A DNA stretch of 64,000 nucleotides from the NCBI GenBank assembly GCA_043228905.1, contig JBHGNT010000003.1, positions 16,988,001-17,052,000 of the forward strand, given 5' to 3'. The position numbers and the translations under genes are program-made. This stretch comes from Azolla caroliniana (lineage: Eukaryota; Plantae; Polypodiophyta). The first letter of the stretch is position 1; each line of letters begins with the position of its first letter. The notes beneath the pieces are model-generated. The model was not told the DNA's origin. It saw only the letters and a program-made list of their open reading frames with translations, and did not search any database. This document shows, one piece after another, positions 1-64,000 of the stretch.

Positions 1-3000
1 TGTAACAAGTTTCTCGGACCTCACACCATTTGCAGTTTGGAAGGAGACGATGTTCTTGCTTGGCGACAGGAGACATTTGCTTATGTGACACCAATCCAAA
101 CCGAGGAGGCATGGGGTGTACAACACTTTTGGTGGGAGGACCCAAACGCGAATTGAGTGGTCACTATATTTTGTCTTGATGTTACACACGAAGGTTCCGA
201 GGCAGGGCGATGTAGAACAATCGAAGCCAAGGAATTTATTGTTGCATACTTCGAGGTTTGGGGAACCTAGATGTTCCCACGTTTCGAAGGAGAAAAGGGT
301 TAGTGATGCTCCAGTGTCGATCACCGCTGTTAGAGGTACACTGTCGGCGAAGCATGGTAGGTGTGTTGTCACATCAATAGAGGTGCGTTGTGGTCTCTTA
401 CAAGTCACCGCCCTACTCCCTTGTTCATAGAGTTTGAATTGTTCTGGGAAGTCCACCTCTGTCGAGGTCTGCCGAGTGGTCGCATCCTCTTCCTAGCGTG
501 CGATTCGTTGCACTAGGCCTGCATCTCTTACGTCTGCCTGTTTTGGTCGGGTTACGAGAGTGGTGACATTAAAACACGAGATCGTGTCTCCATCCTCATC
601 GCGACACTTTGTACCAATAGGGTACATTGCATCGGTCGTGGCGAGGGCATGCACCCAATTCATCTCTGACGCATCAGAGGCTATGGATTGATCCTCTCTT
701 TCTCGTGCGTTCTCCGCCTTAGGATTAGTGGATTTTTGAGGAAACGGTTGACCGCTAGCCAAGATTTGGACTGTCTTTGTAAGGTTACACGCTAGGAGGT
801 TAGTCTCGAACTCGGTGGTTTTTGACCAGTCGTCCACGAGAGGGCTGCCTTCTTGTTCGTGCACCTTTTGTGTGTATGCTTTGATGCGGAAGGTTTTGTT
901 GTTTTTGCGCATGTAGATTGTATCATTCCCAAAATCCATGACGAGGTGGCTTACACGTAGGAATGGTCTCCCTAGTAACCACTCGTAAGCCACATGATTA
1001 GATGATCTTGTGACGACAAAGGTGAGATTGAACTCGACCCCGTGGATAGTGAAGTGGTGTGCAGGGATCATGCCTTCTGGCCGTTGGATAGACCCATCTG
1101 CCATTCAGAGTTTGACATCCGAAGGAAACATTTTTGGGCTCCCCCACTTACACCAACCTTCGTAGCTGACTATGCTTACCCCCGCTCCAGTGTCGATGAT
1201 CGCGTCACACGTCATGCCATTGACGCAAACGGGGAGAGTGAAACTAGTGTCGTCGCTTTCGAAGTGAGCTTCACATATATCGACCGGCGTTCCTTGGGGT
1301 TGTTTGGAGACTGTGGTCGTATGAGGGATGAGTGTGTCTATCTTTTCTCCATAACCCGCTGACAGGCCTCCATTGAGGTGCCGATGGACGTCATGCCATG
1401 GTTGGATGTCGAGTTGGAGCAGCTCTTCAAGTGTGAACTCTATTTCCTTAGCGAGTATAGGTTGTAGTTGGGGGTTGTCAGTCACGAAGGTGCTGGTGTA
1501 GCTCTGTACTTCGCGCAATGTGAGTCGTAATTTCAAATTTAATATTTGTTGGAGCAAGACCGTGTTGACTTCTTTGATTGGGGTAGATTGGGAGATGGGA
1601 GTGTCGGCTGGTGTTACGACAAGGGGGGGTGTACCCGTGTGTTGGGGTGCAGGATTTACCCATTCTTCAAGTTGGTCGAAGTTTAGGCTCGGAAGACTAA
1701 GCGATCTTTCGCACTGTCCGTGTCGGATGAGTTTGATGTACTCTTCGACCTTTTGTTTTTCAGCTACTGGGTTTGGGTATGCTGCTAGGTGTGCCGACAG
1801 CTCTTGGTTAGGGTTTATGGGTATTGTTTCTACATCTCCCTCCGGTTCTTGTTCTTGCTTTGAGGCCTGCGTGGATGCATTTTTTTTGGATTTTCGTCTC
1901 TTACGCGTAGTCGTGTGGAGGCCTTGGTCGTGACACTTTAAGTTATGAGCTATTCTCTGAGCTCGTGTGATGACGTTGGCGCCAACCGTTGATGGTACGA
2001 TAGATAACAAGTTTGCGCCAATCCTTTTCTTTTTTTCTGGGCAATCGGGTACTAAGTGATCTTTACCACACCCTAGGCATGATGCTTCTCTTTGGAACCA
2101 CTCGATAACGTCTTGTGACTGTTGAGTGAGACTTTGCACTGGTGGTTGTGGGGTTGTTTCGAGTGAGGGGTGTCGTGGTCGTTGTGCCATCGAGTTGTAG
2201 TATTCATGTTTGGTTGGGCACTCGCTAACCATGTGTGGGCCTTGGCAATTGAAACATTTCAATTTTGGCCTCCTTAGACCACTATTGTTGCGATATCCCG
2301 TCAACGGCCCTTGTTGTTCTCCTCTCAAGACGTAGACCGGTATTTGGTCACCTTCGAAGTCAACAAAGTGGGAAAGCACCTCTTCTTCAACACCATACCC
2401 CTGGTATGCTTCATATTCGGGGGTGCCCCCCCCAACCTGAGTTTGGTTATCGGTGGTATATTCTAGTTCAGCGAGGCGAGTGCCGATACGCGGTAGTGGG
2501 GGTTGTTGGGGCAGTATTGCTGGTAGTTGTGGGCGGCTTAACGGTGGAGGTGAGCGTGGGTGCTCTACCATTGGTGTTTGGCTATACCTTCCGTTTGGGG
2601 CTTGCCAACAGTTCTCTTGAGAATGCATCACGAAAGCTTTGCACCACTTACAGTATTGCGGCCGTCGTTGGTGGAGGAGGGGGCACTCATACCCCGTGTG
2701 ATGGCCGTGGCATACTGTACACCTTACATTTTCTCTTTGGGCGTATGCTTGGGGTCTTTCTATACGGGGTGGTCTCGGTGGCATCGGTAGAGTAGGGTCC
2801 GAGGGCTTCTCACGGTTGTTCGTAGGCGCTTGAGTGGGTATCCGTAACCCGCTCATTGAATCCTCGAAGGTCATCACTACCGTGCAAGCTTCAGTGAATG
2901 ATCGACACATCCTGACAATCAGGAAGTTTTGCAGCGTTGGATCGAACAACCCATTGATGAAGCGGCTCATCAATTTGTCATCTGACATCTTGTCGCTCGG

Positions 3001-4032
3001 GCTACAACAATGGTGTAGGCTTTTCGTGCAGCGTATGTAGTCCCTAACCGTCTCGTTTGCTTCTTGGTTGAGGGCGAAAAGTTGGTCGATCGGGTTCCAT
3101 TTATTCCCTCGACGAGCGAAGTTTATCAAGAAATCTTCGATGACATACCCGAAGTTCGCGACGATGTCTTCATTCAAGGTTCTAAACCAAATTACGGCTT
3201 GGTCATCAAGTGTAAGCCCAAATGCAGTTACTTTGGTAGTCTCTGAGAGGGGTTCATAAGCGCGGCATATTTGTTTGAACCTCTCGACGTGATCATAGGC
3301 GTCACCGAAACCGAGAAAACGGGGTACTAGTTTAGAAATGGAAGCACTCTTCCCGTTGTCGTTTGTAGGGTTTCTCGAATGGTCCGTAGGTGCTCGCCCT
3401 TTTTCCATCAATGCCACGAGGGTTTGGATGGATTGTAACGCTAGTGCGAATTCGGTGATTGGGGATGTCGAGGCAGTTTGGTCGGGTGTAGGGGTCGTGT
3501 CCATACGTGGTGGTGTCGGGTGTCGTTGCGTGTGGGCATCGTTTGGACTGTCGCTCGTTGTGGTCGAATGCGGCGCGGGGCTACGCTCATGGCCTCGACG
3601 GTGCATATGCGACGACGCTTCTAGGAGGTGAAGTTTTTGTTGCACTCGTGTGAATCTGTCTTTCCTTTCTGCCAAAGCAGCTTCGATATCTCGGGTGATG
3701 CTTTTCGGTTGTCCTCCTTTCGGGAGTTGTACCGCCCATATATTGATTTCTTGTTCTATCACCCATAACTCTTGTGCGGCATCCCGTATGTGTTGCTCTA
3801 CGTTGAGTGGGTATGCCATTGGGCTCTCATGTAGTGGGGGCGTGGTGAGAGGTGCTTTAGTTCCTAGGCTCGATGGGAGGTTCATGTTTGGTAGCGTCCC
3901 CGGAGTTAGCCACCCTCTGTGGTACCGAGTCGGGTTAGGTGGGTCAGCATCGTGTGTTTGGTTGGTTTGGGTGGACTCCTCCTGGCGTGTGGATCGGGTT
4001 TTAAACATCTCTGTCCATAAGGATCCGGCCAT
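1..4032 (-). pseudogene. gag-protease-protease polyprotein frame with two in-frame stops (TGA 1105-1107, TAG 493-495)
   Basis: ORFs 1105..4032 and 493..1104 and my translation of 1..492 share one frame. It contains a retrotransposon gag-like region (AVIWFRTL...LNQEANETVRDY), 4 CCHC motifs, protease 1 (AIIDTGAG...LLGRPFL) and protease 2 (AVIDTGAS...LLGLDWC). Confidence 0.85.
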
Positions 4033-4086
4033 GTTTTCTTGTCAAGCTTTTGTAGGTTCGTCGAACTTTAAATCTTTCGTTGAACT

Positions 4087-4522
4087 TTGAATCTTTCGTC
4101 GAATGATGAACCTTCGTCGAATGATGAGGGTTCATCGAAGGATGAACCTTCGTCGAATGATGAACCTTTGTCGAATGATGAGGGTTTGTCAAATGATGAA
4201 CCTTCGTCGAATGATGAAGGTTCGTCGAATGATCAACCTTCGTTGACGGATGAACCTTCGTCGAATGATCAACCTTCGTCAAATGATGTGAACCTTCGTC
4301 GAATGATGTGAACCTTTGTCGAAGGATGAACCTTCGTCGAATGATGAAGGTTCGTCAAAGGATGAACCTTCGTCGAATGATCAACCTTCGTCGAAGGATG
4401 CGAACCTTCGTCAAATGATGAAGGTTTGTCGAAGGATGAACCTTCGGCGAATGATGAGGGTTCGTCGAATGATCAACCTTCGTCGAAGGATGCTTCTCTT
4501 ATCGAACTCTGTTCTTTCGACG
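4087..4522. repeat. ~18-bp tandem repeat array (TCGAATGATGAACCTTCG / ...GAAGGTTCG variants) in the Gypsy 5' leader
   Basis: About 20 imperfect copies directly visible. They generate the periodic spurious ORFs (HHSTKV, SSNDEP). Confidence 0.95.
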
Positions 4523-4717
4523 AACTTTGCGTGAGAAATTTGAATTTTTTTGGCACCAACGGTCGTTTCGTGTCCCGTGGGATGATCGTAATCCATGAGA
4601 ATCGCGGTGGTTATGCTTCCCCTTTAACGGCTCAATCTCCACAATGTTTAGTGTTAACCGAACGAATAGCTTGTTGATGTCCGGGCGATTAAGAGGGGGT
4701 AGTTCAAAACTTCTTTT

Positions 4718-5023
4718 TAAAAAACAGAAAATCAACTTAATTAAACTATGAATTAGTGAGAAAAAACAGAAAATCAACTTAATTAAACTATGAATTAGTG
4801 AGAAAAAACAGAAAATCAACTTAATTAAACTATGAGTTAGTTAGAAAAAACAGAAAATCAAGTTAATTAAACTATGAATTAGTGAGAAAAAATAGAAAAC
4901 CAACTTAATTAAACTATGAATTAGTGAGAAAAACACAAAATCAACTTAATTAAACTATGAAATACTGAGAAAAACAGAAAATCGACTTTAATTAAACTAT
5001 GAAATAGTAAGAAAAACAGAAAA
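4718..5023. repeat. ~41-42-bp AT-rich tandem repeat (AAAAAACAGAAAATCAACTTAATTAAACTATGAATTAGTGAG), about 7 copies
   Basis: Directly visible tandem copies between the PBS and the 18-bp array. Confidence 0.95.
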
Positions 5024-5111
5024 TAGTGGTTCTCTTTTGATTTCTTCCTTCGTTAAGTGGGTTGCCTTCGAGTTTTCGACTACTCGAAATAGGCTTCAAG
5101 CGTAGGTCGCA

Positions 5112-5129
5112 TCCTCGACAGCGGCGCCA
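5112..5129 (-). promoter_or_regulatory. Primer-binding site TGGCGCCGCTGTCGAGGA (tRNA-Asp-like, Athila-type)
   Basis: Lies 6 nt inside the 5' LTR end. Resembles the TGGCGCCGTTGCCGGGGA PBS complementary to plant tRNA-Asp, with mismatches. Confidence 0.7.
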
Positions 5130-5135
5130 AATAGA

Positions 5136-5717
5136 TGTTAAGGATCTATGTATCGATGGAGTAAGCTCCTCGATGTCGTGGCGGGATTCGGACCGTTGTA
5201 TACCCTCTTGATGGCGAATCGGGCGGAGATGGTTGTCGGATACCTCCGAGCCTCACACTCACTCAACGATTAGTAAATGATTAAGCACGATATCTCTCTC
5301 ACTCTCTCAAGCTCTCTCTCATAGACAATAGATTAATAGATATAGACAATAAGAAGAAAGAGTATGTCTATTATTAACCCTCTTTGCTAAGAGGTCTAGC
5401 ACCAACAAGGAGAGAGATTAGTGTTCTCTAACTCAACACTTCACTAATCTCTCTTAAGCTCAAAGGTTACAAGAAGGAGGAGAGGAAGCTCTAGCTCTAA
5501 TCAATAGGAGATCTTTACAAATGGGAGAACCCCCACAAAGCCACTACTATGTGGTTTATATAGCTTTCACGTTTAGGGTATGGGCCTTTCACACTCTGAT
5601 GTCCTTTAGCCCTCTTTCCTCTTGTCATTCCCTCTTCGTAGGTCCTTTAACCATATTGTGTCCTTGTTGATGCGCTCTTCTTCACAACTAGTCGTGGTGT
5701 TATCCAAGGGCTTAACA
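5136..5717 (-). repeat. 5' LTR (582 bp) of the Gypsy element
   Basis: 7-bp inverted termini TGTTAAG/CTTAACA, adjacent PBS, and LINE sequence resumes at 5718. The partner LTR is outside the window. Confidence 0.85.
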
Positions 5718-7033
5718 GGTTCCCGTAATCTCTTCCATGCAGTGGCACAATCGCTACTCATGAGCATGTGGTAGAGTTCCCAATATTGGGATGCCTCCCA
5801 TGCTCGTCTCTTACGACGTGTCATCTTGCGCATTTCTTTACGAGCTTGTACTGAGGTAATACTACCACTGAGTTGCGATATTGTAAGTTGTCGATGTAAG
5901 CACCTACAATCCTCATCATACCATCTATTTTGTGGCATAGATCCTACTTTACCTTGATTGGAGTGTTTCGTGTATGGGAAACTGCTAACTGTTGCAGAAT
6001 GAAGGATGTGTGTGAGTTTCGTACTAAGGCTCTCTAAAGGTAGGGAGGGATCAAGGGAGGAGAGATGGGCTTGAACATGTCGAGCATATATGTCAGAGAG
6101 CTCATGTGTGAAATGTATTGTGATGTCATGGCGTGGTTGACTAGAGTTGGTGATGTTAGAGATATCACATTTTATCTCGAAGTATAAGAAACTATGGTCT
6201 GCGCCAATAGGACATGGGGCCACTCGGAAGGAGTTAATCATGTGGGTAGCTTCAGGGCGTCCTATTAAATAATCGACTGTGCTTTCCCCTCCTCCATGTG
6301 GGAAACATGTGAGCTCTTCTGAACCTGGCCACTTGGCTAAACCATTATATATGACCATCTGGTGCCGACTACCGAGTTCGAGCAAATGATGGCCAAAGCT
6401 CGTGGCGTCTGCACCTTGATCCTTTGATCTACGTGTGGTGTCTATGTCTGAAGGATCGACATTTACCATTTCTAGGTTTCTATTCATTTGAAATATTGTG
6501 CATTGTTGGGATTGGGTTCTCGCATTAAAGTCTCCTACAAGGAATACTTCGCCTTGGGAAGAATATCGGATTATGTCATCCGATAGAGGTTCATATGGGG
6601 AAGGCCCATGTGGCACTCCGTCATTAACTAATCTCGCCTTGCTAGCCAGATTATAACGAGAGACTTTCGGGGGGAAGTAACAAATGGCAAAAATTACTGC
6701 CTTGTCCTTGCTTGTGGAGACTTTCACCCACATAAAACGAGCTTCTGGGTCTGTGCTAAGTATTTCTATCCTATTATGTAGCTCCCTCCGAAACAATATT
6801 GTGAAACCTCCAGATCCCCTGGTAGTGCATCGACGTGAGGTTTGTCTAAAAGCCGACTCCCAACGGAATCCTTCGACTCGTGGGAGTCCCCTATTTGGGG
6901 TTTGGTGTGTTTCTACTAGGCAAACTATATCTGATTCCTTTAATATCCCCTCTAGGCGGCCGGGGTGTGTCCAGAGTGCGCCGTTACAATTCCATAAGGT
7001 CATCCTAATTGTGTTTTCTGTCACATGGGCCAC
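5718..7033 (-). pseudogene. LINE ORF2 N-terminal AP-endonuclease domain (truncated by LTR insertion)
   Basis: Motifs TLWNCNG, IVCLVETH, GSGG, CYFPP, VGDFNAR, STVDY, GADH, NRWYDEDC. The last ~36 aa of ORF 5606..7033 are read-through into the LTR. Confidence 0.88.
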
Positions 7034-7400
7034 ACGCCGTCAATTAGTAGTGCGATCATTTATGATCACTCGCCCATCTCGATAAAAGGCGCGATGCCTG
7101 TCTTTGCGAGCTTGCATAACCTTTGGCATACAACTCTTGCGATGCTCAATTTGCATCTTGGTGAGGTCTTCATCGAGATAGATAGGGTCCCCACCCAATC
7201 CTCGAAGAATTGGTCTCTTCTTAAAGAAAGTGATTCTAGAGTCTAAGTCTTTAAATTGAAGAACTAAGGCTCTCTTCCTAGTTGTGTCGCGTCCGGCCCT
7301 CCAAGCTTTGGTGATAGGTAGGGTCGTTGTGTACCCTAACATTTTCCCGAGTGTTTGTGCATCCTCGTCCGGGGATGCACCTTCCTTGAGCCCAGTGACA

Positions 7401-8090
7401 TGTTGAAATTCCGTGCTCGGCCACAACCGAGGAATAGGATCAACTCACAGAAAACAGGAAATACAAAATACACGAAGACTATAGAGAGAGGAGTACACAG
7501 GATATTTTACGTGGAAAACCCTAAATGGGAAAAACCACGGGAGTCCTCAAACTCCAACTATCACTATGAACAGGGATGTACAATGGTGAAGCTTCAAGGC
7601 AACAACCTTGAGCTCACTGTCTTCGCCACAGGCGGCGGCAATACACAGAGGCAACGACCTCTTCGTCTCTCTCTCTCTCTCTCGCTCGGCTGCACTCACT
7701 TCGCTCTCTCTGCTGAAAACATAAAATGAGCAACAACAACTACTGTTTGCCCTAAGTCATATTTATACACATATGACTTTCGGGCTATTTACAAATATAG
7801 CCTCAAGGGCTCTTGGCAAACATATTCACAAATATGTCCCCGCATCCGGATCTCTCTCCGGGTACATTCGTCATCCGGCTCCGTCACCGGGGTCTTCATC
7901 ATCCGGCTCCGTAACCGGGGTCTTCAGCATCCGGCTCCGTAACCGGGGTCTTCATCATCCGGATCCGTATCCGGGTACTCTTCATCCAGCTTCATGCCGG
8001 GTACTCTTCATCATCCGGTTCCGTAACTGCAACCGGGCTTGCCGTCATTCATCTCCGGACATCCCATCCGGAGGGACCGAAATCCCAACA
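7401..8090 (-). repeat. 3' LTR of Copia-1 (U3 carries CCGG-rich ~21-25-bp repeats)
   Basis: TG...CA termini, near-identical to 19771-20460. Confidence 0.96.
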
Positions 8091-8100
8091 AACTCCCCCT

Positions 8101-9310
8101 TCACTTCGGCATGGGATGTCTCTCCAACCCGACTCTCTTTCGGCACGCTCCCAGCTTGTCGGGTGTGAGCACTTTGGTCAGCATATCTGACCCGTTCTCT
8201 TCCGTGTGGATCTTCGTCAGCACGAACTCCTGGTCTTCTATCCTTTCCCGGATCCAGTGATATCTTCGCTGGATGTGCTTCGTCCGGGAGTGATAGGCCG
8301 CGTTCTTCGCAAGGTGGATGGCACTCTGACTGTCGCAGTAGAGTCGGTACTCCTCTTGCCGGATACCGAGCTCTCTAATGAAGTCCTTCATCCATATTAT
8401 TTCCTTGCCGGCTTCCACAGCCGCCATGTACTCCGCCTCCGTGGTTGACAGCGCAACCGTCTTCTGCAGCCTCGACTGCCACGAAACGGCTCCCCCTGCA
8501 TACGTCATCACATACCCTGATGTGGACCGGCTGGTATCTGCATCAGCCGACATATCAGAGTCAGTAAAGCCGTCGAGTTCGGGCTTACCGGAGCCGAATC
8601 GGAGGCACACGTTCGCCGTGCCCTTCAGGTATCGGAGTATCCACTTGACCGCGTTCCAGTGCTCTTTGCCGGGATTGCTCATGTACCGGCTCACCACTCC
8701 AACTGCATATCCTATGTCCGGTCTCGTACACACCATGGCGTACATCAAGCTCCCGATGGCTGAGGCATACGGCACTTTCATCATATCCTCCTTTTCAGCC
8801 TTTGTCTTGGGACTTTGCTTGCTGGACAGCTTGCAGTTTGCCGGGAGGGTTGACCCGACCGGTCTTGCTTCCGACATGTTGAACCGTTGAAGCACCTTTG
8901 TCACGTACTTCTCCTGTGACAGCCACAACTGCTTCTTCTTCCGGTCCCGGATGATGTGCATCCCTAGTATTTGTCTCGCCGGACCCAAGTCCTTCATTGA
9001 GAAGGTTCGGTGAAGAGCCTTCTTCAGCATCCGTATCTTGACCTGGTCCCGTCCGACGATCAACATGTCGTCCACGTACAGGAGGAGTATTAGAAAGTCT
9101 CCTCCTTCGAACTTCTTCACAAACACGCAGTGGTCGGACTGCGTTTTGAGGTACCCTTCGTCGGTCATGAAGGAGTCGAACTTCCGGTACCATTGCCGGG
9201 GAGCCTGCTTCAGTCCGTAAAGGCTCTTCTTCAACCGGCATACCAGGTGCTCCTTCCCTTTCTTCTCGAATCCTTCCGGTTGCTGCATGTAGATCTCTTC
9301 TTCGAGGTCA
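8101..9310 (-). CDS. Copia-1 pol C-terminal part (RT YVDD + RNase H)
   Basis: [50 protein letters not shown]. Joins in frame to 16876-19739 after removing the insertion and one TSD copy (1357 aa reconstructed). Confidence 0.93.
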
Positions 9311-9314
9311 CCGT

Positions 9315-9453
9315 TGTCGGGGTAGTTGTGGTTCGTGCGGCGAAGTCGCGGGGACTAAGGTTAAGGGGAGTTGAAGAAACTTAAGTTTAATAAGGCTTGT
9401 ATGGTGATGATAGAATGTTTAAGGATAGTAAGATGAAGAGTTACAAGTAATGT

Positions 9454-9520
<67 letters not shown>

Positions 9521-10292
9521 GAGCATAGATAAAAGATAGAGACAATGTGTGATTCAAGAAAGAAGATTGAGACAAAGTATGATTCTAGAAAGAAGATTGA
9601 GACAAAGTATGATTCAAAGAACAAGAGTATATGATATAAGCATGATGTATATTAAAAATATAATATTTTACCAACTTTACAATCCTTGATCGCAAGATGA
9701 ATCTTCTCAATACCGACCCTTGATTTGAACCCTCGACCTCCACTTTGAAACGAGAGGTTCTCCACCCAACGAGCTAATCTTCTTTACTTGCTTCTATTAT
9801 TTTCTCACTCTCTCTTCTTTGATTCCTTGATTCCCTTTTGTTTTCCTTTCCTCTCTTTTTATAAGTATTTCCATGCATATGGTAATGTCATGCATGTAAT
9901 GCATGAGTTTCATCTTATGCATGATCGCCATTTGGCGCACATGCATTGCATGTGATGCATGATAGCCATCATGCTCATTTGAGCTCCCATGTATTGGGAT
10001 AAGTATAATGATGGATATAACCCTAAAACAAATAACCTAGCTTAGTGGTGTATGGTTTGTGCTTGATATACAAGGTTGAGGGTTCAAGTTCCTCAATTTT
10101 ACTTAATACAATATATAGCTTCATTCTTATATCATGAAGCACATTTATTACACACTTTTACAAATAAATAGCCTAGCCTAGTGGTATGTACATTGTACAT
10201 CGTATATAAGGATGTGGGTTCAAGTCTCTCAAATATTATTAAATACAACATTTAAGCTCATTTTTATATCGTGAAGCACATTCTTCACGACA
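9315..10292 (-). repeat. 3' LTR (978 bp) of the nested Gypsy, with (GT)n(GA)n, 30-bp repeats, CATG cluster and tRNA-like modules
   Basis: Direct repeat of 15894-16875. Confidence 0.95.
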
Positions 10293-13200
10293 CCCACCCC
10301 CTCTGAACTTGCACATTGGTTGTGCAGAGTTCATCCAACACTTCTTCCGATTCTTTTAGTTCTTCTACTTCTTCATAAAATTCAGGCTCTAATGACTCCC
10401 TCCTTTTAAATATTTTAATCCTTTTTCCTGCAATTGGGATACGAATTTCTGTCCCATCTAATTCATTGAGGAAATATGTGGCTTTATCTGTTATTTTCCT
10501 AACTTCATAAGGTCCAAACCATCTTTTTGCAAACTTCCGAATAGTACTGTATTGATTATCTAGGCTATTATCATATACTAATACCCAATCTCCCTCTTGC
10601 ATCTTTCTTGGTCGTATTCTTTTCATCTTGTCAAATCTGTCCTTATTCTTGATTCTTGCCTCTTTCAATCTAGTAGCTGCTTTTTCTATGTCTTCTATCC
10701 TTGATTGAAGTTGTCGTATTCGAACCGCAAGTAAATCTTCCCTACTCATTTCTGATTCCCAAGGCAACACAGCCCATGTAGTTATCTTTTCTTCAATTGG
10801 CATTATTGGCTTCTGTCCTGTGATTAATTCTGCAGGCATATATCCAGTAACAGTGCTGTGAGTTGTCCTATCAGCCCATAGTGCATAGGGTAAGGTTTTT
10901 GGCCAATCACTAACCCGTCCTCTACATGCCTTTGCCAAAGCTTTGACTATTGGCCCATGTCCCCTTTCTACCTTTCCATTAGCTTCTGGATTGTACGCCG
11001 TTGTCAAAGAAAGCCGAATTCCTATTTTGTCGAAAAAATCTTGAGCTTCCGCAGAATTGAGTTCTCCCCTATCTGCCACTATCTTCCCGATACATCCATA
11101 TCTACAAACAATGTCCTCCAAGATGAATTGACATACTCCTAATGTCCCTTTTGTTCTCAATGAACGACCTTCCACTTGATTTGTTAGATCTTCTCTAGCA
11201 AGAACCAAGTATCTCTTTTGTCCTACTCCAAGTGGCATTGTTACCAAATCTATCATCCACTTGTAATGCACCCCCGGTGAGTATGTTGGGTGTAATTCAT
11301 CACAAAATTTTACATTTGAATAATATTGACAAGTGGGACAAGTTTCCACATACTTTTTTATTTGCTCATAGTATCGAGGCCACCAAAATCGTTCTTTAAT
11401 CTTACTGAAAGTGGCCCACACTCCTCGATGACCAGCCCATTCTTTGTCATGCAGCTCTTTGATTATCTCCTTTCTTTGCCCTTCAGAACCTATTACTCTT
11501 TGCGGGTTTCCAGTCTTGGTTTTCGGATGTCGCCATAGATATCCTTCATACAGGAAGAACTTATGGGCTTTCTTGCGAAACTGTGCGAACTCTTTTCTAG
11601 ATCGACCTTTGTACTTGTCAGGGGTTTGTAGGTATTTTCCTATTTCCTTGAATTCATCTTCATACTCCTCTTCTAGAAACTGCATTCCTCCTTCCCGAGT
11701 AATGCTTGTGGTAAGTACTGTTTGTTCTTTGTCCTCATCGTCCGAGTCTGGAATCTCCTCTTCCTCATACCTTGCTCTTGATAACATATCTGCTACTGCA
11801 TTTCTATTCCCAGAGATATGTCGAACTTCAGGGTTGATTGATCTAATATAGATACACCATCTTAACATGGCTTGATCTGGAATATCACAATTAGCTATGA
11901 TACCCAGAATAGGCAAACAATCTGTTTCTATTATTACTTCAGCACCAATTAAGTAATCTCTGTCTATCTTTACAGCTGTTACTATCCCCCATAGCTCTCT
12001 TTTCACCTGTGCATATTTTCTTTGTCGACCACTAAGAACCTTTGCCCCGAATCGGACTGGATACCTTTCTTCCCTATCTTGTTGGCTTATCACCCATCCA
12101 ATTCCAATGGGACTAGAGTCTACTGTGAGATATATGGGCCGGGTGTAGTCTGGTTGCTTCAATGGTGGAGCTTGTGCCAAGTAGTACTTCAATTTCTTCA
12201 TTGCCTCTGAATGCTCTTCACTCCATTCAAATGTCTCTCCTTTTCTTAGGAGTCTATATAAAGGTTCAGATAAATGGGCATAATGCGGAATCCATTTACA
12301 GTAAAAAACACATACCCCCAGAAATCTTCGTACTTCTGAGATGGATGTACATTCCTCTTGCATATTTTGAATTGCATTGACTTTGGTTGGGGATGGCTTT
12401 CTCCCATACGGGCCACACATATGACCAACTATTAATATCTCTTTTGCCCCAAATATTGACTTCGCCCCTGATAAGGTCAAATGCACTTCTTCCATCCTTG
12501 ATAGCACCTTCTCACAATCCTTGATATGATCAGCAACGAATTGACGGCAACCACTTTCGTCCAATTCCTCATTCTTCTCTTCCTCCTTGCATCCCTTAAT
12601 TGGAACATCATCTAGAAAAGGCATTGTAATATGAGGAATAAAATCACGAAGTACCTTGTTCATTCCATTCATCATATGCGCCACTGAGTTGGTCGCTCCT
12701 TGCGGCAAGGTGCACATCCGTACTAACCCTATAGGTGTCTTGATAGAAGTTATATCTCGACTTTTGATAGCAAGTTGAAATTGATCATACCCGGAATAAA
12801 GGTCTCCCATTGAATATATAGCTTTTCCTGCAAACATCTCAGCAAACTCATCCACAATTGGCCCTACTCCCGAGTTTCGGATTGTTACCTTATTCATGGG
12901 TTGCATATCTTGGATAAATCGGAGTCGCCCATCTTTCTTTAACACAGTGAACCATCGACTCGAGTAAGGAGCGTTCGATGGTTCCAAGATACCCATCCTT
13001 ATCTTTTCTTTCAAAAGTTCTAATAGTTGAGGGATTCTAGCCCTAGGCATGGGTATTGGCTTAAAGTTCCATGGAATATGAGGGATAGTGAATATAACCA
13101 TGGGCTCCACAATTTCTGGATCCACACACCCTATTTCTTCCGGTTGGAATGCGAACGCCTTTCCATGCCTTTTTAACATCTCCCTGAACTGCTTTTCTTC

Positions 13201-13749
13201 AGCGGGTAATAGGAAGTCACCCCCTCCTATTTTCATCCCTTGTATTGTTTCCGGAGTAAACACATGTCCTACCTTTCGTGGGTCTCTGATCATTGGCTCT
13301 GTGGCTGCTTCTTTGATTGCCTTTTCACTATCCCCTGGAAGTGGAGCAGCAATAGGACGAACCTTCTTCTCCACTGTCTTGTATTTTGTTAGTACATATG
13401 CTTCATGATCCTTTCGAGCAACTTCTTCAATGACCTCATACATCTTGATTGAATGGACAGGAACTTGGATTTCGTTGTCTTCTTCCATTGCTTCCAAATG
13501 AGTTATTGTATCTTCAAAACTTAATTCTTCAAACATATCCTGAATTTCTTCATCATCATCTATTAATCCAGAACACTTAAAGTACTCGAAAGCATTTTGT
13601 ATTTTATTATTATTTACTTTTAGTATAAAAGTAGCACCATTAGATGAGATTGTACAAGGAATATCTTTATTTACATTATTATTTATGGGGTTTTCTTTTA
13701 TGCTCGGGCTATCACAGCCCCTACCTGTAAAAGCCCTATCTAAAAATCC
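10285..13749 (-). CDS. Gypsy pol (RT, RNase H, integrase). The frame is open upstream of ATG 13536 to the gag stop, so it is probably reached by -1 frameshift
   Basis: DLYSGYDQF, LPQGATNS, PFLDDV, TVDSSPIGIG, integrase H-H-C-C (HDKEWAGH...CPTC) and D-D-E core (IDLV, ADRG, NGKVERG), WFGPYEV. I translated 13537-13749 without a stop. Confidence 0.93.
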   Translation of the reverse strand, partial: GFLDRAFTGRGCDSPSIKENPINNNVNKDIPCTISSNGATFILKVNNNKIQNAFEYFKCSGLIDDDEEIQDMFEELSFEDTITHLEAMEEDNEIQVPVHSIKMYEVIEEVARKDHEAYVLTKYKTVEKKVRPIAAPLPGDSEKAIKEAATEPMIRDPRKVGHVFTPETIQGMKIGGGDFLLPAEEKQFREMLKRHGKAFAFQPEEIGCVDPEIVEPMVIFTIPHIPWNFKPIPMPRARIPQLLELLKEKIRMGILEPSNAPYSSRWFTVLKKDGRLRFIQDMQPMNKVTIRNSGVGPIVDEFAEMFAGKAIYSMGDLYSGYDQFQLAIKSRDITSIKTPIGLVRMCTLPQGATNSVAHMMNGMNKVLRDFIPHITMPFLDDVPIKGCKEEEKNEELDESGCRQFVADHIKDCEKVLSRMEEVHLTLSGAKSIFGAKEILIVGHMCGPYGRKPSPTKVNAIQNMQEECTSISEVRRFLGVCVFYCKWIPHYAHLSEPLYRLLRKGETFEWSEEHSEAMKKLKYYLAQAPPLKQPDYTRPIYLTVDSSPIGIGWVISQQDREERYPVRFGAKVLSGRQRKYAQVKRELWGIVTAVKIDRDYLIGAEVIIETDCLPILGIIANCDIPDQAMLRWCIYIRSINPEVRHISGNRNAVADMLSRARYEEEEIPDSDDEDKEQTVLTTSITREGGMQFLEEEYEDEFKEIGKYLQTPDKYKGRSRKEFAQFRKKAHKFFLYEGYLWRHPKTKTGNPQRVIGSEGQRKEIIKELHDKEWAGHRGVWATFSKIKERFWWPRYYEQIKKYVETCPTCQYYSNVKFCDELHPTYSPGVHYKWMIDLVTMPLGVGQKRYLVLAREDLTNQVEGRSLRTKGTLGVCQFILEDIVCRYGCIGKIVADRGELNSAEAQDFFDKIGIRLSLTTAYNPEANGKVERGHGPIVKALAKACRGRVSDWPKTLPYALWADRTTHSTVTGYMPAELITGQKPIMPIEEKITTWAVLPWESEMSREDLLAVRIRQLQSRIEDIEKAATRLKEARIKNKDRFDKMKRIRPRKMQEGDWVLVYDNSLDNQYSTIRKFAKRWFGPYEVRKITDKATYFLNELDGTEIRIPIAGKRIKIFKRRESLEPEFYEEVEELKESEEVLDELCTTNVQVQRGWVS

Positions 13750-15854
13750 TGGGAAAACTCTTCATCCATCTCTTGAATTGGATGTTCCCTCAAGCATTCT
13801 TTGTTTCTTTCATGGTTGGGCCTCACGGTTAAGAATTGGACAGTCTTTCTTCCATCTTGACTCTTGATTCTCGCGAAAGCCGAACCATCATCAATAACCT
13901 TTGTTTCCATCCTCACTGCGGTGATGTAGGGCTGGCCAAGGATGACGGGGTAGGTTGATCGATCCTGTACAAAGAAATTTTGATTCACCGAGACATCACC
14001 AATTGTTACCTTCACACTAGGACATGCTCCGAATAGATCCTCCGTAGTTTCTGTGGCAGCTCTTATTTTCCACCCATGATTCTTGTCGATCGGCCATCGT
14101 CCTCGAGCGTAAAATTCCGATGACATCATGTTAATCTCTGATCCATGATCGATCAAAGCAATACATGGAATTTGCTGCTCCCCAATTTTTGCAGGTGCCT
14201 CCGTTGTTGCTCGAGCCCAATGGTCCCTTGTATAGTGACTCCTATCCCCTTCATGGACGCCAACATCATTCTGGTTTTTTACACTTGCAGCATTGATGGT
14301 GCTACCATACAAATCTTGGAGTGTTGCTGCACACCCTCCCGTAATTTCCTCCGTCACCTGTCTCTTCCTTCTAATAATATCTATGATAACTTCATGAAAT
14401 TCTTTCTTTGCTATACCCAACACTTCTCTTAAAGTAAATTCTACCTTACTATTTAATATTCTTGTTTCTAGTACCTTTTTTATATCCGTCGTTGTTTCTA
14501 TGTCTGAGGCAAGCTTGAAAGATGGGCCTGTCTTTCCTTTTACTTTATCAGCTTCCTTCGGCTCAATAGCACCCTTTTCCATCTCCCTTCTCTTTTGTTC
14601 TCGTGTCTCATGTCTCTTTGTCGGATCAGCTTCCTCAGCTCTCTTCCGCTTCTCTTCCACTAGCACATCTTGTGCATTCACTTGGGCGAATGCTGATAGC
14701 GCGTCTACTGGATCATTCCATCCAGTGAAGTTTCGTATTTCATCTCCCGCTCTTTTTAATTCATCCACTCGAACCTTCCCTTTTCTTGCATAGTCCATCA
14801 CATCTTGCCAAAAGCCAGATCCACCATATGAGTCTTCTACGCGCAATCCTAAGGTTGCCACGGATTGTATCGCTTGAGTCGTTTCTCTCTCGGCATCTTC
14901 CATTAGCCTTTTCATTCCTCCTCGCCCGAAGTTGAGTTGAAGTGGTTGTCGAGTCTCAGTTGAGTGAATCTTGCCATCTTGATAGTAGATTTTATTATGA
15001 TTAAGAGCATCCCTATGCTCTTGACAATCTTTCTTCTGGTGGTCGATACTATCACACCACATACACCTTCGGACCATTCCACCTCCCTGCCTTGATGAAG
15101 TCGAGCTTTGTCCCGATTCTAGCTTCGTCACTTTGATCGACAAGTCTTTCATGCCTTTCACTAATTCGTGTAAGAGTGATTCTTCTACTTTCTTTTCTCC
15201 CGACTCGTTCCCCGTTTCTTCATCATTTCTGTCGGGCAACTCCATAAACCATAACTTTCTTTTGCAGAAATGGGCGCACGCCCTTTTCACCTCCTCCCAA
15301 TCTTCGGTAAGTCCACTTGGACTATTCTGATCTTCTAAAAGCATTCCCAAGTCCTTCCTGTCTTTAATATTAGTAGCTTGTAGAAACAATATTACTTTAT
15401 CTGGCATTATTATATTTCTATCTCTAACACTTAGTTGCTCAAATCTTTCAGAAAACTCTTTTAATACTTCCAAAACACTTAAATGTTTATTAGACTCTAC
15501 CCAATCCATGAAAGCTCGCCTTGTCATCCTTGACATATCGTTGAGGTTGTATTCATTGAGTAATGCCCTTTCGAATGTTGTCCATGTCTGATTCTCCCTT
15601 TGGAGCTCTTGGATCCTCTCTTGTAGCCCAATCGCAGCGACTCGACTAAAGCTATTAATTTTTGTAGCTTCGTCGACACCGCGTTTAAGCATTTCTTCAT
15701 TATAAATCTTCAGAAATCTTGTTAAATTTATACCTTCGAAGATTCCTACTCGTGCGAGAATATTGTCGACGGCTTTGTCGATGCTTGCCATCATCCCTTG
15801 TTCCCGCATCACTCGTTCCATCATCGTACACATAAGCCTCATTTGCTCCTCCAT
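13740..15854 (-). CDS. Gypsy gag-protease (704 aa)
   Basis: Zinc knuckle CMWCDSIDHQKKDC, retropepsin-like ALIDHGSEIN...VILGQPYI. ATG lies just downstream of the PBS. Confidence 0.9.
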   Translation of the reverse strand: MEEQMRLMCTMMERVMREQGMMASIDKAVDNILARVGIFEGINLTRFLKIYNEEMLKRGVDEATKINSFSRVAAIGLQERIQELQRENQTWTTFERALLNEYNLNDMSRMTRRAFMDWVESNKHLSVLEVLKEFSERFEQLSVRDRNIIMPDKVILFLQATNIKDRKDLGMLLEDQNSPSGLTEDWEEVKRACAHFCKRKLWFMELPDRNDEETGNESGEKKVEESLLHELVKGMKDLSIKVTKLESGQSSTSSRQGGGMVRRCMWCDSIDHQKKDCQEHRDALNHNKIYYQDGKIHSTETRQPLQLNFGRGGMKRLMEDAERETTQAIQSVATLGLRVEDSYGGSGFWQDVMDYARKGKVRVDELKRAGDEIRNFTGWNDPVDALSAFAQVNAQDVLVEEKRKRAEEADPTKRHETREQKRREMEKGAIEPKEADKVKGKTGPSFKLASDIETTTDIKKVLETRILNSKVEFTLREVLGIAKKEFHEVIIDIIRRKRQVTEEITGGCAATLQDLYGSTINAASVKNQNDVGVHEGDRSHYTRDHWARATTEAPAKIGEQQIPCIALIDHGSEINMMSSEFYARGRWPIDKNHGWKIRAATETTEDLFGACPSVKVTIGDVSVNQNFFVQDRSTYPVILGQPYITAVRMETKVIDDGSAFARIKSQDGRKTVQFLTVRPNHERNKECLREHPIQEMDEEFSQDF

Positions 15855-15871
15855 TTCTCCTCGTCGCCGCC

Positions 15872-15889
15872 TTCACGTCGGGTTCACCA
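15872..15889 (-). promoter_or_regulatory. Primer-binding site TGGTGAACCCGACGTGAA (tRNA-Trp)
   Basis: 4 nt from the 5' LTR. Matches the tRNA-Trp 3' end complement as I recall it (cf. ASLV PBS TGGTGACCCCGACGTGAT). Confidence 0.85.
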
Positions 15890-15893
15890 AATG

Positions 15894-16028
15894 TGTCGGG
15901 GTAGTTGTGGTTCGTGCGGCGAAGTCGCGGGGACTAAGGTTAAGGGGAGTTGAAGAAACTTAAGTTTAATAAGGCTTGTATGGTGATGATAGAATGTTTA
16001 AGGATAGTAAGATGAAGAGTTACAAGTA

Positions 16029-16103
<75 letters not shown>

Positions 16104-16875
16104 GAGCATAGATAAAAGATAGAGACAATGTGTGATTCAAGAAAGAAGATTGAGACAAAGTATGATTCTAGAAAGAAGATTGAGACAAAGTATGATTCAA
16201 AGAACAAGAGTATATGATATAAGCATGATGTATATTAAAAATATAATATTTTACCAACTTTACAATCCTTGATCGCAAGATGAATCTTCTCAATACCGAC
16301 CCTTGATTTGAACCCTCGACCTCCACTTTGAAACGAGAGGTTCTCCACCCAACGAGCTAATCTTCTTTACTTGCTTCTATTATTTTCTCACTCTCTCTTC
16401 TTTGATTCCTTGATTCCCTTTTGTTTTCCTTTCCTCTCTTTTTATAAGTATTTCCATGCATATGGTAATGTCATGCATGTAATGCATGAGTTTCATCTTA
16501 TGCATGATCGCCATTTGGCGCACATGCATTGCATGTGATGCATGATAGCCATCATGCTCATTTGAGCTCCCATGTATTGGGATAAGTATAATGATGGATA
16601 TAACCCTAAAACAAATAACCTAGCTTAGTGGTGTATGGTTTGTGCTTGATATACAAGGTTGAGGGTTCAAGTTCCTCAATTTTACTTAATACAATATATA
16701 GCTTCATTCTTATATCATGAAGCACATTTATTACACACTTTTACAAATAAATAGCCTAGCCTAGTGGTATGTACATTGTACATCGTATATAAGGATGTGG
16801 GTTCAAGTCTCTCAAATATTATTAAATACAACATTTAAGCTCATTTTTATATCGTGAAGCACATTCTTCACGACA
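15894..16875 (-). repeat. 5' LTR (982 bp) of the nested Gypsy
   Basis: Direct repeat of 9315-10292, followed by TSD CCGT. Confidence 0.95.
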
Positions 16876-19739
16876 CCGTGAAGGAATGCCATCTTCACGT
16901 CCATCTGTTCTACCTCGAGGTCCATGCTTGCCGCTATGCTCAGCACCGTCCGGATGGAGGTCATCTTCACTACCGGGGCAAATATCTCGTCGAAGTCGAC
17001 GCCCTTCTTCTGCTGAAACCCCTTCACCACGATCCTGGCTTTGTATCTCGGGGGGTTTCCGGCATCTCCCGGTTTCAGCTTGAACACCCACTTGTTTCGA
17101 AGTGCCCGCTTTCCTTTCGGCAACTCCACAAGTTCATATGTGTGGTTCTCGTGCAGGGAATCCATCTCGTCCTGCATGGCACTCAACCACCTGCGGCTCT
17201 GGGTGTCATGTTTTGCTTCTTCAAAGCTCTCCGGCTCCCCCTCGTCAGTTAGCAGCACGTGCTCTGGTTCCGGAAATCTCCGGGGGGCCCTTCTCTCCCT
17301 TAGAGGATATCTTCGTTCCGGAGCTTCGGTAACCGGTTCTTCCGATTCTTCTTCATCCGAATCCATTTCGGGATCGGGGCCGGTTCCGGTATCATTTTCG
17401 TCTTCTTCGGCGGGTTCTGTTTCTTCACCGTCTTCGGCCGGATCCTCGAGTGCTAACCGGTCCCTTGCCGGTCGGGACTGCTCCTCGTAGAGTTGATCCT
17501 CACCGGTCGACTTGGAGCTCTTCATCTTCTTCTCCGACTCCAAGTCGGCGAGTGTCTTGTCCTCCATGAAGATGATGTCTCGACTCCTGAATATCTTCTT
17601 GTCGACCGGGTCCCATACTCGGTAGCCGAACTCGTCGTCGCCGTAACCGAGGAATATGCATGGCCGGGTCTTTGGATCTAGCTTTCCTCTCCGGTCCTTT
17701 GCCACATGCACGTAAGCGAGACACCCGAACACCTTCAGATGCCGGTAGGATACTTCCTTACCGGTCCACACTTTCTGCGGCGTGTCTCCGTCCAAAGGTA
17801 CTGAGGGTGATCTGTTTATCACGTATGTCGCCGTCGACATTGCCTCAGCCCAAAACCCCTTGGGTAATTTCGCATGCGCCAGCATACTCCGGACCCTCTC
17901 CATTATGGTCCGGTTCATCCTCTCGGCCAGCCCGTTCAGTTCCGGTGTCTTCGGCACAGTAAACTCGAGCCGGATTCCCTTCGAGCGACAGTACTCCTGG
18001 AACTGCCCCCGGTATTCCCCTCCGTTATCCGCTCGTATCGCTTTCAGCTTCTTGCCGGATTCTCTTTCCACTCTCGCGTGGAGTTCTTTGAAGACGGACA
18101 ATACTTGGTCCTTTGTCTTCAATGGTGCCGTCCACATCTTCCGGCTGTGATCATCAATGAAAGTCACGAAGTACTGGGCTCCGCCATGTGACTTCGTTTC
18201 TACCTGACACACATCAGTGTGCACCAACTCCAGTGGTGCGCTACGTCTCGTCGGTGGCCTTGAGTGGAAGGAGGTTCGGTTCTGCTTACCGGCCAGGCAA
18301 TCGGTGCACTTCTCCAGGTGCACATGCTTCACTGGAATAAGGTTGTCTTCTGCAAGCCTCTTCATCCCCTTCTCACTCATGTGGCACAGTCTCTTGTGCC
18401 ACAGCTCACCGGCAGTGTCGACTGCCACGTTCAGCTCTTCCGGACATAACCGGGCATTCATCAGGTACAGTGTGTTGACCTTCCGGGCCCGAGCCACTAT
18501 CAGGCTCCCCTTGCTGAACTTCATGACACCGTTCCGGATGCTACCCGTGTAGCCTTCATCATCTAGCCTCCCGGCCGAGATCAGGTTCAATCGGACCTCC
18601 GGAACGTGTCGCACATCCTTCAACAGCATCTTGCATCCGGTTGATGTCATCAGCCACACGTCTCCTATGCCGGCAATCCGGCATGTACCTTCATTTCCCA
18701 TCCGGACACAGCCATGCTCACCGGCTGTGTAGGATGAGAAGTATTTCTTCTCCGGGGTCAGGTGGAACGACGCTCCGGAATCGACCACCCAGGTCATCTC
18801 GTCACCGGCAAGGTTCAGCTCCCTCTCTTCGGTAATGAGCATTATTTCTTCTTCACTTGCCGCGAGTGCCGTCGTTCCTTTCCGGTCCTGCCCTCGCCGA
18901 TCCGGACCTCTCCGGTCCGTGGCTCCCCGGTATGCACCGTTTCTCTCCGGTGACTTCTTCGAGTCGGTGTCGTCGGCTCCGTTGTCCTTTCGGTAATGCC
19001 GACAATTCTTCCGGAAGTGCCCCGGCTTCCCACAGTGGAAGCATGTGGGTCTTCCTCTTGACTGCGACCGGGTCCCCGACTTCTCCCGTCTTTGCGGACT
19101 CCGGTTCCATTGTCTTCCCCGTTCCGATTCGGTAAGCAGTGCCTTCGAGTCGGAGACCGGTTCTTTATCTTTCCGACGCGCTTCCTCATTTAGAATGCTT
19201 GTCTTTACCGTTTGTAGAGACAAGTTATCTTCGGTGCAGGAGGTGCTGAGAGTCACCACCAAGTTCTCCCAGCTATCCGGCAATGTACACATCAGGATGA
19301 TGGCTTGCATTGCATCCTCCAACGGGAACTTGATCGCCGCAAGCTGATTCACGAATCCCATGAACGTGCTTACGTGTTCCACCATACTCTCGCCGTCCCG
19401 GTACTTGAGGTTCACTATCTTTCTCATCAGGGAGGTCCGGTTCAACGCATTCTTCCTCTCGTAGAGGCCCGACAGCTTCCTCCACATCTCATATGCGTTG
19501 GTGTCGTTCGCCACGTGTTGTAGAACACTCACGTCGACGTATTGCCGAATGGTTGCAACGGCTTTCCGGTTCAGAAGCCTCCACTCCGTCTCAAGTACCC
19601 CCTTGGGTATTTCCGACCTGTCGATCGGTTCATACAGGTCCCGAACAATGAGCAGATCCTCCATCTTTATCTTCCAGTCGGCGTAGTTCTGCGCATTCAG
19701 CACCATCATCCCCGGCTGCCCGCTGCTGCCGCCTTCCAT
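16876..19739 (-). CDS. Copia-1 gag-PR-integrase-RT N-part
   Basis: True start MEGGSSGQ at 19739. CFHCGKPGHFRKNC, WVVDSGASFH, LWHKRLCH...CTDC, RADNGGEY, GLAERMNRT, DVKMAFLHG cut at the insertion. Confidence 0.94.
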
Positions 19740-19770
19740 TTTCTGTGTTACCGTCGCTCTGATACCACTT

Positions 19771-20460
19771 TGTTGAAATTCCGTGCTCGGCCACAACCGA
19801 GGAATAGGATCAACTCACAGAAAACAGGAAATACAAAATACACGAAGACTATAGAGAGAGGAGTACACAGGATATTTTACGTGGAAAACCCTAAATGGGA
19901 AAAACCACGGGAGTCCTCAAACTCCAACTATCACTATGAACAGGGATGTACAATGGTGAAGCTTCAAGGCAACAACCTTGAGCTCACTGTCTTCGCCACA
20001 GGCGGCGGCAATACACAGAGGCAACGACCTCTTCGTCTCTCTCTCTCTCTCTCGCTCGGCTGCACTCACTTCGCTCTCTCTGCTGAAAACATAAAATGAG
20101 CAACAACAACTACTGTTTGCCCTAAGTCATATTTATACACATATGACTTTCGGGCTATTTACAAATATAGCCTCAAGGGCTCTTGGCAAACATATTCACA
20201 AATATGTCCCCGCATCCGGATCTCTCTCCGGGTACATTCGTCATCCGGCTCCGTCACCGGGGTCTTCATCATCCGGCTCCGTAACCGGGGTCTTCAGCAT
20301 CCGGCTCCGTAACCGGGGTCTTCATCATCCGGATCCGTATCCGGGTACTCTTCATCCGGCTTCATGCCGGGTACTCTTCATCATCCGGTTCCGTAACTGC
20401 AACCGGGCTTGCCGTCATTCATCTCCGGACATCCCATCCGGAGGGACCGAAATCCCAACA
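19771..20460 (-). repeat. 5' LTR of Copia-1
   Basis: Direct repeat of 7401-8090 with adjacent TGGTATCAGAGC PBS. Confidence 0.96.
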
Positions 20461-21264
20461 TGACACACACATTTAGGCGTCGGGCCTGACGCATTTTCTC
20501 CTCTTCGAGAGTGGTATTAACAATATTTTCATCCTTTATTTCATTTTTAATGTTTCTTTTAGCCACATCTACCCAACCCGTTTTTGCTAACTCTATGTTA
20601 TTTTTAACCTCCTCTTTAACTTTTTTGATCTCATCTTTTATATCCTCTATGGAGGATATTTCACCGTCCTCTCGGGATACCTTGATGTCATTAAGTTGTT
20701 GTTTGAGGTTTGTGTTTTCCTCTTTAAGTTTTTCTATTTCGGCCTTGAGGGTGTCTTTTTCCTCTCTATCTTTTTTCTTGTGGGTTTCGACGTCTTTCAC
20801 CCATTTTTTCATATCCGTCTCTATTTTTGTTAAACGGTTAAAAATATCCAAAGAGTTCTCCTTACTTATAGCCTCGTCTTGTGTATCCTTGTGTTCCTCT
20901 CATTTAGACATTGTAGTGTCAATAAGAAAAGAAAAAAAAAGGATAAAATAAATGGGTTCGAGACTTAGCCGAGTTTGTGTTATGTCATAGTCACATCGAC
21001 ATTTTGCACACGACGAGCACGCTAAAAGAACAAGGATGCGCCGCCAAGAGAAGAAACGCGACACTCGGCAACCTCAAGAAACAAGGAGGAGAAGAGCACG
21101 ACAACGGCAATGGCGACTACAACGGATGATGACGAACTGCAACAGGTCGTCCAGCACGCCGACGGCAGCAGACGGCAACGGACGTCAGAGGTGGCAGCGC
21201 GGCAACAGACGATAGCAGCACAATGGGGGGGGGAGTGCAGCTCGGTAGCAGGCGACGGTAATCG

Positions 21265-21265
21265 C

Positions 21266-21344
<79 letters not shown>

Positions 21345-21359
21345 TACGCATACACATAC
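21265..21359. repeat. (CATACA)n hexamer microsatellite
   Basis: About 15 copies directly visible. Confidence 0.97.
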
Positions 21360-21661
21360 CCAAAAAGCGAAGAGAGCCAAAAAAAAGAGAAGAGAGCCAA
21401 AAAAAAGCAAGAGTGGAGAGAGGAAGAAAAAGCGAAATTGTTTTTATTGTTGCGCTCTCTATCAGTAACGGAATCAAGCATAAAGACATGCGTTGGAAAG
21501 CCCTCGATTAGAGCTTCGTAACGAGATATAGCAAGTTAAATTTGGTGGTCTGTGCGAGAAGCAACGATTAAAATAAGGAATCTTGTGTTGTTGGCATCCA
21601 CATACTCAACACACATTGCGGGTCTTCGATTGTATTCATCATCTTCAACCTCTTCAATCGG

Positions 21662-23023
21662 GTGAGTTCCGGTTGTCTTTCTTGTTCATGGAAAATTGTT
21701 TTTATCCTTATCACTATCACATCAAGAATAATGGATATAAACATGAATTCCTCTCAAATTGTGGGGGACATCGATATGGAAACAATTGATCCAAAAAAGA
21801 GTAATGTGATGGTTGAATGTAATCGTGAAAGGGAAGACATTGGAAGCTCTAAGAGGTTTAAGGGTATTGAGAAAATTAATGAGAAAAAAGCGACATATGC
21901 CGAAGTAATACATGTAGATGAGGTTGACAAGGATAATTGTAATTGGGATACTTTATGGGGAATTGCCAATACCTTATTGTTTGATATTGTGGAAGAAAAT
22001 GAAAATGCAGCGAAAGAATGCAATGATGAGGATGTGCATGATGTGGATGTTGATGCTAAGGTAGTGTTGCAATCTTTTGATGTATTCTATGATCGTGCAG
22101 TTATATTATTATTTACTGGGAAACTCCCATACATTAATTGGATTAAACAATGGTTAAACACAATCGTGTCACAAAATTGTGTTGAAAATATATATGCAGG
22201 ACCACGAGGGTTTTATGATGTAGTGTTTCGTTCACCGGAACATCGAAGTGCACTGTTGGCTAAAGTTCCAGTGTTTTTTGATAAACGATTGGTGCATGTA
22301 ATGCAATGGTCCCCTGTTGTGGACTATCATGCTTTGTTGAAACAAGAATGTCCTATTTGGGTAACAGTGGATTGTAAGCATGCTTTTTTATGGCCACTTT
22401 TACCAGAATTGATGAGTCTAATGGGTAAAGTGTTGGTATCTTCACATGCAAATGCTACAAATAAGTGCAGATTTTGTGTGTTATGGGATACAAGTCGTAA
22501 GAGGCCAGGATGGGTGCGTATGAACACACCTGGAATGAAAAGACTTTGTCTTAAATTGAAGTGGGAGACATTTGCAGGTCACTATTTTGGATGTGGTGAA
22601 TGGGGTCACTTTATGGCGGAATGCCATCGTCATTGTCCTTCAACTATAGAGGTTCCTAATGAAGGGAATGGTAAGGAAGGAGTTGAGAGAGATGTTGGTG
22701 TGTCAGATATGGTGGTTGTTATGGATGAAGGAACATCATCTAGAGCAGGTTATAAAGAGGTTTCACTTCAAGGTTTGGGCCCTAAGAATAAGGGAACTCA
22801 ATCTATGGATACGGAAAAACAAAATTTGGTGGTTATAGATAAGGGGAAAAAACTGTTGGATAGAACTAGTAATGATGTTGTTGTTGAAAAGGATTGGCAT
22901 CGAGTTCAAGGCAAGTCGAAGAGCAAATCAATGAATATGCAACATAATAGTTTGCCCACTACTTGTGAGACTACTTGGAAAAGTAATTCGGGAACTAGGG
23001 AGGGTCCTCGAAAAGTTCCTTGA
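21662..23023 (+). CDS. L1 ORF1 (DUF4283-like RRM plus degenerate CX2CX4HX4C)
   Basis: GFYDVVF...PVFFDKRLVHVMQWSP...PIWVTV...YFGCGEWGHFMAEC. Start codon uncertain. Confidence 0.8.
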   Translation: MSSGCLSCSWKIVFILITITSRIMDINMNSSQIVGDIDMETIDPKKSNVMVECNREREDIGSSKRFKGIEKINEKKATYAEVIHVDEVDKDNCNWDTLWGIANTLLFDIVEENENAAKECNDEDVHDVDVDAKVVLQSFDVFYDRAVILLFTGKLPYINWIKQWLNTIVSQNCVENIYAGPRGFYDVVFRSPEHRSALLAKVPVFFDKRLVHVMQWSPVVDYHALLKQECPIWVTVDCKHAFLWPLLPELMSLMGKVLVSSHANATNKCRFCVLWDTSRKRPGWVRMNTPGMKRLCLKLKWETFAGHYFGCGEWGHFMAECHRHCPSTIEVPNEGNGKEGVERDVGVSDMVVVMDEGTSSRAGYKEVSLQGLGPKNKGTQSMDTEKQNLVVIDKGKKLLDRTSNDVVVEKDWHRVQGKSKSKSMNMQHNSLPTTCETTWKSNSGTREGPRKVP

Positions 23024-23243
23024 CAAAGACAATTTAGGGATAAGGGATTACCCCTTCACCTTCAATTTGATTCACTGGGACTGGTTGTAAATTCATCGAA
23101 TTCTCGAGGTTTTCGTCAAGCGGGAGAACCTAAACACAAGAGTTCGATAGAAAACTATAAGGATGTGGTGCATGAAAATCCATATGCAGCATTGGAACAT
23201 GCTTTGACTAGTTTCATGACATCGGTTGTTCTAAAGGAGCAAG

Positions 23244-26200
23244 TGTTGGAGACAAGGCCGTGTCGATGCGGAAGATCAAGAAGCATTCGATTAGGGTTTA
23301 GTACCTGCGTATGACAGTTTCTAAGATCGTGCACAGAGAGAGAGAGAGAGAGAGAGACACACAAAAGACTTTCTATTCAATAGAAACAATAATACAACCA
23401 ACCTTACAAAAAGGTTACAAGGTCACTATATATAGTGACCGACTTAGGGCAACTACCATTTATGCTAATTACACAAATGGCCCAAACTTGATCTATACAA
23501 AGGGATAGTGTGAATACGTCCATTATACACTTGTATTCGACACTCCCCCGTAATGGGCGTATACATGGGTTATCTAAGATTACAGGTATAAACTTAGGTT
23601 CTCGGACATATCAGTTTTGTTCGAGTCGGCAGGGTCCGAAGGCAGAAGACCGAACTGGTCGGGTCGGAAGAGTTGAAGCCGATCATTAAGGAACTGATGT
23701 CAGTTGTCTGAAACCATCCTGCGCTGTGTCCGGCTCTAACCGGACTGGTTTGTCGTTACACCCATCTGATGCCGAAGGGACCGAAAGCGGTCTGCCGAAA
23801 GACACTTGGTCATTCCATCTGCGACATTGTCGGTTGTGGATATTTTCTCCAGACCGATTTTCCCTGAAATGACGCAGTCCCGAACGAAGTGATATCGAAC
23901 GTCGATATGTTTGGAGGCGTTGTGGTGAACCGGATTTCTCGACAAGGCAACAGCACCTTGATTGTCGCTATAGACAACTGGAGCCGAGTCATGGTCGACT
24001 TGTCGAAACGTGTGCGCCAGCCGGCCGAGCCACAAAGCTTCTTTTGCAGCGTCGGACGCAGCTACATATTCTGCTTCGGTTGTTGAGGTCGCTGTGCACT
24101 CCTGAAGTTTCGACTTCCACGAAATTGCTCCATTGCCGAATTTGAAGCAGTATTCGGTTGTTGATTTCCGACTGTCTATACAGCCGGCGAAGTCCGAGTC
24201 GGTGTAACCGACTACGCCTGAGGTTGAGTTCGGACCGAAAAGAATGCCGTGATCTTTTGTGCCAGCCAGATATTTGAACACATGCTTGACTGCGTTCCAA
24301 TGCGATCGGCCAGGATTGTGCATAAATCTGCTAACGACTCCTACGGCATGAGAGATATCAGGCCGTGTCGCGACCATCAGGTACATAAGGGAGCCGACTG
24401 CCGGTGCATACGGTACCGACTTCATATCTCCCCCCTCCGGACCGGATGTCGGGCAGTCTCGTTGAGAGAACCGAAGATTCATGGGGAGCGGGGTTGAAGC
24501 AGATTTGGCTGATTGCATGTTGAAGCGTTCCAAGACACGTCCGATATAGTCGGTCTGAGACAAAAAAAGATGTCGTTTATCGCGATGCCGACTAATCTTC
24601 ATGCCGAGTATGTGTCGTGCCGGACCGAGGTCCTTCATGGCAAACTTCAACCGCAGTTGCCGAATGAGATCGGCAAGTTCGCCCGCGTGGCGTCCAGAAA
24701 TTAGCATGTCGTCCACGTAGATGATGAGGAAGATGGGTGATCCATCTTGAGCTGTGTTGGTAAAAAGACAATGGTCCTCATCGCTTTTTGAGAAGCCGAT
24801 CGATTGGATGAAGTCGTCGAACTTCTTGTACCATTGTCGCGGTGCCTGTTTGAGGCCGTATAGACTCTTCCTGAGTCGGCAGACTAGATGTTCTTGGCCA
24901 GTTTCCACGAAGCCTTTTGGCTGTTCCATATAAATTTCCTCTTCAAGATCACCATGGAGGAAGGCTGTTTTGACATCTAGCTGAATCAGCTCCAAGTTGT
25001 CGGCTGCCACTACGCCGAGTAGAAAACGAAGGGTTGTCATTTTCACCACTGGTGAAAAAATCTCGTCGAAGTCGACGCCATATTCTTGTCGGAAGCCCTT
25101 CGCAACTAATCTGGCCTTGTACTTTGGGGTGGTCGAATCAGACGTCTCTTTTAGGCGATAAACCCACTTGCAAGGAAGAGCACGTCGATTCTTAGGTAGT
25201 TCGACAAGATCCCAAGTCTTGTTTGCCCGAATGGAGTGCATTTCCGACTCCATCGCCAGATGCCAGGTGGCTGAATCGACAGATGTCGATGCTTCTTCGT
25301 AAGACGTCGGTTCGCCGGCGTCGGTGAAGAAAATTCCAGGAGAATACCTCTCCGGAGGTTGCGACAGTCTCTCGGATCGTCGAGGTATGATTGGACTGGT
25401 CGCATCGGGTATCGAGGTCGGATGGTTCGAAAGCGAATCATTCGGCTGTGCCGAGTCAGAGTTGTCCGAGTCGGTAGTGTAAGGTTCAGCTACCCGTGAA
25501 GCTGACCGTGTGTTAAGAGCGGGGCCTTCTTGAAGGGTCGGCACATCGGAAAATGTTACCCTTCGGACTTCGATCGGTTTTTCGACTGATGGATTCATAG
25601 CCGACTCGTTGAACACAACGTCCGAACTTCGAACGATTTGTCTGCGTTCGGGGTCCCAGAGTCGGTATCCCATTTCGCCGTCTGATCCATATCCAAGGAA
25701 AATGCATTTCCTGGACCGAGATGCAAGTTTTCGGCGATCATCTTTCGGAATAAGGGCGTATGCCTCGCATCCGAAGATCCTCAGCTTGTCGTAATTCGGC
25801 TTACTGCCGATCCATAGTTCCTGAGGAATTTGAAGTCCTAGAGGTCTGCTTGGCGACATATTGATTATGTGTACTGCCGTGAGTAGAGCCTCTGCCCAGA
25901 AGCCATCCGACAGTCTGGAGTGTTGGAGCATGGAAACTATCCGTTCTTGGATTGTCCGATTCATGCGTTCTGCAATCCCGTTTTGCTCCGGACTGTGTGG
26001 TGCCGTAAATTCACGTCGGATGCCGCGTTGTCGGCAGAATTTGACGAATTCTTCTGATTTGAACTCTCCCCCATTGTCGGTCTGAAGGCATTTCAGTTTT
26101 CGGTCAGTTTGATTTTCTACCATAGCGAGCCAATCGGAGAAGATCGAGAAGACACGATCTTTGGTGCGAATTGGATAAGCCCACACCTTTCGAGTCGAAT

Positions 26201-28761
26201 CGTCAATAAAACTGACGAAGTAAGAGGCACCGCCGAGAGACTGATGCGGCATTGGGCCACAGACGTCCGAGTGGACTAAATCGAGAGGTCTCGTTTCTCT
26301 TGGTGCTGATGTCGGGTGTGATGCGGCTGCTTGTTTGCCATACTGGCAATGTTCGCAGAATTGATGGTCCGAGAAGGAGAGTTTAGGGATGTATCCGGCT
26401 CTAGATAGGTGCGTAATGCCGGCCTTGCTGAGGTGTCCTAATCTTCTGTGCCATAGTGATGACACAGGAATATCCACCAAAAACAGGTTACCCTCTCTGA
26501 GCGTAACATGTAACGGATACAGTGAGTGTATCTTGGGTCCTCTAGCAAGCAGGAGGTTCCCCCTGTGGAGTGTCCACCCTCCCGAAGAAAAACCGGCACG
26601 AATGCCGTCTTCATCTAGTTGTCCGACTGAGATCAATGGCCTTGAGAGCTCGGGTACATGTCGGACATTGTGAAGTACAAGTGTAGAGCCACCTGCAAGG
26701 TTGAGCTCTACTGTGCCGATTCCAATGATGTCACAGTGTTGCGAGTTGCCGACTCGAACTGAGTCGGAGTGACGGATCGTATATTGCCGAAATTGGGATC
26801 GATGAGGAGTCACGTGAAATGACGCGCCCGAATCTAAGAGCCATGTGCTCGATTCTTCAGTCGTGAGCAGAACTTCTGATCCGACTGGATTTTCGATTGA
26901 TAGTATATTCGGGTCGTTTGGTAGCACATCAGCTGAGAAGCTGACGTAATTGATCTCCTCATGCCGGCCACTCTTCTTGTCTGATTTCTGAGACTTGTCG
27001 TTCTTGTTCTTGAGTGCGCGGCAGTCGGCTTTGATGTGTCCGGGTTTCTTGCAATAGTTGCAGATTCGATTGTCCCGTGACTGGCTCCGTCTTCGTTGAT
27101 TGTTCGGCTGCCGTGAGGAATCTCTTCCTCGTATGTTCGATCGGTCTGTCGAACCTTGTACTACATAAGCGTCGTCTGTTGAGTCTTTGGCGAAAGACTT
27201 CCTCCGAGCTGCTTCGGTCAGGATTGCGCTCGTGACTTCGGAGTATTTAACAGCTGTGGTTGACGCGTTGCACACGGTTGTGACGAAAGTTTCCCATGAT
27301 GAGGGAAGGCTACTCATGAGTATCATTGCTCTGAGTTCATCCTCGATTGCCGTCCCCTGAGATGAGATTTGGGAGCTTATGCTTTCGTACTCATTGAGAT
27401 GTGCTTGAACCGAATCTGATTCTTTCATCCGCAAGTTGTAGAGGCGCCGGATCAGAAACATCTTCGTTGCGGCGACCTTCTTTTCGTAGGTGTCTGACAG
27501 TGTTTTCCACAGTTCGAATGCTGTCGTACACGATTGCACCGTAAAGTATACCGATTCCGATTGGTGCATCCGAATCGTGGCGCGGACGATTCTGTCCAGC
27601 TTCTGCCACTCAATTGGTTTGTATCCTTCTGGAGGTTCTTCATTTTCGATGGGATCGATTTGCCCCTTGACTATGAGATAGTCCTGCATTTGCTCCTTCC
27701 AGAAGTTGAAGTTCGATCCATCGAACTTTCGTAGACTCATTTCTGACGAGCCGGATGTTGATGCCATCAAATTTGGTTTCGGTTGACGAAGCTCGGTTCG
27801 GAGTTGACTACGAACCTTGTTGGAGTGCAGCCGGTTGGCTCACCCGATATCGTTCTAGTCGGATTTGAACCCGAGTCGGTTCGGCTTCGGATATATGTAT
27901 TGTTGAACTTGCTCGAATTGACTCCGGTAACTTGAGGGACAGAACCGACTGGTCTTCCCGAATGTTGCCGAGTCGGAGTGAGCCCGGTTCGCTTCCGAAT
28001 ATATATGCCAAATACCGATTATTGAAACCGATTGTCTGGACCGATTCTGCTTCGGGTGACTGCAGGGACGAGAGAGACGGATCCAACTGATCCTCCTGAA
28101 TGTCGATCAGTCGGATGAAGCACGAATTGGGGTTGTTGTCTTGAAACCGATCTGCACCGAGTGGTTACAATGAGCGGCGAGCAGCGTTTGATGACCTCTT
28201 CGGATGCCGTTTAACCGAGTGGAGCACGATCGTGTCAATGTTGCATAAGGGGATTTCACCTCGAGCGGTTACGATCACAAGGAACAGAGTACAACCTGCT
28301 GGCTTACTCCAAGCGAAGGTGACCTAACGCGATGAGATGCAAGCCTCGTTTTTCTTCTTCTTCTCTCTTCTTCGAATGACGCAAGAAACCGAATGCTGTG
28401 CAGGCTGAGACGACGGCCGACAGCGGGATGAGGGACCGAATACTGTGCAGGCTCTGATACCAGATGTTGGAGACAAGGCCGTGTCGATGCGGAAGATCAA
28501 GAAGCATTCGATTAGGGTTTAGTACCTGCGTATGACAGTTTCTAAGATTGTGCACAGAGAGAGAGAGAGAGAGAGACACACAAAAGACTTTCTATTCAAT
28601 AGAAACAATAATACAACCAACCTTACAAAAAGGTTACAAGGTCACTATATATAGTGACCGACTTAGGGCAACTACCATTTATGCTAATTACACAAATGGC
28701 CCAAACTTGATCTATACAAAGGGATAGTGTGAATACGTCCATTATACACTTGTATTCGACA
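23244..28761 (-). mobile_element. Full-length Ty1/Copia LTR retrotransposon (Copia-2)
   Basis: LTRs 23244-23542 and 28465-28761 (one substitution plus one GA unit difference). TSD GCAAG (23239-23243/28762-28766). tRNA-iMet PBS 28451-28462. PPT next to 23543. Confidence 0.97.
23736..27770 (-). CDS. Copia-2 intact gag-pol polyprotein (1344 aa)
   Basis: CNYCKKPGHIKADC, WLLDSGASFH, TDNGGEF, IIYVDDML, YTDSD, HIDVRYHFVRD in one uninterrupted frame. Confidence 0.96.
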   Translation of the reverse strand: MMASTSGSSEMSLRKFDGSNFNFWKEQMQDYLIVKGQIDPIENEEPPEGYKPIEWQKLDRIVRATIRMHQSESVYFTVQSCTTAFELWKTLSDTYEKKVAATKMFLIRRLYNLRMKESDSVQAHLNEYESISSQISSQGTAIEDELRAMILMSSLPSSWETFVTTVCNASTTAVKYSEVTSAILTEAARRKSFAKDSTDDAYVVQGSTDRSNIRGRDSSRQPNNQRRRSQSRDNRICNYCKKPGHIKADCRALKNKNDKSQKSDKKSGRHEEINYVSFSADVLPNDPNILSIENPVGSEVLLTTEESSTWLLDSGASFHVTPHRSQFRQYTIRHSDSVRVGNSQHCDIIGIGTVELNLAGGSTLVLHNVRHVPELSRPLISVGQLDEDGIRAGFSSGGWTLHRGNLLLARGPKIHSLYPLHVTLREGNLFLVDIPVSSLWHRRLGHLSKAGITHLSRAGYIPKLSFSDHQFCEHCQYGKQAAASHPTSAPRETRPLDLVHSDVCGPMPHQSLGGASYFVSFIDDSTRKVWAYPIRTKDRVFSIFSDWLAMVENQTDRKLKCLQTDNGGEFKSEEFVKFCRQRGIRREFTAPHSPEQNGIAERMNRTIQERIVSMLQHSRLSDGFWAEALLTAVHIINMSPSRPLGLQIPQELWIGSKPNYDKLRIFGCEAYALIPKDDRRKLASRSRKCIFLGYGSDGEMGYRLWDPERRQIVRSSDVVFNESAMNPSVEKPIEVRRVTFSDVPTLQEGPALNTRSASRVAEPYTTDSDNSDSAQPNDSLSNHPTSIPDATSPIIPRRSERLSQPPERYSPGIFFTDAGEPTSYEEASTSVDSATWHLAMESEMHSIRANKTWDLVELPKNRRALPCKWVYRLKETSDSTTPKYKARLVAKGFRQEYGVDFDEIFSPVVKMTTLRFLLGVVAADNLELIQLDVKTAFLHGDLEEEIYMEQPKGFVETGQEHLVCRLRKSLYGLKQAPRQWYKKFDDFIQSIGFSKSDEDHCLFTNTAQDGSPIFLIIYVDDMLISGRHAGELADLIRQLRLKFAMKDLGPARHILGMKISRHRDKRHLFLSQTDYIGRVLERFNMQSAKSASTPLPMNLRFSQRDCPTSGPEGGDMKSVPYAPAVGSLMYLMVATRPDISHAVGVVSRFMHNPGRSHWNAVKHVFKYLAGTKDHGILFGPNSTSGVVGYTDSDFAGCIDSRKSTTEYCFKFGNGAISWKSKLQECTATSTTEAEYVAASDAAKEALWLGRLAHTFRQVDHDSAPVVYSDNQGAVALSRNPVHHNASKHIDVRYHFVRDCVISGKIGLEKISTTDNVADGMTKCLSADRFRSLRHQMGVTTNQSG

Positions 28762-28790
28762 GCAAGTGCACCCATAACATTGTTGACTGA

Positions 28791-31700
28791 ATGAAAGTGG
28801 TAACATGGAATGTGAGAGGGGCATGTTCTCCTCATAAGAAATATATATTATGGAAAACTTTATTAAGTAAAGAATGAGATATATTATGTGCAGTTGAGCA
28901 TAAGTGTTATGAGTTAGCAGGATCCACAGTTCATTTGCGTGGATATTCATCATTCTATGCAGGACATCTTAATAATCATTATTCCAATGTGGTATTAATC
29001 CTGCGGGATAAGTATTTTCCTCAAGTGGTGCATAATGATCCTTATGGTCAGTTTTTGGTTCTAGAAATCACTTTTTTTGGTGAGGTTGTGTGGGTGGTTG
29101 GGATTATGGGGCTCACTCTGTCAAACCCTATGTGTGGGCCGTCTAGGATTACTTATGGGTGATTTTAACATGTGTGTTGACGCATCTCAATCTACATCTG
29201 AACATTCAATCATGGATGATCCTAAGCAACTTCCTTGGGATTCATTGGCTATGGAGGTTTTGAAGTTGGATTTTTGGACATGGCTGCATGGGAATGATCT
29301 AGGTTTTACTTTCCAATCCACGCAACATAAACAAACATGGAGTTGGTTAGATAGAATGTATGTGATGCACAATGATTCTTTTTTACCGACATCACTTCGT
29401 ATGGCAGTTTTACAAGATGTAGGAACTTCAGATCACTTTCCTATTTGTTTGGAGATTTGTGGTCATGCAATTGACATGTATAAATCCTTACTTGGAAAGC
29501 CTCCATTACACTTTAACTCTTCTCTTTTGCTTCAACCTCACTTTGATTCTCTCATGGAGCAAATTTTGGTAAATTTTTCACAAGAAGTGAATATTAAAGG
29601 ACTTAAAGCATGGGATATCACATTACAAAATATTAAGATCGTTCATCGTATGTATGGAGTAATTAATGCTCAATGAAGAAGAGGTCTTCTTCTAAAATTC
29701 TCACAAGTTCTCTCTAGGTGTAATGCATTATTGATACGTGCACCTTTAGATGAGCTTTTGGATATCCAAAGTCAATTGCATGTTATTATTTCTCAGTTGC
29801 AATGCCAAAGTTATCGTTATGCGAAGATGCGACAATTGAGGGATGGGCTCATAGATAATCAATGTCAATCCCATTTGTTTTTCCAAGTGTTACATCCTAC
29901 TTATACTCAATCTAATGTGGTATATGTGTTCATTACTCTAAGGAGTTGATTGGCCCACAATTGTTAATGACAAATGAGGTGAGTAGAGCACGTCATGAGT
30001 TTTATGATGTGGTTGGATGTATTGTGCATGACCTCATTAGTCATGAATTGGATGCGGATTTCACTGAGGAGGAGGTGGACACAGTTTTAAGGCATCTTCC
30101 TAGTGGTAAGAGCCTTGGTTGGGATGACTTGACAAATGAAGTTTTTAAGTGATATTCACACATTTTAAAGGGGCCCTTAACTTTGATGTTTCAACATTCT
30201 TGGGATTCTGGTCATATGCCTCAAGCTTGGAAGGTTGGTCTAATTAAATTAATTCCAATGGTGGCATCTCTAGAGTCATTTCATCAATGGAGACCTATTT
30301 CTTTGATTGGGGGGTTGTATAAGATATTTACAAAGGTCTTGGCAAATAGATTACAAAAGTATTTGCCAAAGTTGATACATCCCGCCCAATATGGTTTTAT
30401 TGCAAGTAGGAATATATTACATAATGTGTTGAATGTTCAAATGGCCATGGATTATGCTCGAAACACTCATCAAGAATTAATTATGGTGCAATTAGATTTG
30501 GAGAAAGCTTATGATCATGTTAATTGGTCCTTTGTTTCTGGGTTAATACATACAATGGGCTTTGGACCTCGTATGTCTCGCCTCATATTTTTATTAGGAC
30601 AAGATGTGGTGTCTCGAGTCATGCTTAATGGAGGAGTTACATCAGATATTGCCCTTACAAGATCCGTTCGTCAAGGATGCCCTATTAACCCGTTGTTGTT
30701 TTCTATTGTTACTCATCCCTTGTTAGTGATGCTATCAAGGCTTGCAACAAATGGTGATATTGTGGGTCTACACCTTCCATCTAGAGGGCAACTAGTTGCA
30801 CAAGCTTTGGCTAATGATTCTTTCATGTTTCTACAAGCCTCATGAGAGAAACTTGAGAAGGGGATGCTTGTATGGAACCAATTTGCATTGGCTTCCAGAT
30901 TACATATTAATTGGAGGAAGTCTAGTCTCATATCATGTACTAAAAGGGATTTGGAATGTTTAGGATGGCAAGGATCCGTGGTGAAGAAAGACTCTATTTT
31001 TTGACACTTGGGCTATCCATTAGGAATGAATGTTACAAATGGTAAATTGATTGAATGGATGTCTAGTAAGTTGAGGGATAAGTTCATGTATTGGAAATCA
31101 CAATCTTGGTCATTTCATGTACGTTTGAAGGTTGTACAATGTATTATGGAACCTATGATATTATATTACGTGCCATTGCTGTCGTGGAGAAAGAAGGCTT
31201 TGCATTCTATTTTGCAACCTCTTCGATATTTGTTGTGGAATAAAAGGGATAAGATGGGAATCACTTGGGTTGCATGGAATCATCTAGCAACTCCTAAGCG
31301 CTTGGGGGGAGCTGGAGTATTGAACTTATCTAAGCATATGATGGCTCATCGATTTTCATTATTACAAGACATGTGTTCAAAATCACAACCATGGATATCT
31401 ATTGTTCAATATTTCATTGAGAACAAGGGTTTAACACATGGGAGGACAACAATTAAGGCTTCATGGTGGCAATTACTAAATGGATGTATTTCACTTAGGA
31501 TTCCGGGCTCTACATGTGTTCAACACTTGGTTACCTCATGGCAAGAAGCACTCTTGTTATGTGCATGGAAACCATCATTTAGTAGAGAACATTGTAATTC
31601 TTTGCAAAAAGAGTTATTTGTGTCTTCTCAGTTATTATGTTGGCCAGGAAAGGAGAGATTACGCTCTCAATTTAATCGTTTGTTTCATTTGGGGGTCAAA

Positions 31701-32100
31701 GAGGTGGGAGATATAGTTGAGGCTCCATCTCAAAGAATTTTGGAGTTTGTTGAAGCACGACAATTATTACGCATTCCACCTAATTATGGGTTTATTTGGC
31801 AACAACTACAAAATATTCCATTGATGCAAGGTTCCTTACCTCTACAAACAGGAGAACAACCATCGATTGATTGGTGTTTAAAGGGTCAAACATTGTTGTT
31901 ACAAGTGACTACTAATCTTTTGTATCATTGCTTTGTTGAGTCTCTTGGATGGTTATCATCTAAGGTTGAAGAAGAATGGAGATTACACAAATATGATTAT
32001 GGGTGGTGGCAAATCTTACAACGTAGTTGGCATTCTAAATTGCCACTTGTAGCAAAGGTCTTAATTTGGAGAATTTTGATTGGAGGACTGCCTTTGGGTC
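28791..32100 (+). pseudogene. L1 ORF2 (endonuclease-RT) with multiple frameshifts and stops
   Basis: Starts ATG AAA GTG GTA ACA TGG AAT GTG AGA GGG. Fragments 29077..29676, 30183..30845 and 31008..32114. Confidence 0.88.
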
Positions 32101-33240
32101 GTATCTCGGCATAAGTTGGGCACTTGCATGTGAAGTGATACTCATCCTCTATCTCTATGTGTCACAACCTACATAGCCTTTCCTCCCTAGGGACTCAATT
32201 AGCTCGACCATTCTCAATCTCAAGTTGGTGAGATGATATCCTAAGTTGTCCAATGGCAACCCTTAGTGCATTTGATAAGAATGTATCCAAATATCTTGGT
32301 TGTGTAATAAAACCTAATTGAGAGAAGCACAAGAAGTGTTCCTTATAGTACAACATTTTAGATGGGAGTGGCTCTTGTGGGGTGATCCATTTATATCGAG
32401 TGTAAATTTGCCATATTTCTTGGCGTATCACTTTATTACGGTCTTCATGAGATATTAGAGTTTGGTCAGTCCCATGGTTGTACTTAAGGGGGGGTAGGTT
32501 ATTAATGTCTATGCTGTTTGCAAGTAACTAACTCACCACGATGTTATACCAAGACCTAGTGTCTCCAGACGCATGTAGGGATCGAGATGCCTCAAAGGCT
32601 CTCCGGGATATATCCTATCTTGTGGTTGGCTATGCATCTGATGAAAAAAAACTACCACTTGAAACAGTGCTTCTACTAACATTGGGGGCAGATTGAACTC
32701 TGCTCTAATAACGTCATGTGGTACTGTCGATTTGCTTCGGAGTTGACGTGATAACAAAATCATAGATCTCGTCAATGTAGATCCCAAAGAGAGTCGGTGA
32801 TAGGGAGCAACCCTGTTTTACACCAATGGTGCTAGTGAAACAATCAGATAGGCCACCTGGGCATCTTACGCACCCAGAGACTTGCTCATATAGGGCATAA
32901 ATAGCCTAGATCATGTCATGTGGTATCTCCAAGCTCTTAAGTCTATCAAACAACTTCTCCCTAGGAACTGTGTCAAAGGCTTTGCGGAAGTCCACAAAGC
33001 AACAATATAGTTTCTTCTTACGAGCCTTCGTCTGGTCAATTAAGCACCTAAGTGTGAAGATATGGTCAATTGTGGAGAAGGCTCGTCTAAAGCCAACCTG
33101 CTTAGGTGCTCGAAGACTTAATGTTTCCATGTAATCGTTAAGCTCCGCTTCCATTACCGCACCATATAGTTTAGTGAGCGTATGGCCTATCACAATCGTC
33201 CTATATGTATTTGGGTCCATTGGGCCCCCTCCTTGTTTTG
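32100..33240 (-). mobile_element. RTEX-like LINE ORF2 fragment with internal deletion
   Basis: DPNTYRTI, GFRRAFSTIDHIFTL, CFVDFRKAFDTVPR, then QLRISSHQLEIENGR. The RT core between them is missing. Confidence 0.8.
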
Positions 33241-34701
33241 GCATGGGAAAGAGAAGTTGAGATCTCAATTCAATCGTGTTGAGTGAGCAAGCTCAACCAG
33301 CTCTAGATCAGCTGAATAAGTGAGAGCCGGATCGGGGAGACGGATCGGTATCCGGATACAACTGGCTGGATCGGGGAGACGGATCGGTATCCGGATACAA
33401 CTGGCTGGATCGGGGAGACGGATCGGTATCCGGATACAACTGGCTGGATCGGGGAGACGGATCGGAGAACCAGATTCGAGCACGAACCGGAAGCCTAGTA
33501 GTAGCCTAGACTACTAGGTAATATTTGTCTCGTAGTTAGTGCTAGTCGCACGTAGGAATATTGAAGTACCTGTCAATACTTTTGTCAGTCCTTTATGGAC
33601 TTGTATAAATAGTGTTGTTATAGCACATTGTATGTACAGAGTTACCTGAGAGTGTTTTTTGAATCTACGTTTACGTTCTGCTCTCTCTATCTCTCCAGCG
33701 TATACTCTCTGTGTATTAAGCTTCTCCATTAAACCTTCATCTTTTTCATTGTTGCTATCCGACTGAGCCGGTTCTGTCTAACGCTTCCGCACGTTAACAT
33801 TCACATGGTATCAGAGCGCGAGGGTTGAGAACCTCTGCAGTTGACACTTGCTTTCCTAGACGAACCCTAGAATCCAATAAGAACAGACAGAGAAAGGTAT
33901 GGACAAACGTATGGCGAGTTCACTTCCAACAGAGAAGCTCGACTGGAACAACTATGCGTCCTGGTCATATAAAATGCACCAATACTTGCTGGGGCATGGT
34001 TATTGGAGCTACGTGGAACGAACGAATGAGGTAGCACCGGAGCTGACACACGATGACTTCCCGGTATGGGAACAAGGAGCGAGCCGTGTATTGTACTGCC
34101 TCGCGTCCTGTGTGCACGACCAAATGCTCGGCTACATAAAGGATGCAAAAACGCCGAATGAGGCCTGGGGAAATCTGAGGAAGATTTTTGCCGCGAGTAC
34201 CACAGCCTGTAAGTTGAAGCTCCAGCAAGAGTTGAACAACATCCTGCAAAGAGATATGTCGGTTACGGATTACACCACCAAGATAAAGGAGATTTGTGAC
34301 GCACTTGGGTCCATCAACGTGACGGTGGTCAAAGATGAGTTGGTACAAATCTTCCTCGGTGGTCTAGCGCAAAGGTACGGGCCAATCCGGACAGCGATCT
34401 GCACCCGGGAGAAGCCACTATCTTTCTTCGACTTGCAATCGATGCTGATGGTCGAAGAAAACCATGTGAGTGGTTGCGGACCACTCAATCGCACGGCCCG
34501 ATGCTGTACATGGAGACAGATTGGCCCCATGGACATGGTAGACGAGGTGGGTCAGCACGCAATGAAGGCGGCTGGCAAGAGCAGAACCGAAGGCACAAAG
34601 ATAGTGCCGATAGCAGTTTCGGACCCTCCACAAGTAGGGGGAGTCAAAGTGGCACCGGAAGCCTGCAAGGGAAAGCCAACACGGAATGCTAGTATTGTGG
34701 C

Positions 34702-37700
34702 TATTAGAGATCTAGGTACTAAAGTAAGCTTAAGATAAGGATAAACTAATGATAGATAGAAAGGAGAAAGAGAAAGAAGGGTGCCGATCCACCCGACCAC
34801 CCCTGAGCGAAGGGATCGAGACGGACTCAAGCCTCGATCGGCGTCCCATACCACCACCGTGGCATCGAGTCGTACCTAGTGTTGGTGCGCTCGGTACAAG
34901 AGTTGACCCACCACAAGAGCAGAGTCTCGATGTAGTCAAAAGATGATCAAATGAGGGTAGCTAGGCCTCTTATTTATAGCAACACCCAAGGCCCCCATGC
35001 AAGTTCACACTTGACCTAATGGGTTGTCTCAATCCCGAGGATTAAAAGTAATCCTCCCCTTCTTTACACTGTCGTTTAACCCTCACACTCATCCACGTGT
35101 ATAGAATACTACCGTAAATTCTCACCACGGGATATTAAATGGTCATGCCCGTAACATACTCCCCTTCTTTAAAACATTGCACTCTTGCAATGGAAAGTTA
35201 AGGAACTTTGTTCTTAGAGTATTCTCACGTTCCCATGTGGCATATTTGATAGATTTGTCCATCCATTTAATTTTAAATTCTCGGATTTCTTTAGTACGTA
35301 ACTTTTTTGTTTTAACATCGAGAATTCTTTTTGGTACATGTGGTTTTGAAGATAAATCTTCAGAAGTAACCAAAGTTTCAGTTGTAACTGTGTTGTCACC
35401 AAAACCTAGAAGTTCTTTTAGACGACTCACATGGAAGACTGGATGAATTCCAACACCATCGGGAAGAGCGAGACAATAAGCAAATGACCCAATGCGTTTG
35501 AGGACTGTAAAAGGTCCACAAAACCGTGGGGCTAATTTAGCGCACTTACCCGTAGACAATATCTTAGAATTGTGAGGTACACGTAAAAATACCTTCTGTC
35601 CAAGGTTGAATACACGAGGTTGCCTATGATGGTCGACATAAAAACGCGCTCTATCTTGAGTTGTTTTTATATTATCTCGTGCAATATGCAACATATCTTG
35701 CATATACCGAAGAAAGTTTTGCGTACTTCACAACTCATCATGATGTATATTAACATCAATCGGGGCTCGTGGCTGAAAACCATACATCAACATAAAAGGA
35801 CTATATCCCATTGACGTATGCTTGGAGCTGTTATAAGCAAACTCCAAAATTGGGAGATAACGTTCCCATTTTGTTGGTTTTGCACCAACGTATGCTCGAA
35901 GCATGTCCTCAATAATTTGATTTACTCGTTCTGTCTGTCCATCGGATTGAGGATGATCCCTGGAGCTCATGCTCAACGTGGTTTCTAACTTCTTAAAGAC
36001 TTGCGTCCAGAAGTCACTAGTAAACTTTGGATCTCGATCACTCACGATATCCATCGGTAACCCATAAAAACGAAATAATTCGTCAACGAATTGGTAAGCC
36101 AATTCAAGAGCTGTTACCGTGGTTTTAGTAGCAATAAATCTGGCCATTTTAGTTAGTCGATCAACGACAACCCAGATGGCATCATGACCTTTTTGGGTGC
36201 GAGGAAGGCTAACAATAAAATCCATGGATATACTTTCCCACTTATTATTGGGAATGTCCAAGGGATGTAAAAGTCCTGCGGCTTTAAGTCGCTCGACTTT
36301 GTTAACCTGACACTGGTGACATTTAGTCACATAGCTATGTATGTCAGGACGCATCTTAGGCCAATAAAATTGAGTGGAGATGAGAATGAGTGTACGATGT
36401 ATTCCAGGGTGCCCTGCTGAGGGTGCATCATGGCATTCAAAAAGAATCCTCTTTTTGACCTCGGGTAAATCTGGAACACAAACCTTCCCATTACTGTAGA
36501 GCAAACCGTTAGCAATGTGGAAGTATTCCTTCGAGGATGTGGTGGTGTCTGTTCTAGACTCAACTCTTGCCCAGTATTTTGCAAAATAACTGTCATCAGG
36601 ATACTTTCCTCGAAGGTGATCATAAAGATTTGATGTTATTTCAGTGAAGCTAAGCATGTTAACTTCACGGATGCCACTTAGTGCATCAGCGACAGTGTTC
36701 ATGGAACCTTTACGATATCATATGGAAAAATCAAAGTCCTGGATGAGATCAGCCCATCGTGCCTTACAACCTTTCAGGTCTTGTTGGTCACAAAAATATT
36801 TCAAGGACTCGTGGTCCGTAGTTACCACAAAGCGATTTCCATAAAGATAATGGCGCCATGTTTTGAGCGCATGTATAACTGCAAATAATTCCTTTTCTTG
36901 AACGGTATACCAACATTGAGCAGAAACAAGTTTCTTACCATCTTGATACAAGACAACACCTATAGCATAATCGTTTGCATCAATTTCAACCTCAAAAGGT
37001 TTTGAAGGATCAGGTAAAAGAAGTGAAGGAGCCTTGCAAACCAGGTCCTTGAGTTCCTTAAAGGCGAGGTCTAGTGTAGCATTCCACACAATAGGTTTTG
37101 TAGACTTACGTGTTTGACCTTTTAAAAGATCAGTAAATGGCGTCGTCAATTGGGAGTAATTACGAAGAGATTTTCGCAAAAACCCGACAAAACCAAGGAA
37201 GGATCGAACTTCTCGAATATTCCGAAGAGTGGGCCAAAGCTTGATTTTCTCGATGCGAGAAGGATCAATTTCAACTCCTCGTTCGGTTATGAGATGTCCA
37301 AGATAAGTAATTGATTTCTTGAAGAACTCACATTTTGAGATCTTCGCGTAAAACTGTTTGTCACGCAATGTTTGTAAAACAAAGCAGACATGTTTAGCAT
37401 GTTCTTGTAATGTACGGCTATAAACTAAAATATCATCCAAGAAAATAACGACAAATTTTCCAAGTTGTTCTCGGAAAATGTCATTCATTTCTTGTTGAAA
37501 TGTAGCCGGAGCATTGGTCAAACCAAAAGGCATAACCAAAAACTCATAATGGCCATAGCGCGTACGAAATGCCGTTTTAGGAACATCATCCTCACTTATA
37601 CGTATTTGATGGTAGTCAGTATGGAGATCAAGTTTCGTAAAATACCGAGCTCCCTGGAGACGATCAATTAGATCGTCAGCCCGGGGCAATGGATACAAAT

Positions 37701-40700
37701 TCTTGATCGTCACTTTATTCAAGCGTCGGTAATTAATACACATACGCCATGTGCCCTCTTTCTTTTTAACCAAGAGAACTGGTGCACCCCATGGAGATTT
37801 ACTATAACGTATATAACCCATTCGTAAATAGTCCTTGAGTTGCTTAGATACCTCATCCTCTTCGGATCGACTTAAGCGATAAGGAGGTATACTTATTGGT
37901 GCAACACGAGGTACAATATTTATACGATGGTCTATATTACGTTTAGGAGGTAAGCCATCTGGTAGTTCACTCGGAAAAACATCACGAAAATCATTTCAGA
38001 TTTCATCAAGTTGTTGTTGTTCAAAATATGTTAATTGAACCGAGACATTATCGATATTATAAACATGAATGTCCATATCAAGTACACAATAAAATAGAGT
38101 AGAACAAGACAACTCGGATATTGATGGACACTAGGAAACAATCAAGAGGGATTGTTTTTTTACACATTGAATAAAATGAGTACAATCGTTTAGTACAAAT
38201 GTAATTGAATGATGAACCCAATCAATAGATAAAGAAGAGTTTTTATTATAAATCCAGGGATAACCCAGTATTACATCGGTGGTACAAAGATTCATTACAT
38301 GGAAGTCTACTTCCTCTATATAAGTATCAATAGAAATTCCTAATGAATAAATCGCCTCGTTGATGTATTGTACTCTTCCATCAGCCAAGTGCACCATGTA
38401 GGTGTGATCACTTACGGTGGGTTGGATTCCCCATATCTGAACCAAACGATCATTCACAAAATTGTGTGAGCTTCCCGAATCAAATAAAAATTGTACGGGA
38501 GATCCATTGATATACCCGTTTGCACGTAGTAAATCATTGGGACCCAATACATAGTGAGGGAAAGAACATTGACGATTACTTAAATGATGTGTATAGACTT
38601 GAAGGACATTAGGAATCTGACCTTTATGGTCTGAAGCTTTAGGTTTGTTGTCGTGCGCTTTCTGTTGGAGCTTTCAACATTGCTCTTTTGTGTCACCCTT
38701 CTTTTTGCAGAATACACAAAAAGGATGTTGTCGCTTACAATCGCGATCCAGGAATTCATTGGGTGTCTTGCGTTTCCCAACAAATTGCGACTGCTTAGTC
38801 CCGAGTGCTTCGTTGAGTTTGTTGTGGTCCTTCTTCGAAGTGCGTTGATAGCGAAGAACTATTTCAACAGCCTCTTCGAAGGATTTTGGATCCTTATCGT
38901 GCACTATCCAATGATAGTCCGAATTGGGGATGCCATTGACAAAACAAGCTATCAACCAATTGTCCCCTTCTAGACCCGATTTTTGGATTTGGGTTCTAGC
39001 ATGGTGAACATAGTCTTCTAGCGAGGAAAATTTCCTACTAGAGAGGTTCATTAAAGCTTGTGTTGCCTCGGTTCGAGAGGGAGGTTGCAGAAATTGGCCC
39101 TTAAAAACCATGACAAAATCTGTCCAGGTATCGAGCAATTTCCCCATAGTACGAAGCCCATGTCACCAGGCGGCAGCCTTACCCCCGAGTTCTCGACCGA
39201 CATATGCAATCTTCGTACTATCTGGCATGGGATAGAGCTCAAAATGAGACTCCCATCGTCCCAGCCATGTGAAGATTGCTTCTTCGGTTCTTTCCTTTTT
39301 GTCTCCCGTAAATGGCTTAACGACAAATGATGGTTCACCTTGTCGCTCATCAGGTCTATTAGTCTCACGTTGTAGACTAATGACACGTGCCTCAAGAGCA
39401 CTCTGAGATTGCCGAAGTTCGGTCATCTGTTGAGCGGTGAAACTAAGGTATTGGGTTATTTGTGCCAAATACATCTTAATGGACATTTGTCCAGGAGGAT
39501 TCCCTTGAGTTCCTTCTGCTTGAGCGGATGACATCGGATCGTTAATTTGAGCCATTAAAGATTATTTCTGGAAAAGAAATAGGATAAGGTCAGAGAGATA
39601 GTAATAACATCATGTCGTGATGTAAGCATATCATGGGCAAACATTAATCGATATCATGATATCACGTCAATACCCCTCTAGACGTATGAGATGAGATTCA
39701 AGATCAGGTTACGATGGTAACACAAAGGTGTTTTAAAAACCATGGGGGTGACAATTTAATGTCTTTCCCTGATCTCTATATCGAGTTTTTCATGGCGGCT
39801 CCCCGAGGCTCAACCATGTATGTTCGCTTCATGAGTAGTTTATACACGAAAAAAATGTTAATAATAAACTATGTTTCTTTACCCACATATGTGGTTTCGG
39901 CTCTTTAAGTCCTATTACGAGGACCCCGAGGTGCACTTAGACCTTAAGTCTAAACATGTGTTATAGTCACATATGTATCAAGGATGTTGTATGGTCTTGG
40001 TCATATTTGAACTCGAGACCTCGAGAACAAATACATTAAACACTTGAGCCAACCAAGTAAGTTGCTCTTCTCGAATGCTTAATGTTTGATGCGTATAAGA
40101 GATATGCGAGGCATTTGATCATATATGTTTTTTTTAAAAGAACATATATGTCAAGGGTCCTTATTTCGCCCTCATTTACCAAAACTATGTTGGTACGTTA
40201 CCTAACCTCAAGTCTCGTAATTACGATGGCATATGCCAAAGTGCAACCTAATGGTCAAGCCAAATGAGCCCTCGTTTCGTAGTAGGCCCACGTGGCCCAT
40301 CACATGGTCACGTCATTACGAATGCCTCTCGTAAGAACGACCTCGTGATGGCATCGTATCCATGTAACGAGGGAGGGATGTTGGATACGTGTGTCATTGG
40401 AGTGACCTCACTTGAAGTGGGTCAAGCCCTACGTACTCAACATCATTATGGCTATAGGTGTTTCTTTACGTAACGAAATCGAGGTCATCAACGGGGTTGT
40501 CAACAATCAAAAATTGTTGAAAAAGGGATGGTGACAACGCCATTCTCACAAAAATGTGAGGACAGCCACCAACATCCTTTTCCCAACAAGGACAACTTTC
40601 GATATAATCACGCAATAACGAATATACACATATGTTTACTTATCACATATATACGATCAAATACGTATATACGTGACCACATATGCCTATATTAAACATA

Positions 40701-41700
40701 TCGTTATATTAAATAGCCACAAATGATGTGATCGAGATACGTAATCGAGGTATATACCTCTATGCACACGAAACATCCACAAATAAGAGATCATCGTAAT
40801 ACGCAATTGAGGTATTGACCTCTTACGCATACGAGACCAAACGCATATCCTTTACAACAAATCAACGTATTAAACTCATACGCAAATGTAACATATGTTC
40901 GTGAACGTAATACGTAATTGAGGTATTAACCTCGTACGCATACGACACTCATCACATATTATTTATATATCAAACGAGGTATTGACCTCGTGCACATATG
41001 TAAACGTTTTAGATAATCAATAAAAGACCACTACAATATCATTGACTTAATGAAAAAATGACATATAAACTAAACACATGATTAGATGGGAGAAGAGAGA
41101 ATAGAAAAAAAAATTACGGAAAGAGTTACCGAAGTTCTTTGTTGATCGTTGTCTGGATCAAGGCCGACCTCACATCGATCGATCACCATCAATCAAAAGA
41201 CAAAAGACAAACAAAGAAACATTAGTACATAGCTCTGATACCAAATATTAGAGATCTAGGTACTAAAGTAAGCTTAAGATAAGGATAAACTAATGATAGA
41301 TAGAAAGGAGAAAGAGAAAGAAGGGTGTCGATCCACCCGACCACCCCCGAGCGAAGGGATCGAGACGGACTCGAGCCTCGATCGGCGTCCCATACCACCG
41401 TCGTGGCGTCGAGTCGTACCTGGTGGTGGCGCGCTCGCTACAAGAGTTGACCCACCACAAGAGCAGAGTCTCGATGTAGTCAAAAGATGATCAAATGAGG
41501 GTAGCTAGGCCTCTTATTTATAGCGATACCCAAGGCCCCCAGGCAAGTTCACACTTGACCTAATGGGTTGTCTCAATCCCGAGGATTAAAAGTAATCCTC
41601 CCCTTCTTTACACTGTCGTTTAACCCTCACACTTATCCACGTGTATAGAATACTACGATAAATTCTCACCACGGGATATTAAATGGTCATGCCCGTAACA
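34702..41700 (-). mobile_element. Chromovirus (Ty3/Gypsy with chromodomain), decayed
   Basis: 455-bp LTRs 34702-35156 and 41246-41700. TSD GTGGC. tRNA-iMet PBS 41232-41243. PPT AAGAAGGGGAG. Gag 39555.., [31 protein letters not shown]-type HPQSDGQTER, chromodomain PKRILDVK...KIKW...ATWE. Confidence 0.94.
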
Positions 41701-42117
41701 GTGGCAAAAAGGGCCACAGGGAAAGCGAATGCTGGAAGAAGCGCGCCAATTTGGACAAATCCGAGTCTGGCAAAACCAGTCGGGAAAACCATCAAAGCTC
41801 GCACTACGCAGAAGGATCGGAGGGATCCAGAACCGGGAAGACCGGTAAAGGGCCAACCTTCGTGATGAAGCACAAGGCTAACTCAATGAAGAAGACTACT
41901 TCCAAATCGGAGGAAGTATGGCATGTTGATTCTGGAGCGTCCTACCACATGACGAGCCATGAAGAGTGGTTCTCCTTTTTGGAAAAACCGGAACAATCGG
42001 GGATTGTCGAAACCGGAGACGACACCCCTCACCCGATTGTGCATGTCGGAGAAGTCCCTTTAAGCCATGTTGGACAAAAAGGGAAGCTGATGAATGTACT
42101 ACACGTTCCGACTATCA

Positions 42118-42555
42118 TGTTGGCCGATTAGGCCAGAGTATGAAAGGGGAGACAATTTTGGGAGTTGTAATTAGATCAATTATGATAATTATAAGAGCGG
42201 ACAGACGGAATCAGAATCGGATGCCGATCCGGGTCTGAACCGGTTCATAGCCGGTTGCCAGTTGGCACTGGTTTGTAACCCAACCGGATACCTATAAAAG
42301 GATCTGGAGACGATGTAAGTAACAACGGATAATTAATAGAGAAGTGTTGTGTCTTTACATATTGTTTATCTTGTTAATACTGTTCTGTACTTAATGTGAT
42401 TATCATACGCATGTATCAAGTTAATCATTCCGGATAGTAACCGGGAAGGATCGGTTTTGTATTACGGTCTGCACATTCCTTACCGTACCACCCCTTTGGT
42501 GAAGTGTTCCATAGGGACACCCTATGTTAGTGGCTTGTCTAGCCCGGTGACAACA
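42118..42555. mobile_element. Solo LTR (438 bp) in Copia-3
   Basis: TGTTG...CAACA termini and perfect 5-bp TSD TATCA. Removal restores VPTITKNLVSV. Confidence 0.9.
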
Positions 42556-43040
42556 TATCACAAAGAACCTGGTGTCGGTTGGATAAATCGTCGACCAGGG
42601 GATGCAGGTGCGGCTTACGCACCTCGGGTACTTCATAGAGGAAGAAGGTCGGCTAATTGCGCAAGGGCATAGAGAAGGGAGAATGTTTATCCTCAACACT
42701 AATGACGTCGGCACTGCCATGTTTGCCAAGGGACAGAAGATTGAATCGAACATCGATCTCTAGCATAAGCAGATCGGCCACGTCAACTACCGGAGGCTTC
42801 AAGACTTGCAATCAAAACAAGTTGTGTTCGGATTGCCGAAATTCAGTGGCCAGAAGACACAAATATGTGAAGCCTGCCAACTCGGGAAGCAACACCGGAT
42901 TCCATTCCCCACCGAACGAAACCGGAGCCGTAACAAGCTCGACCTAATCCATTCGGATGTATGGGGACCGACATAGAACGTTAGTCTTGGTGGGAGTCCA
43001 TACTTAGTCTCCTTCATCGACGACTACAGCCGGCACACAT

Positions 43041-43758
43041 TGTCGTAGTGTATTTCATACACTACGTGAAAAATGTGTAAAATAACCGATTGAATAAATA
43101 TGAAGAAAAAGAAAGAAACATTGAAATATATGTTACATGCATAGGGCAAGATTCAAACCTTGTACCTCCATGTTAATAATTTGACATCTTACCATTACAC
43201 TAACACATCATGAGTATTAAAAAAGCAGATATCCCACATAGAAAGCTTATTTCAGGCATATTTTGTAGGAAAAAACTTTAGTTAGAAGAAAAAACCATGA
43301 TAAAAAAAGCCACATATACACATTTAACGTGCATGAACACTATAGTCGATAAAAACGCATGAGGTTAGAAAAAAAAGCATGATCACTTTTAGAAAAAGCA
43401 TGTTAGAGAAAGCATATAGTCTATAGATAGAGAAAAAGCATGGATTGCTAAGACTCTCTCATCACTATATAAGGATGTGGAGCACAATGTAATAAAGAAA
43501 TAAAATAAAATAAAATAATTATGGGCTGATTATTAGGGTCTAAATATTGATTAATATAATACTCGTGGGATTCACGAGGTTTTCAATTTCTCTTTTCAAA
43601 TCTATTCCTATTGATTCCAATCGAATCCAAAGTATGATTAGGGTTAAATATTAATAAAACTAAAAAAACTATATTCGTCTCAAATTCTTCCTCCTAGCCC
43701 AAAACCCCAACGGTTCCCACCCGACTCACGCAATGATTTGGCACCGAAAGGCACGACA
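43041..43758 (+). mobile_element. Solo LTR (718 bp), probably from the same Gypsy lineage as 9315-16875
   Basis: TGTCGT...ACGACA termini, 4-bp TSD ACAT/ACGT, and removal restores SRHTWIYL. Same layout as the Gypsy LTR: antisense tRNA-like module, GCATG cluster, TATA. Confidence 0.85.
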
Positions 43759-46700
43759 ACGTGGATCTACCTCACCGAGAGGAAGAGCGAAGTCTTCGAG
43801 TGTTTTCGGAACCTTCGAAGCTTGGTTGAACGGGAAACAAAGAGGAAGATCAAGTGCTTGTGGTCGGATGGCGGAAAAGAATACTTTTCCAGCCAAATCA
43901 ATAGTTATCTGCAACAGAACGGAATTCAAAGAGTATTCAGTTGTCGATACACATTGGAACAAAACAGTGTGGCCGAGAGAAAGAACCGGTCGATTGCCAA
44001 CGCGGCAAGGGCAATGCTGGAGGACAAGAGCATGCCCCAATTCTATTGGGCTGAGGCAGTCCGGACGGCCGACTACATCCAAAACCGGATCGGAGACAAG
44101 GTGTCAGCACATGAGTTGTATTTTGGGCAGAAGCCAAATTTGAGGCACCTTCGAATATTCGGTAGCATAGCATATGTGCATGTACCAGATGAGAAGCGGA
44201 AGAAGCTAGATCCGAAGTCGGAGAAGTGCATCCTAGTCGGTTACTCGCATGAGCAAAAGGGGTATAAGTGCTATAACCCCTGGACGAAGCAGGACCGAGT
44301 AAGCCGAGATGTTGAGTTCAACGAGACGGCATCGTGGTACTCTCTACCGACTCCGACTTCCGACTCCGACCAGACCAGTGAGCTTGAATCGGTCCAGATA
44401 GAAGATGACGAGGTTGAGACTCTAGAAGAGAGTCCGGAATCGTTTCGGTTGAGCAGACCGAACGAGCGACTGGGTAAAAGTGACTAGTCGGATGAGGAAT
44501 CGACAAGTAGTGGAGACTCTACCGTGCTCTCCCTGCGCAAGAAACCGAGGAGGCGGTTCACGCGCAAAGAGAAAGGGAAGAAGAAAATGTCGGAATACGA
44601 AACCGGCAATGTTGAGTTGGATTGGACCAAATCTGACTCCGGAAAGGGTAGCGAAGATGACGACGGTTCGTGTGGTACTGGCGGTTGTTGTGGCAGGGGG
44701 GTGGCATCTTCACCAAATGGACGTGAAGAATGTGTTTCTTCAAGGTGACCTTGAAGAACGGGTCTATATGATCCAACCCCCCAGTTTTCAAATGAACAAG
44801 TCAACGGTGTGCCAGCTTGGTGTGCCAGCTTAAGAAGTCGCTTTATGGTCTGAAACAAGCCCCCCGAACTTGGAATGTGAAGATCACGCACTGGTTGGGT
44901 AAGATGGGGTTTGTGACCTCTAAATCTGACTCATCGTTGTTCATCCGGTAAGGTCCGGATGGTGCGGTTTGCATCTTACTTTATGTAGATGATTTGGTCA
45001 TCACCGGACCCGAACTCAATGAAATCGGTCGTGTCAAGGCCCTGTTGTCAGACACATTTGAGATGAAGGGCCTGCGGGACCTTCATTATTTCCTTGGGAT
45101 CAAGGTGATCCGAACCCCCGACGGCATATTGCTTTCACAACGACACTATGTGTTGAATATGTTGTACAAGTTCGGCATGACAGAATGTCGACCTGTCTCC
45201 ACACCCCTAGACCAGAACCAAAAGCTCTGTCCCAACTTTGGACCAGCCTGCGATGAGAAATGGTTCCGACGAATAGTCGGAAGCCTTATCTACTTGAAAA
45301 TCACCCGACCTGACATCAGTTACCCGATCGGTGTGATTAGCCAATTCATGCAGAAGCTAACCGTGGAGCACCTTCAGTGCGCGTATCGAATATTGCGGTA
45401 GCACGAAGGACCGATGACTGTTATACCGACACGGTATAGCAGGGAAGCTAGTCGGATATACCGATGCTGACTGGGCTGGTGATGCATCGGATCGCCGATC
45501 CACCTCCGGTTACATTTTTTCTCTTGGTAGCACGGTTGTTGCATGGAGCAACAAAAAGCAGCCAACAGTGGTTCAGTCGAGCACTGAGGCTGAGAACCGG
45601 GGCACTACTAATCCCACTTGTGAAGCCATCTAGCTTCGGTGACTGTTGTGAGATCTCCGGATCGAGATGCCGACCCCGATCAACTGCGACAAGATAAGCA
45701 GCATACAACTTGCCAAGAACCATTTATTCCATGCTCAAACAAAGCACATTGAAGTGCATTATCACTTCGTGCGTGAGCGAGTCCTGAGCGGTGAAGTCGA
45801 ACTTCGGTATGTTCACACGGATCGGCAGGTTGCTGACATCTTCACCAAACCGCTCGGATAGGACAAGTTGCAACACTTCACCGAAATGCTTGGTGTTCAG
45901 CATCTCGACTTGCCGTACTTGAGGAGGAGAACGGGCAAAGGCAAAGAAACCAGTGCCATAACGTGCAAAGGCAAAGAAATTGCTGACGGCACCGGACAAG
46001 GAACCGGAAAGGGAAGAACCAACAAAGGCAGAGACAAGAGGAAAAAGGAGGCCGAGTCGACGAAGGAAGTTGGCACATTCGATCAAGTTGGAATGAGCGG
46101 CAACGGCAGCAGAGTCAAGAAGGACAGAGCCGACAAGAAGGAGAAGGCCAAGACCCAAACATGGTTTGATGTGGTGAAGGGCCTGAAACCGGAAGATGAG
46201 TTGGAGAACACCGACTCGAACAAGAGCGGGAACGAATTGGAGACAGCCGATTCGCTTCAACAGTTGGATTTGGAGAAGCCATATCAACTAAAGGCCAAGC
46301 AGACGAGAAGGCAACGGAAGTCAACACCGATACGGAGGAACTCATGGATCGACAAGCCCAGAGTCATAACAGCAAAGGAGTTGAAATGGGCCTGTTGAGC
46401 AGACAAGCCGACCAAGGAGGTTGAGGTGCATAGTACCGGACGGGTCGTAGGAAGCGGAACCGGACCAGACGTGGGGCGCGAGCAAGGCGGCAAGACATCA
46501 GAAGGAGCCGGAGGAAAGGAACGACTACTGCAAACATTGACATCACGCTCCGACCTCAAGTTGAGCTTGAGGGGGAGTGTTGAGTGACCAAGCTCAACCA
46601 GATCCAGATCGGTTGAATAATCCAGAGCCGGATCAGGGAGACAAATCAGAGAGCCGGATTCGAGCGCGAACCAAAAGCCTAGTAGTAACCTAGACTATTA

Positions 46701-49700
46701 GGTAATCATTGTCTCGTAGTTAGTGTCAGTCGCACGTACGAATATTGAAATACCTATTAGTACTTCTGTCAGTCCTTTATGGACTTGTATAAATAATGTT
46801 GTTATAGCACATTGTATGTACAGAGTTACAGAGTGTTTTTTGAATCTACGTTTACGTTCTGCTCTCTCTGTCTCTCCCGCGTATACTCTCTGTGTATTAA
46901 GCTTCTCCATTAAACCTTCATCTTTTTCTCTATTGCTATCAGGCTGAGCCGGTTCTGTCTAACGCTTTCGCACGTTAACATTAACAAATCTTTTATTTCG
47001 ATTGGGGATTGTACATTTGGAAGATGTGGTTGATAATGAATCTCAAAGGTTGTCGGATTTTGAAGATGCCAAGTGATGGTTATGTATTCCCCCAAATTAT
47101 GGATTTATTTGGGAGAAATTACAAGATATACCATTGTTGCAAGGATCTTTGCCTACAAGATGGTACACACTTGTTACAAGTCACTACAAATATATTGTAT
47201 CATCATTATCTTGGCTATCTCCTAAAGCAACGAAGTTGTGGAATGTATGTAAGTCAGATGCAAGGTGGTGGAAAATATTACAACTTAGTAGCCATTCCCA
47301 TCTACCATTTCGTGCAAAGGTATTCATTCATATGGAGAGTCATGATTGGTGGGCTCTCATTAGGTTCGGCCTTAAAGACACGAGGACTAGCGTTCGACAC
47401 TTGTTTCTTTTACACCGTTCCATTGGAGGATAGTACACATAGGTTCATTAAATGTCCTATAGCGTGTACCATTTGGAAGTACTTATCGGACATTTGGCAA
47501 GTTTTAACCCGTTGTTGTTTGAGACCTCAACAATGGGTTTTTTCTCAATATGTTCAAAATGGTTCAAATGATGAGATGGAGATATTGTTCCAATTTTTAC
47601 GTTATTGGGGTCTACAACACAGTTGGAATATGCGTAATGCTTTCATGTTTGATAATAGACATGGGGTGAAAGCCTATATAACGAAGCTTAAAGGTATTCT
47701 CATGTGGAATTTTTGGATGTTAGAGCATGTGGGGATCATTTCCTCAAATGCATATTCAGGTTTTTTAATAGCATTATAGAACGTCCCTCTCCCTACATAG
47801 GCATATGATAGGTAGAGGAGACTAAGAAGTGTTGTAACTAAGTGAATTTTACATACAAGCTATATAATTATGTGCTTTTACCAAAAAGAAAAAGAGAGAG
47901 AGAATATCTATATGTGTGATTTGTGAATACCTTTGTTACGATGGTTGTGTAAACTATTTGAAGATTGGGAGATTGTTACTTTGGCAAAGCGATGTGTTAT
48001 GTAGTTTGGTAGAGTACTATAAATATGGGGGGTAACATATATGTGTCTGAGTATTTGAATCCATAAACTTGATGGAAAACCAAGGGAGCTTTTGGTGTAC
48101 AAATGTTGGCATGTGCATATGCTTGTGTGTTCATATTAGGAACCTAGTTTGAATATTTCTATTTATCAACTTATCTTGATTATATTCAGTAAGAAGTTAA
48201 GATTAGACTTGTTTCGTGTTTCTAGGGAGTATCCTAAATTTCCTTGAGATCACTTTTTTTAAATTACAAAGTGCAGCATTTTCATGATCGTATTAACAAT
48301 ATTGGTTTTTTCCATGAATAACTTGGTATTTGCTCTTTGAAGACCTAATTTAGTCAAGAAAGTCTTTCCATAAAAGGATCACTCAATGTATGGTTAGTTG
48401 AAATCGACAAATAGGTTCCCAACCCTAAAAGTAAGTATTCTTTGATATATATGTTACATATGTGGGAACCAAAAACTTTATAATGAAGGAGAAATATAGG
48501 AAAAAACAAATTGGCGTGTTTTTCACGTTTATATTTGTTTATTACGAGAATCATCCCTTGTGTTTGTCAATTATAATTTTTGTACAAATATTGATATAGG
48601 TGAACATGATATGGACCCATGAAAAAATGTCCTTCAATGCTATCTTTAGAAAAACGGGTAAGCTTTTGAGTTTGCCTAACTTGTGAAGGCAAAAGTTTTA
48701 CGTTATCTTTATTAGGAGGACAATAGATGAATTTGTTAAGAAGGATATTACTCTTACCTTGTGAATAGTAAGTCTCATTGGAAATTCTGAATTTTGCATA
48801 TTAGATAATATTATGAGGATAATATTGTTTATGAACTTTTTAAAAAGGATATAATTGTTTCTTTGTGAATGATAAGTTTCATTAGAAATTCTGAATTTTG
48901 GACATTAGTTAATAGCGCCTACATTAGACCAATTATCTAATTCTTCAACCAACTACTTAGATCATGTAATTATTGTGTGTTTAACAAGTTTGTTTTGTAT
49001 TGGAGTTGTTTACCATGGATTGCTTCTAATGAAAGTAGTGTAATTTTCTAGGGCATGCACTCTAAGATTGGAATACAATGTGAATACAATGTGTTCCTTG
49101 CAAAAAAGAACAAACACATTATTGACCTTTCAAAACACTAGCATAAAAGTTGTGTTATCTTTTGAAAACTAGTTGAGATGAACTTATTATCCATGTAATA
49201 AATGCGAACAACCTATATATGCCAAATAAAGTTCTAACTTTGTTCTCATGAAGATGACCATAGTCCACAAAATGACCTCATCGACCTTGATCACGATTCC
49301 TCATAATAAGCATCCGCATATTTGTATACCACTTTTGTTAAAGTTAGTGACCAAATGAGCATGTGGGTACCAAACTTATTTACAATACTTGCCAGTCGCG
49401 TAAATGTCACAATATTCCTTATGTGATTGATGGGCCTTGTAAATTGGCTAGATCGTATTGTATCATGTGTGTCATTATTCAAAGCACCATGGGAAACTTT
49501 ATTTTGGAAGGTTATGAAGGTTAAAAGGTGAGGGTGGTCCCTATATATATATATATATATATAGTTTTGCAACAAATTTTAGTGGTGTGATAGAAAATTG
49601 TTGGTAGGAGATCAAGTATATAGACTGAATATAGAGAAAGGTGACATTGTCACTCACAATATCTAAGTTGTATGCAAACGATTCATCGCCTTCAATTGTT

Positions 49701-49706
49701 TGGAAT

Positions 49707-51638
49707 ATGAACACATCATATAGGCGATATTCAAGGAAGGGGACATTTAAACTCGGGGGTAAGCATGAGAGGGATTATGAGGAAGAAGTCCATGATGACC
49801 TTAGGAAAGCTTTTAATCTATTTGACAAAGACCAATCAGGTGAGGGTTTTTCCATTTTTTATTTTTAGCATTTTTCATATGTACTTTGTATGTATTGTGG
49901 TGTACCTTTGTGCTCATAGTATTATGTCTTTTTTTAATAGTTTTTTTTAGATGTATTGTGTATCTATGTTTTTTATTTTCATCTTGTAATACTTGTTTGT
50001 TTGTCATGTTAGGATATATTGATCGAGGAGAGTTCAAGGATGCCATGAGGTCTTTGCCTATGAACAAAGAAAAAAATCACTCTTGCTTCATGATGTTTCA
50101 GTTTGCTAAGTTTCTTAAGTCTAAGGCAAATCCATCGTAGCATGTGGCATGCTTGGCAAGATTGGAAATGGTTTCCTGATAGAAAACTTTCTTTTAAGGA
50201 AACTATTTCCAGATAATTTTCTTTCTTTCTTTCGTTTGGCTTATATTTAAGTCGGGATTTCTATTTATTGTGCAGGGCTTTGGGATTTTCTGACATAACT
50301 GATAAGGTAATTAATTTTGAAGACTTTTGTTTTGCTAATTTTTGGAATATAACTAATAATGTAATCAATTTTGAGGGCTTTTGTTTTGTTCTATTATTGA
50401 ATAATGGATCAAGGATACACCATACATTAATAAGTCATAATTCCATATTCAATGGTGTAATCATCGCATTATCTTTAGGAAAATAATATTATAAAAGCAA
50501 AAATATTATCAAATGGTAATGAGTTGTTAGCGGGCTAATATGATCTCAAAACCAAAATTATGGAAGAGTGTTTTGTAATGAATCCATGCATTCAAACCCT
50601 TGCTTATAACTTTGACACCACAAACCTTTAACGTTGCGAACCATGAGCTTTTTTAACACCAAACCTTATCTATAATTTTATTTTTGTCATCGCTCAATAA
50701 TCGATGTGTGTGTGAATATTTTGTTTTAATTATGTTTCCCTAGGAGGCGTTCCAATATTTCACAAAATTCGATAAAAACCATGATGGTTTTATAGATTAT
50801 GACGAGTTTGTGGAAATGACAACTCCGAAAATAGAAGAAAAGGGGATTGCCCATGAAATTTTTCGTCGTTTTCAAGCTTCAAACAATGTAAGTGATTTTA
50901 TCTTGTTCATTCCCGCAATTTTTATGGACTTCCAAGGACATTAAAATATCATAATCATTGTCTTTCTCTAGTCATATTTGACCTTCGAAGATGATAATCA
51001 AATCTATCTATCAATCTATTCATCTCTTGCCTCAAGCCATATTTGGGGTATGAGGATGCTATAGACGTATGTATTACTCCTTGAGATGCTTAGTTAGAAA
51101 TGCATATGCAATAATGTAAAGTTCCAAGTTAGAACAACTAATAAGCATCATTTGGATTGTGCAACCTGTTGCTATAGAAACAAATATCTCTTCATACTTT
51201 ACTACCATTTCTTAGTTGCTTGCATGCATTTTCAAATTACTATAATCTACAATAATTTTTTATGCGATATAATTAGGGCCTAATTTCAAACAACTAATGA
51301 CCTTTTCCTTTGGGAAACATTGATAGAAAATTACATTTGAAGACATAAAACGAGTTGCCAATGAATATCAAGTATCATTTCAAGAAGAAGAGCTACGCGA
51401 TATGTTTCATTATGCTGACAAAAACAGTAAGTTGAACATAAATATTGGGATAAAGAAACATGAGAATGTATTTACACTTAATAGAAAATGTGTTTCCTTG
51501 TTAAGGATAAGAACACATACATAATTTACTTACTATGTTGATGAATCATTAGGAGATGGTGGTATTGATGAAAAGGAGTTCCAAAAAGTTTATGATGAGT
51601 GCCGAAAACTATCATCAACTACCGTTTCTACCATTTAG
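49707..51638 (+). CDS. Divergent centrin/caltractin-like EF-hand Ca2+-binding protein (176 aa). Exons 49707-49839, 50013-50049, 50276-50306, 50744-50887, 51327-51426, 51553-51638
   Basis: All introns GT-AG and phases consistent (531 nt). EF1 DKDQSGYIDRGE, AMRALGF, EF2 DKNHDGFIDYDE, centrin-like KITFEDIKRVANE...EEELRDMF, EF4 DKNRDGGIDEKE. Confidence 0.85.
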
Positions 51639-53612
51639 AAAGTTTCTACCCTAAATGAGATATGAAGCATCCATGCATTGCAACTATATTCCACATAGGT
51701 TAAGACATCTTCAAGGTTATTTTGCAAAATTTACCATTGCTTCGAATTGGCTTTTCAAAGTTTCTACCCTAGATGGTATATGAAACATCCATGTGCTACA
51801 ACTATATTCCTTAATACATATGAGCACCCATATTTGAAGTCCATGTTTCACTCGTAGGAAGTTTGTGAAAAATGTGTTCTCAAGATGACTATATGTATAC
51901 ATGTATTTAGTATGTACATAATTATTGGTGATGGCTATCTTTGTAAATTTGTGTGTTCACACATTTAGTATACATGAATAGAAATATAAAAACATGAACA
52001 CACACACACATAGAGTTTGTGTTAAGAGTGAGTCAATGTGTTGTCCACGAGGTGTTGTCGCCTCAAGTACACTTCAACCTAGTGGAATTTGCACACTCCA
52101 AGGTCGTGTCGAGGAATTCGATCTCACTTTTACCATACTAGGGGCAGCCAAGTAGTATGATTCATGGACTTGAAAGGAGGCACACAACAACATGATATGC
52201 CCTATTATTAGAGTACAAATTGGTCAAATCTTTACATAAAGGTGGAGATGTAAATAATGTAAACATTATTGGGCTATCATGGTTGACTCACTTTGGCAAA
52301 ATTATTTGGACGCGTTATGAAATCAAAAGTATGTGCATGAGCCAAAAAAAGTGGTGAAAGAGCTAATGGACAAGCTGGCTTTCAAAAATATCATAAAATC
52401 ATAGGTCACCATGTTGCCCTTTGAGTATTAATCGATGAAAGTCACTTGAAAGGTAAAGGTTTATCTTGTTACTTTGTAGACATCAAGAAAGCTTTTGATG
52501 TGGTACATTATGAGCATATTTGGAGGTGCATTGAAGAACTCGAGTTGCCAATTGAATATATGCTTGCAATTTCCCAACTCTATAGAAGGTTATATGTTGT
52601 GTGTATATAGGCAATGAAATTTTAAATTTTTTTCAATAGCATTAGGTGGAAAGCTTGAAATACCTTGGCCTTCAAGTTCCCCCAAATCATAGATGGAATG
52701 AATGTGCTACCCAATGCTTAGAGGGGTGAAAGAGAGCATATTATGCATTTAAGAACATTTGCAATTAGGGAGAATTTACATGTTGGGTCCTCAAGCAATG
52801 CCTTTTTGACATTTTGGCAACACCAATGCTTATCTATACGGAAGAAATATGGGATTGCTTCTTAAGATGGTATCACTTCTTATTTAGATCATGGCCATTA
52901 GAACAGTTGTCAAATACATGTTTTACGATTTAGAGTCATCCCTCCCATAAACTTCCGAGAATCACAATATTGGAAACAAGCAAAAAGGTCCTGGGGCACA
53001 TAAGGAAAATGGTGTTCCCATTGGGCCCAAGATATAGAAAAAGATGCACCATACTTGCTTTATGATCCATCAATAGATTCCTCTTTGAATGAGGTCGTTT
53101 GCAATGTCAATATATCACGATGTGGAAAAAATGTGGTGGCTCACACTCCATGCACATCAATGCATGTTAGAGCCCATCTTGTTATCTACTATCTAAACTA
53201 GGGATCGGCAATGGCTCGGCTCAAGCCTAAACCGTTTGGCTAAAGAGGCTTAGCAGCTCGGCTCGGCTCGGCTTAGGCTTGAACCTGCCTTAACGGTTTG
53301 AGCTCGGCTCGGCTTGGCTTGAGCCTCGCCAAACCGGCTCAAACCGGTTAAGCCATTTAGAAACTTGAGAGAGGGAGAGAGAGGGAGGGAGACTACACAG
53401 ATGAGGAGAGAGAGAGGGGGAGGGGAGACTACACAGATGAGGAGAGAGAGAGAGGAGAGGGCGACTACACAGAGAGAGGGAGGGAGGGAGGGAGACTACA
53501 TAGAAAGAGAGAGGGAGAGGGAGGGAGACTACACAGACGAGAAGAGAGAGAGAGAGAGGGAGGGAGACTACACAGACGAGAAGAGAGAGAGAGGGAGGGA
53601 GGGAGACTACAC

Positions 53613-53665
<53 letters not shown>

Positions 53666-53809
53666 CAAATGTGAGAGATAGATAGATAGATTATATTATC
53701 GTCTTCGGAGGTCAAATATGACCTATGAGACCAAAAAATATTACATTTCACGTGATACGTGTGAAAGTGAAAGAGAGAGGGAGGGTGAGAGAGAGAGAGA
53801 GAGAGAGGG

Positions 53810-54786
53810 ATGTCGGATTTTGAAGATGCCAAGCGATGGTTATGTATTCCCCCAAATTATGGATTTATTTGGGAGAAATTACAAGATATACCATTGTTGC
53901 AAGGATCTTTGCCTACAAGATGGTACACACTTGTTACAAGTCACTACAAATATATTGTATCATCATTATCTTGGCTATCTCCTAAAGCAACGAAGTTGTG
54001 GAATGTATGTAAGTCAGATGCAAGGTGGTGGAAAATATTACAACTTAGTAGCCATTCCCATCTACCATTTCGTGCAAAGGTATTCATATGGAGAGTCATG
54101 ATTGGTGGGCTCCCATTAGGTTCGGCCTTAAAGACACGAGGACTAGCGTTCGACACTTGTTTTTTTTACACCGTTCCATTGGAGGATAGTACCCATAGGT
54201 TCATTAAATGTCCTATAGCGTGTACCATTTGGAAGTACTTATTGGACATTTGGCAAGTTTTAACCCGTTGTTGTTTGAGACCTCAACAATGGGTTTTTTC
54301 TCAATATGTTCAAAATGGTTCAAATGATGAGATGGAGATATTGTTCCAATTTTTACGCTATTGGGTTCTACAACACAATTGGAATATGCGTAATGCTTTC
54401 ATGTTTGATAATAGACATGGGGTGAAAGCCTATATAAAGAAGCTTAAAGGTATTCTCATGTGGAATTTTTGGATGTTAGAGCATGTGGGGATCATTTCCT
54501 CAAATGCATATTCAGGTTTTTTTAATAGCATTACAGAACGTCCCTCTCCCTACATAGGCATATGATAGGTAGAGGAGACTAAGAAGTGTTGTAACTAAGT
54601 GGATTTTACTAGGGATCGGCAACGGTTCGGTTTAGGCTTAAGCCGATTTGGCCTGATCCAAGCCAAACCGGCTAAGCCTAAACCGTTTTGGGGATCTCAA
54701 ACCTAAACCGAACCAGTTCACAAACCAGTTTATCCTAAACCCGTTTGTGAACCAGTTCAGTAAACGGCTTGGAAACCGGTTTGGAA

Positions 54787-54854
<68 letters not shown>

Positions 54855-54868
54855 ACTTGTCTGTTGTC

Positions 54869-54900
<32 letters not shown>

Positions 54901-55105
54901 CCCCCCCCCCTCTCTCTCAAGTTTCTAAATGGCTTATCCGGCTTAGTCGGCTTGAGCTAGTTAGAGCTGGTTGGCGAGGCTCAAGCCAAGCCGAGTCGAG
55001 CCACTAAGCCACTTTAAGCCGGTTAAGCCAAACGGTTTAGGCTTGAGCCGAGTTGTTGCCGATCCCTAGATTTTACATAAATTAATATAATTGTGTGCTC
55101 TTACC

Positions 55106-55110
<5 letters not shown>
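53810..55110 (+). mobile_element. Second copy of the L1 3' fragment (near-identical to ~47051-47890), interrupted by the MITE
   Basis: Direct near-identity with 47051-47890. ORF 53810..54565 carries the zf-RVT-like C-terminus. Confidence 0.9.
54610..55068. mobile_element. hAT-type MITE (459 bp), same family as 53199-56728, opposite orientation
   Basis: TIRs TAGGGATCGGCAAC/GTTGCCGATCCCTA, perfect 8-bp TSD GATTTTAC, central (CT)n. Confidence 0.93.
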
Positions 55111-55160
<50 letters not shown>

Positions 55161-55220
55161 AGACTACACAAACGTGAGAGAGGGACGGAGGGAGGCAAGG
55201 AGCTTGTATTCTACATAGTG

Positions 55221-56560
55221 GATAGATAGATAGATAGATAGATTATATTATCAGCTTCGGAGGTCAAATATGACCTATGAGACCAAAAATATTACATTTC
55301 ACGTGATATGTGTGAAAGTGAGTAGTGACTCTCGATGTTCAAGAACTTTACCAATGAATGTTGCAATCAAGAGTGCACATTGTGGTTGTTAGAGGAATTC
55401 ATGCAAAGATTGGGCTCGGTCGAAGAGATGTGGAAAGCATGGTCGAATATGATCAAAGGCAGAGCATTGTATCAAAGTGTGATACTCAAACTCGCGAACT
55501 TGTTTAGGGCAAAGTGTGCATAGCCGACCACTCTCATCACTTGTGCCCCAACGCCCTATTTCACATCGCAATGTATGTGAGCTAAGTCGCATGGAAGCAA
55601 TGGTTCGAATGGCAGATAACGGTATGGGCTCTAACATATATCGATGTGTATGATTTCCCCGTTCCGCAAAGAATATGGTTTTGTAGTTAGGTGCAACATG
55701 TGTAGTATAATGTGTGAAGCGTGAGCCTCCACATTTGTCCCATGTCATGATACATTGGCGTTGCAAAAAGGCCTCATATACACAGGAATCTAATGATGCA
55801 TCATGAAGCAAGTGTCTCGCATCCCATCTACCAAACCATTTTTCTATATCTTGCATCCAACCGGAACACAAAATTTTGCTTTTATGCGTCTTTTGGATCT
55901 TTTTGCTTGCTTCCCACGCAATTCTAGGAATTCGATGTGAGGGACTTTTTTGAACCTTAAGCATGTATTCAATAACCCTTTCCATGGCCATGGTCTCAAT
56001 GGGAAACAATCCCGTCTCAAGGAGGAGGGTGTAGGGCGTTTGTTTCTTAACTTGTAGAAACTTTGTAAGAAAATGTTTTTGGACATTTTCAAACTCTTTC
56101 CACATAGATTTAGGGATGCTACCACCCCATACTTCCACGCCATAGAGAAGAACCGGTGTCACCAAAGTGTCGAAAAGATATTTCTTGAGGACCCAACACT
56201 TAATATCTCCAAGGTTGCATGTGTTCTCAAATGCATAGTATGCTCGCTTACCCGCCTTTAAGTGGCGTGTAGCACATTCATTCCATCTATGATTTGAAGG
56301 AACTTCAAGGCCAAGATATTTGAAGCTTTCCACACATTCAAGTGGCTCATTGTTGTACATAATACATGGTTTATCTCTTTTTTGGCTCTTCACAAGCATA
56401 ATCTTTATTTTAGAGCTATTGACACTTGATTTAGTATTCATACAAAAATTTTCCAATGCCTTCATAAGCTTTTGTGCATCTCCTAAAGTATTTGCAAAAA
56501 GCACTACATCATCTGCAGATAGCAAAAGCATAATCACACATTCCCAATGGCAACTTCTTC
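55221..56560 (-). mobile_element. 5'-truncated RTEX-like LINE with ORF2 C-terminus, 3' UTR and (ATCT)n tail
   Basis: LSADDVVL, FKYLGL, PVLLYGVEVW, MRLSSHTLRCEIGRW, RLCTLC...EYHTLIQC. Tail ...GGTCATATTTGACC...ATCTATCTATCT. Confidence 0.87.
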
Positions 56561-56984
56561 AACACAATAGAGAGAGAGAGAGAGAGCTAGGGAGAGAGAG
56601 GGAGGGTGGGAGGTTTCCAAACTGTTTGACAAGTTGTTTCCCAAACTGGTTTAGGATTTGTTTGGTTCAGGTTTGAGAACCCTAAAACGGTTTAGGTTAA
56701 GCTTAAACCGAACCGTTGCCGGTCCCTAATCCAAACCATTGCTTCCACATGATTTAGCTCACATTTCACTATGTTTTCCACATATCTTTATAATCACAAT
56801 GTGCACTCTTAATTGCAAGATTCATTAGTAAAGTATATTACATGTGAGAAAATATTTGTTCTCTTTCTCTTATTGTAATTAGAGCTTATCCTTGTGATAA
56901 GTTGTTACACTATTTATGACCCAATTTTCTCACCATTCTATTACCCATAGATAATCTCTTAATTTACTAAATGCCACCATGGAA

Positions 56985-57045
56985 TATAGGGGTTGAACCC
57001 AAGGCCACCTAGTCTCCATTGGGCAACCTTACCAATTGAGCTACA
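56985..57045 (-). other. tRNA-derived Pol III head (SINE-like or tRNA pseudogene)
   Basis: A box TAGCTCAATTGG and B box GGTTCAACCCC at tRNA spacing. No convincing acceptor stem. Confidence 0.55.
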
Positions 57046-57129
57046 TTCATCTAGGCTCTTTGTTTATATCTTAGTGAAATATAAGGAAATATAATGCCTA
57101 GATCTATTTGAAGAGAGATTAAAAATATC

Positions 57130-58050
57130 CAAAATTGTTTAATTACAAAGTCTCTTCAAGTCAAGAAACCGACATGTACTTTCCTATACATAATTACTTC
57201 CCATTGAGATTTTGGCCATTGAAAGGGTTGTTGGGCACATGCTCAAGGTTCAAAAATGTCCCTAGAATTCAATGGGAAGCAAGAAAAAAGATCTAAATGA
57301 AACATGAAAGCAAATTTGTGTTTCTATTGTAAGCAAGATATGAAAAGTGGGTGCAATGATGCGTAAATAGATTCCTTGTGAATGAGGCCTTTAGGCTTTT
57401 ACAATGTTCTTGTATAATGACACAAGAAAAATTTGGAGGCTCATGCCTAACAATTTATACTACATATGTGCCACAACTAGAAAACCATAGCCTATCTAGT
57501 TGTCTACCATCCAAAACCACTATTTCCATACAACTTGGTTCACACTCGCTTTCGATGTCAAATGGCACTTTGGAGGACAAATGGTGACCTAAAAAAATTG
57601 TCCACATTTCTCAATAAACATGTTCTAAAGTCTTAAGTATCACACTTGATAAAATAATTTGCTTCACAAAACATGGAAACCAAACACACCAATACATGTC
57701 AAAGCCTATCTAGTTGTCCACCCTCCTAAACATTGCTTCCATACAACTTAGTTCACTCACTTCAATGTGAGATGGGACAATTGGGACACAAAAGATGAAA
57801 CAAGCAAATTGCCCACATTTTCCCCCAAACAAGCTCAAGAGTTGAAGTATACTCTTGATACACTATTTCGCTCACATTTGACAATACTTTCCACACATCA
57901 TAAAGTCAAATTTTGCTCGAAAAACTATAAGCACTCTCAATTGCAATATTCATAAGCATTAAAACGCGCCATAAATATTTCGAAACTATTGAGAATTTGT
58001 TCTTGACCATTCATAGCCTAATTTATGCCAACCTTTCAGGTAGATGAAAG
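57130..58050 (+). mobile_element. Decayed RTEX-like LINE 3' fragment with internal duplication (~57490-57620 vs ~57703-57850)
   Basis: Nucleotide remnants homologous to 55389..56537 (e.g. CCCATTGAGA..TGGCCAT.GAAAGGGTT..TG..ACATGCT.AAGGTTCAAAAA). Confidence 0.65.
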
Positions 58051-58348
58051 GCAAATATCCAAATAGTAGGCCAATCAATCCCATTGTTAAAGCAAAAGGA
58101 ACATTATACCCCCCATCATCTAGATTCAAACCATTGCTCAATACAAACTTGTTCTCGAGCAAAACTTTCTAGTTCAATCAAATTTACCCATGGTGGTATA
58201 CAATACCCTAGATATGTTTTCCAGCTAATGCTTATATGCTTAGTTTGGGCATCATTGTTCTAAAGCCTCTCAAAAAATGCCTCGTCATTTTTGTTTAAAC
58301 CGAGTATATATCCTAAGAGAATCATAACTCATCTAGAAACAATCCTTC

Positions 58349-61300
58349 TCATGATGTGCATAATTCTCGTTCTGAGGAGCATTCCTTGATAGCATCGACA
58401 TCAATCACGCGACCTGATCCTATGGCAGCAGTTAAAAGCCGAAGCGACCCTTTGCCTACCAGCCCTATAAAGTTGCTACTACTTCCTTCTAACGATTTTT
58501 TAAGCTTGCTTTGACACACTAAATCTTGATCATTGATATCCCCATCTTCAGACTCGATCAACCATTCCAAGTTCTCTTTGGGTACTTGGGCAGATTTTAG
58601 TTGCATGATATTTTGGCGACAAAAGGGACATGTTGGGGATGGAGAATTGGGTATGGCCGGGTTCGGCTTGTTATGACAACAAAGTGCAAGAGTGCACCCA
58701 GCACACATTTGGTGCCTGCAATCTCGGATTTCAATTGTACACGTTCGCTCGAAACAAATGCAACATAACTCGATGTCTTCATCATTATCATCATCATCAA
58801 TCTGAGTGTCATAAAGTAACATTGTAAAGTACATACACACATCCATCATATATGTACAAATAATACATGTATAGATATACAAAACATAGATATAGGTATA
58901 TACACACAGGTACATGAATATCTAAATGCATAAGACATATACACACGAAAATATATAAAGCATGTATATATGCATATCCATATCCTATATGGATATGGAT
59001 ATGCATTTCAATGTGGATGTGCATGTGGATGTGTGCATGCGTATGGGTATGGGTATGGGTATGAATATGGATATGCATGTGCATGTATGTGTATATTGTT
59101 ATAGATATATGTATGGATATACACATACGCATACACATACCTCTACGAACAGTATGCCTATCTGCCAAGAGACAAGTATACATATAGGTTTAGGTATAGG
59201 TATAGTTATACCTATACCTATATGTATAGGTGTCTGTATGTATACATATACTTATATGCATAGGTATAGGTATACCTACACAATGTATACTTATATGCAT
59301 ATAGGTATATAGGTATAGGTATAGGTATATGTGTACGCTTATATATATGTATGTATTTGGGAGGGATGCGTGCCTATATATGTATGGTGATATAGACAGA
59401 TATATGTATATATCGCAAAAGTACGTGTGGTGAGTTGCGATTTTTTGGACCTCTTGCTTCCCAGACACTCTCATTTCTTGTTTTGATGATTTATTGATGG
59501 CAGCCTCATTTTGAGAAGAGAATATCCTCCTCTCCCATGCATCATTTGCTTGTGCCAGAGCTGCCTCCAATAAGGTTTTAGCTTCTGGATCAAGATCACT
59601 CATGAATTTCCAAGGTGATGGCCATACCAACGGTTCAGTCGAGAGTGGGTTGAGAAGAGATGCACAAGCGTGGTTGTGATACTTCATAGCTATGAAAAAT
59701 GGAGAGTGCCTATAAAGAAACAATAACATAACGATATAAAGTAGACATTACTTGCGAATCAAAAGATGACACCTCTTATTTGCAAGATTTTAAGAGGCAA
59801 ATGGGGTTTTTTTCTTTCCTTAAAAAACACACCAACTGTAGGTTCTTTTGTTTCAATAATTTATTTGAGTTTTGTCTTTAAACTGAAATGGAGTAAGCTG
59901 GAGCCCCGAGATATGGTGGTAACAAACATCATCCCCAGTAATTTCATTCATGCATTTTTTCTTATATGCTTACCCTCTAGAGTTTCTATACATTCGATCT
60001 GCACCCCATGCCAAAAGCTCTTTAACGCACTCCGTTGATCCTCCACGAGCTGCACAATGCAACGGAGTGCTACCAATACCACAACTGAAAAAGAAAAAAA
60101 ACAAAACAAATACGAAATGTTGAAGTTTACACTCCTGACATGTGCAAGAAAGAGAAGATGTGGAAACTTTCCCCACTTGGGAAGGACCTCACTTTCCCTC
60201 ATGTTTTCCTAGTGTTCAACACAACAATCTTGTCCTCACATCTGAAAGATACCCATGTTATCTTATGTTTCTTTACCACTAGTCCCCAGCACAGCAGACT
60301 TTCCCCATGTGGGAAAGGCCCAATAATCCTAATGTTTCGCAACCTTGTTCAACATTATGAGCTCGTGAAGGCGAGATGGTTGTGTATATCTAAGTATGCC
60401 ACCCACTCCTTTGCCTCCAGAAGCTCATAATGTTCGGTCCAAGCAAGAAAAACACTAGGGAATATTTATCATTAAATGTCTATGTTAGAAGGAATTTCAG
60501 AATTTTAGGTGACTTATTTATGACAAGCTTTCTGAAAGCCTCTTAAAGTTACAATTAACTTTAAGGAAATTAGTAGTAATTACTGGAAATATTCATCAAA
60601 ACAAGCTAAATATGGAAATCTCACCCCATTCCACCCGATCGTGTCGTTGTAGCACACACTAGAGCTCCTTTGCCTAAAAGACAACGAACTACTCCCAGAT
60701 GATTGAACCGTGCTGCCAAATGTAGCGGAGTCGCCCCATTACTATCACGAACGTTAACAAACCGAGCAAAACCCCTGGCATAAAAACACACATATTTTTA
60801 ATCTTTGCCACATGCCGAATGTCTTCAAATGTAGTGACATATATAGATCAATAAATATAATTGGTTGGTTGTTTAACAAAATACCCCTACGATTTCAAAA
60901 ACAAAATACCAGAATATGCCTCATTGGGCAGGGGTATATTCTTGTGATTTTCAAAATATTAGGGATATTTTGGTCAAAATGTTAAGGATATTTGGTGTTT
61001 TCTCCATATGTATGTGTGTTTTTATGTATCTTACCATGTTTGTGCCACCCTTGGTAGTTGAGCAGATTCTATGATTCTTTTCGCACATTCGAAATGCCCA
61101 CTCTTGGCAGCATAATGTAAGCATGTTCTCCGGTTGGGCACATCAAACACGAGAATCTGTGTTAAAAAACCAACTATCTTTTTACCCCGAAGTAATTGAA
61201 AATTGATGGTCAAGAGGGAGGTATGTAATGTTTTTACTTCAGAATAAGTCTATCTATATAGACCATGTTAATGGGGAAAATAGCGCAATCCGATGCATTT

Positions 61301-62002
61301 CTGGACTGCTTGACCATAGTTAGGGTTTATCCATTATAATGGTATGTGTGCACACCACAAAGGTTGCACTTGAACCTTTGACAGGCACAAGTAAAGCCAT
61401 CCTAGTCATCTACCATGAATACTAGTGCAGTGTAAATAATAATGGGTGATAAAACAAGAAGAAAGAAAAGGATATTACATCTGCTCCCCATTCCACAAGT
61501 GTTTCGATGCAAGAAACTCTTCCATTTTTACATGCAAGCATCAATGCCGTCTGTCCACGAGAGCTCATTGCGTTCAATAATGCGCCCTTCTCCAAAAGCA
61601 AGGAAAGCATCTGTCATCATCACTAAAATATCTCTAAATAAATAAATCCTCGACGCTATAATTTCATAGAAACATATCGTGACTCATGTAATAGAAAGAT
61701 ATTTGTGTGTATATATGGGAATATAAATATAAAAAATGTGAGAACGAGACGGTTTAGAGCTCATTTTTTGGAAGAAAAACTTGAGCCTATGAAAAATGGT
61801 CATGATGCATGTATATACACACACACACACATATATATAGAGAGAGAGAGAGAGATACACTTGTTCACCCAAATTTATGAAAGCCCTTGATAACATTATG
61901 CAAAGATGTCATAATTCATGAATGGAGATTGTCAGGAGTCCTTTGCAGAAAGACCTTAAACCATGGAAAAACAACAGCATGTAATTGAGATATACAACTA
62001 TA

Positions 62003-62037
<35 letters not shown>

Positions 62038-62422
62038 AAGAGAAAGATTTCTGTTTATGTCTTTCTTCATACGAAATTCTTAAAACTAAGAAACAAATGA
62101 GAAGTATTATATAATTATACCCATACATACATATACATATACACAATGCATACATATGTACTTACATGTAATATAACATAAATGGAGAGAGAGAGAGAGA
62201 GAGAGAGGTGAAGAGAGAAATTGATTAGTGTATTACCTCTGATTGACCATGTGCGGCAGCATAATGCAATGGAGAGAGTCGGACATGGCTGCAAGAAACA
62301 GTGGCATTAATCAGCTTGGGCTTGTGGGTGAGGATAGCCATGGCATGATGTAAGTCACCTTCCTGGATTGTAGAGAACAACTCATTCTCTGATTTATGGA
62401 CATAGCTCATACATATACCCAT
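58349..62422 (-). CDS. XBAT31: XB3/XBAT31-like ankyrin-repeat RING-type E3 ubiquitin ligase (470 aa). Exons 62422-62237, 61610-61479, 61156-61035, 60774-60625, 60084-59974, 59709-59451, 58801-58349
   Basis: All introns GT-AG and phases consistent (1413 nt). Ankyrin motifs SPLHYAA, TALMLAC, TCLHYAA, TPLHLAA, STPLHCAARGG. Family motifs WGFARFVNVRD and EPLVWPSPWKFMS. RING CCICFE...CRHQMCAGCTLALCCHNKPN...CPFCR. Symbol denotes family-level similarity, not proven orthology. Confidence 0.92.
58850..59410. repeat. Low-complexity hexamer microsatellite mosaic (ATATGG/TATAGG/TACACA) in the last XBAT intron
   Basis: Directly visible. Confidence 0.85.
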
Positions 62423-62461
62423 GCTTGTATATATGTGGCTTGAACAAACTCATGTACCATA

Positions 62462-62497
<36 letters not shown>

Positions 62498-63814
62498 TGT
62501 ATCAACTAACGCTCATTTCATGTTATTATATCCCTCGAAGAATCATCATCATTTGTATATCATCTGACTGACGATCCAACAAAGCTTAATTCATCTTCTT
62601 CACCACCGACAAACGCATATAATCCATCACATATGTGGAACTCAAAAAGAGCAGGTTTTCTTTCTTCAGAGGTTTGTTTTTTAGTTCGTTTGTTGATCAA
62701 TCCCCTGGAAAACATTCTTGATAGCTTTTCGGAACTACAAAACGAAAGGAAGATTGAAGAACGAGTCAAAGGGAAGAACACAAAAAGAGAAACACTTCTG
62801 TTGCCAATTTTAGCAGTGGAGAGCGATTATTCCTCTAAAAAAAAATAGACGTTTTTTATAGAGTAATGAAATCATTATGAATCATATTCAAAGCCTCAGA
62901 TGTTAGTTAACCTTTCTTCTTGGAAGAAAGGAAGAAAGCCAGAATTTCATGAGCGTTTCCAAGAACCCAAAGAATGATTTTGTCTTTAATCTGCTATAGA
63001 ACAACCGGTTTAATCCTCTTAATATCCGATTAGTACAGATAGTGGGTTCTAAAAAATCCTGCATGGAATAACCGATAATCCCTGTTGATACCGGTTAATG
63101 CAGGTGGCGGATTCATTAATATCCAGTGAATCGAATGGTGGGTTGTTTGGCATCAGGGCAATCCAGCTGATGGGTTTTCTTAACAACCGGTTAATCCACA
63201 ATTATAGAAAGTCGGCTGGATTTAAGTAACCGGTTAATCCAGAGGGCGAGTTCCTAACAAGCGGCTAATCTGGAGAGAATGGAGAACTTTTGCTAACAGA
63301 AGATGGATCCATAGCAATGGCATCTTAATCCAGATACATGACGCCGATTAGTAAGGCCTGTTAATTCCTGGCATCTTAATCCAGATAGATGACGCCTGAT
63401 TAGTAAGGCCTGTTAATTCCTGGCGATATAGATATCGCCTCATTAACAAACAGCCTTTCTTTCCATAATTTAACCCCCTTTTTTCTCATTTCACGTGAAG
63501 CCTCTCTGTTCTTCTTCTTCTTCTTCCTTCTTCTTTTCCCTTTCACACGAACTTCAGGCAGGCAGGCAGGCAGGCAGGCAAAGGCACCATGAAAATACAT
63601 GCCACCGTATATACGGATACATATACATGCACCGTATATATACGGATATACATACATACATACATACATACATACATACATACATACATAACCATGTATA
63701 TATGTACATCCCCGAAGGGGCTGTCTTTCCCCTAATATCAAGAAAATGCCCCGCCCGCCCTATTCATCTCATCGGAGAGGACAACTCAACACACGGGAAC
63801 GTTCTAAATACATG

Positions 63815-63915
63815 AGAGATAAGATAGATAGGCAGATTCTATTTATTATTGTCTTCGGAGGCCAAATGCGACCAAAAGTATTACCACATTTCATGTAATA
63901 TATTTGAAAGTGAAT
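63815..63915 (-). mobile_element. RTEX-like LINE 3' end (stem-loop plus ATCT tail), diverged copy
   Basis: Homologous to 55221-55322 and 53678-53770. Confidence 0.7.
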
Positions 63916-64000
63916 AAAGAGAGAAAGGTTGTGACGGTGATGAAAGTGTTGCCTCACGGTCTCAACCCCCCTTGGGGTTCCCAAGCTTTCTCTTTGCTAA

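Follow-up and report, generated by a model that had tools for sequence, protein, structure and literature searches.

A second retropepsin behind the integrase of an Athila-like Ty3/Gypsy retrotransposon in Azolla caroliniana

Structure of the element in the window

The window, i.e., the whole stretch of 64,000 nucleotides of A. caroliniana DNA that was analysed, begins at G000:C3:16988001 in a searched genome of 523 Mb. Its left end holds part of a 6775-bp retrotransposon whose two 582-bp LTRs share 98.97% identity (6 differences). The target site duplication (TSD) of this copy is 5 bp; among the four elements examined, three have a 5-bp TSD and the ends of the fourth were not resolved. The features, in window positions unless stated otherwise, are as follows.

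5136..5717, minus strand: 5' LTR, TG...CA, 582 bp (LTR pair comparison)
5112..5129, minus strand: primer binding site (PBS), a match to the 3' end of the host tRNA-Asp after a 6-nt AT-rich spacer
4719..5024, minus strand: tandem array of the 5' UTR, 42-bp unit, 7.3 copies
4057..4492, minus strand: tandem array of the 5' UTR, 18-bp unit, about 22 copies
1..4038, minus strand: single gag-pol frame with two stops, continuing past the left end of the window
2947..3216, minus strand: Gag capsid (Retrotrans_gag, PF03732; 41 bits), then several Cys/His knuckles
904..1242, minus strand: first protease (PR1), a canonical retropepsin (DTG) with a stop inside at 1107-1105
384..903, minus strand: PR1-RT linker of the full element, with a stop at 495-493
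379..383, minus strand: junction of an in-frame deletion relative to full copies, about 2.96 kb gone (RT, RNase H, integrase, GPY/F and a long helix)
34..366, minus strand: second protease (PR2), a retropepsin (DTG), from frame translation and profile matches
G000:C3:16986943-16987524, outside the window: 3' LTR
5606-7039, 21572-23023, 30153-30845, 46985-47779 and 53789-56558: LINE pieces
8101-9354, 16812-19814, 23736-27839 and 33881-34738: Copia
10285-15872: Gypsy with DUF4100
35143-39162: chromodomain Gypsy
58349-58921: fragment of a RING E3 ligase gene of host type (RING_XB3-XBAT31, 74 bits)

Other elements are dense at 5606-39162 and 46985-56558. The tRNA-Asp 3' end has 144 matches on C3, C8, C10, C11 and C15 of G000, many in tandem arrays (968-bp spacing on C8), and all three loci checked are tRNA-Asp genes.

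A basic tail motif that follows PR2 and the 3' LTR of this copy lie just outside the window, and a 3' extra ORF was lost with another deletion, about 6.1 kb in size, upstream of the 3' LTR. The window copy has no RT, RNase H or integrase; it is a non-autonomous deletion derivative that multiplied without an RT or integrase of its own. PR1 and PR2 look adjacent in the window because this copy lost the genes between them.

Two retropepsin domains in one frame

The first-pass annotation had described two DTG retropepsin domains in one minus frame, and translation recovers both, PR1 at 1242-904 and PR2 at 366-34. Read through its stops, the frame yields 1346 aa comprising Retrotrans_gag, the Cys/His knuckles and two stretches matched by gag-asp_proteas/Asp_protease_2 in an HMM scan. 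The spacing had also been judged correctly: the domain starts are 292 codons apart, with a linker of about 180 codons. PR2 has the marks of an A2-type retropepsin, i.e., D-T/S-G, the hydrophobic-hydrophobic-Gly helix motif and, by prediction, the retropepsin fold, and shares 26% identity over 99 aa with PR1. Taken alone, the window PR2 scores 24.3 bits on PF13975, below the cut-off of 28.2, while a profile search of another copy gave 34.1 bits for PR2 and 35.0 bits for PR1. A sister copy on C8 encodes both proteases in one open 1106-aa frame; the two stops are not common to this sister and thus represent decay of the window copy, as had been proposed. The PR1-RT linker is predicted to be disordered in a sister copy.

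Domain order in the family

Searches of the genome with each protease gave at least 150 scored matches each. The census covers 104 of the at least 150 PR2 matches (the top 103 plus one other), a few of which may be one locus repeated on a second contig; two further stretches, chosen by PR1, both proved incomplete. The order integrase-helix-PR2 was found in 67 of the 104 PR2-picked stretches, and PR1...integrase...PR2 is visible in 37 of these. GPY/F or the helix alone precedes PR2 in 10, the helix is missing in 4, and nothing was found upstream of PR2 in 3. The deletion type of the window, PR1 and then PR2 within 1 kb, accounts for 12/104, and a second deletion type, PR1-GPY/F-helix-PR2, for 8/104. 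Helix and PR2 share one frame in 74 of 82 cases. Since these stretches had been selected by PR2, 30 copies were selected by the integrase tail instead, and 29 of them have PR2 or part of it behind that tail at a near-constant spacing of 387 nt. Unbroken 2553-aa ORFs of this family in the protein database (P0123 and P0124, which lie on assembly contigs and may each merge several copies) likewise hold two protease stretches. From the census order and these ORFs, the working order is therefore Gag-PR1-RT-RH-INT-GPY/F-long helix-PR2-basic tail in one frame, with about 1,270 residues from PR1 to PR2.

The two domains belong to one element, as the first-pass annotation held: PR2 is present in 29 of the 30 integrase-picked copies, and a nested element between the domains was rejected, there being no LTR or TSD at that place. 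The tandem arrangement itself does not describe the family. RT, RNase H and integrase separate PR1 from PR2 in full copies, only the deleted type brings them together, and the copy census rules out a tandem or tethered protease as the family design; full elements do not encode the two adjacent lobes of a pepsin.

Full copies contain a long forward extra ORF 3' of the PR2 tail, which gave no Pfam match above cut-off and, in five pieces, no match to PF03078. This region is roughly 3 kb long, includes a coiled-coil-like part (L139:188-3746, L032:2190-5722) and is gone from the subfamily of the window. Just left of the window (about 9716-9865 in L021), the tail contains a motif of 50 aa that includes W-V-P-K and Q-G-W-H-K-G; subfamilies differ in having one copy of it or two. 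This motif is kept in distant relatives and matches no known family. Copies of the second deletion subfamily (L049, L051, L055, L057, L060, L065, L067, L076 and L085) have the PR1 linker joined to GPY/F, with helix and PR2 kept and one common junction in the three copies aligned, and in the distant protein P0078 a protease is joined directly to GPY/F. In one full copy (L036-L037, G000:C3:12.38-12.39 Mb) PR2 is interrupted by an insertion that comes with a tandem duplication of 2884 bp at 99.9% identity, either a recent event or an assembly artefact.

Selection on PR1, PR2 and neighbouring domains

Net divergence between subfamilies was employed because decay after insertion had to be removed; it rests on pairwise counts only, with groups defined on the PR2 tree. 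Net dN/dS is 0.19-0.24 for PR2 (95% ranges 0.09-0.61), 0.02-0.06 for PR1 (where the older groups have few PR1 rows, 2-3 or, in the deleted types, 6-10), 0.01-0.03 for RT, RNase H and integrase, 0.02 for the helix, and 0.2-0.5 with wide ranges for the tail motif. PR2 is thus under purifying selection, as the first-pass annotation would have it, at a net value of about 0.2, with a constraint about ten times weaker than that on PR1. The dS of PR2 (0.35-0.46) is below that of RT (0.6-1.1), which inflates the PR2 ratio and may reflect recombination. Within PR2, whose sub-block borders were drawn after the per-column values were known, the active-site (DTG) block has a net dN of 0.003 (ratio 0.01), the helix motif and last strands 0.036 (0.06), and the middle 0.080 (0.30), as against 0.324 (1.40) in the linker that follows, an in-frame control.

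The catalytic Asp is kept in 87/96 copies of PR2 and 48/50 of PR1, and the three of RT in 36, 37 and 33 of 43; that of PR2 is kept as often as the catalytic residues of RT and integrase. The full DTG triad is intact in 59/96 copies of PR2 and 34/50 of PR1, and the losses in PR2 are scattered over the tree. An identical stop at the third codon of the PR2 triad recurs in five of the 96 copies, on different branches (C14, L125, L098/L101, L083), and so marks a hot spot. An overlapping or antisense ORF was rejected as the source of conservation, the other frames over PR2 having 13-71 stops per 1000 codons versus 4.9 in frame.

Relatives and origin of PR2

A GPY/F-helix-PR2-tail query gave 98 matches among 1.84 billion representatives, of which about a dozen span integrase tail to protease at 23-35% identity. 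The named spanning relatives are P0016, P0014 and P0143 from Adiantum nelumboides; P0008, on a 1.6-kb contig and labelled Enterobacter, is presumably plant DNA within that assembly. Most distant relatives are fragments, and PR1 was seen on the same chain in none of them. DTG or DSG occurs in 27/32 database proteins with a protease after GPY/helix (near-copies of this family included), and the catalytic Asp and Gly are near-invariant among relatives at 20-35% identity. The tail after PR2 is basic in distant relatives too, with W-x-P-K repeats around an x-Q-G-aromatic-x-x-G block.

Among 119 long relatives with an integrase match, three have a protease behind the integrase (P0137-P0139) and one further flagged row is two joined elements. 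The other 115, including all other named flowering-plant and Riccia rows, have none there, a separate downstream ORF being outside this test. In an integrase tree of 61 chosen rows, one clade (95/85) unites all eight PR2-bearing rows with three that end at PR2 or short of it; without two long rows the values are 93/83, and the clade is found in 94% of bootstrap trees. It lies apart from the named flowering-plant relatives. A scan of JGI metagenomes gave 18 loci, none with a protease after the integrase and several ending near it, and a search of sequencing runs listed no RNA run as holding the element. In the sister subclade P0137-P0140 the HHCC zinc-finger block of the integrase is duplicated before the integrase core, with two Integrase_H2C2 stretches in the three proteins scanned, a second domain duplication in the PR2-bearing clade.

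The first-pass annotation took the duplication of the protease to be old, and this is probably correct. A tree of 58 protease domains lacks resolution; in it a branch of 98/87 places the family PR1, along with long outgroup rows, on the same side as PR2. A PR2 profile ranks the family PR1 second of 40 canonical proteases (57.5 bits). Both would fit an old duplication within the lineage while falling short of showing it. A PDB sequence search with PR2 gave weak matches (best protease, E value 0.05), and the ESM Atlas, as leads only, places the PR2 part at 0.83 to an RVP cluster and the tail at 0.91 to short plant clusters.

Structure models

The predicted GPY/F-helix-PR2-tail model consists of an SH3-like small beta domain for GPY/F, a 41-residue helix (70-110) and a retropepsin at pLDDT over 90. 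The helix has a modest heptad pattern, with hydrophobic residues at a/d at 0.46-0.62 versus a background of 0.31-0.37. The solved folds nearest to the PR2 model are the retroviral-like protease domain of Ddi1 (PDB: 4rgh, 3s8i, 7d66; TM-score 0.76-0.79 on target) and retroviral proteases, all of them homodimers. Ddi1 is equally the nearest fold to PR1; this likeness is therefore uninformative on PR2 function or origin.

A deleted-type copy with a naturally open frame was modelled from a shallow 29-row alignment; the prediction has two confident retropepsins and a disordered linker (pTM 0.44). Its single domains superpose on single retropepsins with Z of 11-15.6 at about 2.5 A, while both together give an rmsd of 7.5 A to 3ka2, 10.1 A to 4eq0 and over 8 A to pepsins. 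The match of the two domains to a covalent HIV-1 protease dimer, at 7.5-10 A, is a loose one over 179 residues. Of the intramolecular DTG/DTG pair envisaged by the first-pass annotation, this weak model thus predicts the two retropepsin folds and no canonical pairing.

Classification and comparison with known systems

The element has the TG...CA LTRs, TSD, PBS and PPT of Ty3/Gypsy elements, and the order GAG-PR-RT-RH-INT is present in full copies and in P0124, the window copy being without RT-RH-INT. Pfam scans of P0123, P0124 and P0126 gave one RNase H region and no Chromo. By structure the element is Athila-like, with no chromodomain, no aRH, a tRNA-Asp PBS, a 5-bp TSD and a forward 3' extra ORF; the assignment was set by these structural marks rather than by RT-RH-INT references, and the element is not filed as Athila proper. 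According to the available text of Neumann et al. 2019 (PMC6317226), Athila is a clade of non-chromovirus OTA Ty3/Gypsy elements, and it has in common with the present family the 5-bp TSD, the tRNA-Asp PBS, a single Gag-Pol frame, the lack of aRH and chromodomain, the forward 3' extra ORF, of which a minority contain ATHILA ORF-1, and a length of about 14 kb. Unlike the PR2 family, the Athila table of that paper has no extra polyprotein domain and no protease among extra-ORF matches, and the only extra domains tabulated there are aRH and chromodomains. The PR2 family also differs from Athila in that its integrase lies outside the clade of named flowering-plant relatives. Phygy, Selgy and TatI were rejected; they need a 4-bp TSD and a tRNA-Trp or tRNA-Ala PBS.

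Tat elements with aRH are sister OTA lineages in which a Pol enzyme was likewise doubled, the extra copy lying downstream of the integrase in one structure, although there the added domain is an RNase H rather than a retropepsin (PMC10508981, PMC13468544). Tat Z1/Z2 are without aRH and occur in seed-free plants according to the same surveys, and the PR2-bearing clade may therefore be one of these Z lineages. Both surveys cover ferns, and their available sections make no mention of a second protease. The integrase of chromoviruses also has an extra domain after GPY/F (PMC6317226), a chromodomain in place of the helix, catalytic-type retropepsin and basic tail found here. As to the window copy, a 3-kb deletion of RT-RH-INT is reported to be common in Brassicaceae ATHILA, and gag-protease-only non-autonomous ATHILA elements lost about 3 kb of RT-RH-INT and multiplied in like manner (ATHILAfinder preprint, 10.64898/2026.03.20.713144). 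The deletion in the window copy, in contrast, joins PR1 to a second protease, which the available text of the preprint does not report for those elements.

The nearest case in the literature is Wendovirus, an endogenous member of the Caulimoviridae (PMC9794742), i.e., a plant reverse-transcribing element which also has two aspartic protease domains, the second of stated unknown function. Unlike the PR2 family, it has neither integrase nor LTR, and its proteases are encoded near each other, in two ORFs that precede RT (PMC9794742). A bdelloid rotifer paper considered as precedent was a false lead. Our literature search found no LTR retrotransposon with a second protease; subscription papers, supplements, REXdb files and Repbase/GyDB entries may still contain a mention.

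The received view is that LTR retrotransposons have a single protease, located before RT. A selected second protease behind the integrase in a whole clade is a real polyprotein layout that has apparently gone undescribed, similar in kind to the extra RNase H of Tat elements or to the chromodomain of chromoviruses, which has a role in targeting. It probably marks a lineage of seed-free plant elements that has not yet been described. The layout would be missed by design, because the REXdb survey (PMC6317226) treated elements with a repeated domain as chimeras and excluded them, and DANTE_LTR cuts away flanking sequence in which further domains lie. Because PR2 is small and predicted to be well folded, with PR1 of the same element as a control, the question of what a second protease cuts is directly testable, for Wendovirus too.

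Proposed role of PR2

We propose, at a probability of roughly one half, that the PR2 encoded behind the integrase of this Athila-like lineage is active, forms its own homodimer, and has a substrate other than the usual Gag-Pol sites. The hosts of the lineage are probably ferns, judging from the relatives described above. PR1 would perform the standard processing of the polyprotein, a role assigned to it because it is as constrained as RT. PR2 would retain catalysis by means of its frozen DTG block and helix motif, while its flap and substrate-side region would drift at about ten times that rate, in line with what a substrate that differs or is less strictly defined should produce. Retropepsins need a dimer for activity, and the 41-residue helix together with integrase multimers would bring two copies of PR2 together; in the deletion type of the window the helix is gone and PR2 is kept. 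With its basic W-x-P-K tail, PR2 would either accompany the integration complex or be released from it by cleavage. The suggestion of two specialised proteases, one of those made by the first-pass annotation, remains the best reading. The likeliest target would be a host protein or the 3' accessory protein of the element itself. More tentatively, we speculate that PR2 on the integrase tail of a fern retrotransposon might cut a host protein, e.g., a silencing or chromatin factor, at or en route to the insertion site, in counter-defence or targeting.

Somewhat unlikely is a role of PR2 as a helper in the maturation of the element, where it would cut late or distal Gag-Pol sites (e.g., the integrase end) or back up PR1. 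PR2 and PR1 are alike in fold and catalytic motifs, and PR2, being in the same polyprotein, would occur in particles at a 1:1 ratio to PR1. Both deletion subfamilies mostly hold PR2 in frame with Gag-PR1 (876 nt spacing in 8/12 copies of type A), although two in-frame founders are only a 1-in-9 event. One protease, moreover, suffices for the 115 long relatives described above, and a constraint looser than that on PR1 fits fixed internal sites less well.

The position right after GPY/F, in the slot of a chromodomain, the strongly conserved helix, the repeated W-x-P-K motifs of the basic tail and the relaxed overall constraint would all suit a non-catalytic dimerisation or binding module that targets or assembles the integrase. 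We nevertheless regard this as unlikely. Dead enzymes usually lose the catalytic Asp, whereas here Asp and Gly persist across distant relatives and the active-site block has undergone almost no net amino-acid change.

The heterodimer or tethered pepsin-like pair of PR1 and PR2 that the first-pass annotation had put forward is doubtful. Encoded in one polyprotein, the two would meet in the particle, and the deleted subfamily of 12 copies, which multiplied, holds both about 180 codons apart in one frame, with the loose alignment to the covalent HIV-1 protease dimer mentioned above. However, in the working element the domains are separated by some 1,270 residues, their evolutionary rates differ greatly, and the model, though weak, combines a disordered linker with a poor two-domain fit. 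Least of all do we credit a functionless remnant of a nested or recombined second element: nested elements do fill this genome and surveys treat repeated domains as chimeras, yet spacing and frame are fixed across subfamilies with integrase dS up to about 1, the joint is free of LTR and TSD, selection is purifying and distant relatives have the same order.

Six database proteins (P0026, P0030, P0048, P0055, P0060 and P0070) contain two retropepsin-like domains in true tandem, separated by a short linker, and inspection by eye revealed neither Gag nor RT nor integrase in them; they fit the idea of a tethered protease better than the element in the window does.

What the first reader, a model, noticed from the sequence alone, without database searches (positions are those of the whole stretch)
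9713..10232. Three tRNA-like Pol III (A/B-box) modules inside a Gypsy LTR
Seen in both LTRs: two plus-strand modules at ~10031-10100 and ~10167-10232 (a diverged ~136-bp tandem duplication). They have A boxes TAGCTTAGTGG / TAGCCTAGTGG and B boxes GGTTCAAGT 43 nt later. Anticodon-like arms (TTGTG-CTTGATA-TACAA; TTGTA-CATCGTA-TATAA) and T arms (GAGGG-TTCAAGT-TCCTC) still pair, but there is no acceptor stem. A third module on the minus strand at ~9713-9776 reads TAGCTCGTTGG...GAGGTCGAGGGTTCAAATC. The modules flank the CATG cluster/TATA region and point away from it. Known: A/B boxes recruit TFIIIC, tDNAs can act as chromatin barriers, and Cassandra TRIMs carry 5S in their LTRs. Inference: an autonomous element may shield its Pol II promoter from silencing with TFIIIC barriers, or produce Pol III transcripts.
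Basis: partly seen in the sequence, partly recalled or inferred. Interest (0 to 1): 0.78.

Follow-up and report, generated by a model that had tools for sequence, protein, structure and literature searches.

The report
tRNA promoter boxes flank retrotransposon promoters
Two distantly related groups of plant jumping genes carry the control boxes of a tRNA gene, without the tRNA itself, facing backwards 110-280 bases in front of their own promoter, where they likely recruit the host's tRNA-gene machinery to keep that promoter open.

Summary
Confirmed and wider than reported. The element is an intact, recently inserted, minus-strand Phygy-like Gypsy retrotransposon. Modules 1 and 2 lie antisense in U3; module 3 lies sense, downstream of the TATA box. 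They are not tRNA genes and not recent SINE insertions: 77 of 81 family LTRs chosen without reference to the boxes keep a U3 module. Box sites change about half as often as matched LTR sites (24 vs 43, p=0.016; modest). An antisense A/B module with tRNA spacing, different interior and no conserved stems recurs in 8 of 16 Phygy-like branches and in 26 of 30 loci of a distant Tcn1-type chromovirus lineage, 114-278 bp upstream of TATA. Thirty Met-primed, mostly Copia, loci show only chance-level hits. One general pattern has 5,090 genome matches; 26 of 30 sampled lie in Gypsy LTRs. Best reading (0.5, inferred): TFIIIC docking sites that insulate or open the Pol II promoter. Binding and transcription are untested. 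Closest known: Helenus TRIMs, which are non-autonomous. The scan's notes held no match to this LTR, only a Helenus-type solo LTR in another genome.

The parts
9315..10292 (-). 3' LTR (978 bp, TG...CA) of a Phygy-like Gypsy element
   Evidence: identical to the 5' LTR except for a 4-nt indel in a TG repeat
15894..16875 (-). 5' LTR (982 bp)
9311..9314 (.). target-site duplication CCGT (second copy 16876-16879); fits the NCGN preference of Phygy
   Evidence: PMC6317226 passage
10038..10094 (+). module 1: tRNA positions 8-65, A box 10038-10048, B box 10081-10090; antisense to the element, in U3, 174 bp from TATA; T4 at 10097-10100
10174..10230 (+). module 2: second copy of the 136-bp unit, A box 10174-10184, B box 10217-10226; antisense, in U3
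9718..9776 (-). module 3: weaker A box from 9776, B box 9731-9722; sense, about 88 bp downstream of TATA; stems not kept; first T run 9658-9654
9870..10000 (.). CATG cluster (10 CATG, 8 CATGCA/TGCATG); likely Pol II factor sites of the RY type (label recalled)
9855..9863 (-). predicted TATA box (TATAAAAAG) of the LTR Pol II promoter
   Evidence: sequence; start site not mapped
16621..16677 (+). module 1 in the 5' LTR
16757..16813 (+). module 2 in the 5' LTR
16301..16359 (-). module 3 in the 5' LTR
10293..10304 (-). polypurine tract
15872..15889 (-). primer-binding site complementary to the 3' end of host tRNA-Trp(CCA)
13740..15872 (-). open gag-side frame (710 aa stop to stop; DUF4100)
10285..13761 (-). 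open pol frame (1158 aa; RT, RNase H, integrase; no chromodomain hit)
7401..20460 (-). host Copia element whose RT gene is split by this insertion; its LTRs have no module
43041..43758 (+). solo LTR of another Phygy-like family, with its own antisense module (A box from 43202, minus strand)

Best explanation
The LTRs carry conserved tRNA-type A and B boxes at tRNA spacing on both sides of their Pol II promoter, and these likely bind host TFIIIC (and TFIIIB) as a chromatin device that would keep the enhancer-TATA region open and shielded from silencing and read-through coming from flanking DNA. Shown: the boxes, their spacing, orientation and place; their retention and relative conservation in this family; their recurrence in other Phygy-like families and in a Tcn1-type chromovirus lineage; loss of the tRNA fold across families. 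Inferred: origin from a tRNA or tRNA-derived SINE head, TFIIIC/TFIIIB binding, nucleosome phasing or barrier action, and a benefit to transcription of the element. Because the U3 modules face outward, TFIIIB would sit on their promoter side, next to the CATG (Phygy) or TTCTAGAA (Tcn1) cluster. Short Pol III transcripts may be made as a by-product.
For: 77 of 81 family LTRs picked by the PPT keep a U3 module, 49 keep two, 72 keep the sense module. Parsimony changes on internal branches at box sites: 24 against 42.7 expected from base-matched LTR sites (p 0.016); U3 boxes against local U3 p 0.027. m1 vs m2: 16 of 17 box sites identical, 26 of 40 others. Same module type in 8 of 16 Phygy-like branches whose pol is about 58-70% identical; L153/L204 repeat the two-antisense-plus-one-sense layout. 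26 of 30 chromodomain-picked Tcn1-type loci carry it, against 0.5% per shuffled locus; their pol is 23-27% identical to the focal pol. Distance to TATA is 147-278 bp in 19 Phygy rows (SD 41) while distance to the LTR end is 141-630 (SD 133). Across families the anticodon stem pairs at shuffle level (2.94 vs 2.97 of 5) and the acceptor at 2.6 of 7 (host tRNAs 6.6), while the boxes and the AGGT of positions 44-47 are kept (32 of 35 at each position). A TATA-like word 18-40 nt upstream: 66% of modules, 17% of random LTR sites, 50% of host tRNAs. In Tcn1 LTRs the module ends about 10 nt from the LTR end with no terminator of its own. Barrier, insulator, nucleosome-phasing and roadblock effects of TFIIIC sites are established in yeast (PMC4228148, passages).
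Against: No binding, chromatin or RNA evidence. Conservation inside the family is modest: A boxes alone are not significant (p 0.20), the 50 bp next to the LTR end are as conserved as the boxes (0.30 vs 0.32 changes per site), and terminal-branch changes are also low at boxes, so lower mutability is not excluded. Six of 16 Phygy-like branches, some abundant, have no module, so it is dispensable. One branch (L162/L163/L167) has it in the sense direction. The window's m3 has G at the invariant A14 and m1 has T at C61. Assembled Pol III complexes can also repress nearby Pol II promoters. TATA positions are predicted, and the distance rows are not independent (9 of 19 come from one family).
Confidence: 0.5

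Rival explanations
1. The modules are Pol III genes whose short RNAs (about 70-130 nt) are the selected product, as decoys, small-RNA precursors or antisense regulators, like the Pol III miRNA cassettes in foamy-virus LTRs.
For: In this family the anticodon hairpin is 91% paired over 82 haplotypes, with one double change (T-A to C-G, 13 haplotypes); m1 has a 4.8 of 5 T stem, a CAA just upstream and T4 just downstream.
Against: Across families stems are at shuffle level, CAA is not enriched (14% vs 19%) and Tcn1 modules have no terminator inside the LTR. The T stem shows no covariation; most anticodon-arm changes are G-T tolerant transitions and relatedness inflates the shuffle test.
Confidence: 0.15
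2. They are neutral relics of tRNA or SINE heads captured by ancestral LTRs and carried along by LTR copying.
For: Patchy presence in the Phygy-like tree; a probable tRNA-headed SINE family exists in this genome (L336/L341); within-family signal is modest; an 18-mer shared by a Phygy-like and a Tcn1-type LTR suggests that U3 pieces can move between lineages.
Against: Boxes and 44-45 nt spacing stay near-perfect while the interior and flanks turn over completely between families; orientation and distance to TATA are kept in two lineages; no SINE body, tail or TSD around the modules.
Confidence: 0.15
3. The backward module is an upstream promoter element in the trypanosome manner: TFIIIC on it positions TFIIIB/TBP to start transcription at the LTR start site directly.
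For: Leishmania U2 snRNA needs A and B boxes of a divergent tRNA-like sequence whose A box lies 104 bp away (PMC4950102, abstract and section 20). The main Tcn1 family holds a fixed 114 bp to TATA.
Against: Spacing varies from 114 to 278 bp between families; the LTR has its own TATA and factor-site cluster; Pol III could not cross 23 T4+ runs (5 of them T5+) in the 7.5-kb sense strand.
Confidence: 0.1
4. The modules dampen the LTR promoter (tRNA-gene-mediated silencing) or block its outward transcription, lowering the cost to the host.
For: Such repression and blocking of bidirectional transcription are described for yeast tDNAs (PMC4228148, passages); the geometry fits equally.
Against: Module-bearing families are young and abundant here (identical LTRs; 2,906 Tcn1-type chromodomain motif matches), which does not suggest repression but does not exclude it.
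Confidence: 0.1

Closest known systems
Helenus TRIMs (TRIMp3; Kojima 2024, PMC10886601; parts 1-4 of 6 of the text read)
   Same: tRNA-derived sequence inside LTRs, conserved around boxes A and B, unlikely to be a working tRNA, not complementary to the PBS.
   Different: Helenus is non-autonomous and at most 1263 bp, and its boxes are proposed to drive Pol III transcription of the element. Here the elements are autonomous (5-7.5 kb), have a TATA box, and the main modules face backwards. That paper notes that 'not a few LTRs' in Repbase hold tRNA-like pieces but analysed only TRIMs, and argues that autonomous partners must use Pol II.
Cassandra and Ajax TRIMs (as described in PMC10886601)
   Same: Pol III promoter of a small-RNA gene built into an LTR.
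   Different: 5S-derived, non-autonomous; Cassandra RNA is made from the 5S promoter.
Foamy-virus LTR Pol III miRNA cassettes (PMC3993851, passages)
   Same: A/B boxes inside the LTR of an autonomous retroelement that also has a Pol II promoter.
   Different: There the product is a hairpin RNA with its own terminator; here structure and terminators are not conserved across families.
Divergent tRNA-like elements upstream of trypanosomatid U2 snRNA genes (PMC4950102, abstract and section 20)
   Same: A tRNA-like A/B module without tRNA function, facing away from a neighbouring promoter at a constrained distance.
   Different: Drives a Pol III snRNA gene at a near-fixed 104 bp; here the neighbour is a predicted Pol II promoter at 114-278 bp.
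Yeast tDNA and extra-TFIIIC (ETC) boundary elements (PMC4228148, passages)
   Same: B-box sites acting through bound TFIIIC, not through an RNA product.
   Different: Host chromosomal sites, tested by experiment; not carried by an LTR retrotransposon.

Membership tests
Phygy-like non-chromovirus Ty3/gypsy (host element) | RT-RNase H-integrase order, no chromodomain | tested here: met
   Pfam scan
Phygy-like non-chromovirus Ty3/gypsy (host element) | short element, coding region spans nearly the whole internal part | tested here: met
   7,561 bp; frames 10285-15872; feature from PMC6317226
Phygy-like non-chromovirus Ty3/gypsy (host element) | NCGN target preference; non-Met tRNA primer | tested here: met
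   TSD CCGT; PBS matches tRNA-Trp
Phygy-like non-chromovirus Ty3/gypsy (host element) | placement in the Phygy clade with REXdb reference sequences | not testable with these tools
   no reference set held; the named relatives are Riccia proteins, at up to 64% identity
tRNA gene | cloverleaf with acceptor stem; detected by tRNA finders | tested here: not met
   ARAGORN 0; RF00005 15.4 of 29 bits; acceptor 3-4 of 7 pairs
type 2 Pol III promoter | A box and GWTCRANNC B box at tRNA spacing | tested here: met
   m2 17 of 17, m1 16 of 17, m3 15 of 17 consensus positions; T8-G53 44 nt in m1 and m2, 46 in m3
type 2 Pol III promoter | TFIIIC binding and Pol III transcription | not testable with these tools
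   no usable RNA run
Helenus / TRIMp3 | tRNA-like sequence with conserved boxes in the LTR | tested here: met
Helenus / TRIMp3 | non-autonomous, about 1.3 kb or less, no coding capacity | tested here: not met
   open gag and pol frames
Helenus / TRIMp3 | element short enough and oriented for Pol III to make the genomic RNA | tested here: not met
   m1 and m2 antisense; 23 T4+ runs after m3
tRNA-derived SINE insertion | head plus body plus A-rich tail, flanked by a TSD | tested here: not met
   no body, tail or TSD; the only flanking repeat at m2 is the tandem unit itself
tRNA-derived SINE insertion | free-standing copies outside LTRs | tested here: not met
   30 of 30 sampled matches of the family pattern lie in LTR sequence; 30 of 559 examined
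Tcn1-type chromovirus (second carrier lineage) | chromodomain; PBS complementary to its own LTR, not to a tRNA | tested here: met
   Chromo hit; PBS of L391 matches the stretch just after TATA; feature from PMC6317226. No tree with reference Tcn1 was built.

The most novel reading that the evidence does not exclude
Two distant lineages of autonomous Gypsy retrotransposons have each built TFIIIC-recruiting tRNA boxes into their LTRs as a portable anti-silencing boundary, so that thousands of extra TFIIIC sites are spread through the genome of a non-seed plant and shape its chromatin.
Probability: 0.35. Interest if true: 0.85.

Novelty: new variant of a known kind. Interest (0 to 1): 0.68.

Why it matters
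How LTR retrotransposons stay active inside heterochromatin is an open question, and known answers are mostly proteins or stress-responsive motifs (recalled). A cis-acting TFIIIC boundary carried in the LTR would be a different route, and it can be tested with single B-box mutations. Sister families with and without the module give a natural comparison. The modules outnumber the tRNA genes in the sample (26 LTR against 2 tRNA loci of 30), so they could compete for TFIIIC and may inflate tRNA or SINE counts in such genomes.

Tried and rejected
Expression: no RNA holder listed; the four runs laid were contigs, mostly of DNA or of uncertain kind; no evidence either way. The stretch laid was 9300-11500 only, so the rest of the element was not examined. 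Parent tRNA: alignment to 20 host tRNA anticodon classes gave no clear winner; Pro and Gln are candidates only (one search used a wrong gap length). Self-made primer: the longest match of any module to the PBS is 7 nt, the generic B-box word. Terminator test: uninformative, because only 16% of the sampled host tRNAs had T4 within 40 nt. Rows dropped: L188 (module in a Tcn1-type LTR inserted into a Phygy integrase) and L156/L157 hits (nested LTR of the focal type) were removed from the Phygy tally; still contains L188 and three doubtful rows, and without the three the anticodon mean is unchanged (2.94). L397 first looked like a MITE and is a Tcn1-type LTR with an inverted LTR piece. mis-indexed m3 and failed (redone); one search used the wrong anticodon register (redone). 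Literature searches that found no description of this arrangement: (open-access library only). Supplements of PMC10886601 and PMC6317226 and Repbase entries were not seen and may list such LTRs.

Full report
Element. The finding lies in the 3' LTR of a 7,561-bp minus-strand Gypsy element: LTRs 9315-10292 and 15894-16875, identical except for a 4-nt indel in a TG repeat, with a CCGT target duplication. It is inserted in the RT gene of a Copia element. The gag and pol frames are open; Pfam finds RT, RNase H and integrase and no chromodomain. The PBS matches the 3' end of host tRNA-Trp. The named relatives are Riccia proteins at up to 64% identity. Compact coding, a non-Met primer and an NCGN target fit Phygy as described in PMC6317226 (passages). 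I call it Phygy-like because no reference tree was built. The host genome is 523 Mb and likely a non-seed land plant (inference).

Observation. The three modules are real and far beyond chance. They cover tRNA positions 8-65 only. ARAGORN and Rfam do not call them tRNAs. m1 and m2 are antisense in U3, 174 and 310 bp from a predicted TATA box at 9863-9855, with a CATG cluster between. m3 is sense, about 88 bp downstream of TATA, and its stems do not pair.

Are they SINE insertions? A family pattern has 559 exact matches; the 30 examined all lie in LTR sequence, 29 of this family and one (L075) of another Phygy-like family. No SINE body, tail or TSD surrounds them.

Are the boxes kept? I took 90 of 179 3' LTRs found by the PPT junction alone. 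Nine belong to a sister family or another LTR. Of the other 81, 77 have a U3 module, 49 have two and 72 have the sense module. These LTRs are about 67-96% identical to the window's LTR, while internal sequence is mostly above 90% in copies that keep it. On a tree of 50 two-unit LTRs (left after dropping truncated, nested, end-less and one-unit copies), box sites show 24 internal-branch changes against 42.7 expected from base-matched LTR sites (p 0.016). B boxes alone give p 0.018, A boxes p 0.20, U3 boxes against local U3 p 0.027. Terminal changes are low too (39 against 68), and the 50 bp at the LTR end are just as conserved, so this test alone is modest. Changes at B-box purine positions are all A/G swaps that keep the consensus. 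m1 and m2 agree at 16 of 17 box sites and 26 of 40 others.

Other Phygy-like families. An integrase motif search (1,379 matches) and 80 metagenome loci gave related families. In a 45-row integrase tree I count 16 ingroup branches with readable LTRs. Eight have an antisense U3 module scoring 14-17 of 17, one has a sense module upstream of TATA, one has only weak sense modules downstream, and six have none. L153/L204 repeat the full two-plus-one layout with unrelated sequence. How many host species these loci stand for is unknown; some are nearly identical to families of this genome.

A second lineage. A general A/B pattern has 5,090 matches and its reversed control none. Of the first 30 loci, 14 are Phygy-type LTRs, 12 are LTRs of a chromovirus, 2 are tRNA-Arg genes and 2 a probable tRNA-headed SINE. 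The chromovirus has 430-450-bp LTRs, a chromodomain, a PBS complementary to its own LTR and pol 23-27% identical to the focal pol, which fits Tcn1. Of 30 loci picked by the chromodomain motif alone (2,906 matches), 26 carry an antisense module near the LTR start (two of them are the same LTR), against 0.5% per shuffle; three misses have deletions or insertions there and one is a distant lineage. These families span about 58-98% protein identity and have a TTCTAGAA cluster, like heat-shock elements (label recalled), between module and TATA. Controls: 1 of 30 Met-primed, mostly Copia, loci had a 15 of 17 hit in 1.5 kb upstream, where about three are expected by chance, and the window's four other LTR pairs have none.

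What is selected? Across 35 modules from both lineages the boxes, a 43-46 nt spacing and AGGT at positions 44-47 are kept, while anticodon and acceptor stems pair at chance level and CAA is not enriched. An AT-rich TATA-like word upstream is enriched, as at host tRNAs. The module keeps its distance to TATA (114-278 bp, median 174, 25 rows) far better than to the LTR end (64-630 bp). Tcn1 modules have no terminator inside the LTR. Against this, the anticodon hairpin is 91% paired within the focal family, with one double change. Pol III cannot plausibly make the genomic RNA, given 23 T4+ runs after m3.

Mechanism. The pattern fits a protein-binding site tied to the Pol II promoter better than an RNA gene or an integration signal. 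In yeast, TFIIIC sites act as barriers and insulators, phase nucleosomes, block incoming Pol II and can also repress neighbours (PMC4228148, passages). I put 0.5 on a barrier or opening role, 0.15 on a functional RNA, 0.15 on neutral relics, 0.1 on direct trypanosome-type promoter action and 0.1 on repression. No step after 'the boxes are conserved' is shown.

Novelty. tRNA-like LTR pieces are described for non-autonomous Helenus TRIMs; that paper mentions other Repbase LTRs with tRNA pieces but did not study them (PMC10886601, parts 1-4 of 6). Pol III cassettes are known in foamy-virus LTRs (PMC3993851, passages) and divergent tRNA-like promoter elements in Leishmania (PMC4950102, abstract and section 20). 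Passages of PMC7466625, PMC2864245, PMC5391098 and PMC13578239 did not describe this arrangement, nor did the listings of ten searches. Earlier scan notes had no look-alike of this LTR; notes on this genome concern a different feature, dual tRNA priming. Whether the two lineages gained the module independently or exchanged U3 pieces is open: a Tcn1-type LTR (L397) shares an 18-mer of the CATG cluster with the focal LTR. Verdict: new variant of a known kind, interest 0.68.

Noticed in passing
L391, L392, L395, L403-L431: Tcn1-type self-primed chromovirus families whose LTRs begin with an antisense A/B module followed by a TTCTAGAA cluster and TATA.
   Followed up: yes
L397:1945-2663: Tcn1-type LTR followed by its PBS and an inverted LTR piece; it has a CATG cluster like Phygy LTRs and shares an 18-mer with the focal LTR, a possible exchange of U3 pieces between lineages.
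   Followed up: partly
L336 and L341 (centre of each locus); L396: Probable tRNA-headed SINE family: A/B head, body of about 330 nt, A-rich end; only two copies compared.
   Followed up: partly
window 43041-43758: Solo LTR of another Phygy-like family inside Copia sequence, with its own antisense module.
   Followed up: yes
window 56987-57043 (minus): Lone 17 of 17 A/B module in AT-rich DNA among RT fragments; context not resolved.
   Followed up: partly
L080/L228, L226, L274 and similar: Likely non-autonomous derivatives of the focal family: upstream of the PPT they do not match pol (in L080 gag sequence joins the PPT), and many carry a single U3 module.
   Followed up: partly
L098, L143 (sister family, 70-81% protein identity): No U3 module, but two or three weak sense modules downstream of TATA.
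   Followed up: partly
L161, L092, L093, L100 (last 60 bp of the LTR): Several Phygy-like LTRs end with a shared motif resembling GTTCRAGACCCC.GTGGTCC that contains a B-box-like word without an A box; role unknown.
   Followed up: no
window 34702-41700, 23244-28761, 47048-54609, 7401-20460: Four other LTR elements (a Met-primed chromovirus with stops, two Copia, one unclassified); none has a module.
   Followed up: partly
G000:C5:17987927-17993943, C16 near 4.99-5.11 Mb, C8 near 17.80-17.82 Mb, C12 near 5.12 Mb: Host tRNA genes lie in large single-type clusters (Lys at C5; Trp and Pro motifs at the others), and many sampled genes lack a T4 run close downstream.
   Followed up: no
G000:C11:5257057-5264236: A second copy of the element whose LTR stretch is 100% identical to the window's over about 600 bp, a sign of very recent activity.
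   Followed up: no
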